NCBI GenBank assembly: GCA_034421135.1
Contig: DAOUKQ010000110.1
Location: 1,104-65,103 of the forward strand
DNA from: Dehalococcoidia bacterium
Lineage (GTDB): Bacteria > Chloroflexota > Dehalococcoidia > Bin125
DNA length: 64,000 nucleotides
Direction: 5' to 3'
The position numbers and the translations under genes are program-made. The notes beneath the pieces were generated by a model that did no database searches, was not told the DNA's origin, and saw only the letters and a list, made by a program, of their open reading frames with translations. This document shows, piece by piece, positions 1 to 64,000 of the stretch; within the stretch, counting starts at the first letter, position 1, and the number at the start of each line of letters is the position of its first letter.

Positions 1-132
1 CAAACTCCGACCGGTTTATGAGATCTTGATTTGATTGCGCGTTTGGTTGTTGGGGTGCGGTCGCTTGTGAATGGGTTTGCGAAGCTCCGGCGACGGACGA
101 TCGCGGACTGCGACCTGCGGGTGACGCGATGG

Positions 133-543
133 TTAGCTCGCGGACAGCCCCAGGACGAGGTCGCGCAGGGTGACCAGGCCGAGCGGTGCGCCGTCTTCGT
201 TGACCACCAGCGCTCGCGACACGTGGAACTGCACCAGTAAGCGCACTGCGTAGCGGGCGAGCATGCCCGAGCGCACCGTCAGCGCCGGCTTCGACATGAT
301 CTCGTAGACGTTGACCCGCTCGGGTGCGCGATTGGGCGTCACGACTTGCCGCGCCATGTCGCCGACCGTGACGATCCCCAGCTCGTCGTCGTCGTGCCGC
401 CGGTTGACGACCAGCGAGCTGATCTGTAGTCGTTTCATGAGCGCCATCGCCTCGGCCGCAGTTGCTAGCCCGTCGATCGTGTGCAGTTCGGTTCCCATCA
501 CGTCGGACACACGGAGCGCCGACTGGCCGCTCTGATCGGTCAT
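133..543 (-). CDS. CBS domain-containing protein
   Basis: 136-aa ORF with tandem CBS-like segments (…VSDVMGTELHTI… / …VYEIMSKPALTV…). Its start overlaps the stop of the upstream P-II-like gene by 4 nt. Confidence 0.8.
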   Translation of the reverse strand: MTDQSGQSALRVSDVMGTELHTIDGLATAAEAMALMKRLQISSLVVNRRHDDDELGIVTVGDMARQVVTPNRAPERVNVYEIMSKPALTVRSGMLARYAVRLLVQFHVSRALVVNEDGAPLGLVTLRDLVLGLSAS

Positions 544-890
544 AGCGTCTCTTCCAACTCTTCCATCAGGGTGGGCAACTGGGTCGAGAGGCCGACCGCG
601 TCCTCGATGTTGATCTGGAAGGCGACGCCGTCGCCGTGCTCGCGATCCATGCCGCCGGCCTCGGCGATGCGTTCAAGGATGTCCCGCGCGCGTTGCTCGG
701 CGACCAGGAAGAGCACCATGTCCCGCCGCGAGGACAGGTCCAGGCCCAGGAAGGTCTTTTCGGGTCTCAGGCCTTCGCCGCGCACGCCGCTGATGATCGT
801 GTCGCCCGTCGCGCCGCCCTCGCGGGCCGCATTGATGACCTTGGTGGTCTTGTCGTCGCTCACCAGCGCGACGACCAGCGCCATTTTCAT
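540..890 (-). CDS. P-II (GlnB-like) family small regulatory protein
   Basis: 116 aa. N-terminus [13 protein letters not shown]…REGGATGDTI…GVRGEG fits the P-II fold pattern. The protein is distal in a four-gene operon and overlaps the upstream DUF1538 gene by 4 nt. Confidence 0.75.
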   Translation of the reverse strand: MKMALVVALVSDDKTTKVINAAREGGATGDTIISGVRGEGLRPEKTFLGLDLSSRRDMVLFLVAEQRARDILERIAEAGGMDREHGDGVAFQINIEDAVGLSTQLPTLMEELEETL

Positions 891-1672
891 TGCTCCACCT
901 CCTGCTGCTCCTTCCGCCTGCGCCAGCGTTCCACCCAGTCCGCGCTGATTGCATAGCCTAATACTGAGATGATCGGGAAGACACTGGCGAAGGCGATCAG
1001 TCCAAAGCCGTCAATCAGCGGGCTGCGCCCCGGAACGTTGGCGGCCAGGCCCAGCCCCAATGCCGCGACCACGGGAACGGTCACGGTCGAGGTTGTGACG
1101 CCGCCGCTGTCGTAGGCCAGTGGGACGATCGTCTTGCTGGCCAGGTAGGTCTGCACAATCACGATGATGTACGCCGCCACGATGTACCAGGGCAGCGAGG
1201 TACCCGTGACGATCCGGAAGCACCCCAGCGACACGCCGACGGCCACCCCAATCGCCACGGCGATCCGCAAGCCCCATGCTCTCACCGCGCCGCCGGACAC
1301 CTCCTCGGCCTTGAGGCCCACCGCGATCAGCGACGGTTCGGCGATGGTCGTGGCGAAGCCGATCGCCGCGGCGAAGAGATAGACCAGCCAGTAGTCTTCC
1401 CACTGCACCGCGCCCGCGACCGATTGCACCTCTTCGGTGAGTTGCTCCGCCATCGTCTCGCCGATTGGGAACAGGGCCTGTTCCAGTCCGATCAGGAACA
1501 GCGCCAGGCCCAGCAGCACCATCGCCGAGCCGGTCACGATGCCGCCGACGTTGAGCGGCTTGCGGCGCAGCACCGCGACCTGGAAGACCAGCAGGATGAC
1601 GATGATCGGGGTCACGTCGCGCAGCGTGGTGAGCAGGGTTTCGCCGAAGAGCGCCAGGGAATCGAGGATCAT
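887..1672 (-). CDS. DUF1538-family integral membrane protein
   Basis: Hydrophobic multi-TM protein. I trimmed the ORF-track start to the internal Met ([14 protein letters not shown]…), whose ATG overlaps the stop of the upstream paralogue (ATGA at 1669-1672). The paralogue shares …[10 protein letters not shown](V/I)TVP… with it. Confidence 0.75.
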
Positions 1673-2403
1673 GTCACCATCCCATATCCCAGCACGCAGA
1701 TCATCGGCGTGAGACTCGCGAAGGCGATCAATCCGAAGCCGTCCAACATCGGGTTGCGTCCGCGGATTGCGGAAGCCAGGCCAACGCCCAGCGCCGTGAT
1801 CAGCGGCACGGTGATCGTGCTGGTCGTGACGCCGCCCGAGTCGTAGGCGACGCCCACGATCTCGTCGGGAGCGAAGACGGTCATCACCATGACCAGGATG
1901 TAGCCGCCGATGATGAAGCGATGGATCGGCCAACCTTTGAGAATGCGCAGCACGCCCAGGACGATGGCCAGCCCGACCGCGACGGCGACCACCATGCGCA
2001 GCTCGAACGCATAGCGGTCCTGGGCGGCCTGGCTGTAGCCGATGAAGCGCGCTTCGGCGGCGACGTCGGCTGCCTCGGACGCGATCGCGATCAGCGCCGG
2101 CTCAGCGACCGTCGTGCCGAAGCCGAGACTGAAGGCCAGCGCCAGCAGCCAGAAGGTGCTGCCCTTCTGCGCCATCCCCTGGGCCAATGCTTCGCCCAGC
2201 GGGAACAGCCCGCTTTCCAGGCCCTGAATGAAGAGCGCCAACCCCAGGACGACGCAAACCAATCCCACCGTGACACTGACCACGTCGGGGAATGGCTGTC
2301 GGATGACAACGAGTTGGAAAAAGATAATGACCGCGAAGATGGGCAGCAGGTCGCGTATCGCGCCCACGACCCGCTGTGACATGGTCAGGGCGAAACGCAG
2401 CAA
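1669..2403 (-). CDS. DUF1538-family integral membrane protein (paralogue)
   Basis: 244-aa multi-TM protein, paralogous to 887..1672. It is the first gene of the DUF1538-DUF1538-PII-CBS operon. Confidence 0.75.
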
Positions 2404-2548
2404 GTCGTCATCCTCGCACGTGGCTGCACGTGGTCGACGCGCCTGCGCAGCGCGTTATCACGATATGGAGCGCCGCGAGAGGCGTCAAGAACGCCCGCAT
2501 CAATGCCGCCGGCGTCGCGAGCGCGGATGAATCCTCGTCGACGCGGAC

Positions 2549-2925
2549 CAAGCGGGTCCCCGAACAAGTCGGGGACTGGATTGACTCCCTTTCCCCGAGG
2601 AGACTTGCGCGTAATCCCTCTCCGATCCCCTCTCCCCGCGGGAGAGGGTTAGGGTGAGGGCCTCCGGTGGCCCGGATGAGTGACGATGACCAGATAGGCA
2701 GTGCCCGCCGGACCCTCACCCCAGCCCTCTCCCGGAGGGAGAGGGAGTAAGACCCCAGAGGTTTACGCGCAGGTGTCCCCTGGGAGATGGCGGGGGTGAG
2801 GGTCCGGCGCTCGCTTGCCATGCCGCGGAAGGCCCTCACGCTCACCCCCCGTGCCAGGCACGAGGCAGGCTTCTTCCTCAGGGAGGGGGGACCGGAGCCG
2901 AGCAGGTCCCCGAATGAGTCGAGGT
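2549..2925. repeat. Composite MITE-like nested-palindrome repeat (copy A)
   Basis: Contains gtccccgaacaagtcggggac, then ggagacttgcgcgtaa…tttacgcgcaggtgtcc enclosing the long hairpin gggagagggttagggtgagggcc…ggaccctcaccccagccctctccc. Further degenerate gggtgagggtccggcg modules follow. Homologous to copies at 15197, 19446, 22211, 53303, 60866 and 62378. Confidence 0.6.
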
Positions 2926-2949
2926 CTGAGTCGGCGGAGTCGTCCCAAG

Positions 2950-3954
2950 TCATCTGTGTTCGGGGACGGACGCCGCCTCAAGGTCGATGTCGTGTTCCGT
3001 CGTTCCGGATTCGTCGACTGCCGAGCAATCGAACACGGCCGCCCACATCGTCGTGCCGCGTGGTGGGTGGATGTCCCGCACGATGAACAGGTACTCAGAA
3101 GCCGGCTGGCCTGTCCAATAGCTTGTCTGTCGCTGATTGCGCCACAGCCATACTGCGTCAACCGAACTGGAATGCGCCTGGTCGGAGTTGATCACCTTCC
3201 AGCGGAATGCCGGGTAACCGTTCGGCGCAACTTCCTCCTCGGGCCACCTGCTCCAATCCGGCTCAGGGTCCGGATTGCCCTCAAACGGGCTGACTGAATC
3301 GAGCCGACAGCTCCGCGCGATGTCTATGAGCGTCTGGTGTTGGTTGGTGTGGGGCATTCCGGCAGGAACAGTGACGTGCTCGCTGAATGTTCGCAACAAG
3401 CTTGCCGGCGTCTCGCGGATTTCGATCTCGACTGCCGACGTCTTCAGCCAACGATTGTGGTTTGCCGGGTCGATGATCGCACTCCGTGATAGGCGCCGCC
3501 GCTCGGGATGGATAGGCTCGCCGTCGTGCACGATGGCAAACCAGATTGAACGATCGGCCTCAATCCACGCCGTCACACTGAGCTCGATCGGAACAGTGCC
3601 AAACCCCGGAGTCGCCCAAAGATCAGCCGAAGCAGCATCGTCTTCATTGGCCGGGTTTGTTGCTCCCGCAGGAGTGAAGGGCGCATGAAACACGACCGGC
3701 GAACTCGTCACCCAACGCTTCCTCTCAGTGTGGGTGAGGATGATCTTCCTACGCTCGGGCAGGATTGGTTCGTCTTCGTCGTCGTACTCAATCCCAACTT
3801 CCACCAGATTCTTGCCCAGCAGTTGCACAGCGACCCTGACGGTCAGAGTCGAATCGCCGGGCTGGTCCTGAGCGCTTGAGAAACCGGAGAGACCAATCGT
3901 CGTCCCAATTGTCATGGCGACGAGGACCAGTGCTGCCAAGAACTTACCGGACAT
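2950..3954 (-). CDS. secreted/lipoprotein-like hypothetical protein
   Basis: The start was trimmed to MSGKFLAALVLVAMTIGTTIGLSGFSSAQ…, a signal-peptide-like N-terminus. The ORF-track N-terminal extension would run into the SDR gene. GC is about 57-60%, lower than the flanks. No recognisable motifs. Confidence 0.55.
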   Translation of the reverse strand: MSGKFLAALVLVAMTIGTTIGLSGFSSAQDQPGDSTLTVRVAVQLLGKNLVEVGIEYDDEDEPILPERRKIILTHTERKRWVTSSPVVFHAPFTPAGATNPANEDDAASADLWATPGFGTVPIELSVTAWIEADRSIWFAIVHDGEPIHPERRRLSRSAIIDPANHNRWLKTSAVEIEIRETPASLLRTFSEHVTVPAGMPHTNQHQTLIDIARSCRLDSVSPFEGNPDPEPDWSRWPEEEVAPNGYPAFRWKVINSDQAHSSSVDAVWLWRNQRQTSYWTGQPASEYLFIVRDIHPPRGTTMWAAVFDCSAVDESGTTEHDIDLEAASVPEHR

Positions 3955-4046
3955 CTGCGACTCCTCTCTCGATCCGCGCAATCCTGTTACCACGCGGAGT
4001 GCTATGCGAGACCAGACTCGGGCAAGGGAGGCGAGGCTGGGGCGGC

Positions 4047-4820
4047 TTACTCGTCGAAGCTCTTGCGAGTCCGGGGGCGCACTGCGCCGTACTTGCGCAG
4101 GTCGGCGATGGTGACGATTCGGCCGGTCCATTCCGGGCCCTGGGCGACCATCCAGAGGCAGGCGTCGGACATGATGATCGGGTCCTCAAAGTCCATCTCC
4201 TTGGCCCGCTCGCCGAGCGTGAAGGCGTAGCCCTCGCTCCAGACCGAAAGTTCCAGGCGCAAGCAGTTGACGGAGATACCGGTGCCCTTGAGATCGCTGG
4301 CCAGCGACTCGGACATGGCTTCCAGCGCGCGCTTGGTGGTCGTGTAGCTGGCGCGGCCGAATTCGGGGCTGACCGACGCGCCGGATCCGATGTTGATGAC
4401 CGCGCCGCCGTCGCCCTCGGCCATCTTGGGCGCGACCGCGTGGGTCAGATAGAAGGGCGCGTTGACGTTGATCTCGACGGCCAGTCCCCACAAGTGACGA
4501 CCGGATTCGAGCGCTTTGCCCGGCGGCGCAATCGCCGCGTTGTTGATCAGCACATCAATGCGGCCGAAGCGGTCGTATGTGTCGGCGATCGCTTTGTCCA
4601 GGTCTTCGACCTTGGCCAGGTTGGCGCCAATCGGCAGGCATTGCTGTCCCGCTTCCTCGACGAGTTGCGCCGTCTCGTTGACGGTGCCGGGCAGCTTGGT
4701 CGGCGTGTCGGCGGTCGAGCGGGCGACGGCGGCGATGTCGTAGCCGGCCTGCGCGAAGTCCACTGCAAGCTGCTTGCCGATACCTCGGCTCGCGCCGGTG
4801 ATGAATGCGACTTTGGCCAT
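4047..4820 (-). CDS. SDR family NAD(P)-dependent oxidoreductase
   Basis: N-terminal TGASRGIG Rossmann motif and 257 aa, typical of short-chain dehydrogenases. Confidence 0.85.
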   Translation of the reverse strand: MAKVAFITGASRGIGKQLAVDFAQAGYDIAAVARSTADTPTKLPGTVNETAQLVEEAGQQCLPIGANLAKVEDLDKAIADTYDRFGRIDVLINNAAIAPPGKALESGRHLWGLAVEINVNAPFYLTHAVAPKMAEGDGGAVINIGSGASVSPEFGRASYTTTKRALEAMSESLASDLKGTGISVNCLRLELSVWSEGYAFTLGERAKEMDFEDPIIMSDACLWMVAQGPEWTGRIVTIADLRKYGAVRPRTRKSFDE

Positions 4821-4898
4821 GGTTGATGTTCCTCAGGTTGTCTGTGCGGTTGGCGTGAGCCTCAGCATATCCGCCAGTTAGACTCTCGCTGGAGGAGT

Positions 4899-6179
4899 GT
4901 GGCAATGCCCCATCATGTCAAGAGCAAGGCGCTCTCGCACTTGCGCATCTGCGATTTCACCGGACAGCTCGCGGGAGCCGGCGCGACCAAGTTCATGGCC
5001 GCGTTCGGGGCCGAAGTGATCCGGATCGAGGACCCGACCAACCACGGCCGCTGGGACATCCTGCGCGGGATGCCGCCCTATGTCGACGATCGGCGCGGTC
5101 CCGAGCTGGGCGGTCCGTTCAACAACCACAACGTGGGCAAGCTCGGCATCACGCTGAACATCAAGACCGAGAAGGGTCGCGAGCTGTTCGAGCGGCTGGT
5201 CGGTATCTCCGACTGCGTGACCGAGAACTTCTCCTCCGGCGTGCTGCGATCCTGGGGCTACGACTACGACAAGCTCAAGGAGCTCAAGGACGACATCATC
5301 TACATCTCCAACTGCGGCTTCGGACACTCCGGCCCGTACGAGAAGTTCAAGACCTGGGGACCGATCGTGCAGGCGACGAGCGGGCTGACGATGTCGTCGG
5401 CGATTCCTGATCAACCGCCCGCCGGCTGGGGCTACTCCTACATGGACCACACCGGCGCATACTTCATGGCCATGGCGATCATGCTCGCCATCCACCATCG
5501 CAACCGCACGGGCGAAGGACAGTACGTGGATGTCGCGGCGACGGAAGCGGCGCTGACGCTGAACGGCCCGGTCTTGCTGGACTACACGGTCAACGGTCGC
5601 CCGCTGCGTCGTGAGGGGTATCCGGACGCGAATCACTCGCTGCATCCGGCGATGGCTCCGCACAACATCTACGCGGCCAAGCCGATTCCCGGATCCTTCG
5701 ACGAAGCCTGGATCGCGATCGCCTGCCGCAACGACGCAGACTGGCACGCGATGCGCGATGTGCTACTCGCCGACGGCTGCGATTGGGCATCGAACGACGC
5801 CTACGGCCAGCTCGCCGGCCGGATGGCGGCGCAGGACGAGCTGGACCGGCAGATCGGCGAGTGGTGCCTTCAACGCGACCCGTATCAATCGACCGAGCTG
5901 TTGCGCGAGGCCGGCGTGCCGGCCAATCCGGTACAGACGCCGGAGCAGCGGATCGACCAGGATGTGAACTCTGCCGAGGCGAAACTCTGGCCAACGATCC
6001 GCCAAACGGAGATGGGCCGAGTCCGCGTCGACGGGATCCCGGCGCGCTTCACCAAGACCGACTGGTCGATGACCCGCGGTGCTCCGGTGCTGGGTGAGGA
6101 CAACGACTACGTCTACGGCGAGCTGCTGGGCTTGGGCGAGTCCGAGATTGCCGGGCTGTACGAAGAGGGCGTGCTCTGA
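4899..6179 (+). CDS. CoA-transferase family III (CaiB/BaiF) protein
   Basis: 426 aa with the CaiB-type N-terminus (…LRICDFTGQLAGAGATKFMAAFGAEVIRIE…). GGAGG-like RBS upstream. Stop overlaps the next start (TGATG). Confidence 0.9.
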   Translation: MAMPHHVKSKALSHLRICDFTGQLAGAGATKFMAAFGAEVIRIEDPTNHGRWDILRGMPPYVDDRRGPELGGPFNNHNVGKLGITLNIKTEKGRELFERLVGISDCVTENFSSGVLRSWGYDYDKLKELKDDIIYISNCGFGHSGPYEKFKTWGPIVQATSGLTMSSAIPDQPPAGWGYSYMDHTGAYFMAMAIMLAIHHRNRTGEGQYVDVAATEAALTLNGPVLLDYTVNGRPLRREGYPDANHSLHPAMAPHNIYAAKPIPGSFDEAWIAIACRNDADWHAMRDVLLADGCDWASNDAYGQLAGRMAAQDELDRQIGEWCLQRDPYQSTELLREAGVPANPVQTPEQRIDQDVNSAEAKLWPTIRQTEMGRVRVDGIPARFTKTDWSMTRGAPVLGEDNDYVYGELLGLGESEIAGLYEEGVL

Positions 6180-7435
6180 TGACGACTAATCCGAACCCAG
6201 GCATCATGGCGCTCGACGATCTGCGCGTGCTCGAGATCGGCGACGAGCGCGGCGCCTGGTGCATGAAGCTGATGGCCGACATGGGCGCCGACGTGATCAA
6301 GATCGAACCGCCCGAAGGCGATCCGTCCAGGCAATATGAGCCGTTCGTCGACGACGAGCCGCACCACGAACGCTCGCTGTTCTTCTGGTACTACAACACG
6401 TCGAAGCGCAGCATCGTGATGGACTTCGACGACCGCTCCAACGCTGACGCGTTCCTCAAGCTGGTCGAGTCGGCTGACGTGATCCTCGATACCAACACCT
6501 ACGATCCGATCGGCCGTCTGGGCCTCGATTACCACCAGATCATGACCGACAATCCTGGCCTGATCTGGTGCACGATCACAAACTTCGGCTTTGGATCGTC
6601 GCGAGACGACGAACCGCATACGGACCTGACGCTGGCTGCCAACGGCGGCTTCGCCTGGATGAACGGCTACGACGATCACTCGCTCCCGCCGGTGCGCGGC
6701 GGCGGTCAGCAGGCGTACCACACGGGATCGAACTACGCCTTCATGTCGATCCTGACCGCCCTGCTGCACCGCGACGCGACCGGCGTGGGACAGCACATCA
6801 ACGTGAACATCAACGCCTCGGTCAACGTGACCACCGAAGCGGGGTCGTACTCGTGGCTGGTCGCGCACTCGACGGTCCAGCGGCAGACCGGGCGACACGC
6901 AGGCGTCGCGCCGTCAATGCCGTCGCAGATCAGGTGCGCCGACGGCCGCTACGTGAACACGGGCATCCCGCCGCGTCGTCCGCGCGAGTTCGGACTCGTC
7001 TACCAATGGTTGGAATCGGAGAATCTGCTGGACGAACTGCCCGAAGCGGCGCTGCTGCAGGTCGGAGCGGAGCTCGAGAGCTTCTCGCTGGCAGACGTCT
7101 TTAGCGGCAACAACGAGGAGTTGCTGGCCATCTTCGGCGCAGGCCGCGAAGCCTTCGACCTGCTCGCCTCGAAGTTGACCGCCTACGAGTTCTTCACCAA
7201 GGCTCAGAACTTCGGCTTCCAGGTCGGCGTCATTCACAGCCCCGAGGAAGCGCTGGAGGATCCGCACTTCGTCGATCGAGGTATGCAGGTCAAGGTGGAG
7301 CACCCCGAGTTGGGCCGCGAGGTGGTCTATCCGGGCGCGCCCTATCAACTGACCAGGGGAAGCTGGGGCATCACTCGTCGCCCGCCGCTGCTGGGCGAGC
7401 ACACCGACGAGGTGTTGGGGGAGTTGGATACCTAA
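6179..7435 (+). CDS. CoA-transferase family III (CaiB/BaiF) protein
   Basis: 418 aa with …LRVLEIGDERGAWCMKLMADMGADVIKIE… It is translationally coupled to the preceding paralogue. Confidence 0.9.
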   Translation: MTTNPNPGIMALDDLRVLEIGDERGAWCMKLMADMGADVIKIEPPEGDPSRQYEPFVDDEPHHERSLFFWYYNTSKRSIVMDFDDRSNADAFLKLVESADVILDTNTYDPIGRLGLDYHQIMTDNPGLIWCTITNFGFGSSRDDEPHTDLTLAANGGFAWMNGYDDHSLPPVRGGGQQAYHTGSNYAFMSILTALLHRDATGVGQHINVNINASVNVTTEAGSYSWLVAHSTVQRQTGRHAGVAPSMPSQIRCADGRYVNTGIPPRRPREFGLVYQWLESENLLDELPEAALLQVGAELESFSLADVFSGNNEELLAIFGAGREAFDLLASKLTAYEFFTKAQNFGFQVGVIHSPEEALEDPHFVDRGMQVKVEHPELGREVVYPGAPYQLTRGSWGITRRPPLLGEHTDEVLGELDT

Positions 7436-7887
7436 GTGAGGCTCCGGCGATCCTGCTCTACTCGGGCAAGCGCGCGACGATTCATCGTGTAGAACTCAAG
7501 GCCGACTCGATCGGCAGTTCGAATCGCGTTGCTGTCATGCGACATAAACGGAAGACACAGGGCCAACGTCTGCGCCAGTATCCACTGGTCGGAACCCAGC
7601 GAAGCCTCGAAACCCAGCGAGGCGGCCGCCGAGTTCACTTCAACGTAGGCAGCGATTGTCTGCTCATCAGGATCGGGCAGATATCTGTACTCAGCAAGCA
7701 AGGCATCAAATCGATCTTGCCGCCGTTGACTCCATCTTGCAGCAGCGAGTTCTCCCCGAACAAAGTACGTGAGCGTCGGCGTGAAGCTCTGCAGTAGGCG
7801 TAGGTAAGGCTCGCTGTACTCATTCTCGCGAACGATGGCACTGACGACATTCGTGTCGACCGAGATCCATGGATTGGAATCAGCCAT
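7432..7887 (-). CDS. vapC: type II toxin, PIN-domain (VapC family)
   Basis: Trimmed to MADSNPWISVDTNVVSA… with PIN acidic residues (DTN, RGE, SDQ, SHDSNA). GC is lower than the flanks. The start overlaps the upstream small ORF. Confidence 0.7.
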   Translation of the reverse strand: MADSNPWISVDTNVVSAIVRENEYSEPYLRLLQSFTPTLTYFVRGELAAARWSQRRQDRFDALLAEYRYLPDPDEQTIAAYVEVNSAAASLGFEASLGSDQWILAQTLALCLPFMSHDSNAIRTADRVGLEFYTMNRRALARVEQDRRSLT

Positions 7888-8068
7888 CTGGATTGTTGGG
7901 CCAGAATCGGTCGAACTTGTCAAGGAAGTTCTGCTTATCTTCCTCGTCCTCAAACAAGTCACGCAGAGCCCGGGCGAACTCGTCACCAGTCATCGGCTTG
8001 ATACCCCGGTCAGCAGCGAGCTTGTCGAGGTCCGGCGGTACGGAAGGCTTGGATTCAGCGGTTGTCAT
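7880..8068 (-). CDS. putative antitoxin (VapB-like partner)
   Basis: 62-aa acidic ORF immediately upstream of the PIN gene, overlapping it by 8 nt. This is the classic toxin-antitoxin arrangement. Confidence 0.55.
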   Translation of the reverse strand: MTTAESKPSVPPDLDKLAADRGIKPMTGDEFARALRDLFEDEEDKQNFLDKFDRFWPNNPDG

Positions 8069-8080
8069 GTGGGGATGTTA

Positions 8081-8962
8081 TCACCGTCTGAGCCAGGAGC
8101 CGACCACCTGCTGCGCCATTGGATGAACGATCAGCCCGTGTCCCGCGTCGGGCAGCGTCTTGAGCGTGGCGTTGGGGATCGACTCCGACAGCGCCCGGCC
8201 AAAGGCGATGGGGACAGTTGTGTCGGTGTCTCCGTGGAGGATCAGGATCGGACACTCGATCCGGCCGATGTCGCCCGACAGATCGACGCTTCGCTGGGCG
8301 TTCATGTTCAGCAGAGCGCCATGAGCGAGTCGTTCGAGTTCTCGTTGAGGCAAGTTCCTGAGCGCCTGGTGGCGATTGTTCCTGAAGCGATCCAGGACCG
8401 GATCCGGGTTCGGAGGTTGTTGCGGCAGTCGCCATTCGCCCTCGGTTGCTGCGACTGCTGTTTCGATGCCCTGGCTGTGGAAGAGGTCGAGCAGGTTGAG
8501 GCGCGCGGCGACGGTCGCCAGCCGATCGGCTACGAATGGGTCTGCCGGATCGACTCCTCGCGGCGACAGTGACATCAGCGCGGCGCCGGTGTTCAGCAGG
8601 ACCAGCGAGTCGACTCGCTCGGGATGGTCGAGGGCCAGCTTGATACCGATGGGGCCGCCGGCAGAGGTGGCGATCACGGCGGCCTGTTCGATGTCGAGGT
8701 AGTCGAGCAGGTCGACGGCGTCGTTGGCGAGGCCTTCGAGGGTGAATGGCCCAGTGTCGTACTGCGAGAGTCCGGAGCAGCGGCGGTCGTACCAGATCAG
8801 CTTGAGACCGTCGGTGGGGACCTGCCAACGCAGGCGAGGGCCGTTCCAGAGCGTTGACGACGGGCCGCCCCAGGCGCCGTGGATGATCAGGACCGGACGG
8901 CCTTGCGGGTCGCCCGAACTCTCGTAGGCGACCCGGCGCCCGTTGATCAGCGCGAGCCTCAC
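8081..8962 (-). CDS. alpha/beta hydrolase fold protein
   Basis: 293 aa with HGAWGG…ATSAGG (G-x-S-x-G-like nucleophile elbow) and C-terminal …HGDTD…GHG. Confidence 0.85.
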   Translation of the reverse strand: MRLALINGRRVAYESSGDPQGRPVLIIHGAWGGPSSTLWNGPRLRWQVPTDGLKLIWYDRRCSGLSQYDTGPFTLEGLANDAVDLLDYLDIEQAAVIATSAGGPIGIKLALDHPERVDSLVLLNTGAALMSLSPRGVDPADPFVADRLATVAARLNLLDLFHSQGIETAVAATEGEWRLPQQPPNPDPVLDRFRNNRHQALRNLPQRELERLAHGALLNMNAQRSVDLSGDIGRIECPILILHGDTDTTVPIAFGRALSESIPNATLKTLPDAGHGLIVHPMAQQVVGSWLRR

Positions 8963-8991
8963 GCGAGTCGTGCTTGATCAGTCGTACTTGA

Positions 8992-9765
8992 TCAGTCGTA
9001 TTGGGGCTGGTCCTCGATGCCGGGCATGACCCAGGTGACGAGCTCGCCGGGCGGCTCCGCGAAGGTCAGCCCGGCCATGTCGGGCTGGACTCCGCTGAGA
9101 GTGAGTTTGTATTCCTCGATGTACTCGGGATCGCCGCCGACCATGCGGAAGGGTCGGTCGTGGCCGGGGTAGAGGAGGTCGGAGGCGCTCATCACTCGAG
9201 CAATGGACTCGTTGGCCTGGGACTCGCTGTAGAAGACGAGCGGGCTGCGTCCCGCCTTGCCCACGGCGGCGGTGTGCATGGCGTCGCCAGTCAGTCCGGC
9301 AACCCCCGCTTCGGTCTCGACCAGCAGGCCGATGCTGCCGGGCGAGTGTCCCGGCAGGTGAATCACGCGGACACCCTTGGCCAGCTCGTCGCCGTCGTTG
9401 ACCTCGGTCATTGGGTGAGTCTCGATCGCGGCGCCGGTCCATTGCGGGGTGGCCCAGTCATTGACGTGAGGCTCGGACGCGTACTTGCGCTCGTGCGGAT
9501 GGATCGCCATGGGCACGCCGGGGAAGGCGTCGAAATTCTGCACGTGGTCCCAGTGGGCGTGGGTCATGAAGACGAGGTCGATGTCGGAGACGCCGAGCCC
9601 TCGCGCGGCGAGCTGTTCCTGTAGCTGGACGCGTCGTCCGACGTGGGCGGTGTCGACGAGGATGCGGCGTCCGTCGGATTCGACCAGGATCACGGCGCAG
9701 AATGCGGGCGTGCCGGAGTCGGTCCCGAACGAGTAGCCGGGGAGCAGGATGTCTACGGTTGCCAT
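8992..9765 (-). CDS. MBL-fold metallo-hydrolase
   Basis: Metallo-beta-lactamase motif THAHWDH plus downstream His/Asp ligands (HLPGHSPGS, GHD). 257 aa. Confidence 0.85.
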   Translation of the reverse strand: MATVDILLPGYSFGTDSGTPAFCAVILVESDGRRILVDTAHVGRRVQLQEQLAARGLGVSDIDLVFMTHAHWDHVQNFDAFPGVPMAIHPHERKYASEPHVNDWATPQWTGAAIETHPMTEVNDGDELAKGVRVIHLPGHSPGSIGLLVETEAGVAGLTGDAMHTAAVGKAGRSPLVFYSESQANESIARVMSASDLLYPGHDRPFRMVGGDPEYIEEYKLTLSGVQPDMAGLTFAEPPGELVTWVMPGIEDQPQYD

Positions 9766-9809
9766 TTCTAGGAGTCCTTGCGTTGTGACTCAGGTGGTCG
9801 AGGAAACGG

Positions 9810-11063
9810 CTAGTCGCCAGATCCTGCCGCAGCGCCAGCCGCCACGCGGGCCTGGGCGGCTTCGTCGTAGCTGATGCTGACCGGGGGCTCGGAGTCGAAC
9901 GGACCGTCAAGGTCGAGCTCGGCGCCCATGTCTCGCAGCGCGGGCATGACTTCGGTGCCGAGCAGCTCGATGCAGCGCATCGAGTCCTCGTGCGTTACTC
10001 GGCCGTCGTTGCCCCAGAGAGCGAGGATGCCGGGTCGGGTCTCTTCGAGGATCGTGCGCAGTTTGCGGATGCACTCGTCCGGCGTGCCGGCGATGATCTG
10101 CATGTTCTCGATCTGGTTGTCGAAGGACTGCGCTCGCGGCGGCGGCCGGCGTCCGTTCATGACTTCGACCAGCGCCTCGCGGTTGCGCGGCGATGCGTAG
10201 CCCGCAGGGTTCGACCAGACCGGGTGCGCGAGTCCGGTGAACTCGCCCTGCATCCACATGAACTGCGAGGCGTTCTCCAGCGCCTTCTCGGTCGTGTCGG
10301 CGACGTGGACGCGGAGCAGGTAGCCGCGGTTCTCGGGGCCCGGGTCGTAGCCGACCTCATGGGCTGCGTCGTCGTAGGTGTTCCAGATGCGCTTGGTCGC
10401 CTCGATCGTCGTGTTGAGCGCGATGTAGGGGTAGCGGTGCTTGGCCGCCCAGACCACGGTCTCGCGCGAGAGCACGCCAGGAATCCAGATGCGCGGGTGC
10501 GGCTGCTGCATCGGCAGCGCCCAGGGGTTGACCACGCGGTGCTGGTAGTGCCGACCCTCCCAACGGAATGGGCCGGGCCGCGTCCAGGCCTCGACGATCA
10601 GGTCGTGGGCTTCCTCGAATCGCTCACGGTTGTAGGCCGGGTTGACGCCGGTGGCGAGCTGCTCGGTGCCGCCGCCGCGGACGAATCCGGAGACCAGCCG
10701 GCCGCCGGAGATCATATCGATCATGGCCAGCTCTTCGGCCAGGCGGATCGGGTTCTCGGCCAACGGCAGTGGATTGCCCAGCAGGACAATCTTGACGCGC
10801 TCGGTGGCGCCGGCCAGCACCGAGGCCCAGATGTTGCACTTGGCCTGCATGCAGAAGGGCGCGTTGTGGTGCTCGTTGAGCATGATCCCGTCAACGCCGA
10901 CTTCCTCGGCCAGCTTGTATTCGGTCAGCCGATGGTTGTAGAGCTCCGAGCCGGCGACGGGGTCGAAATTGGAGTTGGAGAACAGCAGGGCGGTCACGCC
11001 CTCCTCGGCGGCGTGCTCGTCGTAGGCCGACATCGGCTGCTCGGTGAAATACATCAGGTGCAT
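9810..11063 (-). CDS. LLM-class flavin/F420-dependent oxidoreductase (luciferase-like monooxygenase family)
   Basis: Start trimmed to MHLMYFTEQPM… with an AAGGAG RBS. Long LLM-like TIM-barrel protein. Confidence 0.85.
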   Translation of the reverse strand: MHLMYFTEQPMSAYDEHAAEEGVTALLFSNSNFDPVAGSELYNHRLTEYKLAEEVGVDGIMLNEHHNAPFCMQAKCNIWASVLAGATERVKIVLLGNPLPLAENPIRLAEELAMIDMISGGRLVSGFVRGGGTEQLATGVNPAYNRERFEEAHDLIVEAWTRPGPFRWEGRHYQHRVVNPWALPMQQPHPRIWIPGVLSRETVVWAAKHRYPYIALNTTIEATKRIWNTYDDAAHEVGYDPGPENRGYLLRVHVADTTEKALENASQFMWMQGEFTGLAHPVWSNPAGYASPRNREALVEVMNGRRPPPRAQSFDNQIENMQIIAGTPDECIRKLRTILEETRPGILALWGNDGRVTHEDSMRCIELLGTEVMPALRDMGAELDLDGPFDSEPPVSISYDEAAQARVAAGAAAGSGD

Positions 11064-11123
11064 GGATAGGCTCCTTCGGTGCGGTGTCGTGGGGCAGTCT
11101 AGCGGTCGGGATGGGCTGAGTCG

Positions 11124-11402
11124 GTGATCACCCACTTCGCCGACCGACGGCTGCAAGCCTTCCACTTGCGCAGCGATGGGCGTCGCCTGCCGCCGCATCT
11201 CCTGGGCCGCCTAGGCGTCGTGCTTGACCGCATGGACGACGCTGCGATACCGCAGGAACTCGACCTACCCGGCTACCGCTTACATCAGCTCTCCGGGGAC
11301 CTGGCGGGATTCTGGTCGATCCGCATCAGCGCCAACTGGCGAGTGATCTTCCGCTTCGACGGGCGCGATATCGTTGACGTACGCTTTGTGGACTACCACT
11401 GA
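11124..11402 (+). CDS. higB: type II toxin HigB (plasmid-maintenance killer protein family)
   Basis: GTG start. …LPGYRLHQLSGDLAGFWSIRISANWRVIFRFDGRDIVDVRFVDYH matches the HigB C-terminal consensus, including the terminal DYH. Confidence 0.85.
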   Translation: MITHFADRRLQAFHLRSDGRRLPPHLLGRLGVVLDRMDDAAIPQELDLPGYRLHQLSGDLAGFWSIRISANWRVIFRFDGRDIVDVRFVDYH

Positions 11403-11413
11403 GGAACGATGCC

Positions 11414-11698
11414 ATGACCCGAGCCAATCCATCGCATCCCGGCGCATCAATCCGCGAGGACTGCATCGAGGCGCTCGGGCTCACCATCGCGGAGGCGGCG
11501 GAGCACCTCAAGGTGGAAGAAGAAGCGCTTGCCGCGATCTGCGAGGAGCGCGCACCGATCACGCCGGATATGGCGGTGCGGTTCGAGCAGGCGTTCGGCA
11601 GCACGGCAGAATTCTGGCTGCGAGCCCAGACAAGCCACGACCTCGCCCGAGTCCGGCGTTCCTGCGAGAAGATCGAGCGGATCGAGGTCGCCGCCTAG
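11414..11698 (+). CDS. higA: antitoxin HigA (XRE-type HTH)
   Basis: 94 aa immediately downstream of higB. The HTH segment …IEALGLTIAEAAEHLKVEEEALAAI… is typical of HigA. Confidence 0.85.
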   Translation: MTRANPSHPGASIREDCIEALGLTIAEAAEHLKVEEEALAAICEERAPITPDMAVRFEQAFGSTAEFWLRAQTSHDLARVRRSCEKIERIEVAA

Positions 11699-13596
11699 CG
11701 CCCGCAGCGGGCGAGGTTGGGCTGGACCGGGGTATCGAAGAGTCCGTCGAGGTCGAAGCTGGCGGTGTAGTAGCTATTGGTGTCGTCTCGCGCGTGCGAC
11801 TGGACGGTGAAAGTTCCGTGCGTCTGCGCGGCCCAGGCGAGCGCGGCCACCAAGTCAGCGGCCTCCTCGCGGCCGGTCCACTTGTACTCCGTATCGCCCC
11901 ATGTACCCCAACCGGATATCCACTCTTCAGTTTGCACGTCGCCGTCGCTGAGGCGGTACAGAATCGTCCAGTCCAGGTCTTGAGCAACATCCCAGTAAAC
12001 ATTCACTTCGAGTTGATCGCCTTCACACTGAACGGATAGTCGCGCCGTGCTTCGGGTTTGGCCAATAACGGAATCCATTGCGACATAGGACCGAAGTTCG
12101 TCGCTCTCTTCATCGACGTGCGCGGCCCACCACATGTAATCATCGCCGCCCCAGCCTGTGTACAATCCGGCTGCTTCGTGGTCAGCGTGTTCCGACATGG
12201 CGCCGGAGGCGGAGTTGCACATCTGCTGTCGGGTGGGACCCTGCCAGCCGTCGCAGAACAGTTCACCGATCACCTGACGTGCCTCGCTAAACCTCGTTTG
12301 AATGGGTGGACGCGAGGCAACCTCGATCCCGTGACGTTCGGCATCGTCCCGGGCGGCTTGGACGTCGGCGATCTGGAAGTACCGGTCCCAGAGTTCCAGC
12401 AGCATGGCGGTGAACTGACCGCCGTGCCCGGCATCTCTGATGTTCGATCGATCAATGATCGAATGCGCGAGCTCGTGCACGACCGGCCCCAACGTTTGCA
12501 CCCTTGTTCCGAGTACAATCTCGTTTCGATCGGCGTGCCCGTGAGCTTGATCGTAAGTGAATGTCACAGTCGGAGGCGCAGCGAATCGGTAGTAGTCGCT
12601 CCAGATAGCATTGACGACCGCCTGCGCCTCGGAGCGAGTTACTTCAATCTGATCCAGCGATGCGCCAACATGACGCGACTCCCAGGCATAGGCGGCGTTC
12701 TGCTGCACATCACAATCCGAGGTTGGGCAAATGGTGAGCAGTGGATCGCTCCCATGACACTCCTCTGTGGCTGTGTCCACCAAAATGTGCTCAGTCACGA
12801 TGCGTAGATCCAGCACTCCACATCGCGTGCGGTAGACACGACCGTCAACTGCTAGTTCAAACTCGCCATCTCGCGTGCTGATTGCGGCGCCACGACGCAG
12901 CACACCGAAGACGTGCCCAGGCAACACCGGCAACTGGAGAGCCGATGTGTATCGCCATGCGCTGCGAGAGAGTGCGGTCAGCACCGAACGGTCCGGTTGG
13001 CGCAGGGCCTCCCATTGACCGCCAACCAGGCGTTGCGCGCCCAACTCAATCCCTCCCGTTGACAGACGCCGCGCCGCGACACGCAGCACCTGGGCGCCAA
13101 CATCTGTCGGATCTGCCAATTCGGGCGGTTCCACTGTGACGATCTCTTCGCAGTCCCGCGAGCCGGTCTGCATCTCGAGTCCGGATTCCTTCAGCGACAA
13201 GATCAGGCGTCCGCAGCGTGCACGGTAGCGGGAGTCGCCGAAAGCCACCGTGAACTGGTCGGGGCCGTCAACGGCAGTCCAGGCTCGATTGCGCAATCCG
13301 ATCTCGACACTGGCCTGAACCACCTCTATCTCTGTCGCCGAGGTCGTGTACCAGTGTTCGAAGCCGGCAGATGCCGGCAGAATGTGTCTCGTTGGTGTGA
13401 CGGAGCGCCAGGCGCCATCGTGGCGGTACTGCAGTCCGACCGAGACAGCACCATTGCCGAAGTCCCGGGCGGCCAGGCGGACTTCGGCGCCTGCAGAAGG
13501 CGACTGAGCAGAAAGCGTGTGATTGAACAGCAGCAAAGCAGTTAACGACAACGCCCAGACGAGCGTAAGGCGGATGATCCTCATGTGCCCGAGCAC
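11695..13596 (-). CDS. secreted hypothetical protein with HExxH zinc-metallopeptidase-like motif and tandem N-terminal repeats
   Basis: Signal peptide (MRIIRLTLVWALSLTALLLF…SAQS). Two repeats of about 90 aa each (…DFGNGAVSVGLQYRHDGAW…YRARCGRLILSL / …LSTGGIELGAQRLVGGQW…YRTRCGVLDLRI), then VVHELAHSI. GC about 52-55%. Confidence 0.65.
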   Translation of the reverse strand: MLGHMRIIRLTLVWALSLTALLLFNHTLSAQSPSAGAEVRLAARDFGNGAVSVGLQYRHDGAWRSVTPTRHILPASAGFEHWYTTSATEIEVVQASVEIGLRNRAWTAVDGPDQFTVAFGDSRYRARCGRLILSLKESGLEMQTGSRDCEEIVTVEPPELADPTDVGAQVLRVAARRLSTGGIELGAQRLVGGQWEALRQPDRSVLTALSRSAWRYTSALQLPVLPGHVFGVLRRGAAISTRDGEFELAVDGRVYRTRCGVLDLRIVTEHILVDTATEECHGSDPLLTICPTSDCDVQQNAAYAWESRHVGASLDQIEVTRSEAQAVVNAIWSDYYRFAAPPTVTFTYDQAHGHADRNEIVLGTRVQTLGPVVHELAHSIIDRSNIRDAGHGGQFTAMLLELWDRYFQIADVQAARDDAERHGIEVASRPPIQTRFSEARQVIGELFCDGWQGPTRQQMCNSASGAMSEHADHEAAGLYTGWGGDDYMWWAAHVDEESDELRSYVAMDSVIGQTRSTARLSVQCEGDQLEVNVYWDVAQDLDWTILYRLSDGDVQTEEWISGWGTWGDTEYKWTGREEAADLVAALAWAAQTHGTFTVQSHARDDTNSYYTASFDLDGLFDTPVQPNLARCGR

Positions 13597-13607
13597 TGAT
13601 CGGACCG

Positions 13608-14300
13608 CTACTCCGAGTCGGCTGCGGCTTCGGCGGCTTCAGCCTGGTCGAGGAGCTCCCAGATTGGAATGAAGTCGAAGCTGAAACCGTCGATGGGGCC
13701 TTCGCCCGGGACGACGGTGGGGCGGTTGAGCTGCTCGGGGTCCTGGCCCGGTCGGTAAATCCAGAGATCGCGGTTGTGTGGATCGACGAGCCAACCGAGT
13801 TGCGCGCCGAAGCGGAGCCAGTCGCCCATGCGACCCTGTTGGCTTCGCAGGGTGTCGCGGGGGGAGCGGACCTCAATGACGAACGCCGGGCAGACGGGCC
13901 AGAATCCGGTGAGCGGCAGGTGACCGCCCATTTCCTCAAGCTGCTCGTCCGTGATCAGGCAGACATCGGGATTGCGCATCGGCTCGCCGCCTTGCGGGTC
14001 AATGACATTGAAGCTGGCGTCTGCGCCGCCCACGATCCAACCTAGCGACTTCGCCCACGGATGTAGCGCCCCGACGAGTTCGGCCACGATCCACCAACTT
14101 GGTCCGCCGGATCCCATGTTCACCACCAATTCGCCGTAGTGACCGCGTTCGAGCTTCCATTCGGGGTTGAGTTGGCCCAGGTGCTCCAGCACATCGTCGG
14201 TCAGGGCCCAGTCTTCCGGCAGGCGCAGCGCGAGAACGCCCCAGTGCTCGGGCGCCGGCTGTGTCTGCGGCTTGTGCGGGGCTGCAAGCGTGGTGGTCAT
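13608..14300 (-). CDS. Uma2-family (DUF820) putative endonuclease
   Basis: 230 aa with the Uma2 pattern (…LPLTGFWPVCPAFVIEVRSP…WIYRPG…), paralogous to 25233..25946 and 26006..26689. Confidence 0.8.
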   Translation of the reverse strand: MTTTLAAPHKPQTQPAPEHWGVLALRLPEDWALTDDVLEHLGQLNPEWKLERGHYGELVVNMGSGGPSWWIVAELVGALHPWAKSLGWIVGGADASFNVIDPQGGEPMRNPDVCLITDEQLEEMGGHLPLTGFWPVCPAFVIEVRSPRDTLRSQQGRMGDWLRFGAQLGWLVDPHNRDLWIYRPGQDPEQLNRPTVVPGEGPIDGFSFDFIPIWELLDQAEAAEAAADSE

Positions 14301-14339
14301 GGGCGACGACGCCTTCCATTCATGACCTCAGTGTACGGA

Positions 14340-15104
14340 CTAGGCAACGATCGCCTCGGCGAGCGCTTCGGCGGCGTCGGATTCGAGGTTGTGGCCTCCG
14401 GGGATTTCGATGAGTTCGGCGTCTCCGAGCAGTTCGACGTACTGCTGGGCGGCGGCGGCGGGGACGACGCTGTCTCCGGTCCCTCGAATCACCTTGCTCT
14501 TGACGGTCACGTTCTTGAGCAGGTGCGGCAAGGTCTGGCTGTAGAGGAAGGGCCGCCAGGCGACCCTAGCGGTCATCTCGCGGTTTGCGTCCCAGTCGAT
14601 CAGTTGCTCGGTGGAGACTTCTTCTCCGTAAAGGGCGTCGAATGTGGCGGGGTCGGCGAAGCAGGACTTGACGTAGTCGGCGTGGGCCTCGAGGAACTGG
14701 TCGCGGATTTCGCCTTCGCTGGGCTGCAGGCCCATCGCGTTGACGAGGACGAGGCTCGTGATTCGCGACTGGTTGGCCGTCGCCATTTCTGCGGCGATGT
14801 AGCCGCCGAAGCCGAGACCGACGACGGTCGCGTTGCCGACGCCGAGTTCGTCCAGGACGAGGGAGCAGACCGCAGCGAGATCGCGGACGCTGCGCATCCA
14901 GTCGCCGCGCTCGGTGCCGTCCCAGCCGGGCAGCGTGGGTAGAATGACATCGTTGCTGGCCGAGAGCGCGTTGTGGAACTCGAGCCAGCCGGGATTCCCG
15001 GTCTCGTGATGAATGACGAGGATGCTGGGGCCGTCGCCGCCGCGGCGGACCTGGATCGGGAGGCCGGCGACCTCGATGGTGGACTCGGTGTACCCGTCGG
15101 ACAT
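14340..15104 (-). CDS. alpha/beta hydrolase fold protein
   Basis: Start trimmed to MSDGYTEST… with a GAGAGG RBS. GLGFGG nucleophile-elbow-like motif. An a/b-hydrolase-length protein. Confidence 0.75.
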   Translation of the reverse strand: MSDGYTESTIEVAGLPIQVRRGGDGPSILVIHHETGNPGWLEFHNALSASNDVILPTLPGWDGTERGDWMRSVRDLAAVCSLVLDELGVGNATVVGLGFGGYIAAEMATANQSRITSLVLVNAMGLQPSEGEIRDQFLEAHADYVKSCFADPATFDALYGEEVSTEQLIDWDANREMTARVAWRPFLYSQTLPHLLKNVTVKSKVIRGTGDSVVPAAAAQQYVELLGDAELIEIPGGHNLESDAAEALAEAIVA

Positions 15105-15196
15105 GATGGCGGCCTCTCGCTGGTTCGTCGGAATTGCGCTGTCGTGCGGCATGGTAAGGCAGGTCCGCTGATACCCTCGGGCCAAGAGAGCGGCAA

Positions 15197-15250
15197 GGCC
15201 CTCACCCCAGCCCTCTCCCTCAGGGAGAGGGGGTCAGCGACTGAGGTTTT
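15197..15250. repeat. MITE-like repeat fragment (copy B, half element)
   Basis: ggccctcaccccagccctctccctcagggagagggggtcagcgactgaggtttt. It carries the ccctctccc/gggagaggg palindrome and the ggtgaggg module. It lies in the divergent intergenic region between the hydrolase and pepN. Confidence 0.45.
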
Positions 15251-15253
15251 GAC

Positions 15254-17833
15254 ATGCCAGACACGACGACGGACACATTGAATGTGCTGAGCGAAGCCGA
15301 AGCGCAAGAGCGGGCTGGGCGCGTGTCTGGTGTTGGGTACACGCTGGAGCTGAGCTTGACCAAAGGATCGCCAAGCTATGAAGGATCGCTGAGCGTTCGC
15401 TTTGCGCTCTCGGATCCGTCGGCCGGTACGTTCCTCGACTGCACGTCGAAATCGATCGACTCGCTGACGGTCAACGGTTCGACGGTCGATGTGAAGCATG
15501 AGCGCAATCGGTTGTATCTGGACGGCGCCGACCTGGCAGCGACGAATGTGGTCGAGATTTCGTACACCAACGAGTACGACCACATTGGCGCCGGGTTGCA
15601 CCAGTTTGTCGACCCCGAGGACGGCGAGGAGTACCTGTACACGCACTTCGAGCCTTATGACGCGCACCGCTTGCTGCCCTGCTTCGACCAGCCCGACATC
15701 AAGGCGTCGCTCGATCTGACGGTGACCGCTCCGACTGAGTGGGAAGTCGCAGCCAACTATCCGGTGGTGTCGTCATCAGACGCCGGCGCGGGCCGAACGA
15801 CGCACACTCTCACCGAGACTCCGCGGATCTCGACGTATCTGTTTGCCTTCATCGCTGGACCGTACAAGCGCTACGAAGACACGTGGTCGGACGCGGCGGG
15901 GGAGACGTCGCTGGGTGTGCTCTGCCGGGAATCGATTGCTCCTTACTTCGATCCGGACGAGTTCTTCCAGGTCACGCGCGACGGGCTGACGTTTTTCTCG
16001 GAGTTCTTTGACTTCCGCTATCCGTTCGACAAGTACGACCAGGTCTTTGTGCCCGAGTTCAACATGGGCGCGATGGAGAATGTGGGCTGCATCACCTTCT
16101 CGGAGCGGATGATCTTCCGCGACCCGCCGACGGAGATCCAGCGGCTGAACAGAGCCGAAGTCGTGCTGCACGAGATGGCGCACATGTGGTTCGGCGACCT
16201 CGTCACGATGCGCTGGTGGAACGACCTCTGGCTGAACGAATCGTTCGCGACCTACATGGCCTATCTGGCGATGGAGCACGCGACGCGCTGGTCGGAGAGC
16301 GCCTGGTCGGCGTTCCATGCGCGGATGAAGGCCTGGGCGTATGAGCAGGACCAACTGCCGACGACACACCCGATCGCGGGCGATGTGCCCGACACCGATG
16401 CGACGTTCCTGAACTTCGACGGCATCACCTACGGCAAGGGCGCGGCGGTGCTGAAACAGCTCGTCGCCTTCCTCGGCGCGGATGGCTTCCGCGACGGGAT
16501 GCGCGACTACTTCCAGACGCACGCCTGGGGTAACACGACGCTGGCGGACTTCCTGGCGGCGCTGGAGCGCGGGTCGGGCCGCGAACTGGGGCGCTGGTCG
16601 GAGGCCTGGCTGGAGTCAGCGGGGGTCAACACGATCGCTCCGCAATGGGATGTCGCCGAGGGCTCGGTCAACTCGTTCACGATTCAACAGACCGCGCCGA
16701 CGGAGCATCCAACGCTGCGTCCGCACCGCACTCAGATCGCCGTCTACGACCGCTCCGACGCCGGACCGCAACTGCGCGATGCGCAGCCGGTCGACATCGA
16801 CGGGGCGTCGACGGTGATTGAGGAGTTGTCGGGCGCGCCGGCGCCGGCGGCGGTGTTCCCCAACCATGACGACCACGCGTTCGCCAAGATCGCTCTGGAT
16901 GAGCGCACGCTGGCGTTTGTCCAGGAGGAGCTGGATCGATTTCCGGATGGCTTCCAGCGGTTGCTGCTCTGGCACACGCTGTGGGACATGGTTCGCGACC
17001 AGCAGTTCTCGGCAGCCGAATACGCGGCGCTGGCGACCGACAAGCTGGCCTCGGAGCACACGCTGGAGATCGCACAGACGGTGGCCTACAACGCCTTGCA
17101 CGCGGTCGGTTCGTATCTCCCGGACGACATGCGTCTCGAGAGCGCTGCCGGGTTGTACGCCTTCGCTCGCGAGCAACTGTTCGCCACGTCCGAGCCCGAT
17201 TTCCGCATCATGTGGTCTCGCGTGATGCTGAGTTCCGCGCAGAGCGTCGAGCACATCGCCGAGGCGCTGTCGCTGGTCGACAACGGCACCGGGATCGATG
17301 GTTACGAGCTTGACCAGGACATGCGCTGGTCGCTGATCACCAAGGCGACGGCCTATGGACTCGATGGCGGCTTTGAGCGACTAGAGGCTGAGCTTGAACG
17401 CGACGGTTCCGACCGCGGGCGTCGCGCCGCGGAGCAAATCCGAACGTCTCGGAACGACGCCGACGTGAAGTCGGAGGCCTGGAGCCGCTACCAGGAGGAC
17501 ACGGACACCTCGCTGCAGATGCTGACCGCATCCATGCACGGGTTCTGGTGGAAGCCGCAGGCCGAGCTGCTCACGCCGTACATCGACCGTTTCTTCGACG
17601 AGATTGAGGACGTGTTCGAGAAGAAGGACAAGGAGTACGCCTCGCGCTTCTTCGGCGCGCTGTATCCGGGACAGATGGAGCCGTCGGATCAGATCATCGA
17701 CCGATCGGAGGGGATCCTGCAGGGACTCGGACCGGAGCAGCCGGTCCTCGCGCGGCAACTCCGCGAAGCGGTCGACGAAGCCAAGCGAGCGCGGGCGTGC
17801 CGGGAGTTTGCCAGTTCTCAGGTCAGGAGTTAG
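15254..17833 (+). CDS. pepN: aminopeptidase N (M1 family)
   Basis: 859 aa. HEMAHMWFGDLVTMRWWNDLWLNESFA is the HEXXH-(18)-E gluzincin signature, and GAMEN is also present. Confidence 0.9.
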   Translation: MPDTTTDTLNVLSEAEAQERAGRVSGVGYTLELSLTKGSPSYEGSLSVRFALSDPSAGTFLDCTSKSIDSLTVNGSTVDVKHERNRLYLDGADLAATNVVEISYTNEYDHIGAGLHQFVDPEDGEEYLYTHFEPYDAHRLLPCFDQPDIKASLDLTVTAPTEWEVAANYPVVSSSDAGAGRTTHTLTETPRISTYLFAFIAGPYKRYEDTWSDAAGETSLGVLCRESIAPYFDPDEFFQVTRDGLTFFSEFFDFRYPFDKYDQVFVPEFNMGAMENVGCITFSERMIFRDPPTEIQRLNRAEVVLHEMAHMWFGDLVTMRWWNDLWLNESFATYMAYLAMEHATRWSESAWSAFHARMKAWAYEQDQLPTTHPIAGDVPDTDATFLNFDGITYGKGAAVLKQLVAFLGADGFRDGMRDYFQTHAWGNTTLADFLAALERGSGRELGRWSEAWLESAGVNTIAPQWDVAEGSVNSFTIQQTAPTEHPTLRPHRTQIAVYDRSDAGPQLRDAQPVDIDGASTVIEELSGAPAPAAVFPNHDDHAFAKIALDERTLAFVQEELDRFPDGFQRLLLWHTLWDMVRDQQFSAAEYAALATDKLASEHTLEIAQTVAYNALHAVGSYLPDDMRLESAAGLYAFAREQLFATSEPDFRIMWSRVMLSSAQSVEHIAEALSLVDNGTGIDGYELDQDMRWSLITKATAYGLDGGFERLEAELERDGSDRGRRAAEQIRTSRNDADVKSEAWSRYQEDTDTSLQMLTASMHGFWWKPQAELLTPYIDRFFDEIEDVFEKKDKEYASRFFGALYPGQMEPSDQIIDRSEGILQGLGPEQPVLARQLREAVDEAKRARACREFASSQVRS

Positions 17834-17835
17834 CC

Positions 17836-18615
17836 ATGCACATCACCGCCTGTTACACGTATCCCGTAAAGGGCATGACCACCCATTCGAAGCCTACGTT
17901 GACGCTGCGGCCCGGCGAGTCGGTGGTGGGCGATCGCGCCTTCATCTTCGCCTTCGGCAACGCCGAGATCATGGGCGCGCATGGATGGGTCTCCAAGCGG
18001 CAGTCGGTGACGATGCTGAACACCCCCTACCTGCCGTGGATCGAGTCCGGCTGGAATCCCGACGACCGCGTGTTGACGGTCACGGTGAAGGGTCAGACCA
18101 AGACGGCTGAAGTCGACAATCCGGCCTCCCGTGTCGAGATGGCCGAATGGATGACTGATGTGGTCCTAGGTCTGCCCGAGAACCCGCTGCGCGGACGACC
18201 GGAGCGCGAACCGCTGCAACTGCTCGGCAACGGGGAATCGCGTTTCACCGACCGCGGGCCAACGCAGATTTCCCTGGGCGGTATGGACTCGCTCGCCGAC
18301 TTGTCGAACAAGGCGGGCGTTGATGTCGATATGCGCCGCTTCCGGCTGAACTTCTCGGTGGACGGCGTTGATCGCTGGGACGAATTCGAGTGGGTCGGCA
18401 AGCGGGTGCGGATTGGCGACTCGGTCGAGATTGATGTGACGGCGCCAATCCAGCGTTGCAACGCGGTCAACGCGTCGCCCACCGGCGAGGGTCGGGATAT
18501 GGACCTGATGAAGCTGCTGAACGACGAGTACGGCCACCTCAACTTCGGCGTCGAGGCAAATGTGCTGACCGGCGGCGATGTCCGGGTCGGCGACGAGATC
18601 GTGGTCGTGGACTAA
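17836..18615 (+). CDS. MOSC domain-containing protein (YcbX-like)
   Basis: ATG 2 nt after the pepN stop. MOSC beta-barrel region …RFRLNFSVDG…IQRCNAVN… with a conserved Cys. Confidence 0.8.
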   Translation: MHITACYTYPVKGMTTHSKPTLTLRPGESVVGDRAFIFAFGNAEIMGAHGWVSKRQSVTMLNTPYLPWIESGWNPDDRVLTVTVKGQTKTAEVDNPASRVEMAEWMTDVVLGLPENPLRGRPEREPLQLLGNGESRFTDRGPTQISLGGMDSLADLSNKAGVDVDMRRFRLNFSVDGVDRWDEFEWVGKRVRIGDSVEIDVTAPIQRCNAVNASPTGEGRDMDLMKLLNDEYGHLNFGVEANVLTGGDVRVGDEIVVVD

Positions 18616-18663
18616 CGGTCCGCTATCCCTCCGTTCACCGGGTGATCGCCTAATCTGGCCGTC

Positions 18664-19419
18664 ATGGAGCGCTTTCCCGAGCAGTCATGGGATCCGCTGG
18701 ATGACCGTGTCCAGGGCTGGTTGTCGAGCGGGACCGTGATCGACGGCGCGCGGATTCCCTATGCGTCGAACTACGTGTTCCTGCTGGAGCTGCAGCACGA
18801 CGACGCTCCGACGCTGGGCTATGCGGTGTACAAGCCGGGCCGGGGCGAGAATCCGCTCTGGGATTTTCCGCCGAATCTGTACCGGCGCGAGGTCGCGGCG
18901 TACCGGCTGTCGGAGGCGCTGGGCTGGGATCTGATTCCGCCGACGATTGAACGCGCCGACGGCATGGAGTACGGCGTCGGATCGCTCCAGGCGTACATCA
19001 CGACCGACTACAGTTGTACGTTTTTCGAGCTCAGAGAACAGTACGCCGACGACATGCGCCGCTTCGCTCTCTTCGATTGGTTGAGTAACAACGCCGATCG
19101 CAAGGGCGGTCACATCCTCAAGGGCGAAGGCGATCAACTGTGGGGCATCGACAACGGTCTCTCGTTCCACCAGGACGAGAAGCTGCGCACCGTGATCTGG
19201 GACTACGCCGGCGAGCCGATCGAGCCGGAACTGCTGGCCGACGTGGAGCGGCTGATCCCCCGGCTGGAAGAGCAAGGCGACGCCGCAGCGTCCCTGTCCG
19301 GCTTGCTCAGTCCCGAGGAGATCGAGATCTTGCGCTTACGCGCCGAGCTTGTGGTTCTTGAAGGTCATCTCCCAGAGCCGCCTGCAGGGCGGCGCTCCTA
19401 CCCATGGCCGCTGATCTAG
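18664..19419 (+). CDS. hypothetical protein with lipid/protein-kinase-like catalytic motifs (SCO1664-family-like)
   Basis: 251 aa. …DWLSNNADRKGGHIL…GIDNGLSF… resembles a PI3K/PI4K-type catalytic loop plus DFG-like motif. Family assignment is from memory and not verified. Confidence 0.5.
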   Translation: MERFPEQSWDPLDDRVQGWLSSGTVIDGARIPYASNYVFLLELQHDDAPTLGYAVYKPGRGENPLWDFPPNLYRREVAAYRLSEALGWDLIPPTIERADGMEYGVGSLQAYITTDYSCTFFELREQYADDMRRFALFDWLSNNADRKGGHILKGEGDQLWGIDNGLSFHQDEKLRTVIWDYAGEPIEPELLADVERLIPRLEEQGDAAASLSGLLSPEEIEILRLRAELVVLEGHLPEPPAGRRSYPWPLI

Positions 19420-19445
19420 CGGTCGGGAAGAAATGAACGATTTGG

Positions 19446-19696
19446 CCTCTTCTCTCCCTGGAGACCTGCGCGAGAACCGCTGGGCTCTTGCTCCCTCTCC
19501 CATTAGAGACTTGCGCGTAAACCGACCGGGTCCAGTCCCCGACTTGTTCGGGGACCCGCTCGGCTCCCCGTCTCGTACCTGTTGTGTCCCCCGTAGTGCC
19601 GAAAGGGAGCGGGTCCCCGAACAAGTCGGGGACTGGGAACAGTGCGCCATCGCAATGTAGAACGGGTTTACGCTCAGGTCTCCACCGGGAGAGAGG
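19446..19696. repeat. MITE-like nested-palindrome repeat (copy C)
   Basis: Outer ctccctctccc…gggagagagg arms. TIRs gagacttgcgcgtaaacc…ggtttacgctcaggtctc. Inner gtccccgacttgttcggggaccc…gggtccccgaacaagtcggggac hairpins. Confidence 0.6.
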
Positions 19697-19793
19697 ACCG
19701 GAACGGGTTGTTCGTGCGGGTCACCGCCGAGGGATCGACGCCGTTGGTGTGGGCTAACGTTGACGCTGCCGGTGGACATCGGGAGGTTGAACT

Positions 19794-22193
19794 ATGTCTG
19801 AGCGCGCCCTGGACGGACTATTGGTCATCGATCTGAGCACTGGACTCGGCGGCGCCTACGCGTCAAAGCTGCTCGCCGACCTTGGCGCTCGCGTGATCCT
19901 AGTCGAATCGCCGGACGGCTCCGAACTGCGCGCATGGGGCGCGGACGACAAGGCGTGGGGCGGGCCCTGGGCTCACCTGAGCGGAGGCAAAGAGTCGTCT
20001 GCGCCGGCTGATATGGCCTCGGCTCGGCGTTTGCTCGCCGGACTTTCGCAGGCGGCGGACGTGGTGATTCTCGACGAGCGTTCATATTGGCGGACCGCGC
20101 TACCGAAGGTGTTGCCCGAGCGCGTGGTCCGCGTCGAGATGTCGCCCTGGGGCGCAGATGGACCGTATGCGGGATGGCGCGGCTCGGAGATCGCGACCTG
20201 GGCGATGGGCGGCTACATGTTCTTCACCGGCGACCCGAACGGCGAGCCGCTGATGCTGCCCGGAGGCCAATCGGAGTTGCACGCGGGAGTACACGCGGCG
20301 ATGGCCGCACTCACGGCGATTCGGGAGCGCAAGCGCTCGGGCCATGGGCAGACGGTCGAAATCTCATCCCTGGAAGCGAATCTCTCGGCTCACGCGTGGC
20401 TGATCTCGTCCTGGATCGCTAGCGGCGTGCCGCTCAACCGGGTACCGCACGACTTCACGAAGACGCGCGACGGTTGGGCGCTGTTCATGCGCGCTGTGCC
20501 CAACCCGAACATCTTCCTGCTGATCGATCAGCCGGAGCGGATGGAATCGGTCGAGATTACCAATATCGACGAGTGGCGCGGTCAACTTGCTCAGCTCTAT
20601 GAAGATGTCGAGGCCTGGGCGCAGGATCACGATGCAGTGGAAGTCGCGACGCTGGCGCAGGAGCTGCGCATCGCCTGTACGCCGGTGCTCGACGCGCAGG
20701 GATTGGACGAGAACATCCAGCTCGCCACGCGCGGCTGGTGGGAACAGGGCTCCGACGCCGAGTGGGACGAACTGCGCTTCCCCGGCGCTGCCTACATGAT
20801 GTCGGCGACGCCGGCTGAGCGTCAGGGTCCGGCGCCGGCGCTGGGCGAGCACACGGAGTCGCTTGAGCGGGAGTTCGCACAGACCAAAGCGCCTCAGCCG
20901 CCGCCGGCGATGGCGACCACCGACCTGCCGCTCGCCGGAATGCGCGTGGTCGAGCTGACCGGCAACTGGGCAGGACCGATCGTGGGTCGTCACCTGGGCG
21001 ATCTGGGCGCCGACGTGATCAAGCTCGAGTGGGCGGCGCGACCGGCGACTCGGGCGCTGTTCATGCCCGGTCCGACGCAGGACCCGCAGAAGTACCCCTA
21101 CGACCGCGCGATGTACTTCAACCTGCTCAATCGCAACAAGCGCGATCTCGTGGTTGATCTCTCAGCCGCGGAGGGCAAGCAGATCTTCATGGAGCTAATG
21201 CGCGAGGCCGATGTGTTCGTCGAGAACAACTCGGCGCGGGTGATGCCCAATCTGGGCTTGGACTACGAAAAGGTGCGAGCGGAGAATCCGCGCATTATCT
21301 ACGTCTCGATGTCCGGCTTCGGCGCGACCGGCCCGTGGCGCGATTGGTCGGCGTACGGCTCGAACATTGAAGCGTCCTCGGGACTGGCTTCGGTCACCGG
21401 CTACAACGCCGACCAAGTACGGCGCACACCGCTCTTCTACGCCGATCCGGTCTCGGGCAATCACGGAACCGTCGCCATCCTCGCAGCGCTGGAACACCGG
21501 GATCGATCCGGCGAGGGTCAGTACATCGACGTGGCGCTCAACGAGGCGGGCGCCGCCTACTTCTTCGAGTCGCTGATGGCGTATCAGGCATCGGGCGAGA
21601 TCATGCGTCCGAACGGCAATCGCGATCGCCGTTTCGCTCCGCAGGGCGCATATCGAGCGATGGGCGAAGACTCGTGGATCGCGCTTTCGGTGCAATCGGA
21701 TGCGGACTGGTCGGCACTGTGTCGCGTGATCGGACGAGAGGACCTGTTGGCCGATTCGGAACTGGCGACTCTGGAGGGTCGCATCACGCGGCATGACGAG
21801 CTCGATGCGGCAATCACGGCCTGGACGAGCGAGTTCGAGCAGTATGAAGCGGCTTGGGCGCTGCAACACGCGGGCATCTCGGCGGCGCCGATTCTTGCCA
21901 ACTGGCAGGTGCTGCACGACCCCCACATCCACGAGCGCGGCTTCTATCACTGGGTCAACCACGCGGTGATCGGCGTCTATCCCTATCCGAGCTGGCCCTG
22001 GCAGTTCAGCCGCACCAAGCCCTCGATCCGCCGAGCCGCTCCCCGATTCGCGGAGCACAACAGCCAGGTGCTCGCCGAACTCGGCTACGACGACGAGCAA
22101 ATCGCGGAGCTGTACGCGTTGGAGATCATGTCGGACGTCCCCACCGCCCCGCTGCTGATCGCTCGCGGCGGGTTCACCTCATCGGATGACTGA
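19794..22193 (+). CDS. fused tandem CoA-transferase family III protein (two CaiB/BaiF domains)
   Basis: 799 aa. The N-terminal domain (…LVIDLSTGLGGAYASKLLADLGARVILVE…) and C-terminal domain (…MRVVELTGNWAGPIVGRHLGDLGADVIKLE…) each resemble a full CaiB unit. Confidence 0.85.
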   Translation: MSERALDGLLVIDLSTGLGGAYASKLLADLGARVILVESPDGSELRAWGADDKAWGGPWAHLSGGKESSAPADMASARRLLAGLSQAADVVILDERSYWRTALPKVLPERVVRVEMSPWGADGPYAGWRGSEIATWAMGGYMFFTGDPNGEPLMLPGGQSELHAGVHAAMAALTAIRERKRSGHGQTVEISSLEANLSAHAWLISSWIASGVPLNRVPHDFTKTRDGWALFMRAVPNPNIFLLIDQPERMESVEITNIDEWRGQLAQLYEDVEAWAQDHDAVEVATLAQELRIACTPVLDAQGLDENIQLATRGWWEQGSDAEWDELRFPGAAYMMSATPAERQGPAPALGEHTESLEREFAQTKAPQPPPAMATTDLPLAGMRVVELTGNWAGPIVGRHLGDLGADVIKLEWAARPATRALFMPGPTQDPQKYPYDRAMYFNLLNRNKRDLVVDLSAAEGKQIFMELMREADVFVENNSARVMPNLGLDYEKVRAENPRIIYVSMSGFGATGPWRDWSAYGSNIEASSGLASVTGYNADQVRRTPLFYADPVSGNHGTVAILAALEHRDRSGEGQYIDVALNEAGAAYFFESLMAYQASGEIMRPNGNRDRRFAPQGAYRAMGEDSWIALSVQSDADWSALCRVIGREDLLADSELATLEGRITRHDELDAAITAWTSEFEQYEAAWALQHAGISAAPILANWQVLHDPHIHERGFYHWVNHAVIGVYPYPSWPWQFSRTKPSIRRAAPRFAEHNSQVLAELGYDDEQIAELYALEIMSDVPTAPLLIARGGFTSSDD

Positions 22194-22210
22194 CCGCTAC
22201 AGGCTCTGGC

Positions 22211-22420
22211 CTTGCTCCCTCACCCAAAGGAGAGTTGCGCGTAAACCGACCCGGTCCCGTCCCCGACTTGTTCGGGGACCCGCTCCCGTTCGGCACTACT
22301 GGGGATCTACCAGGTACGAGACGGGGAGCCGAGCAGGTCCCCGAACAAGTCGGGGACTGGGAGCAGTGCGCCATCGCATTGAAGCTCGGGTTTACGCACA
22401 GGTCTCAACAGGGAGAAAGG
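22211..22420. repeat. MITE-like nested-palindrome repeat (copy D)
   Basis: Same termini as copy C (gagagttgcgcgtaaacc…ggtttacgcacaggtctc). The central ~50 bp is inverted relative to copy C. Confidence 0.6.
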
Positions 22421-22433
22421 ACTGCACTGAGGC

Positions 22434-24041
22434 TCACGCTGAGCCGCCGAACTGGTGGCGGGCTGAGGTGATGGGATTGGCCGCCATCTGACCGAGGCCG
22501 CAGAGGGAACCGGCGGTGATCAAGGGGATCAACTCGTCGACATCGGCCCAGTTGCCGCTAGCCAGGGCTTCGGCCATGCGACCGGAACCCTCGCGGCAGG
22601 GCGTGCACTTACCGCAGGATTCATTGGCGTTGTAGTCGGCCCAGATCGCGAGCGCGCGCTCAACCCCGAACGACTTGGGAATGCCAATGATTCCACCTGC
22701 GCCCAGAAGCGCGCCGTGACCGTCCATCGCACCGGGCGCGATCGGGGTGTCGAAATGGTCCGGTGACAGGAAGCCTCCCGACGGTCCACCCATCGTGACG
22801 CCGGCCAGCGCCTCGCTCGGTTCGCCGAGCTCGATGATCTCCGCGACCGACGTGCCGAGCGGGATCTCGATCACACCGCGATTGCGGAATGCGCCGCTGA
22901 GCTGGATCAGCTTGGTCCCTGGAATCGTCTCGCCGCCGACTTCGCGGAACCAATCCGCTCCGAACTCAAAGATGTCGGGGATGTTCGAGAGCGTCTCGAC
23001 GCTGTTGATCGCCGTCGGCCGACCCCACAACCCCCGCTCCGTTGGATACGGCGGCTTCAGCCGAGGCACCGCCCGCCGACCCTCGATCGATTCGAGGATC
23101 ACCGACTCCTCACCGCACACGTAGCCGCCTGCGCCGCGCCGGATTTCGACCGTCAGACCGTCCAACAGACCGGCCGAGCGCGCATCCGAGATAGCGCCCT
23201 GCGCCGCCGCGGCCGAGCGGTCGGCCATGCCGTTGATGTACCAGAACGCATGGGACGCGCCGAGCACGTAACAGGCGATCCGAATGCCCTCGAGGATGCG
23301 CTGTGGATCCGACTCCATCAACCAGCGGTCTTTGAACGTGCCCGGTTCTCCCTCCTCACCGTTCGCGACGAGGAACGGCTGCCCATTGCGAGCGGCCGCG
23401 TCGACCGCGCCGCCCCATTTGAGGTGGACGGGAAAGTACGCGCCGCCGCGTCCGAGCAGCCCGCACTGCGCGACCATCGCCATCGCGTCGGAGGGACTGA
23501 GCTGCGACGCCGCTCGCCAACCGCGCCAATCGGGAGGATTTGCAGTCCGTCGCGCAGTCACGCGTGTCAGTCCACCCGGCACCACCACTCTGGCAGCGTC
23601 AAAGACGGAGTCGTCAACCGATGCTTCGATCCGATCCGAGCCGCTCACGACGATCGGTCCATTCGAGGCGGCGGCGCAGAGGAACATGCACTCGTGCGAT
23701 TCGCCGTCAAGGTCGGAGTCGCCGGCCGCAATCTGACACGTCATCCCGCGGCAGACGCGCACGGCGTCGTCAGCGAGTGGACTCCAGCGGAACTCCGTGT
23801 AACTGGTGGCGACCGCGAACAACTCGGCTCGCGGCATGTGAATCCACCTGGCGACCTCCTCCAGCGCGGCGGTGTCGAGGTAGCCGTAGAGGTGATCGAC
23901 CAGGTGCAAAGCCGGCAGCGCCTGCGTCTTCTGCCGCGGCAGATCGGATAGCGCCGCGCGGAGTTCGGCGAGCAGTGGTTCGGTCGTCGATTCGGTCACC
24001 ACAGCCGTCCGCTCCTTCCCTGCCTGTGTTGTCCACCCCAT
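22434..24041 (-). CDS. NADH dehydrogenase-like NuoE-NuoF fusion (diaphorase subunit)
   Basis: The N-terminus has the NuoE 2Fe-2S pattern CRGMTC…C…C. The NuoF segment has GRGGAYFPVHLKWG (FMN), GEEGEPGTFKDR (NADH) and ESCGKCTPCREG (4Fe-4S). Confidence 0.85.
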   Translation of the reverse strand: MGWTTQAGKERTAVVTESTTEPLLAELRAALSDLPRQKTQALPALHLVDHLYGYLDTAALEEVARWIHMPRAELFAVATSYTEFRWSPLADDAVRVCRGMTCQIAAGDSDLDGESHECMFLCAAASNGPIVVSGSDRIEASVDDSVFDAARVVVPGGLTRVTARRTANPPDWRGWRAASQLSPSDAMAMVAQCGLLGRGGAYFPVHLKWGGAVDAAARNGQPFLVANGEEGEPGTFKDRWLMESDPQRILEGIRIACYVLGASHAFWYINGMADRSAAAAQGAISDARSAGLLDGLTVEIRRGAGGYVCGEESVILESIEGRRAVPRLKPPYPTERGLWGRPTAINSVETLSNIPDIFEFGADWFREVGGETIPGTKLIQLSGAFRNRGVIEIPLGTSVAEIIELGEPSEALAGVTMGGPSGGFLSPDHFDTPIAPGAMDGHGALLGAGGIIGIPKSFGVERALAIWADYNANESCGKCTPCREGSGRMAEALASGNWADVDELIPLITAGSLCGLGQMAANPITSARHQFGGSA

Positions 24042-24103
24042 GGGACGCGCTGGATACCATTCTACTTACCCCTCACGGGACGACCGGAAGGCCAGGCGAC
24101 GCG

Positions 24104-25156
24104 ATGTCCGACCAGAGCGACCAGACCGACCAGACCGACCTGCCGCGTTCCTACGCCGAAGCGCACCCCAGGAAGAGGCCGCCCAATCGCTATGGGCCGG
24201 ACAATACGTACCTGGGCGTTCCGCACGCCGACTTGCGCGATCCCGAGTCCTTCGCAGACGCGCAAGCGGTCGTGATCGGCGCGCCGTTCGACGCCGGAAC
24301 CAGCTATCGGCCGGGCGCGCGATTCGGACCGCAGGCAATCCGTTCCACCGACTATCTCCCGCACACCGGCTATCGACCGCACCTGGGGCTTCGAGTCGAT
24401 CCGCTAGGCGAGTTGGGCGTGGTTGATGTCGGCGATGTCAACATGCCCCAGCTCGACAGCGAGGGCGGTCTGACTCGGCTCATGGAAGCCTGCCGCGTGA
24501 TCTCGGCCTCGGGTGCAATTCCGGTTGTGCTCGGCGGCGATCACACCATCACCTACGCGACCGCCCAGGGCGTGGCGAAGCATCATGGTTTCGGCCGCGT
24601 CGCGCTGATCCACTTCGATGCCCACGCCGATACCGGCGACTCCGAGGGCGGCCTCTGGGGGCACGGGACGCCCATGCGGCAACTGATCATGAGCGGCGCC
24701 GTCCGCGGCGACCGCTTCCTTCAGATCGGTCTGCGTGGCTATTGGCCGGACCCGCCGATCCTCGAGTGGATGGCGGACCAGCGGATGCGATGGTACGAAA
24801 TGACCGAGGTCGTCGAGCGCGGGCTCGACGCGTGCCTTGCCGAAGCGCTGGAGCGAGCCGCCGACGATTGCGATGGCGTGTTCCTCTCGGTTGACGTGGA
24901 TGTCGTCGATCCAGGCATGGCGCCGGGCACTGGTACTCCGGAGTCGGGCGGTTTGACATCGAGGCAATTGCTCGACGCGGTGCGACGGATTGGGATGGAG
25001 TCGAACCTGCTGGGCATCGACGTCGTCGAGGTCGCGCCTGCTTACGACCAATCGGACGTGACGGCGTTGCTCGGCAATCGGGTTGTACTGGAGACGCTGT
25101 CGGGGGTGACTGTCCGGCGCCGTAGCCAAAGCGACGGATACGCGACTGAGTCCTAG
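24104..25156 (+). CDS. agmatinase/arginase-family ureohydrolase
   Basis: Trimmed to MSDQSDQ…. GGDHTIT, HFDAHADT and SVDVDVVDP are the arginase-family Mn-binding motifs. Confidence 0.85.
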   Translation: MSDQSDQTDQTDLPRSYAEAHPRKRPPNRYGPDNTYLGVPHADLRDPESFADAQAVVIGAPFDAGTSYRPGARFGPQAIRSTDYLPHTGYRPHLGLRVDPLGELGVVDVGDVNMPQLDSEGGLTRLMEACRVISASGAIPVVLGGDHTITYATAQGVAKHHGFGRVALIHFDAHADTGDSEGGLWGHGTPMRQLIMSGAVRGDRFLQIGLRGYWPDPPILEWMADQRMRWYEMTEVVERGLDACLAEALERAADDCDGVFLSVDVDVVDPGMAPGTGTPESGGLTSRQLLDAVRRIGMESNLLGIDVVEVAPAYDQSDVTALLGNRVVLETLSGVTVRRRSQSDGYATES

Positions 25157-25232
25157 GTAGACTGCGGCGTTCTCTATGTAGAACGCATGGTCGATGTCGC
25201 TGTTAGGCTCGAGAGCATCGTAAGGAGCGATC

Positions 25233-25946
25233 ATGGTCACAACCACCGATCAGGCAGACGCCAGGGCTACGGACCTGAACACGCCAATGCCGCAGCAGAT
25301 CAGCTTGACCGACGCACTGACGGCGCCAGACGATCCGATCGTGCTGCGCCTGCCCGCTCAGTGGCGATTGACCGATGACGCGTTCTTCGACTTTTTTGAG
25401 CTCAACGATCCATTGTCGTTCGAACGAACGGCGGAAGGAGATCTCGTCATCGTCCCTCCGCCATCAGGCCCTAGCCCTCGGATAGGACCGCGAATCAGCG
25501 CCCAGCTCGTTGAGTGGATCGATGCGGGAGGAGGAGGCGTCGTTGCGGACAGCAGTGGCGGCTACAAGCTGGGCGAGACGCCGCCGACGGGAGAGGAACA
25601 GAAACAACCGACGCGCATTCCCGATGTGTCCTGGATTCCGGACGAGCTGTTCGCGAGTCTCGATCCCGATGAGATCCTTGATGATGTCCCTCGTGTCTGC
25701 CCGCCATTCGTGGTCGAGATCATCTCTGCAAGACAAAGTGTGGGGCCTCAGCAGAAGAAGATGACCGAGTGGTTGAGCTACGGCGTGTTGTTGGGATGGC
25801 TGTTGGATCCGAAGCGGGGCAAAGCCTGGATCTACAGAGCCGGGCAAACCGCACCGGAAGAGTTGGATCGTCCAGCCACGCTTTCGGGCGAGCGCGTGCT
25901 GGAAGGGTTCAATTTGGATTGCTCGGCGGTTTGGGATCTCGAGTAG
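25233..25946 (+). CDS. Uma2-family (DUF820) putative endonuclease
   Basis: 237 aa with …VCPPFVVEIISARQS…WIYRAG…, the Uma2 pattern. It is in tandem with a paralogue. Confidence 0.8.
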   Translation: MVTTTDQADARATDLNTPMPQQISLTDALTAPDDPIVLRLPAQWRLTDDAFFDFFELNDPLSFERTAEGDLVIVPPPSGPSPRIGPRISAQLVEWIDAGGGGVVADSSGGYKLGETPPTGEEQKQPTRIPDVSWIPDELFASLDPDEILDDVPRVCPPFVVEIISARQSVGPQQKKMTEWLSYGVLLGWLLDPKRGKAWIYRAGQTAPEELDRPATLSGERVLEGFNLDCSAVWDLE

Positions 25947-26005
25947 CTGCAACATCGGCGCTCGCAACCGGCGTATCCTGACTCGCAAGTGTCGCGGAGA
26001 TCCTC

Positions 26006-26689
26006 ATGGTCACTACCCCAACGAAGCCGCATGTCGCTCACACGCCAGTGACTCCGGCGGATGATGCCGTTCCAGTCTCTGCAGATTCGCTGCTGCTGCG
26101 CCTTCCCGAGCAGTGGAAACTCACCGACCGCGCGCTGTCGGAAATTGCCGGCCTGAACGATCTGCTCTTCGAACGAACCGCGGAAGGTGATCTCGTTGTG
26201 ACACTCCCACCGCTTGGCCGAGCGCCGCGAGTCGGCGTGGAAATCAGCGCCCAGATTCGCAACTGGATGAGGGACGGCGGCGGCGGTGAGGTCTCGGACA
26301 GCAGCGGCGGTTTTCGCCTCGGTGACGTACAGGACGATGACGAGGATCGAACGGGACAAGTGCTCGTCCCCGACGTTTCTTGGCTCAGTCCTGCTCAAAT
26401 CGCAGAATTCGACGAAGACGCAGTGGACGAGCGCTATCTGCCGATCTGTCCGGAACTCATCGTCGAGATCATCTCGGCCAGGCAACGCGTGGCAGACCAG
26501 CAAGGCCGCATGGCCGAGTGGATGGGCTTCGGCGCGAGGCTTGGTTGGCTGATCGATCCGCAGCGCAACAAGGCCTGGGTGTATCGAGTAGATCGAGACG
26601 AACCGGAAGAACTGGACCGACCCCCGAGCCTGTCGGGCGAAGACGTTCTGGCCGGATTCGAACTCGATTGCTCGCACATCTGGCGCTGA
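26006..26689 (+). CDS. Uma2-family (DUF820) putative endonuclease
   Basis: 227 aa with …ICPELIVEIISARQR…WVYRVD… It is a paralogue of 25233..25946. Confidence 0.8.
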   Translation: MVTTPTKPHVAHTPVTPADDAVPVSADSLLLRLPEQWKLTDRALSEIAGLNDLLFERTAEGDLVVTLPPLGRAPRVGVEISAQIRNWMRDGGGGEVSDSSGGFRLGDVQDDDEDRTGQVLVPDVSWLSPAQIAEFDEDAVDERYLPICPELIVEIISARQRVADQQGRMAEWMGFGARLGWLIDPQRNKAWVYRVDRDEPEELDRPPSLSGEDVLAGFELDCSHIWR

Positions 26690-26724
26690 GCCGCGTCGGG
26701 CTGCTGGGCCGTTAGTCTGTCCGC

Positions 26725-27738
26725 ATGTCTTCCAATCGCGACCCGATGCAGTTCGGGGTGCTGCAGTTCTTCAGTTGGCCTGGACGCCGCGTACCGCTGC
26801 CGACTGTCTACGAGCGTGCGCTCAACCGCATCGACATCATGGATGAGAGCGGCTACGACTGCGTCTGGCTGGCCGAGCATCACTTCTCTACCTACTCGGT
26901 CTGCCCGTCGGTGCACCTGATGGGCATGCACGTCGCCGGACGCACGAAGCGCATTCGCATTGGCACGGCGGTGACGCTGGCCTCGTTCTATCACCCGCTG
27001 CGGATTGCGGAGGAAGTGGCGCTGCTCGACATCCTCTCCGGCGGCCGCGTCAACTGGGGCGCGGGACGCGGATTCGACCGCACGGAGTTCCGCGTGTTCG
27101 GTGTTGAGTTCGAGGAGTCCTACCCGCGCTTCCGCGAGTCGGTGCAGGTGGTGTTGGAGGCCTGGCGGCAGGAACGCATCACCTGGCACGGCGACTACTT
27201 CGACTTCGACGACATTGAGGTGCTGCCCAAACCGCACCAGCAGCCGACGCCGCCGTTCTGGGTCGCCGCAGGCGGGCCCGATGCAATCGACTGGGCGGCC
27301 AGCCAGGGCTACTCGATCCTGATGGACCCGCACGCGACCCATGCCGAGATCGGCGACAAGCACACGAACTACTTCAAGGCGCTTGAAGATCACGGCCACT
27401 CGACTGACGACCGGGTGATCCCGATGGCTCGCCTGATCGCCGTCGCCGAGACCGACGAGGAAGCCGAGCAGATCGCGATCAACGGCGCTCAATGGACGAT
27501 CGGTTCCTATGCCAACGACAAGGTCAGCGGCAATTCCAGCCCGAGCCGGCAGTTGTCGGTTGACGAGCGGATTGATCGCTACGCGAACCAGGTGGTCATC
27601 CACGGCAGCGCGCCGAAAGTGATCGATCAGCTCGAAGAACTGCGCGAGACCATCAGCCTGGATTACCTGATCGCTTCGCCGTTCTCGCACGACTCATTTG
27701 TCCGCTTCACCAACGACGTGATGCCGCACTTCCAATAG
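26725..27738 (+). CDS. LLM-class flavin/F420-dependent oxidoreductase
   Basis: 337 aa with the luciferase-like pattern …DESGYDCVWLAEHHF…. Confidence 0.85.
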   Translation: MSSNRDPMQFGVLQFFSWPGRRVPLPTVYERALNRIDIMDESGYDCVWLAEHHFSTYSVCPSVHLMGMHVAGRTKRIRIGTAVTLASFYHPLRIAEEVALLDILSGGRVNWGAGRGFDRTEFRVFGVEFEESYPRFRESVQVVLEAWRQERITWHGDYFDFDDIEVLPKPHQQPTPPFWVAAGGPDAIDWAASQGYSILMDPHATHAEIGDKHTNYFKALEDHGHSTDDRVIPMARLIAVAETDEEAEQIAINGAQWTIGSYANDKVSGNSSPSRQLSVDERIDRYANQVVIHGSAPKVIDQLEELRETISLDYLIASPFSHDSFVRFTNDVMPHFQ

Positions 27739-27772
27739 CCCGGTATCCGTTGCAGCACACTGGAGAACTCGA

Positions 27773-28624
27773 ATGACGTATGAATTCATCACCGTGGAGC
27801 GGACCGGCGCGCTGGACGGCACGATTTGGATGGAATTCAATCGTCCCGAGAAGCTGAATGCGCTCACGTTTCCCATGCTCGCCGAGATGCTTGATGCGCT
27901 CTACAAGATTCGCATGGATCGCACGGCGCGCGTGCTGGTGATTACGGGCAAGGGCCGGGGATTCTGCGCCGGCATGGACCATGGCGGCGGCGCGCGAGGC
28001 ATCGATTTCTGGGACGACAATCCCGACCCGCTGGCCGGATCGCCCGCGCCTGAAGGCCACCCCGACAACGAGGGTCAGCGGCTCAACTTCCGCTACGAGA
28101 CGAAGACGTTCGCGGAGCTGCGTCGGATGGACATTCCGGTGATCGCGGGCGTCAACGGGGCTTGCGTCGGCGCGGGATTCGATATGGCTTGCCTGTCCGA
28201 CTTGTTGGTCGCCTCGAAGAACGCGCGCTACCAGGTCGCCTACGTGAAGCGCGGCCTCTACGCGGACCTCGGCGGATTCTGGGCGATTCCCAAGATCATC
28301 GGCTGGCGCAAGGCGATGGAGCTGATGTTTACCGGCCGCTTCATGAGCGCCGAGGAAGGCCACGAGGCTGGCGTCAGCAACTACCTGGTCGAGCCGGAAG
28401 ACTTCCAGGAGCAACTCCGCGAGTTCGCCCAGGAGGTCGAGAACGGACCGCCAATCGGTCAGAAGGTGGGCAAACTGATGGCCTACCGGACGGCGAATCT
28501 CGACTACGAGTCGGCGCTCGAACTCTCGGGCGGCGTGCTGCCCCTGGTGCAGAACTCATTCGACCGGATTGAAGGTGTGCAGTCGTTCGTTGAGCGCCGA
28601 GACCCGAAGTTCACCGGCTTCTAG
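27773..28624 (+). CDS. enoyl-CoA hydratase/isomerase (crotonase) family protein
   Basis: …VLVITGKGRGFCAGMD… is the oxyanion-hole motif. 283 aa. Confidence 0.85.
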   Translation: MTYEFITVERTGALDGTIWMEFNRPEKLNALTFPMLAEMLDALYKIRMDRTARVLVITGKGRGFCAGMDHGGGARGIDFWDDNPDPLAGSPAPEGHPDNEGQRLNFRYETKTFAELRRMDIPVIAGVNGACVGAGFDMACLSDLLVASKNARYQVAYVKRGLYADLGGFWAIPKIIGWRKAMELMFTGRFMSAEEGHEAGVSNYLVEPEDFQEQLREFAQEVENGPPIGQKVGKLMAYRTANLDYESALELSGGVLPLVQNSFDRIEGVQSFVERRDPKFTGF

Positions 28625-28639
28625 GTTGGGAGCTCGCTC

Positions 28640-28915
28640 ATGTGTCGAAGCATCAAGCGCCTGCGGCTGCCCGAGGGTCCGGCCGGCGCGGTTGAAGTGC
28701 GCGAGGCTGCCCGTCAGTACGTCCGTAAGGTGAGCGGAATGCAGCGACCCTCGGCGAAGAACGAAGAGGCGTTCGAACAGGCGGTCGACGAGATCGCCTT
28801 CGCGACCGCGCGATTGCTCAACCGGCTGCCGACTCTGCAACAGCGTGGATCGGAATCCGCCGTAAGCTCAACACATCCCGTCCGACAGATTCACGCGAGG
28901 CGAACCCGACGATGA
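28640..28915 (+). CDS. small conserved hypothetical protein (DUF2277-like)
   Basis: MCRSIKRLRLPEGPAGAVEVREAARQYVRKVSG… resembles the MCRNI… start of DUF2277, as far as I recall it. Stop overlaps the ACAD start (ATGA). Confidence 0.55.
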   Translation: MCRSIKRLRLPEGPAGAVEVREAARQYVRKVSGMQRPSAKNEEAFEQAVDEIAFATARLLNRLPTLQQRGSESAVSSTHPVRQIHARRTRR

Positions 28916-30078
28916 CTACATTCCAGCTCTCCGAGGCCGACCGTATGGTCCAGCACACGGCGCACGAATTCGCCAAGAGCGAGGTGCGACCCGTCGCCAT
29001 GGAGTACGACGAACGCGACGAGTACGCCTGGGATGTCGCCGAGAAAGCGGCGGCGATCGGCTTGACCGGCGTCCCGCTGGGGGGACTCTCGGCTGAGCCG
29101 GGGATCACCGCGATGATTACGGCCGAGGAGCTGAGCTGGGGCTGCGCCGGGATCGCCCTGGGCACGCAAGTGTCGGGGCTGGCGGCGACGGCGATCTCGG
29201 TGATTGGCACGCCGGAGCAGAACGAGCGCTGGATTCCCGAGTGCACCGCCGAAGACGGCAAGCTCAGGCTGGGCGCCCTGGCGCTGACCGAACCCGACGC
29301 GGGCTCGGACGCAGCCATGATCAAGACGCGGGCCACGCGCGACGGCGACGAGTATGTGCTCAACGGCACCAAGCGATTCATCACCGGCGGCGGGATCGCC
29401 GACATCACCGTCGTCTTCGCCCGCGAGTCGGACTCCGAGGGTTGGCGCGACGTCTCCGCGTTCGTCGTGCCCAAGGAGGCCGATGGGTTCTCGCAGATCA
29501 AGAAGTGGGACAAGATGGGCATCCGCGCCTCGCACACGGCCGACCTGGCCTTCGACGACGTGCGCATTCCGCTGGAGAACCGTCTCGGCGACCCCGATCC
29601 TGACTTCCGCTCCGGCGGGCGCGGCGCGCTTGGCACGCTGGCGGCGACGCGCCCGTGGATCGGCGCGTTTGCGGTCGGTCTGGCGCGAGCCGCGTTCGAG
29701 TACTCAGCCGATTATGCCCGCGAGCGCAAGACGATGAAGCGCCCACTGATCGAGCACCAGGGCGTCGGCTTCATGCTCGCCGACATGGACATCGCGATCG
29801 ACGCCGCCCGCCTGCTGACCTGGCGAGCCGGCGAGATGGCCTCCAGCAACCAGCCCTTCGATCTCGAAGAGGCGAGCAAGGCCAAGACCTTCGCCTCGGA
29901 CATGGCCATGAAGATCACCACCGACGCCGTCCAGGTCTGCGGAGGCGTCGGCTTCATGCGCGAACTCCCTCTGGAAAAGTGGATGCGAGACGCCAAGATC
30001 TTCCAGATCTTCGAGGGCGCCAACCAGATCCAGCGGATGGTGATCGCCAGGAACATCCAGGGTCGGTACTTCGCCTAG
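28912..30078 (+). CDS. acyl-CoA dehydrogenase
   Basis: 388 aa. ACAD fold motifs and the C-terminal …IFEGANQIQRMVIAR… signature. Confidence 0.9.
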   Translation: MTTFQLSEADRMVQHTAHEFAKSEVRPVAMEYDERDEYAWDVAEKAAAIGLTGVPLGGLSAEPGITAMITAEELSWGCAGIALGTQVSGLAATAISVIGTPEQNERWIPECTAEDGKLRLGALALTEPDAGSDAAMIKTRATRDGDEYVLNGTKRFITGGGIADITVVFARESDSEGWRDVSAFVVPKEADGFSQIKKWDKMGIRASHTADLAFDDVRIPLENRLGDPDPDFRSGGRGALGTLAATRPWIGAFAVGLARAAFEYSADYARERKTMKRPLIEHQGVGFMLADMDIAIDAARLLTWRAGEMASSNQPFDLEEASKAKTFASDMAMKITTDAVQVCGGVGFMRELPLEKWMRDAKIFQIFEGANQIQRMVIARNIQGRYFA

Positions 30079-30130
30079 GCGGCTGTGGGGCCTACCGGGA
30101 GAACGATTCTCGATAGCTCAAGTGAGGCCG

Positions 30131-30241
30131 CTAAAGCGCGCCGGCCCAGGCGAGAATGGTCCAGACGACCATGCCGAGGAAGCCGGCTCCGAGCAGCAGT
30201 TGGAATAGGATGAGACTCTCGGCGGGTCCTCGCTTTGGCAT
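30131..30241 (-). CDS. small membrane protein (36 aa)
   Basis: MPKRGPAESLILFQLLLGAGFLGMVVWTILAWAGAL is a single TM helix with a GGAGG RBS 7 nt upstream. Speculative. Confidence 0.35.
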   Translation of the reverse strand: MPKRGPAESLILFQLLLGAGFLGMVVWTILAWAGAL

Positions 30242-30269
30242 GGTCAACCTCCGAACGACAGGATAATCG

Positions 30270-30614
30270 ATGCTCGAGTTGGCGGTCTTTGACGACCTCG
30301 CCGAGCTGCGCGACGCAGTGTTGATCCTGGCCGGGATCGGCGCGGCGCTGGTGGCGTTCCTGTTCCTGGCGGGCGTCGTCAAGTTCTCGCTCACGGCCTA
30401 CCGAATCGTGCGGCGGCTGGAGCGGTTCCACGCGCAGCGGATCGACGGCAATGTCGCCGCCGCCGACGCGAAGCTGGCCGAGTGGCTGGAACAGGATCGC
30501 TGGTCGCCGCGCGGCATGCTGGAACTGATCCAACTGGCGTCGCAGCGCGTGCAGGAGCGGCGCAACCCGCCTCCCAAGAAGCGGCGGTTGTTTGGCCTGC
30601 TGCCCCCGGCGTAA
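30270..30614 (+). CDS. hypothetical membrane protein
   Basis: 114 aa with one hydrophobic helix (ILAGIGAALVAFLFLAGVV) and a basic C-terminal tail. It is divergent from the 36-aa ORF. Confidence 0.45.
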   Translation: MLELAVFDDLAELRDAVLILAGIGAALVAFLFLAGVVKFSLTAYRIVRRLERFHAQRIDGNVAAADAKLAEWLEQDRWSPRGMLELIQLASQRVQERRNPPPKKRRLFGLLPPA

Positions 30615-30728
30615 GATTTCACTCCATCGGAGCCGTCAATCCAGGATTTGCGCGCAAGTCATCAGCGGATGAGGCGACCGGAGCACGGTCTATTCGCAGG
30701 CGAGAGCAAGCTCACGCGCGGGTCGCCG

Positions 30729-30926
30729 TCAGGGCTTGCAGCCCATGGCGAGCATTTCCTTGCGCAGATCGTTGATCTGGTCGTAGATGCGTCGCAACTC
30801 GGGGTTCGGCCGACCCAGCGGACCCTCGCCCGGCTGCGGCGGAAGTTTGCCCGGCATATCGTCGGCGAGCTTGTTTAGCCGGGCGCGCTCGATCCGGATC
30901 TCTTCACAGCGTGCGTCGTCAGCCAT
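30729..30926 (-). CDS. hypothetical protein
   Basis: 65 aa from the internal Met (MADDARCEEIRIERARL…) with a GAGGAG RBS. Overlaps the upstream ORF by 8 nt. Confidence 0.4.
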   Translation of the reverse strand: MADDARCEEIRIERARLNKLADDMPGKLPPQPGEGPLGRPNPELRRIYDQINDLRKEMLAMGCKP

Positions 30927-31218
30927 CTCTGGTCTCCTCACTGTTTCGTTCTCGATGCGCTCGGTCCAAGGCCTCCGCCTCGACACGGGATAACGCCGCG
31001 CGAGATGTCAGCTCGAGCCCGAGTGCTGATGCCTCTCGGACAATGCGGAACAGGGACAAGTCGTCTGGCGTTTCAATCGTCAGCGACAGTCCTCCGTCGA
31101 CCTGCAGCACCTGCAACACCTGTCCGCCGGTGCGCAGCGCCAGCTCCTCGAATCGATCGATCGTTTCGGCTAGCGGTTCCGCAGCGTTCCAGCGTGCTTC
31201 GGTCAGGTAGAGCGGCAT
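30919..31218 (-). CDS. hypothetical protein
   Basis: 99-aa ORF with protein-like composition. It is upstream and co-oriented with 30729..30926. Confidence 0.4.
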   Translation of the reverse strand: MPLYLTEARWNAAEPLAETIDRFEELALRTGGQVLQVLQVDGGLSLTIETPDDLSLFRIVREASALGLELTSRAALSRVEAEALDRAHRERNSEETRDG

Positions 31219-31262
31219 GGGTCGTATCGTAATCGCAGTCGACGCGACGGAGGGAGATCACG

Positions 31263-32150
31263 ATGGAGCGCATAGGATTTATCGGTCTGGGCATCATGGG
31301 CGTGCCGATGGTGGCGAATCTGATCAAGGCCGGATTCGCTCCGACCGTCTGGAACCGGTCGCAGCCGGGCATCGACGCCTGCGTCAGCCAGGGCGCGACG
31401 GCCGCCGAGTCGCCTCAGGCTGTCGCCCAGGTGTCGGACATCCTGATCACAATCGTGACCGACTCGCCGGACGTGGAATCGGTCCTGGTGGCGCGGGATG
31501 ACGCAGCGATCCACGGCCTGGCCTCCGGGTCCGTGGTGATCGACATGTCGACGATCTCGCCCTCCGTGACCCGAGACCTGGCTGCGCAACTCGCGGAGCG
31601 CGACGTCGCCATGATCGATGCGCCCGTATCGGGCGGCGACACCGGGGCGAAAGCCGGAACCTTGTCGATCATGGTCGGCGGCGACGCTGCGGTACTCGAA
31701 CGCTGCCGTCCCGCGCTGGAGGCGATGGGCTCGACGATCACGCACTGCGGACCGATAGGCGCGGGACAGACGGTCAAGCTCTGCAACCAGGTTGCGATTG
31801 CCGGTGCGCTGCTGGGCGTCTGCGAAGCGCTCTCGCTCGCCGACAAGTCGGGCGTCGACCAGGAGCGGATGCTGGCCGCAATCTCGGCCGGCGCGGCGGG
31901 AAGCTGGCAGCTCTCGAACCTGGGGCCGAAGATCGCGGTCGAGGACTACGCGCCCGGATTCATGGTGCGGCTGATGCAGAAGGATCTCCGGCTCGCGCTT
32001 GAAGCGGGCGGCGAGGTGTTGCAGCCATTGCCCAACACGTCGCTGGTGCACCAGTTGTACTACCAACTCCAAACCTCGGGTCTGGGCGACGAAGGGACGC
32101 AAGCGCTGGCCCGGGTCGTGTCCGGGCTCGGACGCGGACTTGCAGAGTAA
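31263..32150 (+). CDS. NAD(P)-dependent oxidoreductase (3-hydroxyisobutyrate dehydrogenase family)
   Basis: GFIGLGIMGVPM Rossmann motif and the 6-PGDH-like fold. 295 aa. Confidence 0.85.
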   Translation: MERIGFIGLGIMGVPMVANLIKAGFAPTVWNRSQPGIDACVSQGATAAESPQAVAQVSDILITIVTDSPDVESVLVARDDAAIHGLASGSVVIDMSTISPSVTRDLAAQLAERDVAMIDAPVSGGDTGAKAGTLSIMVGGDAAVLERCRPALEAMGSTITHCGPIGAGQTVKLCNQVAIAGALLGVCEALSLADKSGVDQERMLAAISAGAAGSWQLSNLGPKIAVEDYAPGFMVRLMQKDLRLALEAGGEVLQPLPNTSLVHQLYYQLQTSGLGDEGTQALARVVSGLGRGLAE

Positions 32151-32162
32151 GGGCCGGTAGGC

Positions 32163-32603
32163 CTAATGCGAGTGCATCTCGCCGATCGCCTCGTCGGCGT
32201 GGGCCAGGCGTTCGGCGACGTGCTGCAGCATTGACCAGAGTACCGGCACGCTGGCGCCCTCCTGGAAGGTGTTGCGCAGAATCGAGAGGCACTCGGTGTC
32301 TGACGTTGCGACGACGGTCGCCGATCGAGGCCGGCCGAGCAGCAGCGCCATCTCGCCGAAGAAGTCGCCTTCGCCGAACGACGCCAGCAGTTGTTGGTCG
32401 TCAGTGCCGTAGCTCTGGAACACGTCCACCGATCCCTCGCGAATGATGTGCAGGGATGTGCCGAGATCGCCCTCGCGGTCGATGACGTGGCCAGACTTGT
32501 AGTTCTGGATCTGGACCCAGCCGGCGATGTTGTGCAGTTCGTCGCGGTCGACGCGCGAGAACAACGAGGTGTTGGCGAGCATGTCTTCAATCGAAACCGG
32601 CAT
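32163..32603 (-). CDS. cyclic nucleotide-binding domain protein
   Basis: 146 aa with the cNMP-binding pattern …GDFFGEMALLLGRPRSATVVA…. Confidence 0.8.
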   Translation of the reverse strand: MPVSIEDMLANTSLFSRVDRDELHNIAGWVQIQNYKSGHVIDREGDLGTSLHIIREGSVDVFQSYGTDDQQLLASFGEGDFFGEMALLLGRPRSATVVATSDTECLSILRNTFQEGASVPVLWSMLQHVAERLAHADEAIGEMHSH

Positions 32604-32781
32604 GTGAGCCTCCCAGCCCTGTGAGCTGATTCCCGACGGTCAGGCGCACTCCTCGCGCCGCCTCCCCTGCAAGATAGCGGCTAGCACGCCGGTTACGAAG
32701 CGAGCTGCGTCATTCATCCCATGCTGAGCCGGAAACGTGTGGTACAAGTTGCGAAGCGACGAGTTCGGCAACGGAGGACGG

Positions 32782-34080
32782 TCAGATGAGCGTGTTGCGG
32801 AAGTCGGGATGGGCAATCAGCCGCAGCGCATCGGCGCGTTGGCCGAGCGTCCGACCTGAGAGTTCCGCCATGCCGAACTCGGTGACAATCCGGTCGGCCA
32901 GCGTACGCGGCGTGGTCACGACCGCCTCCGGGTCGAGGCTGCGCACAATCCGCGAGATTTTGCCGCGCGCTGCCGTCGAGGGCATGGCCACGACGGAGAC
33001 GCCGCCGTTCAACATCGCGCCGGCGGCAAAGTCCGGCTGACCTCCGGGTCCGGAAATCTGGCGCGATCCGAGCGACTCGGCGTTGATCGTTCCGTCCAGC
33101 GCGACCTGGACCGCCGAGTTGATGCCGACAAAGTTGGTCTGCTGCGCGAGAATCTCGAGCGAGTGCGTGTATCCCGCCGGCGCCATGCAGACGGACTCGT
33201 TGCGGTCCAGCCAGTGGAAGAAATCTGCGCTGCCTGCGGCTTCGGTCGTCACGATCAGCTCAGGCGCGGTCGCCTTGCGAGCGCCGGTCAGCGCGCCGCT
33301 CGCGACCATCCCCATGACGCCGTCCGAGATCAATCCCGAGTGAACGCCCAGGTCGCGACGGTCGCTCAGCATTCCCATGATCGCTTCGGGCACTCCGCCG
33401 ATCCCGAATTGCAGCGTGGCTCCGTCGGTCACCAATTGCGCGACTGCCGACGCGATCTCACGCTCCAGCGGCCCCGGCTCGGCTCGGCGGAGCTCGAGCA
33501 CCGGACTGTCCATCGGCACGAGCCAGTCAAACTCCTCGCGCCGCAATTCGGCGGCACCGAAGGTGTAGGGCAGATTCCGATTGATCTGTCCGATCACCAG
33601 GGGAGTGGTGCGGACCACATCGACGATGCCGCCCACGGACGTCCCTAGCGAGTACAACCCTTCGGGACCAGGCTCCGAGACCTGGACCAGCACCGCGTCG
33701 GCCGGCATCGCGCCGTCGGGCCGGAACAGCCCCGGCACCTGCGCGTACGTCGCGGGAATGTGGTCGAGCGCTCCCGCGGCCTCAACCTTGCGCAACGGTC
33801 CGCTGGTCTGGTAGGTCAAGAAGCGGAACGGCGCGTGCGGATGGTCGAGCGGCGCGACGTGCTCGAAGAGGTTGCCCGTCGCCAGCTCCAGCTTGGACCA
33901 TCCATCCCGGATCGAGTCCAGCGCATCCAACAATCCCACCGGAGTCGCCGACATCGGAGGCACAACCACCCGCGAGCCATCGGGAATCTCCCGCAGAGCT
34001 ACCTCAGCCGTCCCCTCGCGAGTCGGTCGTGGCGCCGATCGAGGCGGCAGATAGTTCTCGAAGCTAGGTAACAGCATCAT
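32782..34080 (-). CDS. acetyl-CoA hydrolase/transferase family protein (4-hydroxybutyrate CoA-transferase-like)
   Basis: 432 aa. …SGPGGQPDF… is the conserved CoA-transferase motif of this family. Confidence 0.85.
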   Translation of the reverse strand: MMLLPSFENYLPPRSAPRPTREGTAEVALREIPDGSRVVVPPMSATPVGLLDALDSIRDGWSKLELATGNLFEHVAPLDHPHAPFRFLTYQTSGPLRKVEAAGALDHIPATYAQVPGLFRPDGAMPADAVLVQVSEPGPEGLYSLGTSVGGIVDVVRTTPLVIGQINRNLPYTFGAAELRREEFDWLVPMDSPVLELRRAEPGPLEREIASAVAQLVTDGATLQFGIGGVPEAIMGMLSDRRDLGVHSGLISDGVMGMVASGALTGARKATAPELIVTTEAAGSADFFHWLDRNESVCMAPAGYTHSLEILAQQTNFVGINSAVQVALDGTINAESLGSRQISGPGGQPDFAAGAMLNGGVSVVAMPSTAARGKISRIVRSLDPEAVVTTPRTLADRIVTEFGMAELSGRTLGQRADALRLIAHPDFRNTLI

Positions 34081-35194
34081 TCGTATCTGCTAACAGCCGG
34101 ATTTCACGTGGATTCCTTAGCTCATGCCTTCTCCCCAAGTGGTACACATCGGCTGTCAGGCTCACTCTCACTTGCTTTTGAAACGCCTCGATCACGGTGT
34201 CATAGTCTGGCTGTTCGAATGTCACTGCGAGTGTCTCCGGCAGATCAGTCCGCTCAGGCACGATATGTGCAAGACCGTCGGCATCTTCAGGCCGACGTTT
34301 GAGGAGCACTACGTCGCCGGTGATCTCCTCGCCGAGCAGTGGCGCCCGGCTACGCAGATACACCCGCGCATCGTTCAAGACATCTGCGGTCTCCTGGCGG
34401 AATCGATACTGGGTGGCTGGCGAATCACTCGGATGGATCGGGGCCCAAGCAAGATCGATCCTCACATCGCTATGCTCAGCCAATTGAGCGATTGCTCCGC
34501 AGAGGTTGGCACTAACGCCGAATGACTCGGATTCGTCGAATGCGCTGAGTCCTCCTTCTTTCATTGCTGTAGAAACTGCAAGTTCGGTCGTCTTTAGCCC
34601 TTGATCCAGTTTCCGCGTAACTCGCCTCGCGAAAGGAAGCATCGGAACCAAGCTTCCTTGGAGTTTTGGAGGAACGGGCGAGTGGACGATTAGCGCAAAG
34701 TCATCGAAGTAACTGGGTAGCGTGGAAACAGTCTCTAGGTAATCGGAGACTCTTTTCGGAACTCGACCGCTGAAGGCAGGACTTGGACGCTCAACCGACC
34801 TGCCAGCGCTCATTAGAAGGTCGTAGGCGCTAGATGCGAGATCCATGGCTCCGTGCAGCGAGATTACGTCTTCAGCGCTGCGCGAGCCTGAAGAGAAACG
34901 CACGGTATCCGATCCTGCTGAGACAAGGCGGTGAAACGCCTCGAGTTCTGAGACTTCCTCTGTCTGGGACAAGACCCGGAGCGTTTCAAACATGTTTCGC
35001 GCATAGCCTGCGCCCGCGTCGCGTTGAGGAACCAAAATCTCCCAATGACGACCCTCGACTTCCTTTCCGAAAATCCAGGCGCGCTGTCTCCAGTTGCCCT
35101 CTTCTGTCCACCCTCGAGATTTGAGGTGCGCAAGGACGTTCGCGGAAGGAATCGAAGCCAATGCTGCTGGGTCCCGGATCTCAACTCTCATCAC
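34064..35194 (-). CDS. hypothetical protein, 376 aa, no recognisable motifs (low-GC island gene B)
   Basis: Start ATG overlaps the stop of the upstream DUF4365-like gene (ATGA at 35191-35194). GC is about 50% against ~67% in the flanks. Confidence 0.6.
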   Translation of the reverse strand: MMRVEIRDPAALASIPSANVLAHLKSRGWTEEGNWRQRAWIFGKEVEGRHWEILVPQRDAGAGYARNMFETLRVLSQTEEVSELEAFHRLVSAGSDTVRFSSGSRSAEDVISLHGAMDLASSAYDLLMSAGRSVERPSPAFSGRVPKRVSDYLETVSTLPSYFDDFALIVHSPVPPKLQGSLVPMLPFARRVTRKLDQGLKTTELAVSTAMKEGGLSAFDESESFGVSANLCGAIAQLAEHSDVRIDLAWAPIHPSDSPATQYRFRQETADVLNDARVYLRSRAPLLGEEITGDVVLLKRRPEDADGLAHIVPERTDLPETLAVTFEQPDYDTVIEAFQKQVRVSLTADVYHLGRRHELRNPREIRLLADTNDAVT

Positions 35195-35673
35195 AGCAGT
35201 CCTTGTTGGGCTTGACTCATCAGGCTGTTTAGCCCCTCCTTGTCAAACACATTAGACAATGGGAGGACGACCGTGCGCGTGAATCGATTCTCAGTGGGTG
35301 GCTCCCCCTGGAGCGGCAGATAGTACGCGCAGTGTCTCAGACAGAGCTCACTCTCGGATTGAGACAGCCAATCGGACTCATGTTGCGGCAAGAGGACCAC
35401 CACAAGGATTGAGGGTGCCAGTTCCTCAGGATCACGCAGATCGTTGAAGTTGTCCCTATCAAGAGGAAAATGGATGCCGTCTTGATGCACCAGATCGCGC
35501 GTTGTCGACTTCGCTTGGAAATTGATCAACGGCGTCTGTCTACCCAACGGTCGAATCGTGCCATCAATGCTCTTGTCATCTGCGTCCCAATGCCCTATCT
35601 GGTAGCCGGCCTCTGCAGCGACGGCACGCACATAGGCAATCGAGAACAGCTCGTTTCGCGTGTAGGTGGGCAT
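35191..35673 (-). CDS. DUF4365-like predicted nuclease (low-GC island gene A)
   Basis: Trimmed to MPTYTRNELFSIAYVRAVAAEAGYQIGHWDADDKSIDGTIRP…LINFQAKST. It fits the DUF4365 N-terminal pattern (…T.N..E..S…GW…D.GIDG.I……Q.KST), which is restriction-endonuclease-like. Confidence 0.6.
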   Translation of the reverse strand: MPTYTRNELFSIAYVRAVAAEAGYQIGHWDADDKSIDGTIRPLGRQTPLINFQAKSTTRDLVHQDGIHFPLDRDNFNDLRDPEELAPSILVVVLLPQHESDWLSQSESELCLRHCAYYLPLQGEPPTENRFTRTVVLPLSNVFDKEGLNSLMSQAQQGLL

Positions 35674-35797
35674 TTCCAAGAACGTCCGATTCCAAGTCGT
35701 CCGTGAGATTGGTAACCCTTTACGCCTGGCAGCCAAGCGCGCCGCCCGACTGGTCGGGCGGCGCGCTTCATTGTCGCCGCTTGCGGCGATGGATGGG

Positions 35798-36913
35798 TTA
35801 TGGCTGCGAGATGTCGAGCACGCCTCGGGCAACTTCGCCGGCTTGCATGGCGGCGAAAGCCTCGTTGATCTGGCCGAGCTCGAAGCGCTTCGAGACCAGG
35901 CCGGACAGGTCGAGCTTGCCCTGGCGGTAGAGGTCGAGCAGCTTCGGCATGTGCTCGCGGAAGCGGGTCGAGCCGTACATGCAGCCGATCGCCTTCTTCT
36001 CTTGCAGGAACTCGGGACCGGGGAAGCTGACCTCGGAGCCGAGCGGCATCATCCCGACGATGCAGGCGGTCCCACCGGCGCGGACCATGTCCCAGGCCTG
36101 TCGCGCGGCGTTGACGTTGCCGATCGCTTCAAATGCGATTTCGACACCGACGCCGCTGGTCAGTTCCTGCACGGCCTCGACCGCGTCGACCTCGGCGGCG
36201 TTGATGCGGTCGGTCGCGCCGAACTGTTCAGCCATGTCGAGTTTGTTGTCGAGGATGTCGACCGCGATGATCCGGCTGGCGCCGGCAATGCGGCAACCCT
36301 GGATCACGTTGAGGCCGACGCCGCCGCAGCCAATCACGGCGACGATCGAGCCGCCCGGCACCTTGGCCGTGTAGAGCGCGGCGCCGACGCCGGTCATCAC
36401 GCCGCAGCCGACCAGCGCGGCCTCAGCCGGGGGAATGTCCTCGGGAATCTTGAGTACGCCCGACTGGGTGGTGAGCATGTACTCGCCGAACGATCCGACC
36501 GAAGCCATCTGCACGACCGGACGGCCGTCCCAGTTGAGGCGGTCACGCGCGAGCGCGGCGTCGTTCGGAGCGGGGCACAGGTTCGGCTCGCCGCGCAGGC
36601 ACCAGTAGCAGTCGCCGCAGAAGGGGCGGAAGGACATGATCACGTTGTCGCCGGGCTGGACGTAGGTGACGTCGTCGCCGACCGTCTCGACCACGCCGGC
36701 CGCCTCGTGTCCGAGGACTGCCGGCAGACCGCCGAAGGCCGCCGCCCACTTGCCGTCGACGAAGTGGAGGTCGCTGTGGCAGACGCCCGAGGTCGTCGTG
36801 CGGACCAGCACCTCGCCCGGTTGCGGGTCGCGGACGTTGATGTCGTGCACCTCAAGTACGGAACGGTCGCCGTCCTTGTCCTGATTGGCAGGATCGAAAA
36901 TGGCAGCCTTCAT
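35798..36913 (-). CDS. zinc-dependent alcohol dehydrogenase (MDR family)
   Basis: Trimmed to MKAAIF…. GVCHSDLH, GHEAAGVV and GCGGVG are the MDR motifs. Confidence 0.85.
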   Translation of the reverse strand: MKAAIFDPANQDKDGDRSVLEVHDINVRDPQPGEVLVRTTTSGVCHSDLHFVDGKWAAAFGGLPAVLGHEAAGVVETVGDDVTYVQPGDNVIMSFRPFCGDCYWCLRGEPNLCPAPNDAALARDRLNWDGRPVVQMASVGSFGEYMLTTQSGVLKIPEDIPPAEAALVGCGVMTGVGAALYTAKVPGGSIVAVIGCGGVGLNVIQGCRIAGASRIIAVDILDNKLDMAEQFGATDRINAAEVDAVEAVQELTSGVGVEIAFEAIGNVNAARQAWDMVRAGGTACIVGMMPLGSEVSFPGPEFLQEKKAIGCMYGSTRFREHMPKLLDLYRQGKLDLSGLVSKRFELGQINEAFAAMQAGEVARGVLDISQP

Positions 36914-37648
36914 GTTGGGTCCTTCCCAGGGATTGCATTCCAAACGCCGCGCGCTCCCGCGCAGCCATGGATCATGTTAGGCGAGCGCAGATAAGCGAAC
37001 AACATGCCATGCGCATCGATCCGCCTGTTCCCGAGACTTCCCGCTGGATGCCGCTCCCAGAACCGACATCCAGCGATTCACTCGCTGGTCTCCCAAAGAC
37101 CGGTGACCGGCGGTTGGACCGGCCTCAGGTCTGCGCAGGCGGTCGCGAGATGTCCACCGGTTTGGTTAACTCGCTGTTATTCGTGTGGCGTTTGGCTAAG
37201 AGACTCGATACCCTTAGACGCACAACTGAATATTCGGGCCGAATCTCCGTGAAGTGTGATCACCGACCGGAGAGCGGGGGACCCACCAACTTGGGGTGAA
37301 TGCGATTCACCCGCTCGTCGCCTAACAGGTGAGCATCGGAATCGCACGGCGCGCTCCCTTGCGCCGAACCCGTCAGCTAACCCCGTAGGCGACCGAGGGA
37401 GACGGCGCAGCGGTTCACGAACCGCTGCGCAGGCAAGAACCCGTGCTTTGCGCATGGCTCCATCGGTCCGCCATGCTGTTCCACCACCGGAGCGGCAATC
37501 GGCCACCGACATGAGAGTCACGCCGGGAGCGACCGCCCGGCGCACTCAGGGGCACGGGTTTCTCGCTCACCCGTCCCCGCCTCCTGGCCGACCCCCGGAC
37601 ATTGCGTCCGGGGGTTCGGTTTATCTGCGCGCTCCACGCAGCGCCCGC

Positions 37649-38464
37649 TCAGCGACCGATGAAGTTCGGCGGGCGCTTCTCGAGAAACGCGCGAGCCGCT
37701 TCCTTGTTGTCCTCGCCGCTGAAGGACAACATCACGTGCGCGCCCTCCTGGTACAGCGAGTCGCTGAGGCTGGAGGTTGCGGCGTAGTTGAGCGTCCATT
37801 TCATCATCGAGAGCACCGCGGTTGGACCTTGCGCCAGTTCGCGGCAGAAGTCCAGGCCCTCCGACATCAGCTCGTCGTGCGGGACGACCTTGTTGACGAT
37901 GCCGAGCGCTTCAGCCTCATCGGCGTTGAGCCGCCGATCAAGCATCAACAGCTCACGGGCGCGGGTATTCCCGACCATGTGGGTCAGGAACCAGGCGACG
38001 CCATAGTCGCCCGAGACGCCGATGTTGCGGAACGCGGTGACGAACCGCGCGCGATCGGAGGCGATTCGGAAGTCGGTCGCTAGACACAATCCCAGTCCGC
38101 CGCCAGCGGCCGGTCCATTGACCAGCGACACCGTCGGCGTGCCCATCTCGCGCAGCATCCCCGAGGTCTGCTGCTGGCTGCGATGACTGCGCCGGTTGAC
38201 GACACCCGGTCCGGGCGGAGGCGCATCGGAGCGGCGGCCCATGTTGTTGATGTCGGCGCCCGCGCTGAATCCGCGGCCCGCTCCGGTCAGGGCGACGCAG
38301 CGGACTTCGGGATCGTCTTCGCAGTCGACCAGCGCCTCCGACAGGCGCTGCAGCAGGTCGTCGCCGAAGGCGTTCATGCGCTCCGGCCGGTTGAGCGTGA
38401 TCAGGGCGACGCCGTCGTCGCGCTTGTCCAGGATGACCGTCGGGTCGCCGTTCGTGTCAGGCAT
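37649..38464 (-). CDS. enoyl-CoA hydratase/isomerase (crotonase) family protein
   Basis: 271 aa with …VALTGAGRGFSAGADI…. Confidence 0.85.
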   Translation of the reverse strand: MPDTNGDPTVILDKRDDGVALITLNRPERMNAFGDDLLQRLSEALVDCEDDPEVRCVALTGAGRGFSAGADINNMGRRSDAPPPGPGVVNRRSHRSQQQTSGMLREMGTPTVSLVNGPAAGGGLGLCLATDFRIASDRARFVTAFRNIGVSGDYGVAWFLTHMVGNTRARELLMLDRRLNADEAEALGIVNKVVPHDELMSEGLDFCRELAQGPTAVLSMMKWTLNYAATSSLSDSLYQEGAHVMLSFSGEDNKEAARAFLEKRPPNFIGR

Positions 38465-38535
38465 GTATCAGGCCTCTCATTGAGCATTGAAGTCGTCCAC
38501 TCAATGCTAAGGCTAGACCTACCTACACTGACCTC

Positions 38536-39240
38536 ATGTGCGCCCGATTCACACTCACACAAGAGAAGCAAGAATTGGTGGAGGCCTGGCGGCAGCTCGG
38601 CATCGAGGTCACCTTCGACTTCTTCTCTCACAACCCACGATTCAACGTCGCTCCGACGCAGGTTCACCCCATCATCCTCGCCGACCGCGAGGCGTTCGCC
38701 GTCCAGCCGGCCAGATGGGGCCTGGTCAACTCGTGGGCCAGGGGTGCCAAACGCGCCTCACGGCAGATCAACGCGCGTTCCGAGACCGTTGCGGAATCCC
38801 GCGCCTACGCCCGCCCGTTCAGGCGCCAACGCTGCCTCGTCCCGGCAGATGGCTGGTACGAGTGGACCGGGCCGAAGAAGCAGCGTCAGCCGCACTGGAT
38901 CCACCGCGCCGATCGCGAGCCGTTCGCCTTCGCGGGCCTCTACGACATCTGGTATCCCAAGCCCGAGGATCCGGCGGTCACGTTCACGATCCTGACCATG
39001 GATTCGACGGAAGCGCTGGCCAGCATCTACCCGCGAATGCCGGTCGTATTGCCGCCTGATCGGCAAGAGGCATGGCTTGACTCCGGTAACGAAGACAAGG
39101 ACTCGGTGCTGGCCTTGCTCGACCTCCCTCCCGACGACGCCTTCATCGCCGAATCGGTTTCCAGCCGCGTCAACTCCGTCAAGCACGACGACCCTGGCCT
39201 GCTCGAGACCGAAGAGCAGCCTTCCCTCGATCTTGTTTAG
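38536..39240 (+). CDS. SOS-response-associated peptidase (SRAP/YedK, abasic-site processing protein)
   Basis: Starts MCARF… The N-terminal catalytic Cys2 is the SRAP hallmark. 234 aa. Confidence 0.85.
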   Translation: MCARFTLTQEKQELVEAWRQLGIEVTFDFFSHNPRFNVAPTQVHPIILADREAFAVQPARWGLVNSWARGAKRASRQINARSETVAESRAYARPFRRQRCLVPADGWYEWTGPKKQRQPHWIHRADREPFAFAGLYDIWYPKPEDPAVTFTILTMDSTEALASIYPRMPVVLPPDRQEAWLDSGNEDKDSVLALLDLPPDDAFIAESVSSRVNSVKHDDPGLLETEEQPSLDLV

Positions 39241-39255
39241 CGCAAAGGACACAGC

Positions 39256-39783
39256 ATGTTCACCGACATTGACGGCTTCCTCCGCTACTTCCGCTCGGTC
39301 AACCGTCGAGCGGTGCGTGATGTCACCGCATTGCCGCCACAGGCAGACGGCTGGACGCCGGAGGGAGGCGAAGGCGAGAATGCGTGGTCGATCAACAAGC
39401 TGATCGGCCACATGTGCGGTTCGCGCCTGTACTTCGCCAGCGCCTATCGACGGGAGGGCTGGATCTCGCCCGAGCCGCCGGATGTCTCGCGGCCTGAACT
39501 CTGGGCTCCGGCTCTTGACGCCAGCTTCGAGGAGTTTAGCCGCCTCATATCAGAGGTTGGCCCCGACGGATTGTCGCGGCAGATCGAGATGATCGACACG
39601 CCCGGAGCCACCCTGAGCGGCTGGCGCGTGCTGCTGATGATGATGGAGCACGACATCCACCACCGCTCACAGATCGATACGTACGCCGGCCTCAACGGCT
39701 GGGATCCGCCCGACATCTACCTCCGCTCGGCCGAAACGATTGAAACCAGGCAGGACGAGCAGATTGCGAAGTACCGCTCATGA
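39256..39783 (+). CDS. DinB-family protein
   Basis: 175 aa with a four-helix-bundle-like His pattern (…IGHM…, …MEHDIHHRSQ…). Confidence 0.8.
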   Translation: MFTDIDGFLRYFRSVNRRAVRDVTALPPQADGWTPEGGEGENAWSINKLIGHMCGSRLYFASAYRREGWISPEPPDVSRPELWAPALDASFEEFSRLISEVGPDGLSRQIEMIDTPGATLSGWRVLLMMMEHDIHHRSQIDTYAGLNGWDPPDIYLRSAETIETRQDEQIAKYRS

Positions 39784-40751
39784 GCGGCGGTGAGAACGCG
39801 CCGACGCTCGATGAAGTGCGCCGGGCGCGTGAGATTATCGGGCGCACGCTGTCCTTGCCGACGCCGTTGGTCCACAGCCCCGGACTGTCCGAGCGCTGGG
39901 ACGCGCATGTCTCGCTCAAGCTGGAGTGCGTGACGCCGACCTCGGCCTTCAAAGTGCGCGGCGGGGTGTATCTGGCCTCGCAACTCACCGAGGACGAACG
40001 CAAGCGCGGCCTCGTCACGTCCTCGACCGGCAACCACGCGCAGTCGATCGCCTTCGGCGCAGCCTCGATTGGGGTGGCGGCCACGATCTTCATGCCGGCC
40101 GACGCGAATTCCGACAAGGTCGCGGCGACCAGGCGTCTGGGCGGCCGGGTGGAACTGGTCGGCGAGCGCTTCGACGACGCGCGGCGGCTGGCGGAGGAAT
40201 TCGCTGCCGAACGCGGGGCCCGATACGTCGAACCGATCGAACCTCGGCTGATTGCGGGCGTCGGTACGGCCGCGTTGGAGGTACTAGAAGAACAGCAGCC
40301 CGAGACTGACCTGGTGCTGCTCCCATTGGGCGGCGGCAGCGGGTCGTGTGGATGGGTCGCAGTGCGCGATGGGCTTGACCACACTGCGGAAGTCTGGGCA
40401 GCCCAATCCGCGCAGTCGCCCGCGGCGCACGACGCCTGGCGATCTGGCCGGCTCGAGGATCGGCCCAACCGCAGCCTCGCCGAGGGCGTCGCCACCGGGA
40501 CGCCGTTCGAATTGGCAATGGAGCTGCTGCGCGGCCGGCTGAACGACTTCATCCTCGTCGACGACGCGCGGATTCTGGACGCGATCCGGCTCCTCTGGGA
40601 CATCCAGCACGTGATGGCCGAGCCGGCCGGCGCAGTGGCGGTCGCAGCGGCCGAGCAGGAGCGAGAACGGATCGCCGACAAGCGGGTCGTGATCGTGATC
40701 AGTGGCGCCAACGCGACCCGCAGCCAACTGCTCGATTGGTTGAAGGACTAG
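39780..40751 (+). CDS. PLP-dependent threonine/serine dehydratase
   Basis: …PTSAFKVRGG… is the PLP-lysine motif. 323 aa, with GGGS and SGAN motifs. Confidence 0.85.
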   Translation: MSGGENAPTLDEVRRAREIIGRTLSLPTPLVHSPGLSERWDAHVSLKLECVTPTSAFKVRGGVYLASQLTEDERKRGLVTSSTGNHAQSIAFGAASIGVAATIFMPADANSDKVAATRRLGGRVELVGERFDDARRLAEEFAAERGARYVEPIEPRLIAGVGTAALEVLEEQQPETDLVLLPLGGGSGSCGWVAVRDGLDHTAEVWAAQSAQSPAAHDAWRSGRLEDRPNRSLAEGVATGTPFELAMELLRGRLNDFILVDDARILDAIRLLWDIQHVMAEPAGAVAVAAAEQERERIADKRVVIVISGANATRSQLLDWLKD

Positions 40752-41038
40752 CCGGCGACCTCGTTGATCTGTCCGGCGAGGACAAAGTCGAAGTCGGTCA
40801 CACCGCCGGCATCGTGGGTGTTGAGGGCGATTTCGACGGTGTTGTAGACGTTTGACCAGTTGGGATGATGGTCGAGCTTCTCGGCGAGTAACGCGACCGA
40901 GGACATGAAGCCGAAGGCTGCGACGAAGTTGTCGAACTGGAAGGTCCGGGCGAGCGATCCGTCGTCGAATGACCAACCGGGAATCTCGGACAGGCGACCG
41001 CTAATCTCGGAGTCATCCAGCTTGCGTCGATCCGGCAT
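40748..41038 (-). CDS. 4a-hydroxytetrahydrobiopterin dehydratase (pterin-4a-carbinolamine dehydratase)
   Basis: 96 aa. …LDHHPNWSNVYNTVEIALNTHDAGGVT… matches the PCD signature. Confidence 0.85.
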   Translation of the reverse strand: MPDRRKLDDSEISGRLSEIPGWSFDDGSLARTFQFDNFVAAFGFMSSVALLAEKLDHHPNWSNVYNTVEIALNTHDAGGVTDFDFVLAGQINEVAG

Positions 41039-41095
41039 GTCAACCTCCCCTTGGCTCTGTTTGGCTCAGCTACGTGAAGCGAGTATAGGAACCAG

Positions 41096-41524
41096 ATGGC
41101 CACGCTCGACGAGGTTCGCGAAACACTCGAAGCCGCGCGACACGGCTACCTTTCGACGGCATCGGCTGACGGCGATCCCCACCTACAGCCGGTCGTCTTC
41201 CAGCTCCTCGGCGAGGCAATCTACATAGCCATCGACGAAAAGCCCAAAACCACGCTGCGCCTGCGCCGGCTGACGAACGTCGAGGAGAATCCGCGCTTCG
41301 CGCTGCTGGTCGATCGCTACGACGACGACTGGAACCAACTCTGGTGGGTCCTGCTCCGGGGTCCGGCCGAGGTGCTGTGGCCGAGCCGATGGGATGCTGA
41401 TCACGCCGCCCGGGTCATCGCCGCACTGCGCGCCAAGTACCCGCAGTACGAATCGATGGGGCTTGAGGATCGTCCGTTGCTCCGGCTCAGGCCAGAGCAG
41501 GTCACCCGCTGGTCGGCGTCATGA
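41096..41524 (+). CDS. PPOX-class (pyridoxamine 5'-phosphate oxidase-like) probable F420-dependent protein
   Basis: 142 aa with split-barrel pattern …GYLSTASADGDPHLQPVVF…. Confidence 0.75.
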   Translation: MATLDEVRETLEAARHGYLSTASADGDPHLQPVVFQLLGEAIYIAIDEKPKTTLRLRRLTNVEENPRFALLVDRYDDDWNQLWWVLLRGPAEVLWPSRWDADHAARVIAALRAKYPQYESMGLEDRPLLRLRPEQVTRWSAS

Positions 41525-41809
41525 CTGCTCAAGCCCTTCGTAGACATCCTCACGGCTGCGGCGGCGAATACGGACGATTTCGATTTCTCGACTGACCTCG
41601 TCGACTCTGAAGACCATCCGCCAATCGCTGATTGGGAGTCGAACTCGCCAAACGTCGTCACGGTCCGGCAGGGTGAGTTGCCGCGACTCGGGCATATGCG
41701 GCCCGTCGGCAAGCATTCTCGCGTATGTGTTGGCGACCTTTCGCGGTTCGGGCGCCAATCGAGATCGTTCTCGCTCAGCCTCGTCGCTGTAACGGACTTG
41801 GTACCGCAA
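41519..41809 (-). CDS. type II toxin, ParE/RelE family
   Basis: …RQLTLPDRDDVWRVRLPISDWRMVFRVDEVSREIEIVRIRRRSREDVY matches the ParE/RelE consensus. Proposed TTG start 4 nt after the upstream ORF stop. With the ORF-track upstream start the two ORFs would instead overlap by about 29 nt. Confidence 0.7.
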   Translation of the reverse strand: MRYQVRYSDEAERERSRLAPEPRKVANTYARMLADGPHMPESRQLTLPDRDDVWRVRLPISDWRMVFRVDEVSREIEIVRIRRRSREDVYEGLEQS

Positions 41810-41813
41810 CCGT

Positions 41814-42236
41814 CTAGTGGTCGCGCGCCAACGGCGGGACAAAGAGAAAGAGCGCCTCGGGAAACGTGCTCCGTATACGTCCCATGAACGCCTGACCTTC
41901 GACCGTCGGCAACTTGCGGTCCATCCGCATATCCACGTGCTCCGGAAACTCTGTTGCCAAGCGGACGAAGAACTCGTGGTCAGGATCGTCGGGATCGTCT
42001 ACAGGATCGATGAAGTCGACGAATGTGATCTCACCGCGGGCGAGTTTCGCCTCGTACTCCAGGAAATCGGCGATGTCTTCGGCGTCTTCCTCGGGGGTGA
42101 AATCGGGGCCGGAGTTGTTGGCCTCAGTGATGAACCGGGACCAATCCTCATCGCTGCCCTCGAGCGCACGATCGAGTGCGTCCATCCACTCGGCCTGGAC
42201 TTCTTCGAGCGTGAGATTGTGCTCCTGTAAGACCAT
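41814..42236 (-). CDS. acidic hypothetical protein, putative cognate antitoxin (atypical, 140 aa)
   Basis: Immediately upstream of the ParE-like gene. It is highly acidic, with no RHH/HTH recognisable by eye. The antitoxin role is inferred from position only. Confidence 0.4.
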   Translation of the reverse strand: MVLQEHNLTLEEVQAEWMDALDRALEGSDEDWSRFITEANNSGPDFTPEEDAEDIADFLEYEAKLARGEITFVDFIDPVDDPDDPDHEFFVRLATEFPEHVDMRMDRKLPTVEGQAFMGRIRSTFPEALFLFVPPLARDH

Positions 42237-42284
42237 GGCACCACTCCGTGGCTGGGTATGACAGCTTGATGATACGCCGATACG

Positions 42285-43088
42285 TCAGAGCTGACTCCAG
42301 TCGCGGCCGGTGAGATTGTCGTAGCGGGCATCGGGACCGGTCCAGCCGCCGTCGACGACGAGCTGCTGACCGGTGATGTAGTCGCTCGCGTCGGAGGCGA
42401 GGAACAGCGCGGCATTGGCGATGTCGGCGGCCTCGCCCGAACGTCCGAGCGGGTGCAGATTGGCCCAGTCTTGCCGAGTTTGCTCGATCCGCTCTTCGGA
42501 CAGCCAGCCCTGTCCCGTGGCGATGCCGCCGGGGCAGATGCAGTTGACGCGGATGCCGGCTGACGCCCACTCTCCGGCGGCGGCGCGGACCATGGCGATG
42601 ACGGCGCCCTTGGAGGCGCAGTAGGCGGCCATGCCAGCCAGACCGGTCAGCCCCGCGACCGATGCCGTGGCGATGATCGAGCCGCCGCCCGCGCGTTCGA
42701 GATGAGGGATGCCGTACTTCATGCCCAGCCAGACGCCGCGGATGTTGACGTCGTAGACGAGGTCGAATGTCTTCTCGGGGCAGTCGCGCACGTTGCCCTC
42801 GGGCGGGCCCACGCCGGCGTTGTTGTAGATGACGTCGATCCGCCCCCAGGCCTCGTCGGCGGCGGCGAACATGGCCTGTACGTCCTCGCCGTTGCGCACG
42901 TCGGTCTCGATGAAGCGTGCGCCGATCTCCGACGCCACCTCAGGCCCGCGCTCAGCGTTGCGATCGGCGATCAGCAGGTTCGCCCCCTCGGAGGCGAACA
43001 GGCGCGCCGTTGCCTCGCCGATGCCCGACGCTCCGCCGGTGATCACGGCAACCTTGCCGGCCAGCCGTCCTTCGGATTGGGTAGTCAT
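42285..43088 (-). CDS. SDR family oxidoreductase (FabG-like)
   Basis: …GKVAVITGGASGIG… It is one of three tandem paralogues. Confidence 0.85.
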   Translation of the reverse strand: MTTQSEGRLAGKVAVITGGASGIGEATARLFASEGANLLIADRNAERGPEVASEIGARFIETDVRNGEDVQAMFAAADEAWGRIDVIYNNAGVGPPEGNVRDCPEKTFDLVYDVNIRGVWLGMKYGIPHLERAGGGSIIATASVAGLTGLAGMAAYCASKGAVIAMVRAAAGEWASAGIRVNCICPGGIATGQGWLSEERIEQTRQDWANLHPLGRSGEAADIANAALFLASDASDYITGQQLVVDGGWTGPDARYDNLTGRDWSQL

Positions 43089-43909
43089 GCCGTCGCTCCT
43101 GCCTGGTTGTAGGCGGTGGGGCTGAAGTCGTACCAGCGCCGATCGACGGTCGTCCAGCCGCCGTCGACGACAATGGCCTGCCCCGTCATGAAGCTGGATT
43201 CGTCGGACGCGAGGAACAGCGCCGCCTCGGCGATATCGATGCCCTCTCCCGAGCGCGCCAGCGGCGTGCTGACACTCGCACGTTCGCGCCAGAACGCGTC
43301 ACGAGCGGGATCGGGTGGACCCTGCGAGTCGTCGCCGATTCGAGTGGTGATCGGTCCCGGGCAGATGCAGTTGATGCGAATGCCCTTGGCCGCCCACTCC
43401 CCGGCTGCGGCGCGGGTCAGCGCGATCACGCCGCCCTTCGATCCGCAGTAGCCGACGATGCCCGACAGCCCGCTCAATCCCGCCACCGAGGCGGTAGAGA
43501 TGATCGAACCGCCGCCGGCGCGTTCCAGATGGGGGATGCCGTACTTCATGCCCAGCCAGACACCGCGCAGGTTGGTGGCCATGATGCGGTCGAAGAGATC
43601 CTCGGGGCAGTCGCGCGCGTTGCCCTCGGGCCCGCCGATGCCGGCGTTGTTGTAGATGATGTCCACTCCGCCGAATTGCTCTGCGGCGGCGGCGAACATC
43701 GACTGCACGTCCTCGCCGCTGGAGACATCCGCCGTGAAGGCCGCGGCCGATGTGCCGATCTCGCCTGCGGCCTCTTCGGCCCGCTCCGTCCAGCGGTCGA
43801 CGACGAGCACACGCGCGCCCTCCTCGGCGAAGCGGGCGGCCGTGGCGCGGCCCATGCCCGATCCGGCGCCGGTGATCACGGCGACTTTACCCTCAAGTCG
43901 ATTGCCCAT
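43085..43909 (-). CDS. SDR family oxidoreductase (FabG-like)
   Basis: Trimmed to MGNRLEGKVAVITGAGSGMG…. Paralogue. Confidence 0.85.
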   Translation of the reverse strand: MGNRLEGKVAVITGAGSGMGRATAARFAEEGARVLVVDRWTERAEEAAGEIGTSAAAFTADVSSGEDVQSMFAAAAEQFGGVDIIYNNAGIGGPEGNARDCPEDLFDRIMATNLRGVWLGMKYGIPHLERAGGGSIISTASVAGLSGLSGIVGYCGSKGGVIALTRAAAGEWAAKGIRINCICPGPITTRIGDDSQGPPDPARDAFWRERASVSTPLARSGEGIDIAEAALFLASDESSFMTGQAIVVDGGWTTVDRRWYDFSPTAYNQAGATA

Positions 43910-43926
43910 GTCGTCCTCCATGCGGC

Positions 43927-44730
43927 TCAGAATTCTTGCCCGACGAGCTCGTTGTAGCGGCGGTCGATTGCGGTCCATCCCCCGTCGACGACCATGGCCT
44001 GGCCGGTGACCAGGCTCGATTCGTCGGAGGCAAGGTAAAGCGCCATATTGGCGATGTCGCGGCCCTCACCGCCGCGTCCGAGCGGGTGGGCGACGGCGCC
44101 ACGTTCTCTCCGGCGTTCAAGGTTGGCCGGGTCCTGTTGGCCCTCCGAGTCGTCGCCGATCCGGGTGGCGATGGCGCCTGGGCAGATGCAGTTGATGCGA
44201 ATGCCTTTCGACGCCCACTCGCCGGCGGCCGCACGGGTTAGCGCAATCACGCCGCCCTTGGACGCGCAGTAGGCCCCGATGCCCGACAATCCCGTGATGC
44301 CGGCGATTGAGGCGGTCGAAATGATCGATCCGCCGCCTGCGCGTTCGAGGTGGGGGATGCCGTACTTCATGCCCAGCCAGACGCCGCGCAGGTTGATTGC
44401 GATGACCTCGTCGAAGACCGACTCTGGGCAGTCGCGGACGTTGTCTTCGCGGACGCCGATGCCGGCGTTGTTGTAGATGACGTTGACACCGCCGAAGGCG
44501 TCGACGGCGGCCTGGTACATCGCCTGCACGTCCTCGCCCTGGGAGACGTCGCCGGTGAAGGCGACTGCCGCTTCGCCGATCGACGCAGCCGCATCCTCGG
44601 CGCGTTCGGCCCAGCGGTCCATCACGAGCACGCGCGCGCCCTCCTCGGCGAAGAGCTCCGCGGTGGCCCGGCCCATGCCCGACCCCGCGCCGGTGATTAC
44701 CGCAACTTTGCCGTCCAAGCGTCCAGCCAT
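43927..44730 (-). CDS. SDR family oxidoreductase (FabG-like)
   Basis: Trimmed to MAGRLDGKVAVITGAGSGMG…. Paralogue. Confidence 0.85.
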   Translation of the reverse strand: MAGRLDGKVAVITGAGSGMGRATAELFAEEGARVLVMDRWAERAEDAAASIGEAAVAFTGDVSQGEDVQAMYQAAVDAFGGVNVIYNNAGIGVREDNVRDCPESVFDEVIAINLRGVWLGMKYGIPHLERAGGGSIISTASIAGITGLSGIGAYCASKGGVIALTRAAAGEWASKGIRINCICPGAIATRIGDDSEGQQDPANLERRRERGAVAHPLGRGGEGRDIANMALYLASDESSLVTGQAMVVDGGWTAIDRRYNELVGQEF

Positions 44731-44830
44731 GAAATCGTTCCTCTCACGATTGTCAAACACTCGCGCGAAGAGGCTAACGAATACGCGCAACCTCGGTCAG
44801 CGGTTTAGAATCGACAGAGGAGATTCGCTT

Positions 44831-45049
44831 ATGAGCAGCAGCATCAGCCCTAACGGAGCCGACGCAGATCGGTCAACCGATCGGCCAGGCTGGTACGTGC
44901 CGCTCAAGCCGATTCCCCCCGATGCGCCAACAGCGGAAGAGGCGCTGTTGAGCTTAAGGGTCGTCACTGACCTCGAAGAACTAGGGGAGGCCGCAGAGGA
45001 TATTGACCACTATCTGGAACAGTTCTTGTCCGGGCCAGGTTCAGAATGA
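44831..45049 (+). CDS. putative antitoxin partner of PIN toxin
   Basis: 72 aa with a GAGGAG RBS. Its stop overlaps the PIN start (ATGA). Its C-terminal …DIDHYLEQFL… is shared with the partner at 48082..48354. Confidence 0.5.
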   Translation: MSSSISPNGADADRSTDRPGWYVPLKPIPPDAPTAEEALLSLRVVTDLEELGEAAEDIDHYLEQFLSGPGSE

Positions 45050-45483
45050 ACCCGTTGCCGCCAGTGTTCGTCGATAGCGTCTATCTGATCGCGCTGCATT
45101 CCACGAAGGACAATTGGCATCGAGTCTCCGAGCAAGCGGCCCGAGACATCCCACCACGGCAACCACTGGTGACCACATGGGGTGTGTTTGCTGAGACGCT
45201 CGCGCACTTCTCTCGCGCGAGTCGAACAGGCCGGATCCAGATCGTCCGGCGGCTGCGAGCACTGGAGTTTCAGCCCAACTACACGGTGATTCCTGAGAGC
45301 GTTGAACTGCTCAGCTCAGCCTCCGATTTGTACGCCGGAGAGTTCGCCCACTCGACGTTCTCGCTGCAGGACTGCGTGGCGATCCAGATCATGCGCGAAT
45401 ACGAGATCGAGTCGATCCTGACCGCCGATCAGGAGTTTTCGCGGGCGGGATTCACGCCGTTGCTGCGTGGCTACATCGACTAA
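45046..45483 (+). CDS. PIN-domain protein (VapC-like toxin)
   Basis: …VFVDSVYLIAL…LQDCVAIQIMREYEIESILTADQEF… It is a paralogue of 48351..48782. Confidence 0.75.
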   Translation: MNPLPPVFVDSVYLIALHSTKDNWHRVSEQAARDIPPRQPLVTTWGVFAETLAHFSRASRTGRIQIVRRLRALEFQPNYTVIPESVELLSSASDLYAGEFAHSTFSLQDCVAIQIMREYEIESILTADQEFSRAGFTPLLRGYID

Positions 45484-45487
45484 GCGA

Positions 45488-46747
45488 CTAGGTGAGGGCG
45501 TCGGCGATCGCGAGTTGGGCGATTCGTTCGTCGTCGTAACCGAGGATGTCTCGCAGCACCAGATCGTTGTCGCGGCCGATCGACGGGGCCGCTGAACGAT
45601 AGTCAGGCGGCGTCTGCGACATCTGACCCTTGGCTGCTTCGAAGGTGGTCGAGCCAAATTCCGGGTGTTCAATGCTCCGGAAGTGACGGCGATGCAGCAT
45701 CTGCGGATCGTTGGCCGCGGCGCCGCTGGTTGAGACCGCGTGAGCGGGTACGCCGAATGCTTGCAGCATGTACTCGACCTCGAGCGCACTGCGCTCAGCC
45801 GTCCACGCGGAGACGATCTCGTTGAGCTCGTCTTCATTGGACTTGCGAGCGTCAAGATCTGCGAAGCGATCATCGCATGTCAATGCGCCCATGCCCATGG
45901 CCGAGCAGAGGTTGGCCCAGTCCATGTCATTGCGAACTGCGATGGCGACCCAGTCGTCGTCTCCACTGGTCTGGTAGCAGCCATGAGGCGCCATATCGGG
46001 ATCGGCATTGCCGACGAGTTGAGGGACGCGCCCATTGATCGTGTAGTCGAGCAGGGCGGCGCTCATGAAGTGCAGCGACGACTCGGCCTGCGCCTGATCG
46101 ATGTACAGTCCTTCGCCGGTGCGGTCGCGGTGATCCAGCGCCGCAAGAATCGTCGGCAGCGAGAAGCGCGGGGAGAGATAGTCGGTGTAGGCGGAATAGG
46201 GACCGATCGGGGCCCCGCCGGGATTGCCCGCCAGCGCAATGTAGCCGCCAATCGCCGCGCCCATCGTGCCGAACCCGGCGACCCGTGAAAGCGGCCCTGC
46301 TTGTCCGAACAGGCAGGTCGAGAGCATGATCAGGTCCGGTTTGATCTCCTTCAGCGACTCGTAGTCCATTCCCCAGGCTCGCATCGCCCTGGGCGAGAAG
46401 GACTCGGTCAGTACGTCGCACCACTTGATCAGGTCGAGCAACACTTCCCGAGCCTCAGCCGTCGCCAGGTTGAGCGACAGGCCAAGCTTGTTGATGTTCA
46501 TGTTGCTGAACAGACCTGAGTGATCGGGGCCTTGCGCGTTGTTGTGGAACGGACCAATCCCTCTGGCGGTCTCGATCCGGTTGGCCGATTCGATCCGAAC
46601 GACCGTCGCACCGAAGTCGGCCATGGCGCGGGTCGCGGTCGGTCCGGCCACGACCCACATCAGGTCGAGCACCTTGACTCCAGCGAGCGCTCCCTCGGTC
46701 GGGATACCCGGAGTGTTCGGCAAAACCGCCGCACTTGTCGTCGCCAT
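45488..46747 (-). CDS. CoA-transferase family III (CaiB/BaiF) protein
   Basis: 419 aa with …VKVLDLMWVVAGPTATRAMADFGATVVRIE…. Confidence 0.9.
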   Translation of the reverse strand: MATTSAAVLPNTPGIPTEGALAGVKVLDLMWVVAGPTATRAMADFGATVVRIESANRIETARGIGPFHNNAQGPDHSGLFSNMNINKLGLSLNLATAEAREVLLDLIKWCDVLTESFSPRAMRAWGMDYESLKEIKPDLIMLSTCLFGQAGPLSRVAGFGTMGAAIGGYIALAGNPGGAPIGPYSAYTDYLSPRFSLPTILAALDHRDRTGEGLYIDQAQAESSLHFMSAALLDYTINGRVPQLVGNADPDMAPHGCYQTSGDDDWVAIAVRNDMDWANLCSAMGMGALTCDDRFADLDARKSNEDELNEIVSAWTAERSALEVEYMLQAFGVPAHAVSTSGAAANDPQMLHRRHFRSIEHPEFGSTTFEAAKGQMSQTPPDYRSAAPSIGRDNDLVLRDILGYDDERIAQLAIADALT

Positions 46748-47988
46748 CAGATCACTCCTCGCTCCTGCAGGTCGGCCAGGGCATCGCCGTCGAGTCCGAG
46801 CTCGGCGTAGACCTCGGCGTTGTGCTCGCCGATGTTGGGAGCACGCCGCCGATATTCGATCTGATTCGCTGACAGCTTGACGAATGGTCCGGGAAATCGC
46901 ACCGGCTCAGGCCAGGCGGGCATGTCATGTTCGCGCCAGAAGTCGCGTGCTTCGAACTGCTCGGAGTTGGCTACCTCGTCGACAGTGGTGACCGGGACGA
47001 TCAGCAGCGAGCGGGACTGCGCCTCGCTGAACAGCTCGTCCCGAGACCGCTTGCGCAGGAACTCGCCAACGACGCCCATGAGCCGATCCCACTCGGAGAG
47101 CGGGCGCTGGCCGGAGATGAACTCTGCGCCGAGTCCGATCCAGTCCAGGTCGCGATCCTCAATCGTGCATTCACCCTCGTCGTACATCCACTCGAATAGT
47201 CGCCGTGAGAACGGTCCGATTCCCGAACCGAACAGGAAGGTGAGCGAGATGTAGCCGTCGGCTGCCTCCCAGATGAGCTTGCCGGTGAATGGTCCAACGG
47301 CCATGCCGCCCGCGACCCGGGCCGTTTCGTTCGCTCCGATGGATGCGGCGAGGTTCGCCGACATCGACGCCGCGGCGACGGATTGCTGGGCCGAGATGTC
47401 AACGTGCTGGCCGCGACCAATGGTTCTGCGTGCGTAGAGCGCAATCATCGCCGCGCTTGCCGCCTCGCCGGATGCGTGGAACCAGGCTTGCGGCACCGAG
47501 ACTCGCACCGGGGCTTCCCCGGCGCCACCGGAGAGAATCAGCGGTCCGCCGGCAGCCATCAGGATCAGGTCCGTGGCCTCGTATGAAGCCTTGGGACCCG
47601 ACTGCCCGAATGCCGAGATCGAGGTGTAGATCAGATTCTCATTGATACCTGAGAGGTCCTCGTAACCGAGACCTCGCGCAGTCATCGTTCCGGGACTGTC
47701 CGACTCAAGGATGAAGTCTGCGTTCGCGGCGAGCTTGCGAATCAGGTCCTGGCCATCGGAGTGGTCGAGGTTGCAGGTGACGCCTCGCTTGTTGCGCGCG
47801 TACGCCCACCAATAGAGCGAGCGGTCGGGACCAGGGTCGTCGCCGGCGAACGGTCCAACCGAGCGGGCGGATGAGCCCTCAGGCGGCTCGACGCAGATCA
47901 CATCCGCGCCGAGGTCGGCAAGGATCTGGCCTGCCAACATGCCTCGCTGATCGGTCAAATCCAGCACGCGATACGGAGTCAACAACAT
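46747..47988 (-). CDS. CoA-transferase family III (CaiB/BaiF) protein
   Basis: 413 aa with …YRVLDLTDQRGMLAGQILADLGADVICVE… Its stop abuts the downstream paralogue start. Confidence 0.9.
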   Translation of the reverse strand: MLLTPYRVLDLTDQRGMLAGQILADLGADVICVEPPEGSSARSVGPFAGDDPGPDRSLYWWAYARNKRGVTCNLDHSDGQDLIRKLAANADFILESDSPGTMTARGLGYEDLSGINENLIYTSISAFGQSGPKASYEATDLILMAAGGPLILSGGAGEAPVRVSVPQAWFHASGEAASAAMIALYARRTIGRGQHVDISAQQSVAAASMSANLAASIGANETARVAGGMAVGPFTGKLIWEAADGYISLTFLFGSGIGPFSRRLFEWMYDEGECTIEDRDLDWIGLGAEFISGQRPLSEWDRLMGVVGEFLRKRSRDELFSEAQSRSLLIVPVTTVDEVANSEQFEARDFWREHDMPAWPEPVRFPGPFVKLSANQIEYRRRAPNIGEHNAEVYAELGLDGDALADLQERGVI

Positions 47989-48081
47989 CGGCCAACGCTC
48001 CTCCCGCTCAGCGATTGAAGGGTATCGTAAGCGGAGCGGACGCTCGGCGGATTATCGCTAGACTGTCACAGAAAACCGACC

Positions 48082-48354
48082 ATGACCACCACAGAACCGA
48101 CCTACAAGACCTCGCCGCCCACCTACCTGACCGACGAGTATGAGATCGTCAAAGACGGGCGCACCTACCTGTGCCAGCAGGTGGAGTACTACGGGGACGT
48201 CTACGAGATGTGCCGCGAGGTCGATCCCAAGGAATCGTTCTGGGAGCGGACGTTCCGAGGCAAGGGAATCGGACCGGGCGATGCTGGCTACGACGAGTTG
48301 GTCGCGTACTTGGACCACTTCCTGATTCCTCGCGATCAAGTCGAATCTGAATGA
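48082..48354 (+). CDS. putative antitoxin partner of PIN toxin
   Basis: 90 aa. Its stop overlaps the PIN start (ATGA). Its C-terminal …ELVAYLDHFL… is related to that of 44831..45049. Confidence 0.5.
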   Translation: MTTTEPTYKTSPPTYLTDEYEIVKDGRTYLCQQVEYYGDVYEMCREVDPKESFWERTFRGKGIGPGDAGYDELVAYLDHFLIPRDQVESE

Positions 48355-48782
48355 AGTCACGGGAATCCCTGTTTGTCGACACCGTTCATCTGATTGGACT
48401 CTTTCTTGTCGATGACCATTGGCACCGTGCAGCTGTCGCCGCCGAAGCGGATGCTGGTCAGAGGCCGAGGTTCACGAGTCACGGGGTGTTTCAAGAGTTT
48501 CTCGCCCACGTTTCGCGCTTTGGCGAGCGTGCAAGATCCGAGGCCATAGCAGCCGTTCGCAGCATGCAGCGGAGCGAGTCCGTCTTCGTCATTGCTCATC
48601 GTCGGGAACTGGTAGAAGCCGCCATCGACCTCTACGACTGCGAGTTCCGCTACACCTCGCTGAGCCTTCAGGACTGCGTCGCCATCCAGATCATGCGCGA
48701 CTTCGGCATCACGGAGATCCTTACCGCAGACCAGGAGTTCGCGCTCGCCGGGGTGACGCCACTGCTCCGCCGCTTTGCCTGA
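48351..48782 (+). CDS. PIN-domain protein (VapC-like toxin)
   Basis: …LFVDTVHLIGL…LQDCVAIQIMRDFGITEILTADQEF…. Confidence 0.75.
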   Translation: MKSRESLFVDTVHLIGLFLVDDHWHRAAVAAEADAGQRPRFTSHGVFQEFLAHVSRFGERARSEAIAAVRSMQRSESVFVIAHRRELVEAAIDLYDCEFRYTSLSLQDCVAIQIMRDFGITEILTADQEFALAGVTPLLRRFA

Positions 48783-48788
48783 GCTGGT

Positions 48789-49859
48789 TCACTGCAGTGC
48801 GCCTGAGCCGCTGATTTCCCACTCCTCTTCGACCTCGCCTGCTCGATGCGCAACGAGCGTGCGATGCAGCAGCACGGTGCTGTCGGAGTAGTGCGGGACG
48901 AGTTCGATTCGGTCGCCGATCCCCAACGAGTCGCCATCGTCCCGGGCGAGATGCGTGTGTTCGGCGCTGAGGCCGACGCAACGCCATCCGGCGGGATTGA
49001 CGACGGCAGGGAGTCCCGTATGGCGGCCCGTTGCCTTCCAGCCGGCGTCACCGGCGGCACGGTCGGGATTGACCGCGGAGACGACCTGGCAGACGAGGCT
49101 GAGCGCTTGCCGATGTCCGGCGACTCCCATCTGTTCGTAGGTCAAATCCATTAGTGCGGCGCCTCCCGCCTGCAGTTCGCTCAATATTCCCTGCTTGAGC
49201 ACGTAGCGGTAGTTGCCGCTCCCGCCTCCTGACAGCACGCCGATCTCGTGTCCGTCTTCCAAACAGAGTTGTCGCGCCTTCGCGATGATCGATGCGGATT
49301 CACCGGTTTCCCGTTCCTTTTCCTCGTCCGGCAGACCCATCACGTGCCCTTCGTACCCCATCAGACCGCGCAGCCGCACGCCCGGCAGATCGGAGATCAA
49401 GGCGCAGAGCGCCGGGGCTGCTTCCGGGTTGACGCCGCAGCGGTGCAGGTTGACGTCGATGTCGACCAGCAGGTCGATGGTGACTCCGGCCGAATCAGCG
49501 GCAGCGGAGATCTCACGGATGTTGGCTGGGTCGTCGACGGCGACGCACAGGGTGGCCAGGTTGGCCACTTCGACGAGTCGCGCCACCTTTGTCTCACCGA
49601 CGACCTCGTTCGCGATCAGAATGTCGTTGACGCCGCCTTGCGCCATGACCAGCGCCTCCGATGCTTTGGCACAGGTCACGCCGACGGCTCCGGCCTCGAT
49701 CAGCCGGAGCGCCATCGCGGGCGACTTGCAGGCTTTGACGTGCGGTCGCCAGCTGATGCCCGCTTCGGCGGATCGTTCAGCCATCAGTTTCGCGTTGTGG
49801 TCCAGCGCGTCGAGATCGACGAGCAGCGCCGGCGTGTCCAGTTCCCAGATCGAGGTCAT
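48789..49859 (-). CDS. alanine-racemase-domain PLP enzyme (D-serine dehydratase-like / D-threonine aldolase family)
   Basis: 356 aa. N-terminal …LLVDLDALDHNAKLM…HVKACKSP… is the PLP-Lys pattern of the DSD1/alanine-racemase N-domain family. Confidence 0.8.
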   Translation of the reverse strand: MTSIWELDTPALLVDLDALDHNAKLMAERSAEAGISWRPHVKACKSPAMALRLIEAGAVGVTCAKASEALVMAQGGVNDILIANEVVGETKVARLVEVANLATLCVAVDDPANIREISAAADSAGVTIDLLVDIDVNLHRCGVNPEAAPALCALISDLPGVRLRGLMGYEGHVMGLPDEEKERETGESASIIAKARQLCLEDGHEIGVLSGGGSGNYRYVLKQGILSELQAGGAALMDLTYEQMGVAGHRQALSLVCQVVSAVNPDRAAGDAGWKATGRHTGLPAVVNPAGWRCVGLSAEHTHLARDDGDSLGIGDRIELVPHYSDSTVLLHRTLVAHRAGEVEEEWEISGSGALQ

Positions 49860-49920
49860 AGCATGCTCCCAGAGAACGCGTCATGTCGAAGACACAGGAA
49901 TCCTAGCGAAACGCCGACCG

Positions 49921-50691
49921 ATGCCCTTCACCGAGATCAACGGCCTCCAACTCTTCTACCACGAGCAGGGTTCGGACGAGCCCGATGCGCCGACCATCGT
50001 CTTCGTCCACGGCACCCAGGGCAACGCATCGCTGTGGGCCGACTTGATTGACGTGTTGTCGGACCGGTTCCGTTGCGCGGCGCTCAATCATCGCGGGCGT
50101 GCGCCGTCGGAGGCGCCCGATAACCCGACGCTCTACAGCATCGAACAGTTCGCTGATGATCAGGCCGCATTCATCGAGCAGCGCGGATACCGCAACATCA
50201 CCATGATGGGCTGGTCGCTCGGCGTCCGGACGACGCTGGCGTATCTGGATCGCCATGGATCGGATCGGGTGGCGCAGGCGATCCTCGTCGGAGGTCCGCC
50301 GTCGCCGAACTTTGGCGGACAGCCGCTGACGCCGCCGAACCAGGATGCGCCGTCGCGGAAAGTCTGGGGCCAGGAGTTCCGGCCCTCGACCGAGGCCTGC
50401 TGGGAGGGATCGCAGGCGTCTCGCGCTACTTGCGACCTGGAATCCACACTCGCGGCCATCGACATTCCGGTCGCGATCTTTCACGGTCGCAACGACCCAA
50501 TCGCGCCGCACGCGGCGGCGGAGTTCATGGCCCGGGAGATTCCGAACGCGACGCTGAGATCGTTTGAGGTCTCGGGCCACGCGCCGCTGATCACTGAACC
50601 GGGCCGATTCGCCTACGAGACCGCCGCGTTCATCCAGCGTTGCCAAGAAGCGCGACAGGAAGCGCGACAGTCTGCCGCCACTCAGACCTGA
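49921..50691 (+). CDS. alpha/beta hydrolase fold protein
   Basis: Trimmed to MPFTEINGLQLFYHEQG…VFVHG…MGWSLG… The ORF-track N-terminal extension runs antisense to the neighbouring gene. Confidence 0.8.
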   Translation: MPFTEINGLQLFYHEQGSDEPDAPTIVFVHGTQGNASLWADLIDVLSDRFRCAALNHRGRAPSEAPDNPTLYSIEQFADDQAAFIEQRGYRNITMMGWSLGVRTTLAYLDRHGSDRVAQAILVGGPPSPNFGGQPLTPPNQDAPSRKVWGQEFRPSTEACWEGSQASRATCDLESTLAAIDIPVAIFHGRNDPIAPHAAAEFMAREIPNATLRSFEVSGHAPLITEPGRFAYETAAFIQRCQEARQEARQSAATQT

Positions 50692-50728
50692 TACGCGAAC
50701 GGATCCGCAAGCACAGCGCCATGAACTC

Positions 50729-50894
50729 GTCATTGCCGCGCTCGTCGCGGCAATCTCGCCGCCTCACAGGGCGCTTCACGAACCCGAGAGTGAGTGATCG
50801 ACCCTGGCTCGTCATTCCCGGCTTCAGCCGGGAATCTCGGTCTACCGGGTGTGCCAAGTTGAGGGACGAGATTCCAGGCTCTGCCTGGAATGAC
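50729..50894. repeat. REP-like hairpin trio
   Basis: Three 9-bp-stem hairpins at 50729-58, 50811-39 and 50867-94 (sequences given in the finding below). The third is in inverted orientation. Confidence 0.5.
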
Positions 50895-51048
50895 GGGATT
50901 CGGGGGGCAGAAGTTGCTCAGCGTCCTGGCTCGAAATCCTGGGCGCTCAGGCAAGACGCGGGCACTGGCGACGCGCGGCACTCCGAGGGGCCACGCTTCG
51001 TATCGCCGAACGACCGCGATGATACGCTGACTTGACCGTGCGTCATGA

Positions 51049-53289
<2,241 letters not shown>

Positions 53290-53302
53290 TCAGCGCCGCC
53301 TG

Positions 53303-53490
53303 TCCCCTCTCCCAGAGGAGACCTGCGCCCAATCCCATTCCGGTCCCCTCTCCCTGCGGGAGAGGGTTAGGGCCCTCTGCGGTCCAGATGACTACGATGA
53401 CCAGATAGCGAGCGCCGCGCCGGACCCTCACCCCAGCCCTCTCCCAGAGGGAGAGGGAGTAAGGCCCCAAAGGTTTACGCGCCGGTCTCC
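53303..53490. repeat. MITE-like nested-palindrome repeat (copy E)
   Basis: ggagacctgcgc…cccctctccctgcgggagagggttaggg…gatgaccagatag…ccggaccctcaccccagccctctcccagagggagaggg…ggtttacgcgccggtctcc. About 85% identical to copy A. Confidence 0.6.
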
Positions 53491-53506
53491 AGGCGGAGTT
53501 CTCGTG

Positions 53507-54385
53507 TCAGTCCACGACTAGCGGCAGCGACTCGTCGGCGGCGTATTCGGACATGGATGCGTCGTAGACCGCGACGTTTTCGTAGCCGAGCAGGCTGAGG
53601 ACCAGTGCGTCGTTGGAAGCGGCAATGCCTCCGCCGCAGTAAGTGACGACTCGCTGCGATTTGTCGGGCGCGACCTGGGCGAAGAGGTCGCCGAGTTCGT
53701 CGGCTGGTCGGTAGAGGCCGGTGTCGGGGTCGATCAGCTCCATTGCCGGGACGTTGGTCGAGCCGGGGATGTGTCCGGCGCGACCGTAGGTGCGGCCTTC
53801 GTCCGCGCCTGAGTGCTGGTCGCGACCCAGGGCATTGATCAAGCAGCTTCCGCCCGATTCCACGAATGCCTTGACCTCGGCGAGATCAGCAAAGCGATCG
53901 AGATCGGCTGATGGTGTGAAGGTGGTTGAGGCGTAGGTCGCCTCGTCGGTTGATGTCGGCCGGCCCTCATCGCTCCAGCGACGCCAGCCGCCGTCGAGGA
54001 CTGCAGCGTGCTTGCAGCCCATCGACTGGAACATCCACCAGAGACGCGCGGCCCACATTGAACCGAGGCGGTCGTAGAGGATCAGCTTCGAGTCTTCGGA
54101 GATGCCGTGCCGACCGGCGGCTTCGGCGAATGCGTCGGCCGAGGGCATCATGAAGCGCAGTCGCTGACTGTTGTCCGAGAAATCGGCCTGCAGGTCGAGG
54201 TAGCCGGCGCCGGGAATGTGGCCCGTGTCGTACTCGGCGCGCCCCGATTCGACGCGGTAGCCGCCGCCGTCGCGCGGGCGCAGGAAGACGGTCGATTCGA
54301 AGACGCGGACATCGTCGTCGTTGAGGTGTTCCGCCAGCCAGTCGGTCGTGACGAGATACTCGGGATGGGCGAAGGTCATGTTCAA
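53507..54385 (-). CDS. rhodanese-domain sulfurtransferase (thiosulfate/3-mercaptopyruvate sulfurtransferase-like)
   Basis: 292 aa with two rhodanese modules and the active-site loop …VTYCGGGIAAS…. Confidence 0.85.
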   Translation of the reverse strand: MNMTFAHPEYLVTTDWLAEHLNDDDVRVFESTVFLRPRDGGGYRVESGRAEYDTGHIPGAGYLDLQADFSDNSQRLRFMMPSADAFAEAAGRHGISEDSKLILYDRLGSMWAARLWWMFQSMGCKHAAVLDGGWRRWSDEGRPTSTDEATYASTTFTPSADLDRFADLAEVKAFVESGGSCLINALGRDQHSGADEGRTYGRAGHIPGSTNVPAMELIDPDTGLYRPADELGDLFAQVAPDKSQRVVTYCGGGIAASNDALVLSLLGYENVAVYDASMSEYAADESLPLVVD

Positions 54386-54551
54386 CTCCAGTTGGGTGTC
54401 ATCCGGTTTCCTACTCGGTCAGGCTAATCAAGTGGCGCGATAGACTGCGCGTATGCGCGTCACTTGGCGCGGATGTTCCTCCGTACGACCCGTTGGATTG
54501 CTTCCTGTGGCATACCTCAACACTTTCGCTCCGACCGCCGACGCCGTCGAC

Positions 54552-55460
54552 ATGACCCAGACCGACGAGTTTGCGTCGCTCTGCGAGTCAGCGGCCGACC
54601 TCGGCATTTCGCACGCCGACCAGATTCGCTACGTCTCGCGCAACACCGTGATCAACCACCTGCGATTGCACGTGCTGGAGTGGGGCGACCCGGCCAATCC
54701 CACGATTCTGATGTTGCACGGCGGCAATCAGTCGGCGCATAGCTGGGACCTGGTCGCGCTGCATCTGGCCGACCGATTTCACATCGTCGCGCCCGACCAG
54801 CGCGGTCACGGCGACTCGGAATGGGCGCGGGACGCCGACTACGGCCCCGATCAGATGGCCTCGGACGCGCTGCAACTCATCCACGAGGATGGTCTCGACC
54901 GGCCCATCGTGATGGGACACTCGATGGGTGGCATGGTGACGATGCGGCTCACGTCGAGAGAGCCGTCGTTGCCGCGAGCCGTGGTGCTGGTCGATGTCGG
55001 GCCCGAAGTGTCGCAACGCGGCGCGGAGCAGATTCGCAACTTCGTGGTGCGCAACGTCGAGTTCGAGCACCTGGACGAATTCATCGACCGGGTCGCGGCA
55101 TACGACCCCTTCCGCTCGCGCGAGCACATGGAGCGCACGGCGCGCTACAACCTCGTTCACCGTTCGGACGGCAAGTACGTCGCCAAGTCGGACCGCATCC
55201 TTCACGATCCGGGATTCCGCCGGCCGGCGGCGGATCGGCGAGACGTGGCCGACGGGTTCCATGAGTTCGGCGGCCCCACGCTGCTGGTGCGGGGCGAATC
55301 GAGCAACATTTTGCAGGCCGGCGCAGCCCAACGATTCGTCGACGAGCTGCCCAACGCACGGCTGGTCGAAGTGCCCGATTGCGGACACAATGTGCACTCC
55401 CAGAACACGCCGGGATTCATCGAGGCCGTGTCGGGTTTCCTGTCGACCGCTGTTACATAG
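54552..55460 (+). CDS. alpha/beta hydrolase fold protein
   Basis: Trimmed to MTQTDEF… with …LMLHGGNQ…GHSMGG… The C-terminal His is in …CGHNVH…. Confidence 0.8.
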   Translation: MTQTDEFASLCESAADLGISHADQIRYVSRNTVINHLRLHVLEWGDPANPTILMLHGGNQSAHSWDLVALHLADRFHIVAPDQRGHGDSEWARDADYGPDQMASDALQLIHEDGLDRPIVMGHSMGGMVTMRLTSREPSLPRAVVLVDVGPEVSQRGAEQIRNFVVRNVEFEHLDEFIDRVAAYDPFRSREHMERTARYNLVHRSDGKYVAKSDRILHDPGFRRPAADRRDVADGFHEFGGPTLLVRGESSNILQAGAAQRFVDELPNARLVEVPDCGHNVHSQNTPGFIEAVSGFLSTAVT

Positions 55461-55481
55461 GAACTGGCGTAGGATCGAGTT

Positions 55482-56150
55482 ATGGCTGATCAATACGTCG
55501 CACGGGATCGCGAGACCGGCTTCGAAGTCACCGTCACGGGCGAGTTTCCCGAGCATCCCGACGACCGCATGCGGATCGCTCGTACGACCACGTTGTTCAC
55601 CAAGCTGATGTCCACGCTGCTGCAGCGCGACGAGTCGCAGCGGCGGATGGGGTTTCGCGCAATCGAGACGCAGCTCGAAATCGCCGACGCACTGATCCGG
55701 CAGGATCACGCCGAGGTCCAGCGTCTCGTCCGCGAGACACTGACGTCGATGGGCGTCAGCGAAGACCAACTGCGCGAAATGGCGCAACGCCTCGCGGAGG
55801 CCAGCGGGCTCGACCCGCGGGTCGCGCAAGAGTTGTCCCGCGCCTTCGGGTTCGATCCGGAAACCGACCCACTCATCGATCCTGAGCAGCCCGAGGTGCT
55901 GGAAGCGTCGGCCTCACAAGCCGATCCGAAGGATGAGCCGCTCAACCCGCAGATTCTGCAGCAACTGGATCAACTGCTCGCCGAAGCCGAGCAGTTGATG
56001 GACGAGATGGACGATGCGGGCAAGCTGCAGGAGGACTCAAAAGCAGACGCAGATCAGCGGAATCAAGACGCGCTCGATAGCGCCGGAGAAACCGGCGATA
56101 CTACGGATCAATCGGACAGCGAACACGATCAGAGAGGATCGGCAACATGA
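55482..56150 (+). CDS. acidic hypothetical protein
   Basis: 222 aa with a Glu/Asp/Gln-rich C-terminus. Its stop overlaps the next start (ATGA). Confidence 0.55.
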   Translation: MADQYVARDRETGFEVTVTGEFPEHPDDRMRIARTTTLFTKLMSTLLQRDESQRRMGFRAIETQLEIADALIRQDHAEVQRLVRETLTSMGVSEDQLREMAQRLAEASGLDPRVAQELSRAFGFDPETDPLIDPEQPEVLEASASQADPKDEPLNPQILQQLDQLLAEAEQLMDEMDDAGKLQEDSKADADQRNQDALDSAGETGDTTDQSDSEHDQRGSAT

Positions 56151-56683
56151 GCAATTCGGCAGTTGGCTACATCAAGGACATGCTCAGCTTCATTCACGGC
56201 GGCTTCCGCGACGCGCGCACCGGCCAGACCGCGGAGCAGTTGCACTTTGTGCCCGACGGCGAATCGCACTCGGTCGCCTGGGTGCTCTGGCACGCCGCGC
56301 GCGTTGAGGACCTGCTGGTCCAGGGCGCGTGGCAGGGCAAGAACGAGATCTGGCGCGAAGGCGAATGGGCCGAAAAGACCGGACTGCCCGAGCGCGGGTT
56401 CGGCACCGGTCAGTCGACCGAGGAAGCGTCGGCGGTCGCCATTGGCGACATGGACCAGTTCTGGGCCTACCAGGACGCGGTCAACGAGGCGACGCACGCG
56501 TTCCTCGACTCGCTCAGCGACGACGACCTCTCGCGTGAAATCAAGCTGGGCGAGCGCACGGAGACGCTGGGCGAATCGATCACGCTGCACCTCTGCACGC
56601 ACCTCAACGGTCATCGCGGCGAGATCAACCTGATCCGCGGCATGCACGGGCTCGACCCCGTGCGTCCGAACATGGGCGGCTAG
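56147..56683 (+). CDS. DinB-family protein
   Basis: 178 aa with …WVLWHAARVED…LCTHLNGHRGEI…, a DinB_2-like His triad. Confidence 0.8.
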   Translation: MSNSAVGYIKDMLSFIHGGFRDARTGQTAEQLHFVPDGESHSVAWVLWHAARVEDLLVQGAWQGKNEIWREGEWAEKTGLPERGFGTGQSTEEASAVAIGDMDQFWAYQDAVNEATHAFLDSLSDDDLSREIKLGERTETLGESITLHLCTHLNGHRGEINLIRGMHGLDPVRPNMGG

Positions 56684-56701
56684 GCGAACGGGAGCCGGGC
56701 T

Positions 56702-57583
56702 ATGCACGTTGTCATCACCGGTGCGAGCGGATTGGTCGGCGGTGCGTTGATCACCGAGCTTCGCCGACGCGGCGTCAACGTGACCGCGGTCTCGCGCAAT
56801 CCACGCGCCCACACCGCGCTGTCGGGCGTGACCTGGACCGGTTGGGACGGCCTGACCGACGCCGTCTCGGGCGCGGCGGGCGTCGTCCACCTGGCCGGAG
56901 AGGGCATCGTCGATCAGCGCTGGTCAAGCGAACGCAAGGCCGCTCTGCGATCCAGCCGGGTCGACACCACGCGCCAGGTCGTCCAGGCGATCCAGGAGGC
57001 GGGCGAGAAGCCCGGCGTCCTGGTCAGCGCCTCGGCGATTGGTTACTACGGCAACCAGGTCGAGCGGGAGTCGACCGAGTCCGCGCCCGCTGGCGATGAC
57101 TTCCTGGCCCACCTCTGCGTCGATTGGGAGGCGGAGACCCAGGGCTCCGGCGTGCGCACGGTGACACCCCGGATCGGAGTCATCCTGGCCAACGAAGGCG
57201 GCGCGCTGCCGCGTCTGTTGTTCCCGTTCCGGCTCGGCCTCGGCGGACCGATTGGCCTCGGACGCTCCTGGTGGAGTTGGATTCACATTGACGATGTCGT
57301 CGGCGCAATCATCCATGCGTTGGAGAACGCCGGCGTTGAGGGCGCGATCAACCTGACGGCGCCCAATCCGGTGCGCAACAGCGACTTCTCCAGGTCGCTG
57401 GGACGAGCCGTACGCCGCCCCGCGTTGATGCCGGTGCCGCCGCTGGCGCTCAAGCTGATGCTGGGCGAAGGCGCGAGCGTCCTGCTGGCGTCACAGCGCA
57501 TCCTGCCGACGCGCACACTTGACCTCGGCTATCGGTTCAAGTTCACCGACATCGACGCCGCCCTCGACGACCTGGTTGGCTAA
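56702..57583 (+). CDS. TIGR01777/YfcH-type epimerase-family protein (NAD-binding Rossmann plus DUF1731 C-terminus)
   Basis: MHVVITGASGLVGGAL… 293 aa with the YfcH-like architecture. Confidence 0.85.
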   Translation: MHVVITGASGLVGGALITELRRRGVNVTAVSRNPRAHTALSGVTWTGWDGLTDAVSGAAGVVHLAGEGIVDQRWSSERKAALRSSRVDTTRQVVQAIQEAGEKPGVLVSASAIGYYGNQVERESTESAPAGDDFLAHLCVDWEAETQGSGVRTVTPRIGVILANEGGALPRLLFPFRLGLGGPIGLGRSWWSWIHIDDVVGAIIHALENAGVEGAINLTAPNPVRNSDFSRSLGRAVRRPALMPVPPLALKLMLGEGASVLLASQRILPTRTLDLGYRFKFTDIDAALDDLVG

Positions 57584-57601
57584 GCGGAATCTGCGACGGC
57601 A

Positions 57602-58771
57602 ATGTCCGACCCGATCTCGCTCCGCTATGGCATCAATCCCCACCAGCAACCGGCCTCTGCGTCGGCGATTGAGCAGTGGCCGTTCAAGGTGCTCAACGGG
57701 CAACCTGGTTACATCAACCTGCTCGACGCGATGAGCGCCTGGAATCTCGTTCGCGAGTTGCGCGCCACCTTAGGCGAGCCAGCCGGTGCGTCCTACAAGC
57801 ATGTCTCTCCCGCTGGAGCAGCCATCGGATTGCCGCTCTCCGAGCGGCTCACCCGCGCGTACGAGGTCGAACATCTGGAGCTGTCGCCGGTGGCGGCCGC
57901 TTACGTGCGAGCTCGCGGCGGCGATCTGGTCAGCGCCTATGGCGACTTCGCCGCTGTCTCCGATCCGGTCGATGAATCGCTGGCCCGCTTCCTCCGCCGT
58001 GAAGTCTCGGACGGCATCATCGCACCCGGATACGAACCCGCCGCGCTGGACATCCTGAAGCGAAAGAAGGGCGGTCGCTACCTGGTGCTCCAAGCCGATC
58101 CCGACCTGGAACTGCCCGCGCTCGAATCCCGCGACCACTTCGGATTGCAGCTCGACCAGCCGGTTGATCGCAAACCGATCGACGAGACGTTCTTCGACAA
58201 TCCGGTCACCGATCTCAGCAATTTCCCCAATGACGTGCGCCGCGACCTGTTGATCGCGACGATCGCGCTTCGCTATACGCAGTCGAACTCGGTCTGTCTC
58301 GCTGCCGAGGGACAGGTGATTGGTCTCGGCGCGGGTCAACAGTCGAGGATTCACTGCTCGCGGCTGGCCTGCGGCAAGGCCGACCGCTGGATGCTGCAAC
58401 AGCACGATCGCGTGCTGGGTCTCGAGTTTGACGCATCGCTCAAGCGTCCCGACCGCTTTGCCGGCCGGGAGCAATACATCGCCTGGAGCGAGTTATCCGA
58501 GCCCGAACGGGCGCGGCTGCAATCGCAGATCACGAACTGGTCGGGACCGCTGAGCGACGGCGAACGGCGCGAGTGGATCGCGAGCTTCCGCACGGTGCTC
58601 AGCCATGATGCCTTCATGCCGTTCCGCGACAACGTCGACCGCGCTCAGGCCTCGGCGGTGACGCACATCCTACAGCCCGGAGGCTCGATCGCCGACACAG
58701 ACACGATCGCCGCTTGCAACGAGTACGGGATCGCGATGGCCTTGACCGGACAACGACTGTTTCGACACTGA
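57602..58771 (+). CDS. AICAR transformylase-domain protein (PurH-like, lacking IMP cyclohydrolase domain)
   Basis: N-terminal …LRYGINPHQQPA… resembles the AICARFT (Y-G-x-N-P-H-Q) signature. It has the length of the C-terminal PurH domain only. Confidence 0.7.
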   Translation: MSDPISLRYGINPHQQPASASAIEQWPFKVLNGQPGYINLLDAMSAWNLVRELRATLGEPAGASYKHVSPAGAAIGLPLSERLTRAYEVEHLELSPVAAAYVRARGGDLVSAYGDFAAVSDPVDESLARFLRREVSDGIIAPGYEPAALDILKRKKGGRYLVLQADPDLELPALESRDHFGLQLDQPVDRKPIDETFFDNPVTDLSNFPNDVRRDLLIATIALRYTQSNSVCLAAEGQVIGLGAGQQSRIHCSRLACGKADRWMLQQHDRVLGLEFDASLKRPDRFAGREQYIAWSELSEPERARLQSQITNWSGPLSDGERREWIASFRTVLSHDAFMPFRDNVDRAQASAVTHILQPGGSIADTDTIAACNEYGIAMALTGQRLFRH

Positions 58772-58802
58772 TTCGCACGTGGATCGGTTGTAGGCTCAGG
58801 CC

Positions 58803-60446
<1,644 letters not shown>

Positions 60447-60598
60447 CATTTGGTTGCCTCATGTGAGGCCGCTTGTGCATATTGGCAGGCCCAATCCCTG
60501 TAGCGCTAACATGCGCAGTGGACACTGTGGGTCGCTGCTGTGCGGAACTGTGCTGTCGATGCCGGTGCGAGGGCAAGGCCCAGGGGAGTTGCGGGGAG

Positions 60599-60823
60599 AT
60601 GGCGAACGGCGATCTCGGCGTGGTGCAGGGCGGTTTTCCTCGCTGCGCGCAATGCGAAAAGGGAGTGTTGGTGCCACTCTCCGACTTTGGCGGACAAGGA
60701 GCCGCGGTGCACTTCAAGGCCTGGGTCTGCACCGACCCGAAGTGCCTGTTCAACCTGAAGATCCGAAACGGCGATGTCTATCTGAACGAACCGATCTACG
60801 ACGGTCGCGACGATCGGCGCTAA
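60599..60823 (+). CDS. small zinc-ribbon-like hypothetical protein
   Basis: 74 aa from ATG with a GGGGAG RBS. Cys pairs CAQCEKG…CTDPKC. Confidence 0.45.
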   Translation: MANGDLGVVQGGFPRCAQCEKGVLVPLSDFGGQGAAVHFKAWVCTDPKCLFNLKIRNGDVYLNEPIYDGRDDRR

Positions 60824-60865
60824 CTCGATCAGTTGCGCGGTATTCCCGTCCGATCTTCTCCTGGC

Positions 60866-61025
60866 CGGAGACCTGTGCGCATATCGATGGAGCTAACTCC
60901 CTCTCCCTCTGGGAGAGGGCTGGGGTGAGGGTCCGGCGAGATGTGCCGATCTGCTGGTGATCGTTCTTGTTGGCGCAGAGGGCCCTCACCCTAACCCTCT
61001 CCCGCAGGGAGAGGGAACCCAAAGG
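60866..61025. repeat. MITE-like nested-palindrome repeat (copy F)
   Basis: ggagacctgtgcgc…ccctctccctctgggagagggctggggtgagggtccggcg…ggccctcaccctaaccctctcccgcagggagaggg. Inverted orientation relative to A/E. Confidence 0.55.
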
Positions 61026-61084
61026 CCATCACCGAAAATCCTCCAGAAGAGGGTCCATTGACCACCTGGACTTGGAATGCACCA

Positions 61085-62224
61085 ATGAAGATCTCCCGCG
61101 TCGATAGCTATCCGATCATGACGTGGCGACCGCACCTGTTTGTCGCGGTGACGACCGATGACGGGACGGTTGGCGTTGGCGAATCGGGACTGACCTGGCA
61201 GGAGCGCGCCGTAGTTGCATCCGTCGAGCGATTCTCCGAGTTGCTGATCGGCGAGGACCCGATGCGCACCGAGCATCTCTGGCAACTCATGGCTCGGGCA
61301 TCCTTCTTCCCCGCCGACCTGGTCAACTCGGCCGCGATCTCGGCAATCGACCTCGCGCTCTGGGACCTCAAGGGCAAGCTGCTGGGACAGCCGGTCTACA
61401 ACCTGATCGGCGGCCTGGTCCGCGAGCGGATGCAGTGCTACCCGCACAACGAGGGCGAGGACGACCCGGCGAATCTGATCGACGACATCGAGCAGACCGT
61501 CGCAGCCGGTTGGCGCTTCGCTCGCTGGGGATTCAGCGGGACGTCGGGTGACGCGTTCGATCCCTCGGACGCAGTGCGCCAGTCGATCCGCGCCATTGAG
61601 GCCGTGCGCTCCCACTTCGGCGCCGAGCTTGAGCTCTGCGTCGATGTCCACACCCGGATCGATCTGCCCGACGCCGTCCGATATTGCCGAGCGGTTGAGG
61701 ATGTGCAGCCGTTTTTCATAGAGGACGCGCTCCGGTCGGAGCGGCCGGAAACCTATCGCCGTTTGCGTGATCGCACCGCGGTCCCGCTGGCGGCGGGCGA
61801 GCAGTGGCATGGCAAGTGGGGATTTGCCGTAGCGATTGAGGAAGAGCTGGTCGACTACGCCCGAATCGATCTCTGTCTCGTCGGTGGTCTCACGGAAGCG
61901 CTCAAGATCGCGCGTTGGGCCGAGACGCATCACATCCAGATCGCCCCGCACAATCCGCTCGGCCCCGTATCCTCGGCTGCGGGAGCGCACTTGACCCTGG
62001 CATCGGCGAACGCCGGGGTGCTGGAGATGGCTCGTGAGCCGGGATCGGTCCTGGAGGACGTGTTCCCCCAACAGACGCCATTCGATCGAGGCCACGCGCT
62101 ACCGACCGATCAGCCGGGCTGGGGCATCACATTCGACCCGCAGGCTGCGTCGGAGTATCCAGAACCGCCCATTGGATTCGCGCCGATGCTCACGCGCCGC
62201 GACGGCGCATTCAACAACTGGTAG
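61085..62224 (+). CDS. enolase-superfamily enzyme (mandelate racemase/muconate-lactonizing enzyme family, sugar-acid dehydratase-like)
   Basis: Trimmed to MKISRVDSYPI…. …AISAIDLALWDLKGK… is the MR_MLE N-domain. The C-terminal barrel has the expected acidic ligands. Confidence 0.85.
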   Translation: MKISRVDSYPIMTWRPHLFVAVTTDDGTVGVGESGLTWQERAVVASVERFSELLIGEDPMRTEHLWQLMARASFFPADLVNSAAISAIDLALWDLKGKLLGQPVYNLIGGLVRERMQCYPHNEGEDDPANLIDDIEQTVAAGWRFARWGFSGTSGDAFDPSDAVRQSIRAIEAVRSHFGAELELCVDVHTRIDLPDAVRYCRAVEDVQPFFIEDALRSERPETYRRLRDRTAVPLAAGEQWHGKWGFAVAIEEELVDYARIDLCLVGGLTEALKIARWAETHHIQIAPHNPLGPVSSAAGAHLTLASANAGVLEMAREPGSVLEDVFPQQTPFDRGHALPTDQPGWGITFDPQAASEYPEPPIGFAPMLTRRDGAFNNW

Positions 62225-62238
62225 TAAGCTAAATCCAT

Positions 62239-62315
<77 letters not shown>

Positions 62316-62377
62316 GCACACATTCCTATCTCTCCGACTGGACAGTCCGTATCCGGCTTGATATCCCCTTTTGTCTC

Positions 62378-62563
62378 GGGAGACATGCGCGTACATCGCT
62401 GGGGTCTTACTCCCTCTCCCTCTGGGAGAGGGCTGGGGTGAGGGTCCGGCGGCCTCTGCCTATCTGGTCATTGTCACTCATCGGGGCCGCCGAAGGCCCT
62501 CATCCCCGCCTTCGCGGGGGCAGACTCTAACCCTTTCCCGCCGGGAGAGGGGATCAGGGTCCG
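62378..62563. repeat. MITE-like nested-palindrome repeat (copy G)
   Basis: gggagacatgcgcgtacatcgc…ccctctccctctgggagagggctggggtgagggtccggcgg…ctatctggtcattgtcactcatc… is the reverse complement of the copy A/E core. It sits 60 nt downstream of tRNA-Pro. Confidence 0.6.
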
Positions 62564-62589
62564 TGCGGGAGTGTCCTGGTCCTTGCGCG

Positions 62590-63909
62590 CTATGCGTCCC
62601 CGCCGAGCGGTAGCCGCGCCTGAAGCGGCTGTTGCACCCGCGATGCGACAACGAAGATGACCGCCGACACCGCCGCGCAGATGCCGTAGAGCAGGAGCGC
62701 GTCGTCGTAGCTGCCCGTGTTGTCGAAGATGCTGCCGGCGACGATCGGCGAGAAGAAGATCGCGATCGTCTCGAACATGAAACCGGTGCCGAGAATGGTG
62801 GCGAAGTTGGCGAGCCCGAAGGCGCGGGAGATCATCAGCGCCTCGAGCGGTGGCACCGTCGCGAATCCCAGCACGTAGAGCACCACGTGCAGCGCGGTAC
62901 CGCCGTCGCTGCCGCCGATCAGGTAGAGCGTCAGCATCGATCCCGCGACGAATAGCGATCCGACAGCCGCGATCCGTTCCGGCCGGCGGATGCGCTCGAG
63001 CTGCGATCCGGCTGCCAGCAGCCAGATCACGGCGCCGCCGGCGGTGATTGAGACGATCAGCGCAGCGCGGGAGTCGCTATAGCCGACCGACTGGTAGTAC
63101 GGGTGGGCCTGCGACAACCAGCCGAAGACGACGAAGAAGATCGCCATCAGGCCGAACACGAGGAGCCAGAACAGCTTGGTCCGCACGGCCTCCCGCACGG
63201 TCAGACCTGAGAACGACACTTCGGGCGGCGTGTCCAGGGCTGCGTCGGCCTCGACGGCTGCCGGGAATGCGTGAGCCCGTTCGCCGCCCGGCGGCGGTTG
63301 ATCGCGGACCAGCACGAACGCCACAGCGTAAGCGCCCACGATCATGATGCCGGAGTAGATGAAGGCGTCCTCCCGGCCGAGCCGGGAGATGAGCAACTGG
63401 ACCAGCGGCAGCATGATCAGCTGGCCCATCCAGACCGACGCGCCGATCAGGCTGGTCGCGACGGCGCGGTGATGATCGAACCAGCGCACGGCGAGCGCCT
63501 GGGCAGGGATGTAGGCGATGCAGCCCAGCGCGATCGCGCTGACGCCCATGTAGACGTACCACTGCCAGAGCTCGGTCATGAACGCGAGCAACACGAACGC
63601 GACACAGCACAGCGGCGCGCCGATCAGCATCAGCCGGCGCGGACCGACGACGTCGATCAATCGTCCAATCAGCGGCGCGGTCGCGCCCACCACGCCGACC
63701 GTGACCGAGAATCCCAGCGAGACTTGCGCCCTCGACCAGCCGAAGTGATCCTCGAGCGGCAAGACGTAGGCGCCGAAGGAGCCGAACGTGACGCCCTCGG
63801 CGACGACCATCGCCACGACCATCCCGAACAGCACCCACCAGCCGTAGTACAGCCTGCCCAGCCGCCCCCGCTTTCCACGCCGCCCAACTGCAGTCGCTTC
63901 AACAGCCAT
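62590..63909 (-). CDS. MFS transporter
   Basis: 439 aa with about 12 predicted TM helices and a basic N-terminus (MAVEATAVGRRGKRGRL…). Typical MFS topology. Confidence 0.85.
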   Translation of the reverse strand: MAVEATAVGRRGKRGRLGRLYYGWWVLFGMVVAMVVAEGVTFGSFGAYVLPLEDHFGWSRAQVSLGFSVTVGVVGATAPLIGRLIDVVGPRRLMLIGAPLCCVAFVLLAFMTELWQWYVYMGVSAIALGCIAYIPAQALAVRWFDHHRAVATSLIGASVWMGQLIMLPLVQLLISRLGREDAFIYSGIMIVGAYAVAFVLVRDQPPPGGERAHAFPAAVEADAALDTPPEVSFSGLTVREAVRTKLFWLLVFGLMAIFFVVFGWLSQAHPYYQSVGYSDSRAALIVSITAGGAVIWLLAAGSQLERIRRPERIAAVGSLFVAGSMLTLYLIGGSDGGTALHVVLYVLGFATVPPLEALMISRAFGLANFATILGTGFMFETIAIFFSPIVAGSIFDNTGSYDDALLLYGICAAVSAVIFVVASRVQQPLQARLPLGGDA

Positions 63910-64000
63910 GACCCGCAGGCTACCGCGACACCACTCTGCGCCGCTGGATCGAACGAGCGACCCTTCCCGGGGCTGGTATCCGCGATCCGCCGGATGGCAA

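Follow-up and report, generated by a model that had tools for sequence, protein, structure and literature searches.

A mosaic of BoxC and two Dehalococcoidia-restricted hairpin modules in intergenic spacers of a Dehalococcoidia genome

Seven intergenic loci in a 64-kb stretch of DNA from a Dehalococcoidia bacterium (the window) are built from short palindromic modules, termed T, R and TM, the last of which is, judged by its sequence, the BoxC element known from Escherichia coli. These loci represent a mosaic of three module families, and we consider it probable that the composite behaves as non-autonomous, hairpin-forming selfish DNA of the BIME/REPIN/MITE type. The direct basis for this reading consists of the anatomy of the elements, their repetition, their intergenic location, the BoxC identity of one module, the restriction of T and R to Dehalococcoidia and the turnover at orthologous sites. 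The original prediction had treated the seven loci as one family; instead, they comprise three or more module families that differ greatly in phylogenetic range.

Repeat loci in the window

The four sequence blocks and the seven loci (copies A to G) predicted before were all found, each at or beside its predicted position, and a repeat search over the whole window linked exactly these seven loci by families of direct and inverted repeats. By blastn of the loci against the window, copies A and E were aligned over 185 nt at 83.8% identity, copies A and G in inverted orientation over 117 nt at 91.5%, copies C and D over 75-102 nt at 89-93%, and copy E with F and with G in inverted orientation over 43-52 nt at 98-100%. 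Dinucleotide-preserving shuffles of the window served as chance expectation. With up to 3 mismatches, the T unit was observed 10 times versus 0.02 expected and the 30-nt R unit 5 times versus 0 expected, while the exact BoxC pattern occurred 7 times in the window and not once in 100 shuffles.

The window has a GC content of about 64%, the motifs are rich in G/C tracts, and short-read contigs of relatives end inside the repeats (5′ end of contig L027; L081), which would suit an explanation by chance similarity, GC-rich low-complexity sequence or misassembly. This explanation is already refuted, and the probability left to it is practically nil: against the shuffle expectation of 0-0.02 stand 5-10 observed units, alignments of 100-185 nt keep 84-93% identity, and the modules recur in independent assemblies, closed long-read chromosomes among them. 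The repeats are thus alignable far above chance and no low-complexity artefact; nor are the seven loci the only copies, as further ones were found in several other genomes and in metagenomes.

For the location of the copies, a gene map based on GC3 was used and neighbouring genes were annotated with Pfam. All copies lie between open reading frames (ORFs) with coding-type GC3 and Pfam hits, in agreement with the predicted intergenic placement. The neighbouring genes are of an ordinary metabolic kind; among them are those for DUF1538, M1 peptidase, CoA-transferase III, NADH dehydrogenase 51K, catalase-peroxidase, rhodanese, MR_MLE enolase, tRNA-Pro and MFS. The spacers holding copies are convergent, co-directional and divergent alike, and no positional rule relative to genes was seen. 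The recurring pseudo-peptides that had been noticed in six-frame translation could be traced, since GDPLGSPSRTCCVP and VPEQVGDW result directly from translating copy C, and spurious ORFs run over the repeats at 2408-2953 (minus strand) and 19336-19779 (minus strand). Overall, the view of a dispersed, structured and non-coding repeat population is supported.

Modular anatomy

The T module, which corresponds to predicted block (ii), has the form CCCTCTCCC-nnn-GGAGACYTGCGCGTAAACC, with units of roughly 19-45 nt. The R module, predicted block (iii), is CCAGTCCCCGACTTGTTCGGGGACCCGCTC, a hairpin with a stem of 8 bp and a loop of 5 nt in a unit of 30-33 nt. The TM (BoxC) module of 33 nt, a C block followed by two G blocks, reads CCCTCTCCC-n3-GGGAGAGGG-TTA/CTG-GGGTGAGGG, with TTA in type A and CTG in type B-like units. 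Two kinds of composite are assembled from these modules. Type 1 (copies A, E, F and G, with copy B as a remnant) has the order T - TM(A) - loop - inverted TM(B) - T′, and Type 2 (copies C and D) the order T - R - loop - inverted R - T′. About 50 nt separate the inner units in Type 1 and 45 nt in Type 2, and in both types this central loop carries a conserved ACCAGATAG motif. A complete composite T-arm-loop-arm′-T′ measures about 190-210 nt. The locus at 2549-2925 is a pile-up: besides a solo R and a complete Type 1 element, it contains a second, degenerate BoxC core lying over T′, and the end of a Type 2 spacer together with a decayed R. The features are as follows (position, strand, description; basis).

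2550-2579, minus: solo R, REP-like hairpin (CCAGTCCCCGACTTGTTCGGGGACCCGCTt); R-unit match with 1 mismatch
2587-2617, plus: left T unit of copy A (CCCTTTCCC-cgag-GAGACTTGCGCGTAATCC); T-unit match, alignment
2628-2660, plus: BoxC/TM unit of type A, loop 2 = TTA; exact match to the published pattern
2661-2712, no strand: central loop of copy A, whose conserved ACCAGATAG motif recurs in Type 2 loops; copy alignment
2713-2745, minus: BoxC/TM unit of type B-like form, loop 2 = CTG, inverted partner of 2628-2660; pattern match, consensus hairpin
2760-2790, minus: right T′ of copy A (GGTTTACGCGCAGGTGTCC plus GGGAGATGG foot); T-unit match, inverted repeat
2780-2850, plus: second, degenerate BoxC core hairpin overlapping T′ (GGGAGATGG-cgg-GGGTGAGGGTCCGGCG ... 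GGCCCTCACGCTCACCCC); repeats, blastn
2894-2928, minus: degenerate R and Type 2 spacer end, 89% identical to 22325-22359; direct repeat, match with E=0.001
15199-15231, minus: copy B, solo BoxC/TM unit of type B-like form; pattern match
15232-15264: decayed T′ of copy B, reaching the predicted start codon at 15254; direct repeat (60%), alignment
19446-19486, plus: extra tandem T upstream of copy C (GGAGACCTGCGCGAGAACC at 19460-19478); T-unit match
19487-19698, plus: copy C, Type 2, with T 19493-19523, R 19532-19561, loop 19562-19606 (45 nt, flipped relative to copy D), R′ 19607-19636 and T′ 19665-19695; repeats, fold, T and R matches
22211-22422, plus: copy D, Type 2, with T 22217-22247, R 22256-22285, loop 22286-22330, R′ 22331-22360 and T′ 22389-22419; repeats, T and R matches
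53303-53490, plus: copy E, Type 1, with T 53305-53335, truncated type A unit 53346-53375, loop, type B-like unit 53425-53457 (minus) and T′ 53472-53490; repeats, blastn, pattern, T match, fold
60866-61016, minus: copy F, Type 1, inverted relative to A and E, with T 60867-60885, type B-like unit 60899-60931 (plus), loop and type A unit 60983-61015 (minus), the A side being without T; inverted repeats, pattern, alignment
62378-62563, minus: copy G, Type 1, inverted relative to A and E, 63 nt downstream of tRNA-Pro, with T 62379-62397, type B-like unit 62412-62444 (plus), loop and type A variant 62497-62551 (minus); inverted repeats, pattern, T match

Most BoxC units of the window belong to an inverted type A/type B pair. 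Such pairs are complete in copies A and F; in copy E the type A unit is truncated, and in copy G it is a variant. The latter has a small hairpin inserted (CCCCGC-cttc-GCGGGG). The sequence bore out several details of the original prediction, namely the GGGTGAGGG core in copies A, E, F and G, the GTCCCCG core in C and D, the presence of both in A, the differing module order among copies and, by the inverted-repeat matches, the orientation of F and G opposite to that of A and E. Copies A, C, D and E are framed by T and T′ as terminal inverted repeats, as are the elements of the related loci L027, L015 and L026. The 30-nt arms R and R′, separated by 45 nt, are complementary to 100% and 93% in copies C and D, respectively. 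Folds were computed with Watson-Crick pairing only. Copy C was predicted to fold as a single strand with -71 kcal/mol (z=-10.2), locus A with z=-5.6, and copy E with its one truncated arm with z=-2.5.

Identity of the BoxC module

Two of the four predicted blocks, (i) and (iv), which together make up the TM module, are on sequence grounds BoxC (PIT, TM_ECO; also HPGQ), a known repeat family, because the exact published pattern is found seven times, E. coli genomes are matched and the units are paired in the same way. BoxC was discovered in E. coli in the 1990s as a 56-bp element with about 32 copies, and earlier descriptions of BoxC/PIT are reportedly those of Bachellier et al. and of Hoyne et al. 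in 2000. The published pattern is CCCTCNCCC-N3-6-GGGNGAGGG-N3-GGGNGAGGG (Holder et al. 2015, PMC4666352). Over time the element was renamed from 'potential intrastrand triplex' element to TM_ECO (PMC4666352) and then to G-quadruplex/hairpin switch (Kaplan et al. 2016, PMC5100583). Strain MG1655 has 23 copies, every one intergenic, and the catalogue comprises 3610 copies in 262 proteobacterial genomes (PMC4666352). Type A units have the loop TTA and type B units the loop CCG, and 5 of 5 inverted pairs consist of one A and one B unit (PMC4666352). In E. coli, BoxC was associated neither with known mobile elements (Holder et al., PMC4666352) nor with gene function or regulation (Holder et al., Hoyne et al.; PMC4666352), while the local sequence variability among strains is strongly raised around it (PMC4666352). 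Triplex formation (PMC4666352) and a switch between G-quadruplex (G4) and hairpin (PMC5100583) were demonstrated in vitro.

The units of the window agree with BoxC in sequence pattern, similarity to E. coli copies, intergenic position and inverted A/B pairing. By blastn, window positions 2620-2750 matched 4065 of 5426 E. coli genomes; the best place per record was 80-95% identical, with about 91% over both arms among the matches listed. The three 9-nt blocks CCCTCTCCC, GGGAGAGGG and GGGTGAGGG are identical between the window and the MG1655 entries of the published Table 1, while the loops vary, and GGGAGAGGG-CTG-GGGTGAGGG constitutes a canonical four-tract G4 motif. In E. coli, the same inverted A plus B pairing is present between hrpB and mrcB, with a shorter spacer of 17 nt. 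With the type A/B pair as query, 532 plasmid records were matched, and the genera among the matches listed were all Proteobacteria. In metagenomes, a 20-mer of the Type 1 core was found on 49 contigs from very different environments with a GC content of 0.51-0.72, most of which carry a CCCTCTCCC-n-GGGAGAGGG hairpin ahead of the 20-mer.

With E. coli BoxC, the window copies thus share the 33-nt motif, the strictly intergenic position and the frequent pairing of a type A with an inverted type B unit, and likewise strong differences in copy number between close relatives at unstable loci. They differ from it in several respects: the host belongs to the Chloroflexota (Dehalococcoidia), in contrast to the published 262 proteobacterial genomes; in the type B loop, a C/G-rich triplet in both, CTG takes the place of CCG; the spacer has about 50 nt with the conserved ACCAGATAG motif instead of the 17 nt at hrpB-mrcB; the pair is bracketed by the T inverted repeat, unlike BoxC in E. 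coli; and the density is 7 units in 64 kb versus 23 in 4.6 Mb in E. coli K-12. In two spot checks, a BoxC A/B pair was also located at the centre of a larger palindrome in Variovorax paradoxus (CP063167) and in Azospirillum brasilense (p3), although the outer inverted repeats there are lineage-specific and unrelated in sequence to T. Therefore, the nested-palindrome design may be general. The rhizobial RIME elements may be further nested palindromes around BoxC pairs. From the matches obtained, the range of BoxC appears to be cross-phylum, whereas T and R seem confined to Dehalococcoidia.

Range and class of the T and R modules

In a scan with one genome per species, an R 23-mer had 31 occurrences in 26 stretches, all but one stretch coming from six Dehalococcoidia metagenome-assembled genomes (MAGs). 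A match in Caulobacter (L019) is without the CCCAG/CCGCTC flanks and was discarded as a coincidental terminator-like hairpin. Using nhmmer, 60 R units with E<0.01 were detected in 338 kb of Dehalococcoidia loci, a sample chosen for the presence of R, so that this number does not represent a genome-wide density. Between species with about 20% nucleotide difference in their coding DNA, R hardly varies, and it is thus conserved beyond the coding DNA of these genomes (about 80% nt identity). It occurs solo, as an inverted doublet and in tandem mosaic arrays, with a 133-nt period in L009 and as a T-R tandem in L012; the doublet arrangement of copies C and D is also present in L015 and L026. In the alignment, the flanks CCCAG...CCCGCTC are conserved, and sister variants of R in L028 and L030 have kept these flanks, with distal stem and loop changed compensatorily (GTCCCGGC...GCCGGGAC). 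With respect to the upstream gene, one orientation of R prevails by only about 2:1, a ratio confounded by the tandem arrays. The T module was found in Dehalococcoidia loci only: neither 285 kb of BoxC-bearing metagenome loci nor 72,556 plasmids gave a match to T, and Type 2 elements were absent from the plasmids as well. The literature search gave no match for T, R or the Type 2 element.

REP, REPIN and BIME systems are mobilised by RAYT transposases, and REP/REPIN/RAYT systems were reportedly studied by Nunvar in 2010, Bertels and Rainey in 2011 and Ton-Hoang in 2012. R is an extragenic imperfect palindrome of 30-33 nt in many copies, which lies within the 20-40 nt of REP units, and copies C and D each consist of two inverted units with a short spacer that form one hairpin, as in a REPIN. 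Further common features are single and inverted-doublet hairpins, tandem clusters mixed with other motifs (L009, L012), clade-level conservation above that of coding DNA, and variant families with compensatory stems (L028, L030). However, the GTAG or CGTC tag that serves as the classical REP criterion (Di Nocera 2013, PMC3733652) is absent from the end of the R palindrome in the alignment. In addition, the doublets here are set within an extra frame of terminal inverted repeats (TIRs), a BoxC pair may take the place of the doublet, and the sequence inspected holds no RAYT gene. R thus resembles REPINs in form, without the classical REP tag.

Among the three labels initially proposed, REP/BIME-like is the best, while the MITE-like label holds in part. 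T and T′ form TIRs on a short, non-coding element, and presence or absence among relatives was observed; in contrast, neither a target-site duplication nor a cognate transposase was found. As in the MITEs Correia/NEMIS, RUP and ERIC, the elements have 190-210 bp, TIRs of 19-30 nt, a long stem-loop and multiple intergenic copies that vary among relatives. Unlike in these MITEs, no parent insertion sequence with matching ends was found, and T also occurs in direct tandem and in T-R arrays, which is unusual for MITE termini.

Turnover in related genomes

Syntenic loci were reached via orthologues of the CoA-transferase gene at 19794-22193. The closest relative found was L027, a 12-kb metagenome contig with about 90-95% nucleotide identity, and OZ242948 from a Dehalococcoidia bacterium showed about 19-20 kb of synteny with the window at about 82%. 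At the site where the window has the R doublet of copy D, the interior in L027 is a BoxC pair, whereas T ends and flanks are the same, and the alignment of L027 with the window breaks exactly within the T units. This evidence for an interior swap comes from the downstream site of L027 only, which is fully internal to the contig. In L029 (85% protein identity), the two spacers flanking the CoA-transferase gene have 92 and 33 nt and contain no element, and in L028, L030 and L082 other hairpin modules occupy the orthologous spacers. Sites F and G likewise hold other modules in relatives, whose short-read contigs break inside. Furthermore, copy C holds its 45-nt loop in the orientation opposite to that of copy D and to the canonical one in L026, while the asymmetric frames are direct. 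These are hallmarks of a turnover-prone, recombining repeat population, and strict orthology with fixation of all copies across the clade is contradicted by the empty sites and those with other modules. This turnover agrees with the unstable surroundings of BoxC described by Holder et al.

At the 5′ end of L027, a truncated upstream Type 1 copy is joined to a different gene end, and this junction sequence is nowhere present in the window; it may result from a rearrangement or from misassembly at the repeat.

Transposases, insertion signatures and RNA

Pfam annotation of the genes in the 64-kb window revealed no transposase, RAYT or integrase. A tblastn search with sequences of the E. coli RAYT and of IS608 TnpA detected no Y1 transposase in the window and 30 related loci (about 0.36 Mb, a few percent of each genome), a result that serves as a lead and does not prove absence. 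A consistent target-site duplication could not be recognised, with the ends blurred by tandem T units and decay and the empty L029 sites too diverged to define the boundaries, and in the loci examined no T...T′ pair encloses an ORF. Several other classes were rejected: attC sites, as T has no GTTRRRY/RYYYAAC cores; CRISPR arrays, as the spacers in the 133-nt arrays of L009 are themselves conserved; dif/Xer sites, on reading the sequences; and intrinsic terminators, as no T-run follows the hairpins.

The repeats could also be transcribed, either as a family of small structured RNA genes, which was one of the readings proposed originally, or as cis-regulatory RNA elements. This would agree with the very stable predicted hairpins and with the co-transcription of many bacterial REPs and MITEs with their neighbouring genes (PMC3733652). 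This explanation is nevertheless already disfavoured and appears very improbable. Rfam gave nothing relevant at gathering and E-value thresholds; sub-threshold matches to eukaryotic miRNA hairpins are expected of any long hairpin. Among 42 consensus pairs from RNAalifold on five Type 1 copies, none showed compensatory changes, which, together with the almost invariant R stem, is uninformative for or against structure and gives no support for an RNA gene. Neither a sigma-70-like promoter nor an intrinsic terminator was detected in or beside copies B, C and D, and the copies lie in both orientations relative to neighbouring genes with varying module order.

Origin of the composite elements

The selfish-element explanation would comprise the following steps. 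A trans-acting enzyme, its gene lying at another place in the genome, would produce the copies, and the composite would thereby colonise intergenic spacers, where, in single-stranded DNA or RNA, it could form a single long hairpin or a cruciform. For the R doublets, the most economical guess is a RAYT-like HUH/Y1 enzyme that acts on hairpins of single strands, and for the T frame a TIR-binding transposase may be guessed. Copies would then decay in place, and recombination between them, either homologous or by template switching, would reshuffle the modules through arm exchange, loop inversion and tandem T units. The elements presumably serve no dedicated host function. The copies in the window are 84-93% identical, and therefore their proliferation would not be recent; alternatively, they were homogenised by gene conversion. 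Against this explanation stand the lack of a transposase in the window and about 0.36 Mb of related loci, the lack of a recognised target-site duplication, the missing GTAG/CGTC tag of R, and the report of Holder et al. that in E. coli known mobile elements show no association with BoxC (PMC4666352).

The same missing transposase would favour non-B DNA or structural elements that are not transposable and are maintained or tolerated by the host, with BoxC acting via an intrastrand triplex or G-quadruplex/hairpin switching, and R and T binding a protein, stabilising mRNA or assisting termination. Copies would then arise by recombination, gene conversion or template switching at hairpin-prone intergenic sites, and the swap breakpoints in the shared T units, together with the loop flipped between perfect 30-nt arms, are indeed signatures of recombination. 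The three 9-nt BoxC blocks are identical between a Chloroflexota genome and E. coli while the loops vary, which therefore argues for a constraint on sequence or structure beyond simple pairing. In line with this, the stems are invariant and not covarying, GGGAGAGGG-CTG-GGGTGAGGG has the four tracts of a canonical G4 motif, and triplex formation (PMC4666352) and the G4/hairpin switch (PMC5100583) have in vitro precedents. We nevertheless judge this explanation unlikely, though it is the main rival. Copy number and content differ sharply among close relatives, and empty sites are without obvious consequence; a positional rule relative to genes and a U-tract terminator signature are both missing; BoxC has no link to gene function or regulation in E. 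coli (PMC4666352); and the colonisation of new, unrelated intergenic sites is unexplained by recombination alone. Non-autonomous selfish elements are thus our preferred, probable explanation.

Novelty and implications

The BoxC part of the elements is already known, and the Chloroflexota host, the CTG loop, the long conserved spacer and the density are extensions of it. Within the literature and plasmids searched, T, R and Type 2 are new additions to the REP/REPIN/MITE kind. The one unusual feature is the shared T chassis with interchangeable arms: one kind of T-loop-T′ frame accommodates a BoxC pair in some elements and a REP-like doublet in others, and at a fixed site the two have been exchanged between relatives with 90-95% identity.

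To our knowledge, BoxC has been without a known dispersal mechanism since the 1990s. It is tempting to propose that BoxC is an interchangeable arm of TIR-framed, REPIN-like, non-autonomous elements and forms the cargo or structural core of a cross-phylum class of nested-palindrome mobile elements served by one class of structure-recognising enzymes, but we regard this generalisation as speculative and rather doubtful. If true, the enzyme could be sought among genes flanked by T or R units. BoxC has been studied as a triplex or G-quadruplex former and as a marker of genomic instability, and its reach into the Chloroflexota with unchanged 9-nt blocks makes it more pressing to ask which constraint acts on the motif and by what means it spreads. 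On the practical side, the repeats yield spurious ORFs and break short-read assemblies, as seen for L081 and L027, and masking them improves the annotation of these MAGs.

Orientation of element interiors

In copies C and D, the two window elements in which terminal inverted repeats (T) frame a pair of opposed REP-like hairpins (R), the repeat comparison within the window revealed that the 45-nt loop of copy C (19562-19606) is flipped relative to that of copy D (22286-22330). The R arms around this loop form a 30-nt perfect inverted repeat, while the asymmetric outer frames of both copies are in direct orientation. At the same two sites, the closest relative contig (L027) carries two Type 1 interiors, i.e. 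BoxC pairs around a loop, which are likewise opposite to each other in orientation. Taken together, the opposite loops within direct outer frames and the opposed interiors of L027 suggest either inversion mediated by the arms or insertion into the T frame irrespective of orientation.

BoxC units in metagenomes and Proteobacteria

Each of 49 contigs (L031-L079) from soil, peat and freshwater metagenomes, with GC contents of 0.51-0.72, contains a single occurrence of the 20-mer GGGCTGGGGTGAGGGTCCGG, which is usually preceded by the hairpin CCCTCTCCC. In several of these contigs, the second arm deviates in that a small hairpin is inserted between the G-blocks of the unit (CCTTCTCCC-n4-GGGAGAAGG-tGCCCC-n-GGGGC-GGATGAGGG), and an insertion of the same kind is present in the Type 1 copy G of the window (62497-62551). 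In Variovorax paradoxus CP063167 (L085) and Azospirillum brasilense p3 (L087), BoxC type A/type B pairs are enclosed by larger palindromes, whose inverted repeats are specific to each lineage: those of Variovorax are 19 nt long, perfect and themselves tandemly reiterated, resulting in 118-nt arms, and those of Azospirillum are 24 nt long with 83% identity.

R units in arrays and a probably unrelated match in Caulobacter

In the Dehalococcoidia MAG JAJDYG01 (L009, 1-1873; L012, 3469-3650), R units are arranged head-to-tail. One array comprises 4-5 R units with a period of 133 nt, each with a second hairpin (CCCCGTG-cttga-CACGGGG), and the other is a T-R tandem with a period of 98 nt. CRISPR arrays were ruled out because the "spacers" are conserved. 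In Caulobacter sp. UNC358MFTsu5.1 (L019, 5517-5539), a 23-nt exact match to the R hairpin is located directly past a stop codon and lacks the CCCAG/CCGCTC flanks; this hairpin is probably terminator-like and not related to R.

Further features of the window

The following features were also detected:

2950-4131, minus strand: 393-aa ORF adjoining locus A (2549-2925)
25233-26689, plus strand: two tandem ORFs corresponding to Uma2 (PF05685) genes annotated in L027
34064-35832, minus strand: two-gene pair matching the PADLOC candidate defence system PDC-M02 (B, E=3e-81; A, DUF4365, E=9e-50)
37227-37406, plus strand: c-di-AMP (ydaO/yuaA) riboswitch aptamer (83 bits, E=7e-18)
42285-44790, minus strand: three tandem paralogous genes of ~820 nt each (71-80% nucleotide identity), perhaps encoding short-chain dehydrogenases
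45046-45483, plus strand: PIN-domain (VapC-like) toxin gene
48082-48782, plus strand: PIN-domain (VapC-like) toxin gene, preceded by a 90-aa ORF with a 4-nt overlap

The ORF adjoining locus A failed the GC3 coding filter and had no matches in Pfam and PADLOC searches; whether it represents a genuine gene is uncertain. No convincing co-oriented ORF was found 3′ of the riboswitch, the next confident gene being an enoyl-CoA hydratase gene on the opposite strand (37649-38464); possibly the riboswitch controls a small ORF that gene calling left out, or else it is an orphan. The PDC-M02-like pair coincides with the sole low-GC patch of the window (57% vs. 64%) and was probably gained by horizontal transfer as a defence islet. 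The 90-aa ORF overlapping the second PIN-domain gene is likely the antitoxin. L027 has three Uma2 genes compared to the two tandem ORFs in the window; these ORFs and the three tandem paralogues are local gene amplifications with no relation to the repeats.

What the first reader, a model, noticed from the sequence alone, without database searches (positions are those of the whole stretch)
34064..35673. Low-GC two-gene insert: a DUF4365-like predicted nuclease translationally coupled to a 376-aa protein with no recognisable motifs (candidate undescribed defence/abortive-infection-type module)
GC falls to about 48-57% across 34.06-35.70 kb, against ~67% in the flanking acetyl-CoA hydrolase/transferase (32782..34080) and Zn-ADH (35798..36913) genes. 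This looks like a horizontally acquired insertion between two housekeeping-type catabolic genes on the same strand. Gene A (35191..35673) has the DUF4365-style N-terminus PTYTRNELFSIAYVRAVAAEAGYQIGHWDADDKSIDGTIRP…LINFQAKST, with an Asp…(D/S)IDG…QxK arrangement reminiscent of PD-(D/E)xK nucleases. The usual Glu after IDG.I is Arg here, so the nuclease could be inactive or use alternative residues. Gene B (34064..35194) starts with an ATG that overlaps the gene A stop (ATGA at 35191-35194), implying obligate co-expression. It is a 376-aa soluble protein with no motif I can assign. A small predicted nuclease plus an unknown effector or sensor in a low-GC islet is the typical architecture of two-gene anti-phage or abortive-infection systems. 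I cannot match DUF4365-plus-partner to any named defence system from memory.
Basis: partly seen in the sequence, partly recalled or inferred. Interest (0 to 1): 0.8.

Follow-up and report, generated by a model that had tools for sequence, protein, structure and literature searches.

The report
Catalogued but untested nuclease-plus-partner defence cassette
The two low-GC genes are a real, functional, inserted cassette of the candidate anti-phage system PDC-M02 (a small DUF4365 nuclease plus a 375-aa partner of unknown family), which is already listed in a defence database but has never been tested and has no known mechanism.

Summary
Two overlapping minus-strand genes, A (35191..35673, 160 aa) and B (34064..35194, 375/376 aa), have GC3 of 0.63 and 0.56 against 0.81-0.88 in their neighbours.

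A is a DUF4365 PD-(D/E)xK nuclease with an intact E8/D37/Q53-x-K55 site and an Hjc-like predicted fold. B has no Pfam, NCBIfam, PHROG or PDB-sequence match.

The pair is not undescribed. Both proteins match PADLOC-DB candidate system PDC-M02 over their full length (E 4e-50 and 3e-81). That candidate was predicted by "guilt-by-embedding" in type I R-M, BREX and DISARM operons, and I found no report of a test.

New here:
- A lies directly upstream of B in 83 of 86 loci.
- 14 of 80 loci sit inside hsdM...hsdR operons.
- Both genes are under purifying selection.
- Related Dehalococcoidia carry at least five very divergent alleles in exactly this ADH/acetyl-CoA-hydrolase slot, and one relative has the empty site.
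- B is predicted to have three domains: HicA/dsRBD-like, helical, and an acidic OB-fold.

Most likely reading: B is a sensor or regulator controlling a DREN-type collateral nuclease. This mechanism is inferred, not shown.

Verdict: a new member of a known (candidate) kind, of moderate interest.

The parts
35191..35673 (-). Gene A: standalone 160-aa DUF4365 (DREN-type) PD-(D/E)xK nuclease, PADLOC PDC-M02A. Catalytic E8, D37, Q53, K55.
34064..35194 (-). Gene B: 375/376-aa partner, PADLOC PDC-M02B, with no Pfam family. Predicted three-part architecture: N-terminal alpha-beta-beta-beta-alpha domain (about residues 16-77, HicA/dsRBD-like), central helical region carrying the family signature G225-V-S-A-N-L-C231, and a C-terminal acidic OB-fold (about residues 285-367).
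35191..35194 (-). A-stop/B-start overlap (GTGA; alternative ATG at 35191 gives TGATG), implying translational coupling.
   Evidence: Sequence. The same 4- or 7-nt overlap occurs in 65 of 83 related loci.
35674..35734 (-). 61-nt cassette leader between the native ADH terminator hairpin and the A start codon. It is the presumed location of the cassette's own promoter/RBS, but none was recognised.
   Evidence: Alignment of the empty site against occupied sites. No sigma-70-like site on this strand. It is only about 53-55% identical to the closest allele, L002.
35735..35768 (-). Perfect 16-bp GC-rich hairpin just after the ADH stop. It is the native ADH terminator-like element and marks the left boundary of the insertion. 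It is not part of the cassette.
   Evidence: Inverted repeat I1. It is present in the empty-site contig L093 and in L091, with changes on both arms that keep the stem.
34064..34080 (-). Right boundary. The 3' end of B overlaps the ATG(ATG) start of the acetyl-CoA hydrolase/transferase gene, so the cassette abuts the downstream catabolic gene with no spacer.
   Evidence: DNA identity to relatives recovers from about 50% to 77-88% just downstream of here, from about 34047.

Best explanation
The locus is a chromosomal copy of the PADLOC candidate defence system PDC-M02. It was inserted between the terminator hairpin of a Zn-alcohol-dehydrogenase gene and the start codon of an acetyl-CoA hydrolase/transferase gene in a Dehalococcoidia (Chloroflexota) genome.

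Gene A encodes a small DUF4365/DREN-type PD-(D/E)xK nuclease, which I take to be the effector. Gene B is translated in a fixed ratio with A through the overlapping stop/start. It encodes a three-domain protein with no enzymatic motif, which I take to be the sensor or regulator.

Proposed mechanism (inferred by analogy, not shown): A on its own is a monomer with little activity and is held by B. When B detects an infection cue, A is released or assembled into an active oligomer. That oligomer degrades DNA (possibly also RNA) non-specifically, stopping phage or plasmid replication at the cost of dormancy or death of the cell. The cue may be a phage protein bound by the variable, acidic OB-like domain. 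In the R-M-embedded relatives it may be a change in the restriction complex.

Shown: family membership, obligate pairing, an intact active site, purifying selection, insertion with presence/absence polymorphism, allelic diversification, and association with type I R-M.

Inferred: the defence function itself, A-B binding, the trigger, and oligomerisation-dependent activation.
For: Membership: both PDC-M02 HMMs match end to end.

Effector:
- DUF4365 match with E8, D37, Q53 and K55 conserved.
- Hjc-like and I-Ssp6803I-like predicted fold.
- DUF4365 is the DREN nuclease of SPARDA. There it is monomeric and inactive alone, and becomes a collateral nuclease on tetramerisation; the tetramer resembles I-Ssp6803I (PMC12205087; PMC10810196).

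Pairing:
- A lies directly upstream of B in 83 of 86 loci, mostly with a 4- or 7-nt overlap.
- A and B divergence are correlated (Mantel r 0.74, 0 of 999 permutations).

Functionality: dN/dS is 0.04 (A) and 0.06 (B).

Defence context:
- HsdR is the immediate downstream neighbour in 14 of 79 loci, and HsdS or a methylase is immediately upstream in about 10 of 78.
- 14 of 80 loci are embedded in same-strand hsdM...hsdR operons.
- Islands with GmrSD, integrase and IS elements.
- Next to a RelE/ParE toxin-antitoxin pair, with a Fic-family gene about 4 kb upstream, on a conjugative plasmid.

Mobility and arms-race signature:
- An empty site exists in L093.
- At least five alleles occupy the same slot. 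Between the window and L005, flank proteins are 86-95% identical but A and B only 42% and 48%. In L091 A is 61% and B 37% identical.
- The cassette has lower GC than its flanks in 78 of 81 loci.

Sensor-like features of B: no catalytic family match, the C-terminal OB domain has the highest mean sequence entropy of the four regions I defined, and one relative carries a C-terminal TPR array.
Against: No experiment on PDC-M02 was found in the searchable literature. It remains one of 145 untested candidates.

In this window the cassette is not in a defence island. Its neighbours are catabolic genes, and most of the 80 related loci are also 'solo'.

A-B physical interaction and oligomerisation were not modelled. 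No multimer prediction was available.

The SPARDA analogy rests on a shared Pfam domain only. The A-family profile did not retrieve any SPARDA chain from the PDB at E<=1.

The OB-like domain is acidic (pI 4.8, family median net charge -3.5) and poor in aromatic residues. A simple 'B senses ssDNA' model is therefore not favoured, and the ligand is unknown.

Several loci have a truncated or undetected A next to an intact B. That pattern also fits a toxin-antitoxin reading.
Confidence: 0.5

Rival explanations
1. Toxin-antitoxin or addiction module. A is a nuclease toxin and B a large proteic antitoxin that neutralises it stoichiometrically. The cassette persists through post-segregational or anti-deletion selfishness rather than by sensing phage. 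This is not mutually exclusive with abortive infection.
For: Tight two-gene operon with overlapping stop/start. Scattered 'solo' chromosomal and plasmid locations, including next to a RelE/ParE module on a conjugative plasmid. Five loci have a truncated A and two have no detectable A, while B is intact in all seven: L017, L020, L021, L034, L083, L047 and L089. That is the decay order expected if A is toxic. DUF4365 domains can be toxic when expressed (EAT16).
Against: B is 375 aa with three domains and has no HTH, RHH or other usual antitoxin DNA-binding module. Both proteins are under equally strong purifying selection. 14 of 80 loci are embedded inside type I R-M operons, which is the signature used to find defence genes. 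The 'A lost, B kept' count is biased, because loci were collected with B as the query, and many of the assemblies may carry frameshift errors.
Confidence: 0.2
2. Restriction-like, direct-targeting system with no abortive component. B recognises a feature of foreign DNA, such as a modified base or a structure, and recruits A to cut it, in the manner of a two-subunit type IV/type II-like endonuclease.
For: A has a classic restriction-enzyme/Hjc fold and motif. B contains two folds that often bind nucleic acids, dsRBD-like and OB. The system is frequently co-located with R-M genes. No NTPase or second-messenger enzyme is present.
Confidence: 0.15
3. Selfish homing-endonuclease-like cassette. A is a homing nuclease (I-Ssp6803I-like) that promotes the spread of its own two-gene cassette into intergenic sites, with B as a maturase or helper.
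Against: There is no intron or intein context and no flanking repeats or target duplication. Insertion sites differ widely among 80 loci. Alleles at the same site are 40-50% identical rather than near-identical, as recent homing would give. B is always retained under purifying selection.
Confidence: 0.05
4. Housekeeping DNA repair or recombination pair: an Hjc-type junction resolvase with an OB-fold accessory protein.
Against: It is absent from a close relative (empty site). Allelic divergence is extreme while flanks are 86-95% identical. GC3 is foreign. There are two copies on one contig (L053/L055) and two copies 5 kb apart in L054. It is embedded in R-M operons and carried on plasmids.
Confidence: 0.03

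Closest known systems
PDC-M02 (PADLOC-DB v2 phage defence candidate; cassette CAS_00021, FAM_01850>>FAM_00842; Payne et al., bioRxiv 10.1101/2024.01.29.577857)
   Same: Both proteins match the M02A and M02B HMMs over their full length (E 4e-50 and 3e-81). The gene order A>>B, the shared strand and the overlap are the same. Relatives of this copy are embedded in type I R-M operons, which is how the candidate was discovered.
   Different: Nothing structural differs: this is a member. This copy is 'solo', lying between catabolic genes in a Dehalococcoidia genome. The family itself has no experimental validation, no name and no described mechanism. The domain analysis of B, the co-divergence, the selection analysis and the empty-site/allele analysis are additions made here.
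SPARDA (short prokaryotic Argonaute + DREN-APAZ)
   Same: The effector domain is the same Pfam family (DUF4365 = DREN), a PD-(D/E)xK nuclease with a Q-x-K motif. DREN is monomeric and inactive alone and is activated by sensor-driven tetramerisation into an I-Ssp6803I-like assembly. I-Ssp6803I is also a top structural match of A.
PrrC/RloC-type systems embedded in type I R-M operons
   Same: About 18% of related loci sit between hsdM/hsdS and hsdR on the same strand. This is the classic position of PrrC, which is held inactive by the R-M complex and released when a phage anti-restriction protein attacks it (as described in Payne et al.).
   Different: There is no ABC-ATPase and no anticodon-nuclease domain. 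This is a two-protein system. In this window and in most loci no R-M genes are adjacent, so any dependence on R-M cannot be general.
Single-protein DUF4365 toxins and defences: Divona (Vibrio integron cassette) and the eCIS toxin EAT16
   Same: Both contain a DUF4365 domain. Divona is listed among the anti-phage systems of Vibrio integron cassettes. [quoted passage not shown]
   Different: Those are single polypeptides with other fused domains: an Mrr-like nuclease plus crr6 in Divona, and an eCIS cargo region in EAT16. They have no B-like partner.
Archaeal Holliday junction resolvase Hjc
   Different: Sequence identity is only 9-16%. Hjc is a conserved housekeeping gene, whereas this gene is an accessory, horizontally mobile cassette component that is always paired with B.

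Membership tests
PDC-M02 (PADLOC candidate system) | Protein matching a PDC-M02A HMM | tested here: met
   Best E 4.3e-50, residues 5-158 on profile positions 7-164 of 167. All 25 PADLOC hits of A are M02A models.
PDC-M02 (PADLOC candidate system) | Protein matching a PDC-M02B HMM | tested here: met
   Best E 3.4e-81, residues 2-370 on profile positions 1-376 of 380.
PDC-M02 (PADLOC candidate system) | The two genes adjacent on one strand in the order A>>B | tested here: met
   4-nt (or 1-nt) overlap, minus strand. Same arrangement in 83 of 86 related loci.
PDC-M02 (PADLOC candidate system) | Anti-phage activity | not testable with these tools
   The source paper lists PDCs as untested. No paper mentions PDC-M02 in its main text.
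DUF4365 / DREN PD-(D/E)xK nucleases | Pfam PF14280 match above the gathering threshold | tested here: met
   61.6 bits against a cut-off of 24.3, E 1.1e-16, profile positions 2-138 of 139.
DUF4365 / DREN PD-(D/E)xK nucleases | Catalytic motif (E ... D ... Q-x-K; Pfam motif DxGxD...QxK) | tested here: met
   E8, D32, D37, Q53 and K55 are present. D37, Q53 and K55 are invariant in 17 homologs. They align to EcoRV E45/D74/D90/K92 at a non-significant E of 0.36.
DUF4365 / DREN PD-(D/E)xK nucleases | Nuclease activity | not testable with these tools
   Requires biochemistry.
SPARDA (short pAgo system) | Partner is a short Argonaute (MID-PIWI) | tested here: not met
SPARDA (short pAgo system) | Nuclease fused to an APAZ domain | tested here: not met
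   A is 160 aa and consists of the DUF4365 domain only.
Type I R-M-embedded guard systems (PrrC-like) | Located between hsdM/hsdS and hsdR in one operon | tested here: not met
   In this window the flanks are ADH and acetyl-CoA hydrolase. The feature is met in 14 of 80 related loci.
Type II toxin-antitoxin modules | Small labile antitoxin with a DNA-binding domain that autoregulates the operon | tested here: not met
   B is 375 aa with three domains and no HTH, RHH or AbrB match.
Type II toxin-antitoxin modules | Toxin toxicity neutralised by the partner | not testable with these tools
   Requires expression experiments.
HicA toxins (dsRBD-like RNases) | dsRBD-like alpha-beta-beta-beta-alpha fold | tested here: inconclusive
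HicA toxins (dsRBD-like RNases) | Conserved G-S-H catalytic histidine in the beta1-beta2 loop | tested here: not met
   No conserved histidine appears in the N-terminal domain of the B family. There is no HicA_toxin Pfam hit.
SSB/RPA-type OB-fold ssDNA binders | OB fold (beta1-beta2-beta3-alpha-beta4-beta5 barrel) | tested here: met
SSB/RPA-type OB-fold ssDNA binders | Basic, aromatic nucleic-acid-binding surface | tested here: not met
   The OB region has pI 4.8, 18 D+E against 11 K+R, and 4 aromatic residues. The family median net charge is -3.5.

The most novel reading that the evidence does not exclude
PDC-M02 is a genuine, mechanistically new anti-phage or anti-plasmid system. In it, a previously undescribed three-domain protein family (HicA-like, helical with a GVSANLC motif, and an acidic OB-fold; more than 4000 50%-identity clusters and no Pfam model) acts as the infection sensor. 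It switches on a free-standing DREN-type collateral nuclease, without Argonaute, an NTPase or a second messenger. In Dehalococcoidia relatives (many of the related MAGs appear, from my own recollection, to be sponge-derived) the system is kept at one chromosomal slot as a set of ancient, highly divergent alleles plus an empty allele. That pattern would fit balancing or diversifying selection by phages.
Probability: 0.4. Interest if true: 0.6.

Novelty: new member of a known kind. Interest (0 to 1): 0.42.

Why it matters
PDC-M02 is one of the more abundant untested candidates in PADLOC: its cassette is listed with a count of 894, which I read as RefSeq homologs. Here the B family reaches 4184 clusters at 50% identity. 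Even so, nothing is known about how the system works.

This analysis gives it a concrete, testable anatomy:
- an intact minimal DREN/Hjc-like nuclease as the effector;
- a partner with no enzymatic signature but a defined three-domain model and a sharp signature motif;
- strict co-inheritance and strong purifying selection.

If the pair is validated, it would show that the DREN collateral nuclease used by short Argonautes can be driven by a completely different and much smaller sensor. That would interest both defence biology and nuclease-based diagnostics.

The locus also offers a clean natural experiment. The same slot carries five or more alleles plus an empty site in closely related uncultivated Dehalococcoidia. 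This can be used to study how defence alleles turn over in uncultivated Dehalococcoidia, many of whose related MAGs appear to come from sponge microbiomes.

Tried and rejected
- Sequence-level identification of B failed everywhere. Pfam, NCBIfam and PHROGs on the window protein gave nothing. Pfam on 125 divergent relatives gave only single spurious hits. PDB sequence profiles gave only a de novo helical bundle.
- 'B is an Argonaute/APAZ analogue' was rejected, because there were no such structural hits.
- 'B senses ssDNA through its OB fold' was downgraded, because the domain is acidic and poor in aromatics.
- Recent site-specific integration was rejected: there are no flanking direct repeats, no adjacent tRNA and no integrase.
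- Phage carriage looks rare: only 2 distant hits in IMG/VR with this pattern-limited scan.
- I found no recognisable sigma-70 promoter or intrinsic terminator inside the cassette.
- A literature search for 'PDC-M02' gave 0 main-text hits. 'PDC-M' hits concern other candidates.
- I tried to locate the TIR-, PycTIR- and PycC-like PADLOC hits elsewhere in the window by testing ten low-GC3 ORFs. Only a weak PDC-S03 hit turned up.
- I looked for mosaicism in B between alleles. Only the first ~30 residues are more conserved than the rest, so there is no clear recombination breakpoint.
Full report
OBSERVATION

The two ORFs exist as described on the minus strand.
- A is 35191..35673 (160 aa, ATG start).
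- B is 34064..35194 (376 aa from GTG). The ATG one codon later, at 35191, gives the 375-aa form held in public databases.
- The junction reads ...CTG CTG TGA with GTG ATG AGA in the B frame. The overlap is therefore GTGA (4 nt) or TGATG (1 nt), not ATGA.
- At its other end, B's last 17 nt overlap the ATGATG start of the acetyl-CoA hydrolase/transferase ORF.

The compositional anomaly is real.
- GC in 300-nt windows is 0.53-0.59 across the pair and 0.65-0.70 on both sides.
- GC3 is 0.63 (A) and 0.56 (B), against 0.81-0.88 for six neighbours.
- B has the lowest GC3 of 70 ORFs called in the window.

Pfam confirms DUF4365 in A (61.6 bits against a cut-off of 24.3). It also confirms the AcetylCoA_hyd_C and ADH_N/ADH_zinc_N flanks.

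WHAT IT IS

PADLOC-DB v2 identifies both proteins, end to end, as components of candidate system PDC-M02: A as M02A (E 4.3e-50) and B as M02B (E 3.4e-81). PDCs are 145 'phage defence candidates' derived by Payne et al. (bioRxiv 10.1101/2024.01.29.577857). They were found among gene cassettes embedded in BREX, DISARM and type I R-M operons and are explicitly untested.

PDC-M02 corresponds to their cassette CAS_00021 (FAM_01850>>FAM_00842), which is listed with a count of 894. I read that as RefSeq homologs of the cassette. No paper in the searchable library mentions PDC-M02 in its text. Papers that mention DUF4365 deal almost entirely with short Argonaute systems, an eCIS toxin and an integron cassette. 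RefSeq annotates a plasmid-borne homologous pair simply as 'DUF4365 domain-containing protein' plus 'hypothetical protein'.

The pair is therefore catalogued, but not named, validated or mechanistically described.

GENE A

Seventeen homologs share invariant D37, Q53 and K55 and nearly invariant E8 and D32. A profile of them aligns to EcoRV so that E8/D37/Q53/K55 fall on E45/D74/D90/K92, the EcoRV catalytic residues. The E-value of 0.36 is not significant, so the value lies in the register, not the score.

From the literature:
- DUF4365 is the DREN nuclease of SPARDA, which degrades DNA non-specifically after target recognition (PMC10810196).
- DREN is monomeric and inactive on its own. It becomes active when filament formation forces a D2 tetramer that resembles I-Ssp6803I (PMC12205087).

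GENE B

No Pfam, NCBIfam or PHROG family matches the window protein. None recurs among 125 relatives at 23-40% identity. PDB sequence profiles give nothing meaningful.

The family is large and uniform. It has 4184 clusters (50% identity) at E<=1e-3 and 955 at 1e-30, almost all 375-390 aa long. Rare exceptions are a C-terminal TPR fusion (P0293) and two partial DUF4365-B fusions that are probably gene-calling artefacts.

The model is confident (pLDDT 85, pTM 0.78) but has no whole-fold match in the PDB.

From the secondary-structure order I assign the OB barrel to residues ~285-367 (beta1-beta2-beta3-alpha-beta4-beta5). I assign the HicA-like alpha-beta-beta-beta-alpha unit to residues ~16-77. 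The tools do not report aligned ranges, so this mapping is an inference.

The HicA catalytic histidine is absent. Family-wide conserved residues are W28, P55, D95, R189 and the signature G225-V-S-A-N-L-C231 in the central helical region. The OB region has the highest mean sequence entropy of the four regions I defined. It is also acidic (pI 4.8, family median net charge -3.5) with few aromatics. This argues against a classical ssDNA-binding role and fits a protein-binding or other ligand-binding role.

CO-OCCURRENCE AND CONTEXT

A pattern scan of 185,579 species genomes found 287 loci. The best 80 are mostly Dehalococcoidia, Caldilineaceae and other Chloroflexota MAGs. They also include Poribacteria, Alphaproteobacteria, Imhoffiella and Azospirillum. 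Plasmid copies occur in Gluconobacter, Methylobacterium, Tistrella and others.

- In 83 of 86 B genes a DUF4365 ORF lies directly upstream on the same strand, with a 4- or 7-nt overlap in 65 cases.
- Pairwise divergence of A and B is correlated (Mantel r 0.74, 0 of 999 permutations).
- The gene immediately downstream is a type I HsdR in 14 of 79 loci. The gene immediately upstream is HsdS (6), another methylase (4) or something unrelated.
- 14 of 80 loci are embedded in same-strand hsdM...hsdR operons. With one or two hsdR genes per genome, chance adjacency would be far below one locus. That expectation is an order-of-magnitude estimate of mine, not a computed statistic.
- One set of loci lies in an island with GmrSD, an integrase and many IS elements.
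- Only two distant copies were found in IMG/VR viral contigs.
- In this window the neighbours are catabolic genes.

HISTORY AT THIS LOCUS

The closest genome, L005 = L011 (OZ242948.1, a Dehalococcoidia MAG), has the same ADH-A-B-acetyl-CoA hydrolase-cNMP arrangement. Its flank proteins are 86-95% identical to the window's, but A is only 42% and B 48% identical. The metagenome contig L002 has flanks at 82-93% identity with A at 84% and B at 73%. L091 has flanks at 94% and 84% with A at 61% and B at 37%. L070 and L075 carry yet another allele (B 39%).

DNA identity collapses from 0.9 to about 0.5 just after the ADH stop and recovers around the acetyl-CoA hydrolase start.

Contig L093 is an empty site. 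ADH (88% identical) and acetyl-CoA hydrolase (82%) are 91 nt apart with no cassette. The alignment of empty and occupied sites shows that the perfect 16-bp hairpin at 35735-35768 is the native post-ADH terminator-like element. It is kept in all versions, with changes on both arms. The cassette occupies everything from the hairpin to the acetyl-CoA hydrolase start codon.

Between the window and L002, dN/dS is 0.04 (A) and 0.06 (B), so both genes are functional. Their dS (2.4-3.0) exceeds that of the flanks (0.5-1.0). This comparison is partly confounded by the much lower GC3 of the cassette.

A more robust argument is that the window-L002 and window-L005 flank divergences are similar, while cassette dN differs three- to six-fold. 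The alleles therefore cannot all have diverged in place at one rate. Allele replacement by recombination through the conserved flanks, or long-lived polymorphism, is required. The family as a whole has lower GC than its flanks in 78 of 81 loci.

MECHANISM (INFERENCE)

The anatomy is an effector nuclease of a type known to be inert as a monomer, plus a co-translated partner with no enzymatic motif. It carries the evolutionary signature of a mobile, diversifying accessory module and a strong association with R-M.

The best-supported model is a sensor/regulator (B) that controls a collateral DREN-type nuclease (A), giving abortive or dormancy-type defence. I put about 0.95 on membership of PDC-M02 and about 0.6 on a defence function. 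I put about 0.3 on the specific 'B-triggered oligomerisation of A' step.

The rivals are a toxin-antitoxin or addiction module, a direct restriction-like nuclease with B as the recognition subunit, a homing-type selfish cassette, and a housekeeping resolvase pair. They are listed above with evidence for and against each. The last two are disfavoured by the data.

VERDICT

The feature is real and correctly delimited. This is a new member of a known, still uncharacterised candidate family. Interest is moderate: a specialist would not be surprised by the locus. The family is nevertheless abundant and untested, and it now has a concrete structural and evolutionary description that makes experiments straightforward.

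Noticed in passing
window 37227-37406 (+): c-di-AMP riboswitch (Rfam RF00379, 83 bits, E 7e-18) in the ~700-nt gap between ADH and the convergent enoyl-CoA hydratase gene. No plausible plus-strand gene lies downstream before the ECH gene, so it looks orphaned or regulates something unrecognised.
   Followed up: partly
window 31263-36913 compared with L005 and L002: The six-gene block NAD-binding DH / cNMP-binding / acetyl-CoA hydrolase / B / A / ADH appears inverted relative to the ECH-SRAP-DinB genes, compared with the two related genomes. The orphan riboswitch sits at one inversion end.
   Followed up: no
window, unlocated ORFs (one at 25233-25943 +): Scanning 68 window ORFs against PADLOC gave hits to TIR effector/PycTIR (E 2e-11), Pycsar cyclase PycC (E 1e-8), an oxidoreductase model and PDC-S03. 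Only the weak PDC-S03 hit (E 1e-7) was located, at 25233-25943. Pfam also shows two Uma2 and two PIN proteins in the window.
   Followed up: partly
L054 (8001-9143 and 12929-14068); L053 and L055 (same contig CBDANP010000006.1): Some genomes carry two PDC-M02 pairs: two copies 5 kb apart in L054, and two copies about 220 kb apart on one contig.
   Followed up: no
L017, L020, L021, L034, L083 (truncated A); L047, L089 (no A detected): B is intact while the upstream DUF4365 ORF is reduced to a 50-110-aa fragment or is not detected. This could be real toxin-first decay or frameshift errors in the assemblies.
   Followed up: no
P0293 (752 aa): One B-family representative carries a ~380-aa C-terminal TPR/MalT-like repeat array. 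Such a module is, from my own recollection, typical of STAND/Avs-type sensors.
   Followed up: partly
window 35735-35768 and the homologous positions in L091 and L093: The post-ADH hairpin is conserved across relatives, with substitutions on both arms that keep the stem. It has no U-tract, so the consensus terminator scan did not call it.
   Followed up: partly
B residues 1-30 (window 35102-35191): Between otherwise very divergent alleles at this slot, the first ~30 residues of B are much more conserved than the rest (window against L091: 0.67 against 0.25-0.44). This could be an A-contact segment or a constraint from the coupled translation start.
   Followed up: partly
neighbours of the pair in L015 and other loci (output): Proteins of ~330-470 aa, with a C-terminal segment that looks like a nucleoside 2-deoxyribosyltransferase domain (conserved '...AFVAMWF...RIDxKxxxxKIDDEIIAEIRRSRFLVADFT...GGVYYEAGFAHGLG...LHFD' motif), recur among the immediate neighbours listed. 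Pfam Nuc_deoxyrib_tr matched 2 downstream neighbours, but I did not check that these are the same proteins. DUF2806 (2), Fic (2) and nucleotidyltransferase (3) genes also recur. These may be further embedded defence candidates.
   Followed up: no
window 62239-62315 (+): tRNA-Pro (CGG), the only tRNA in the window. It is 26 kb from the cassette and not associated with it.
   Followed up: yes
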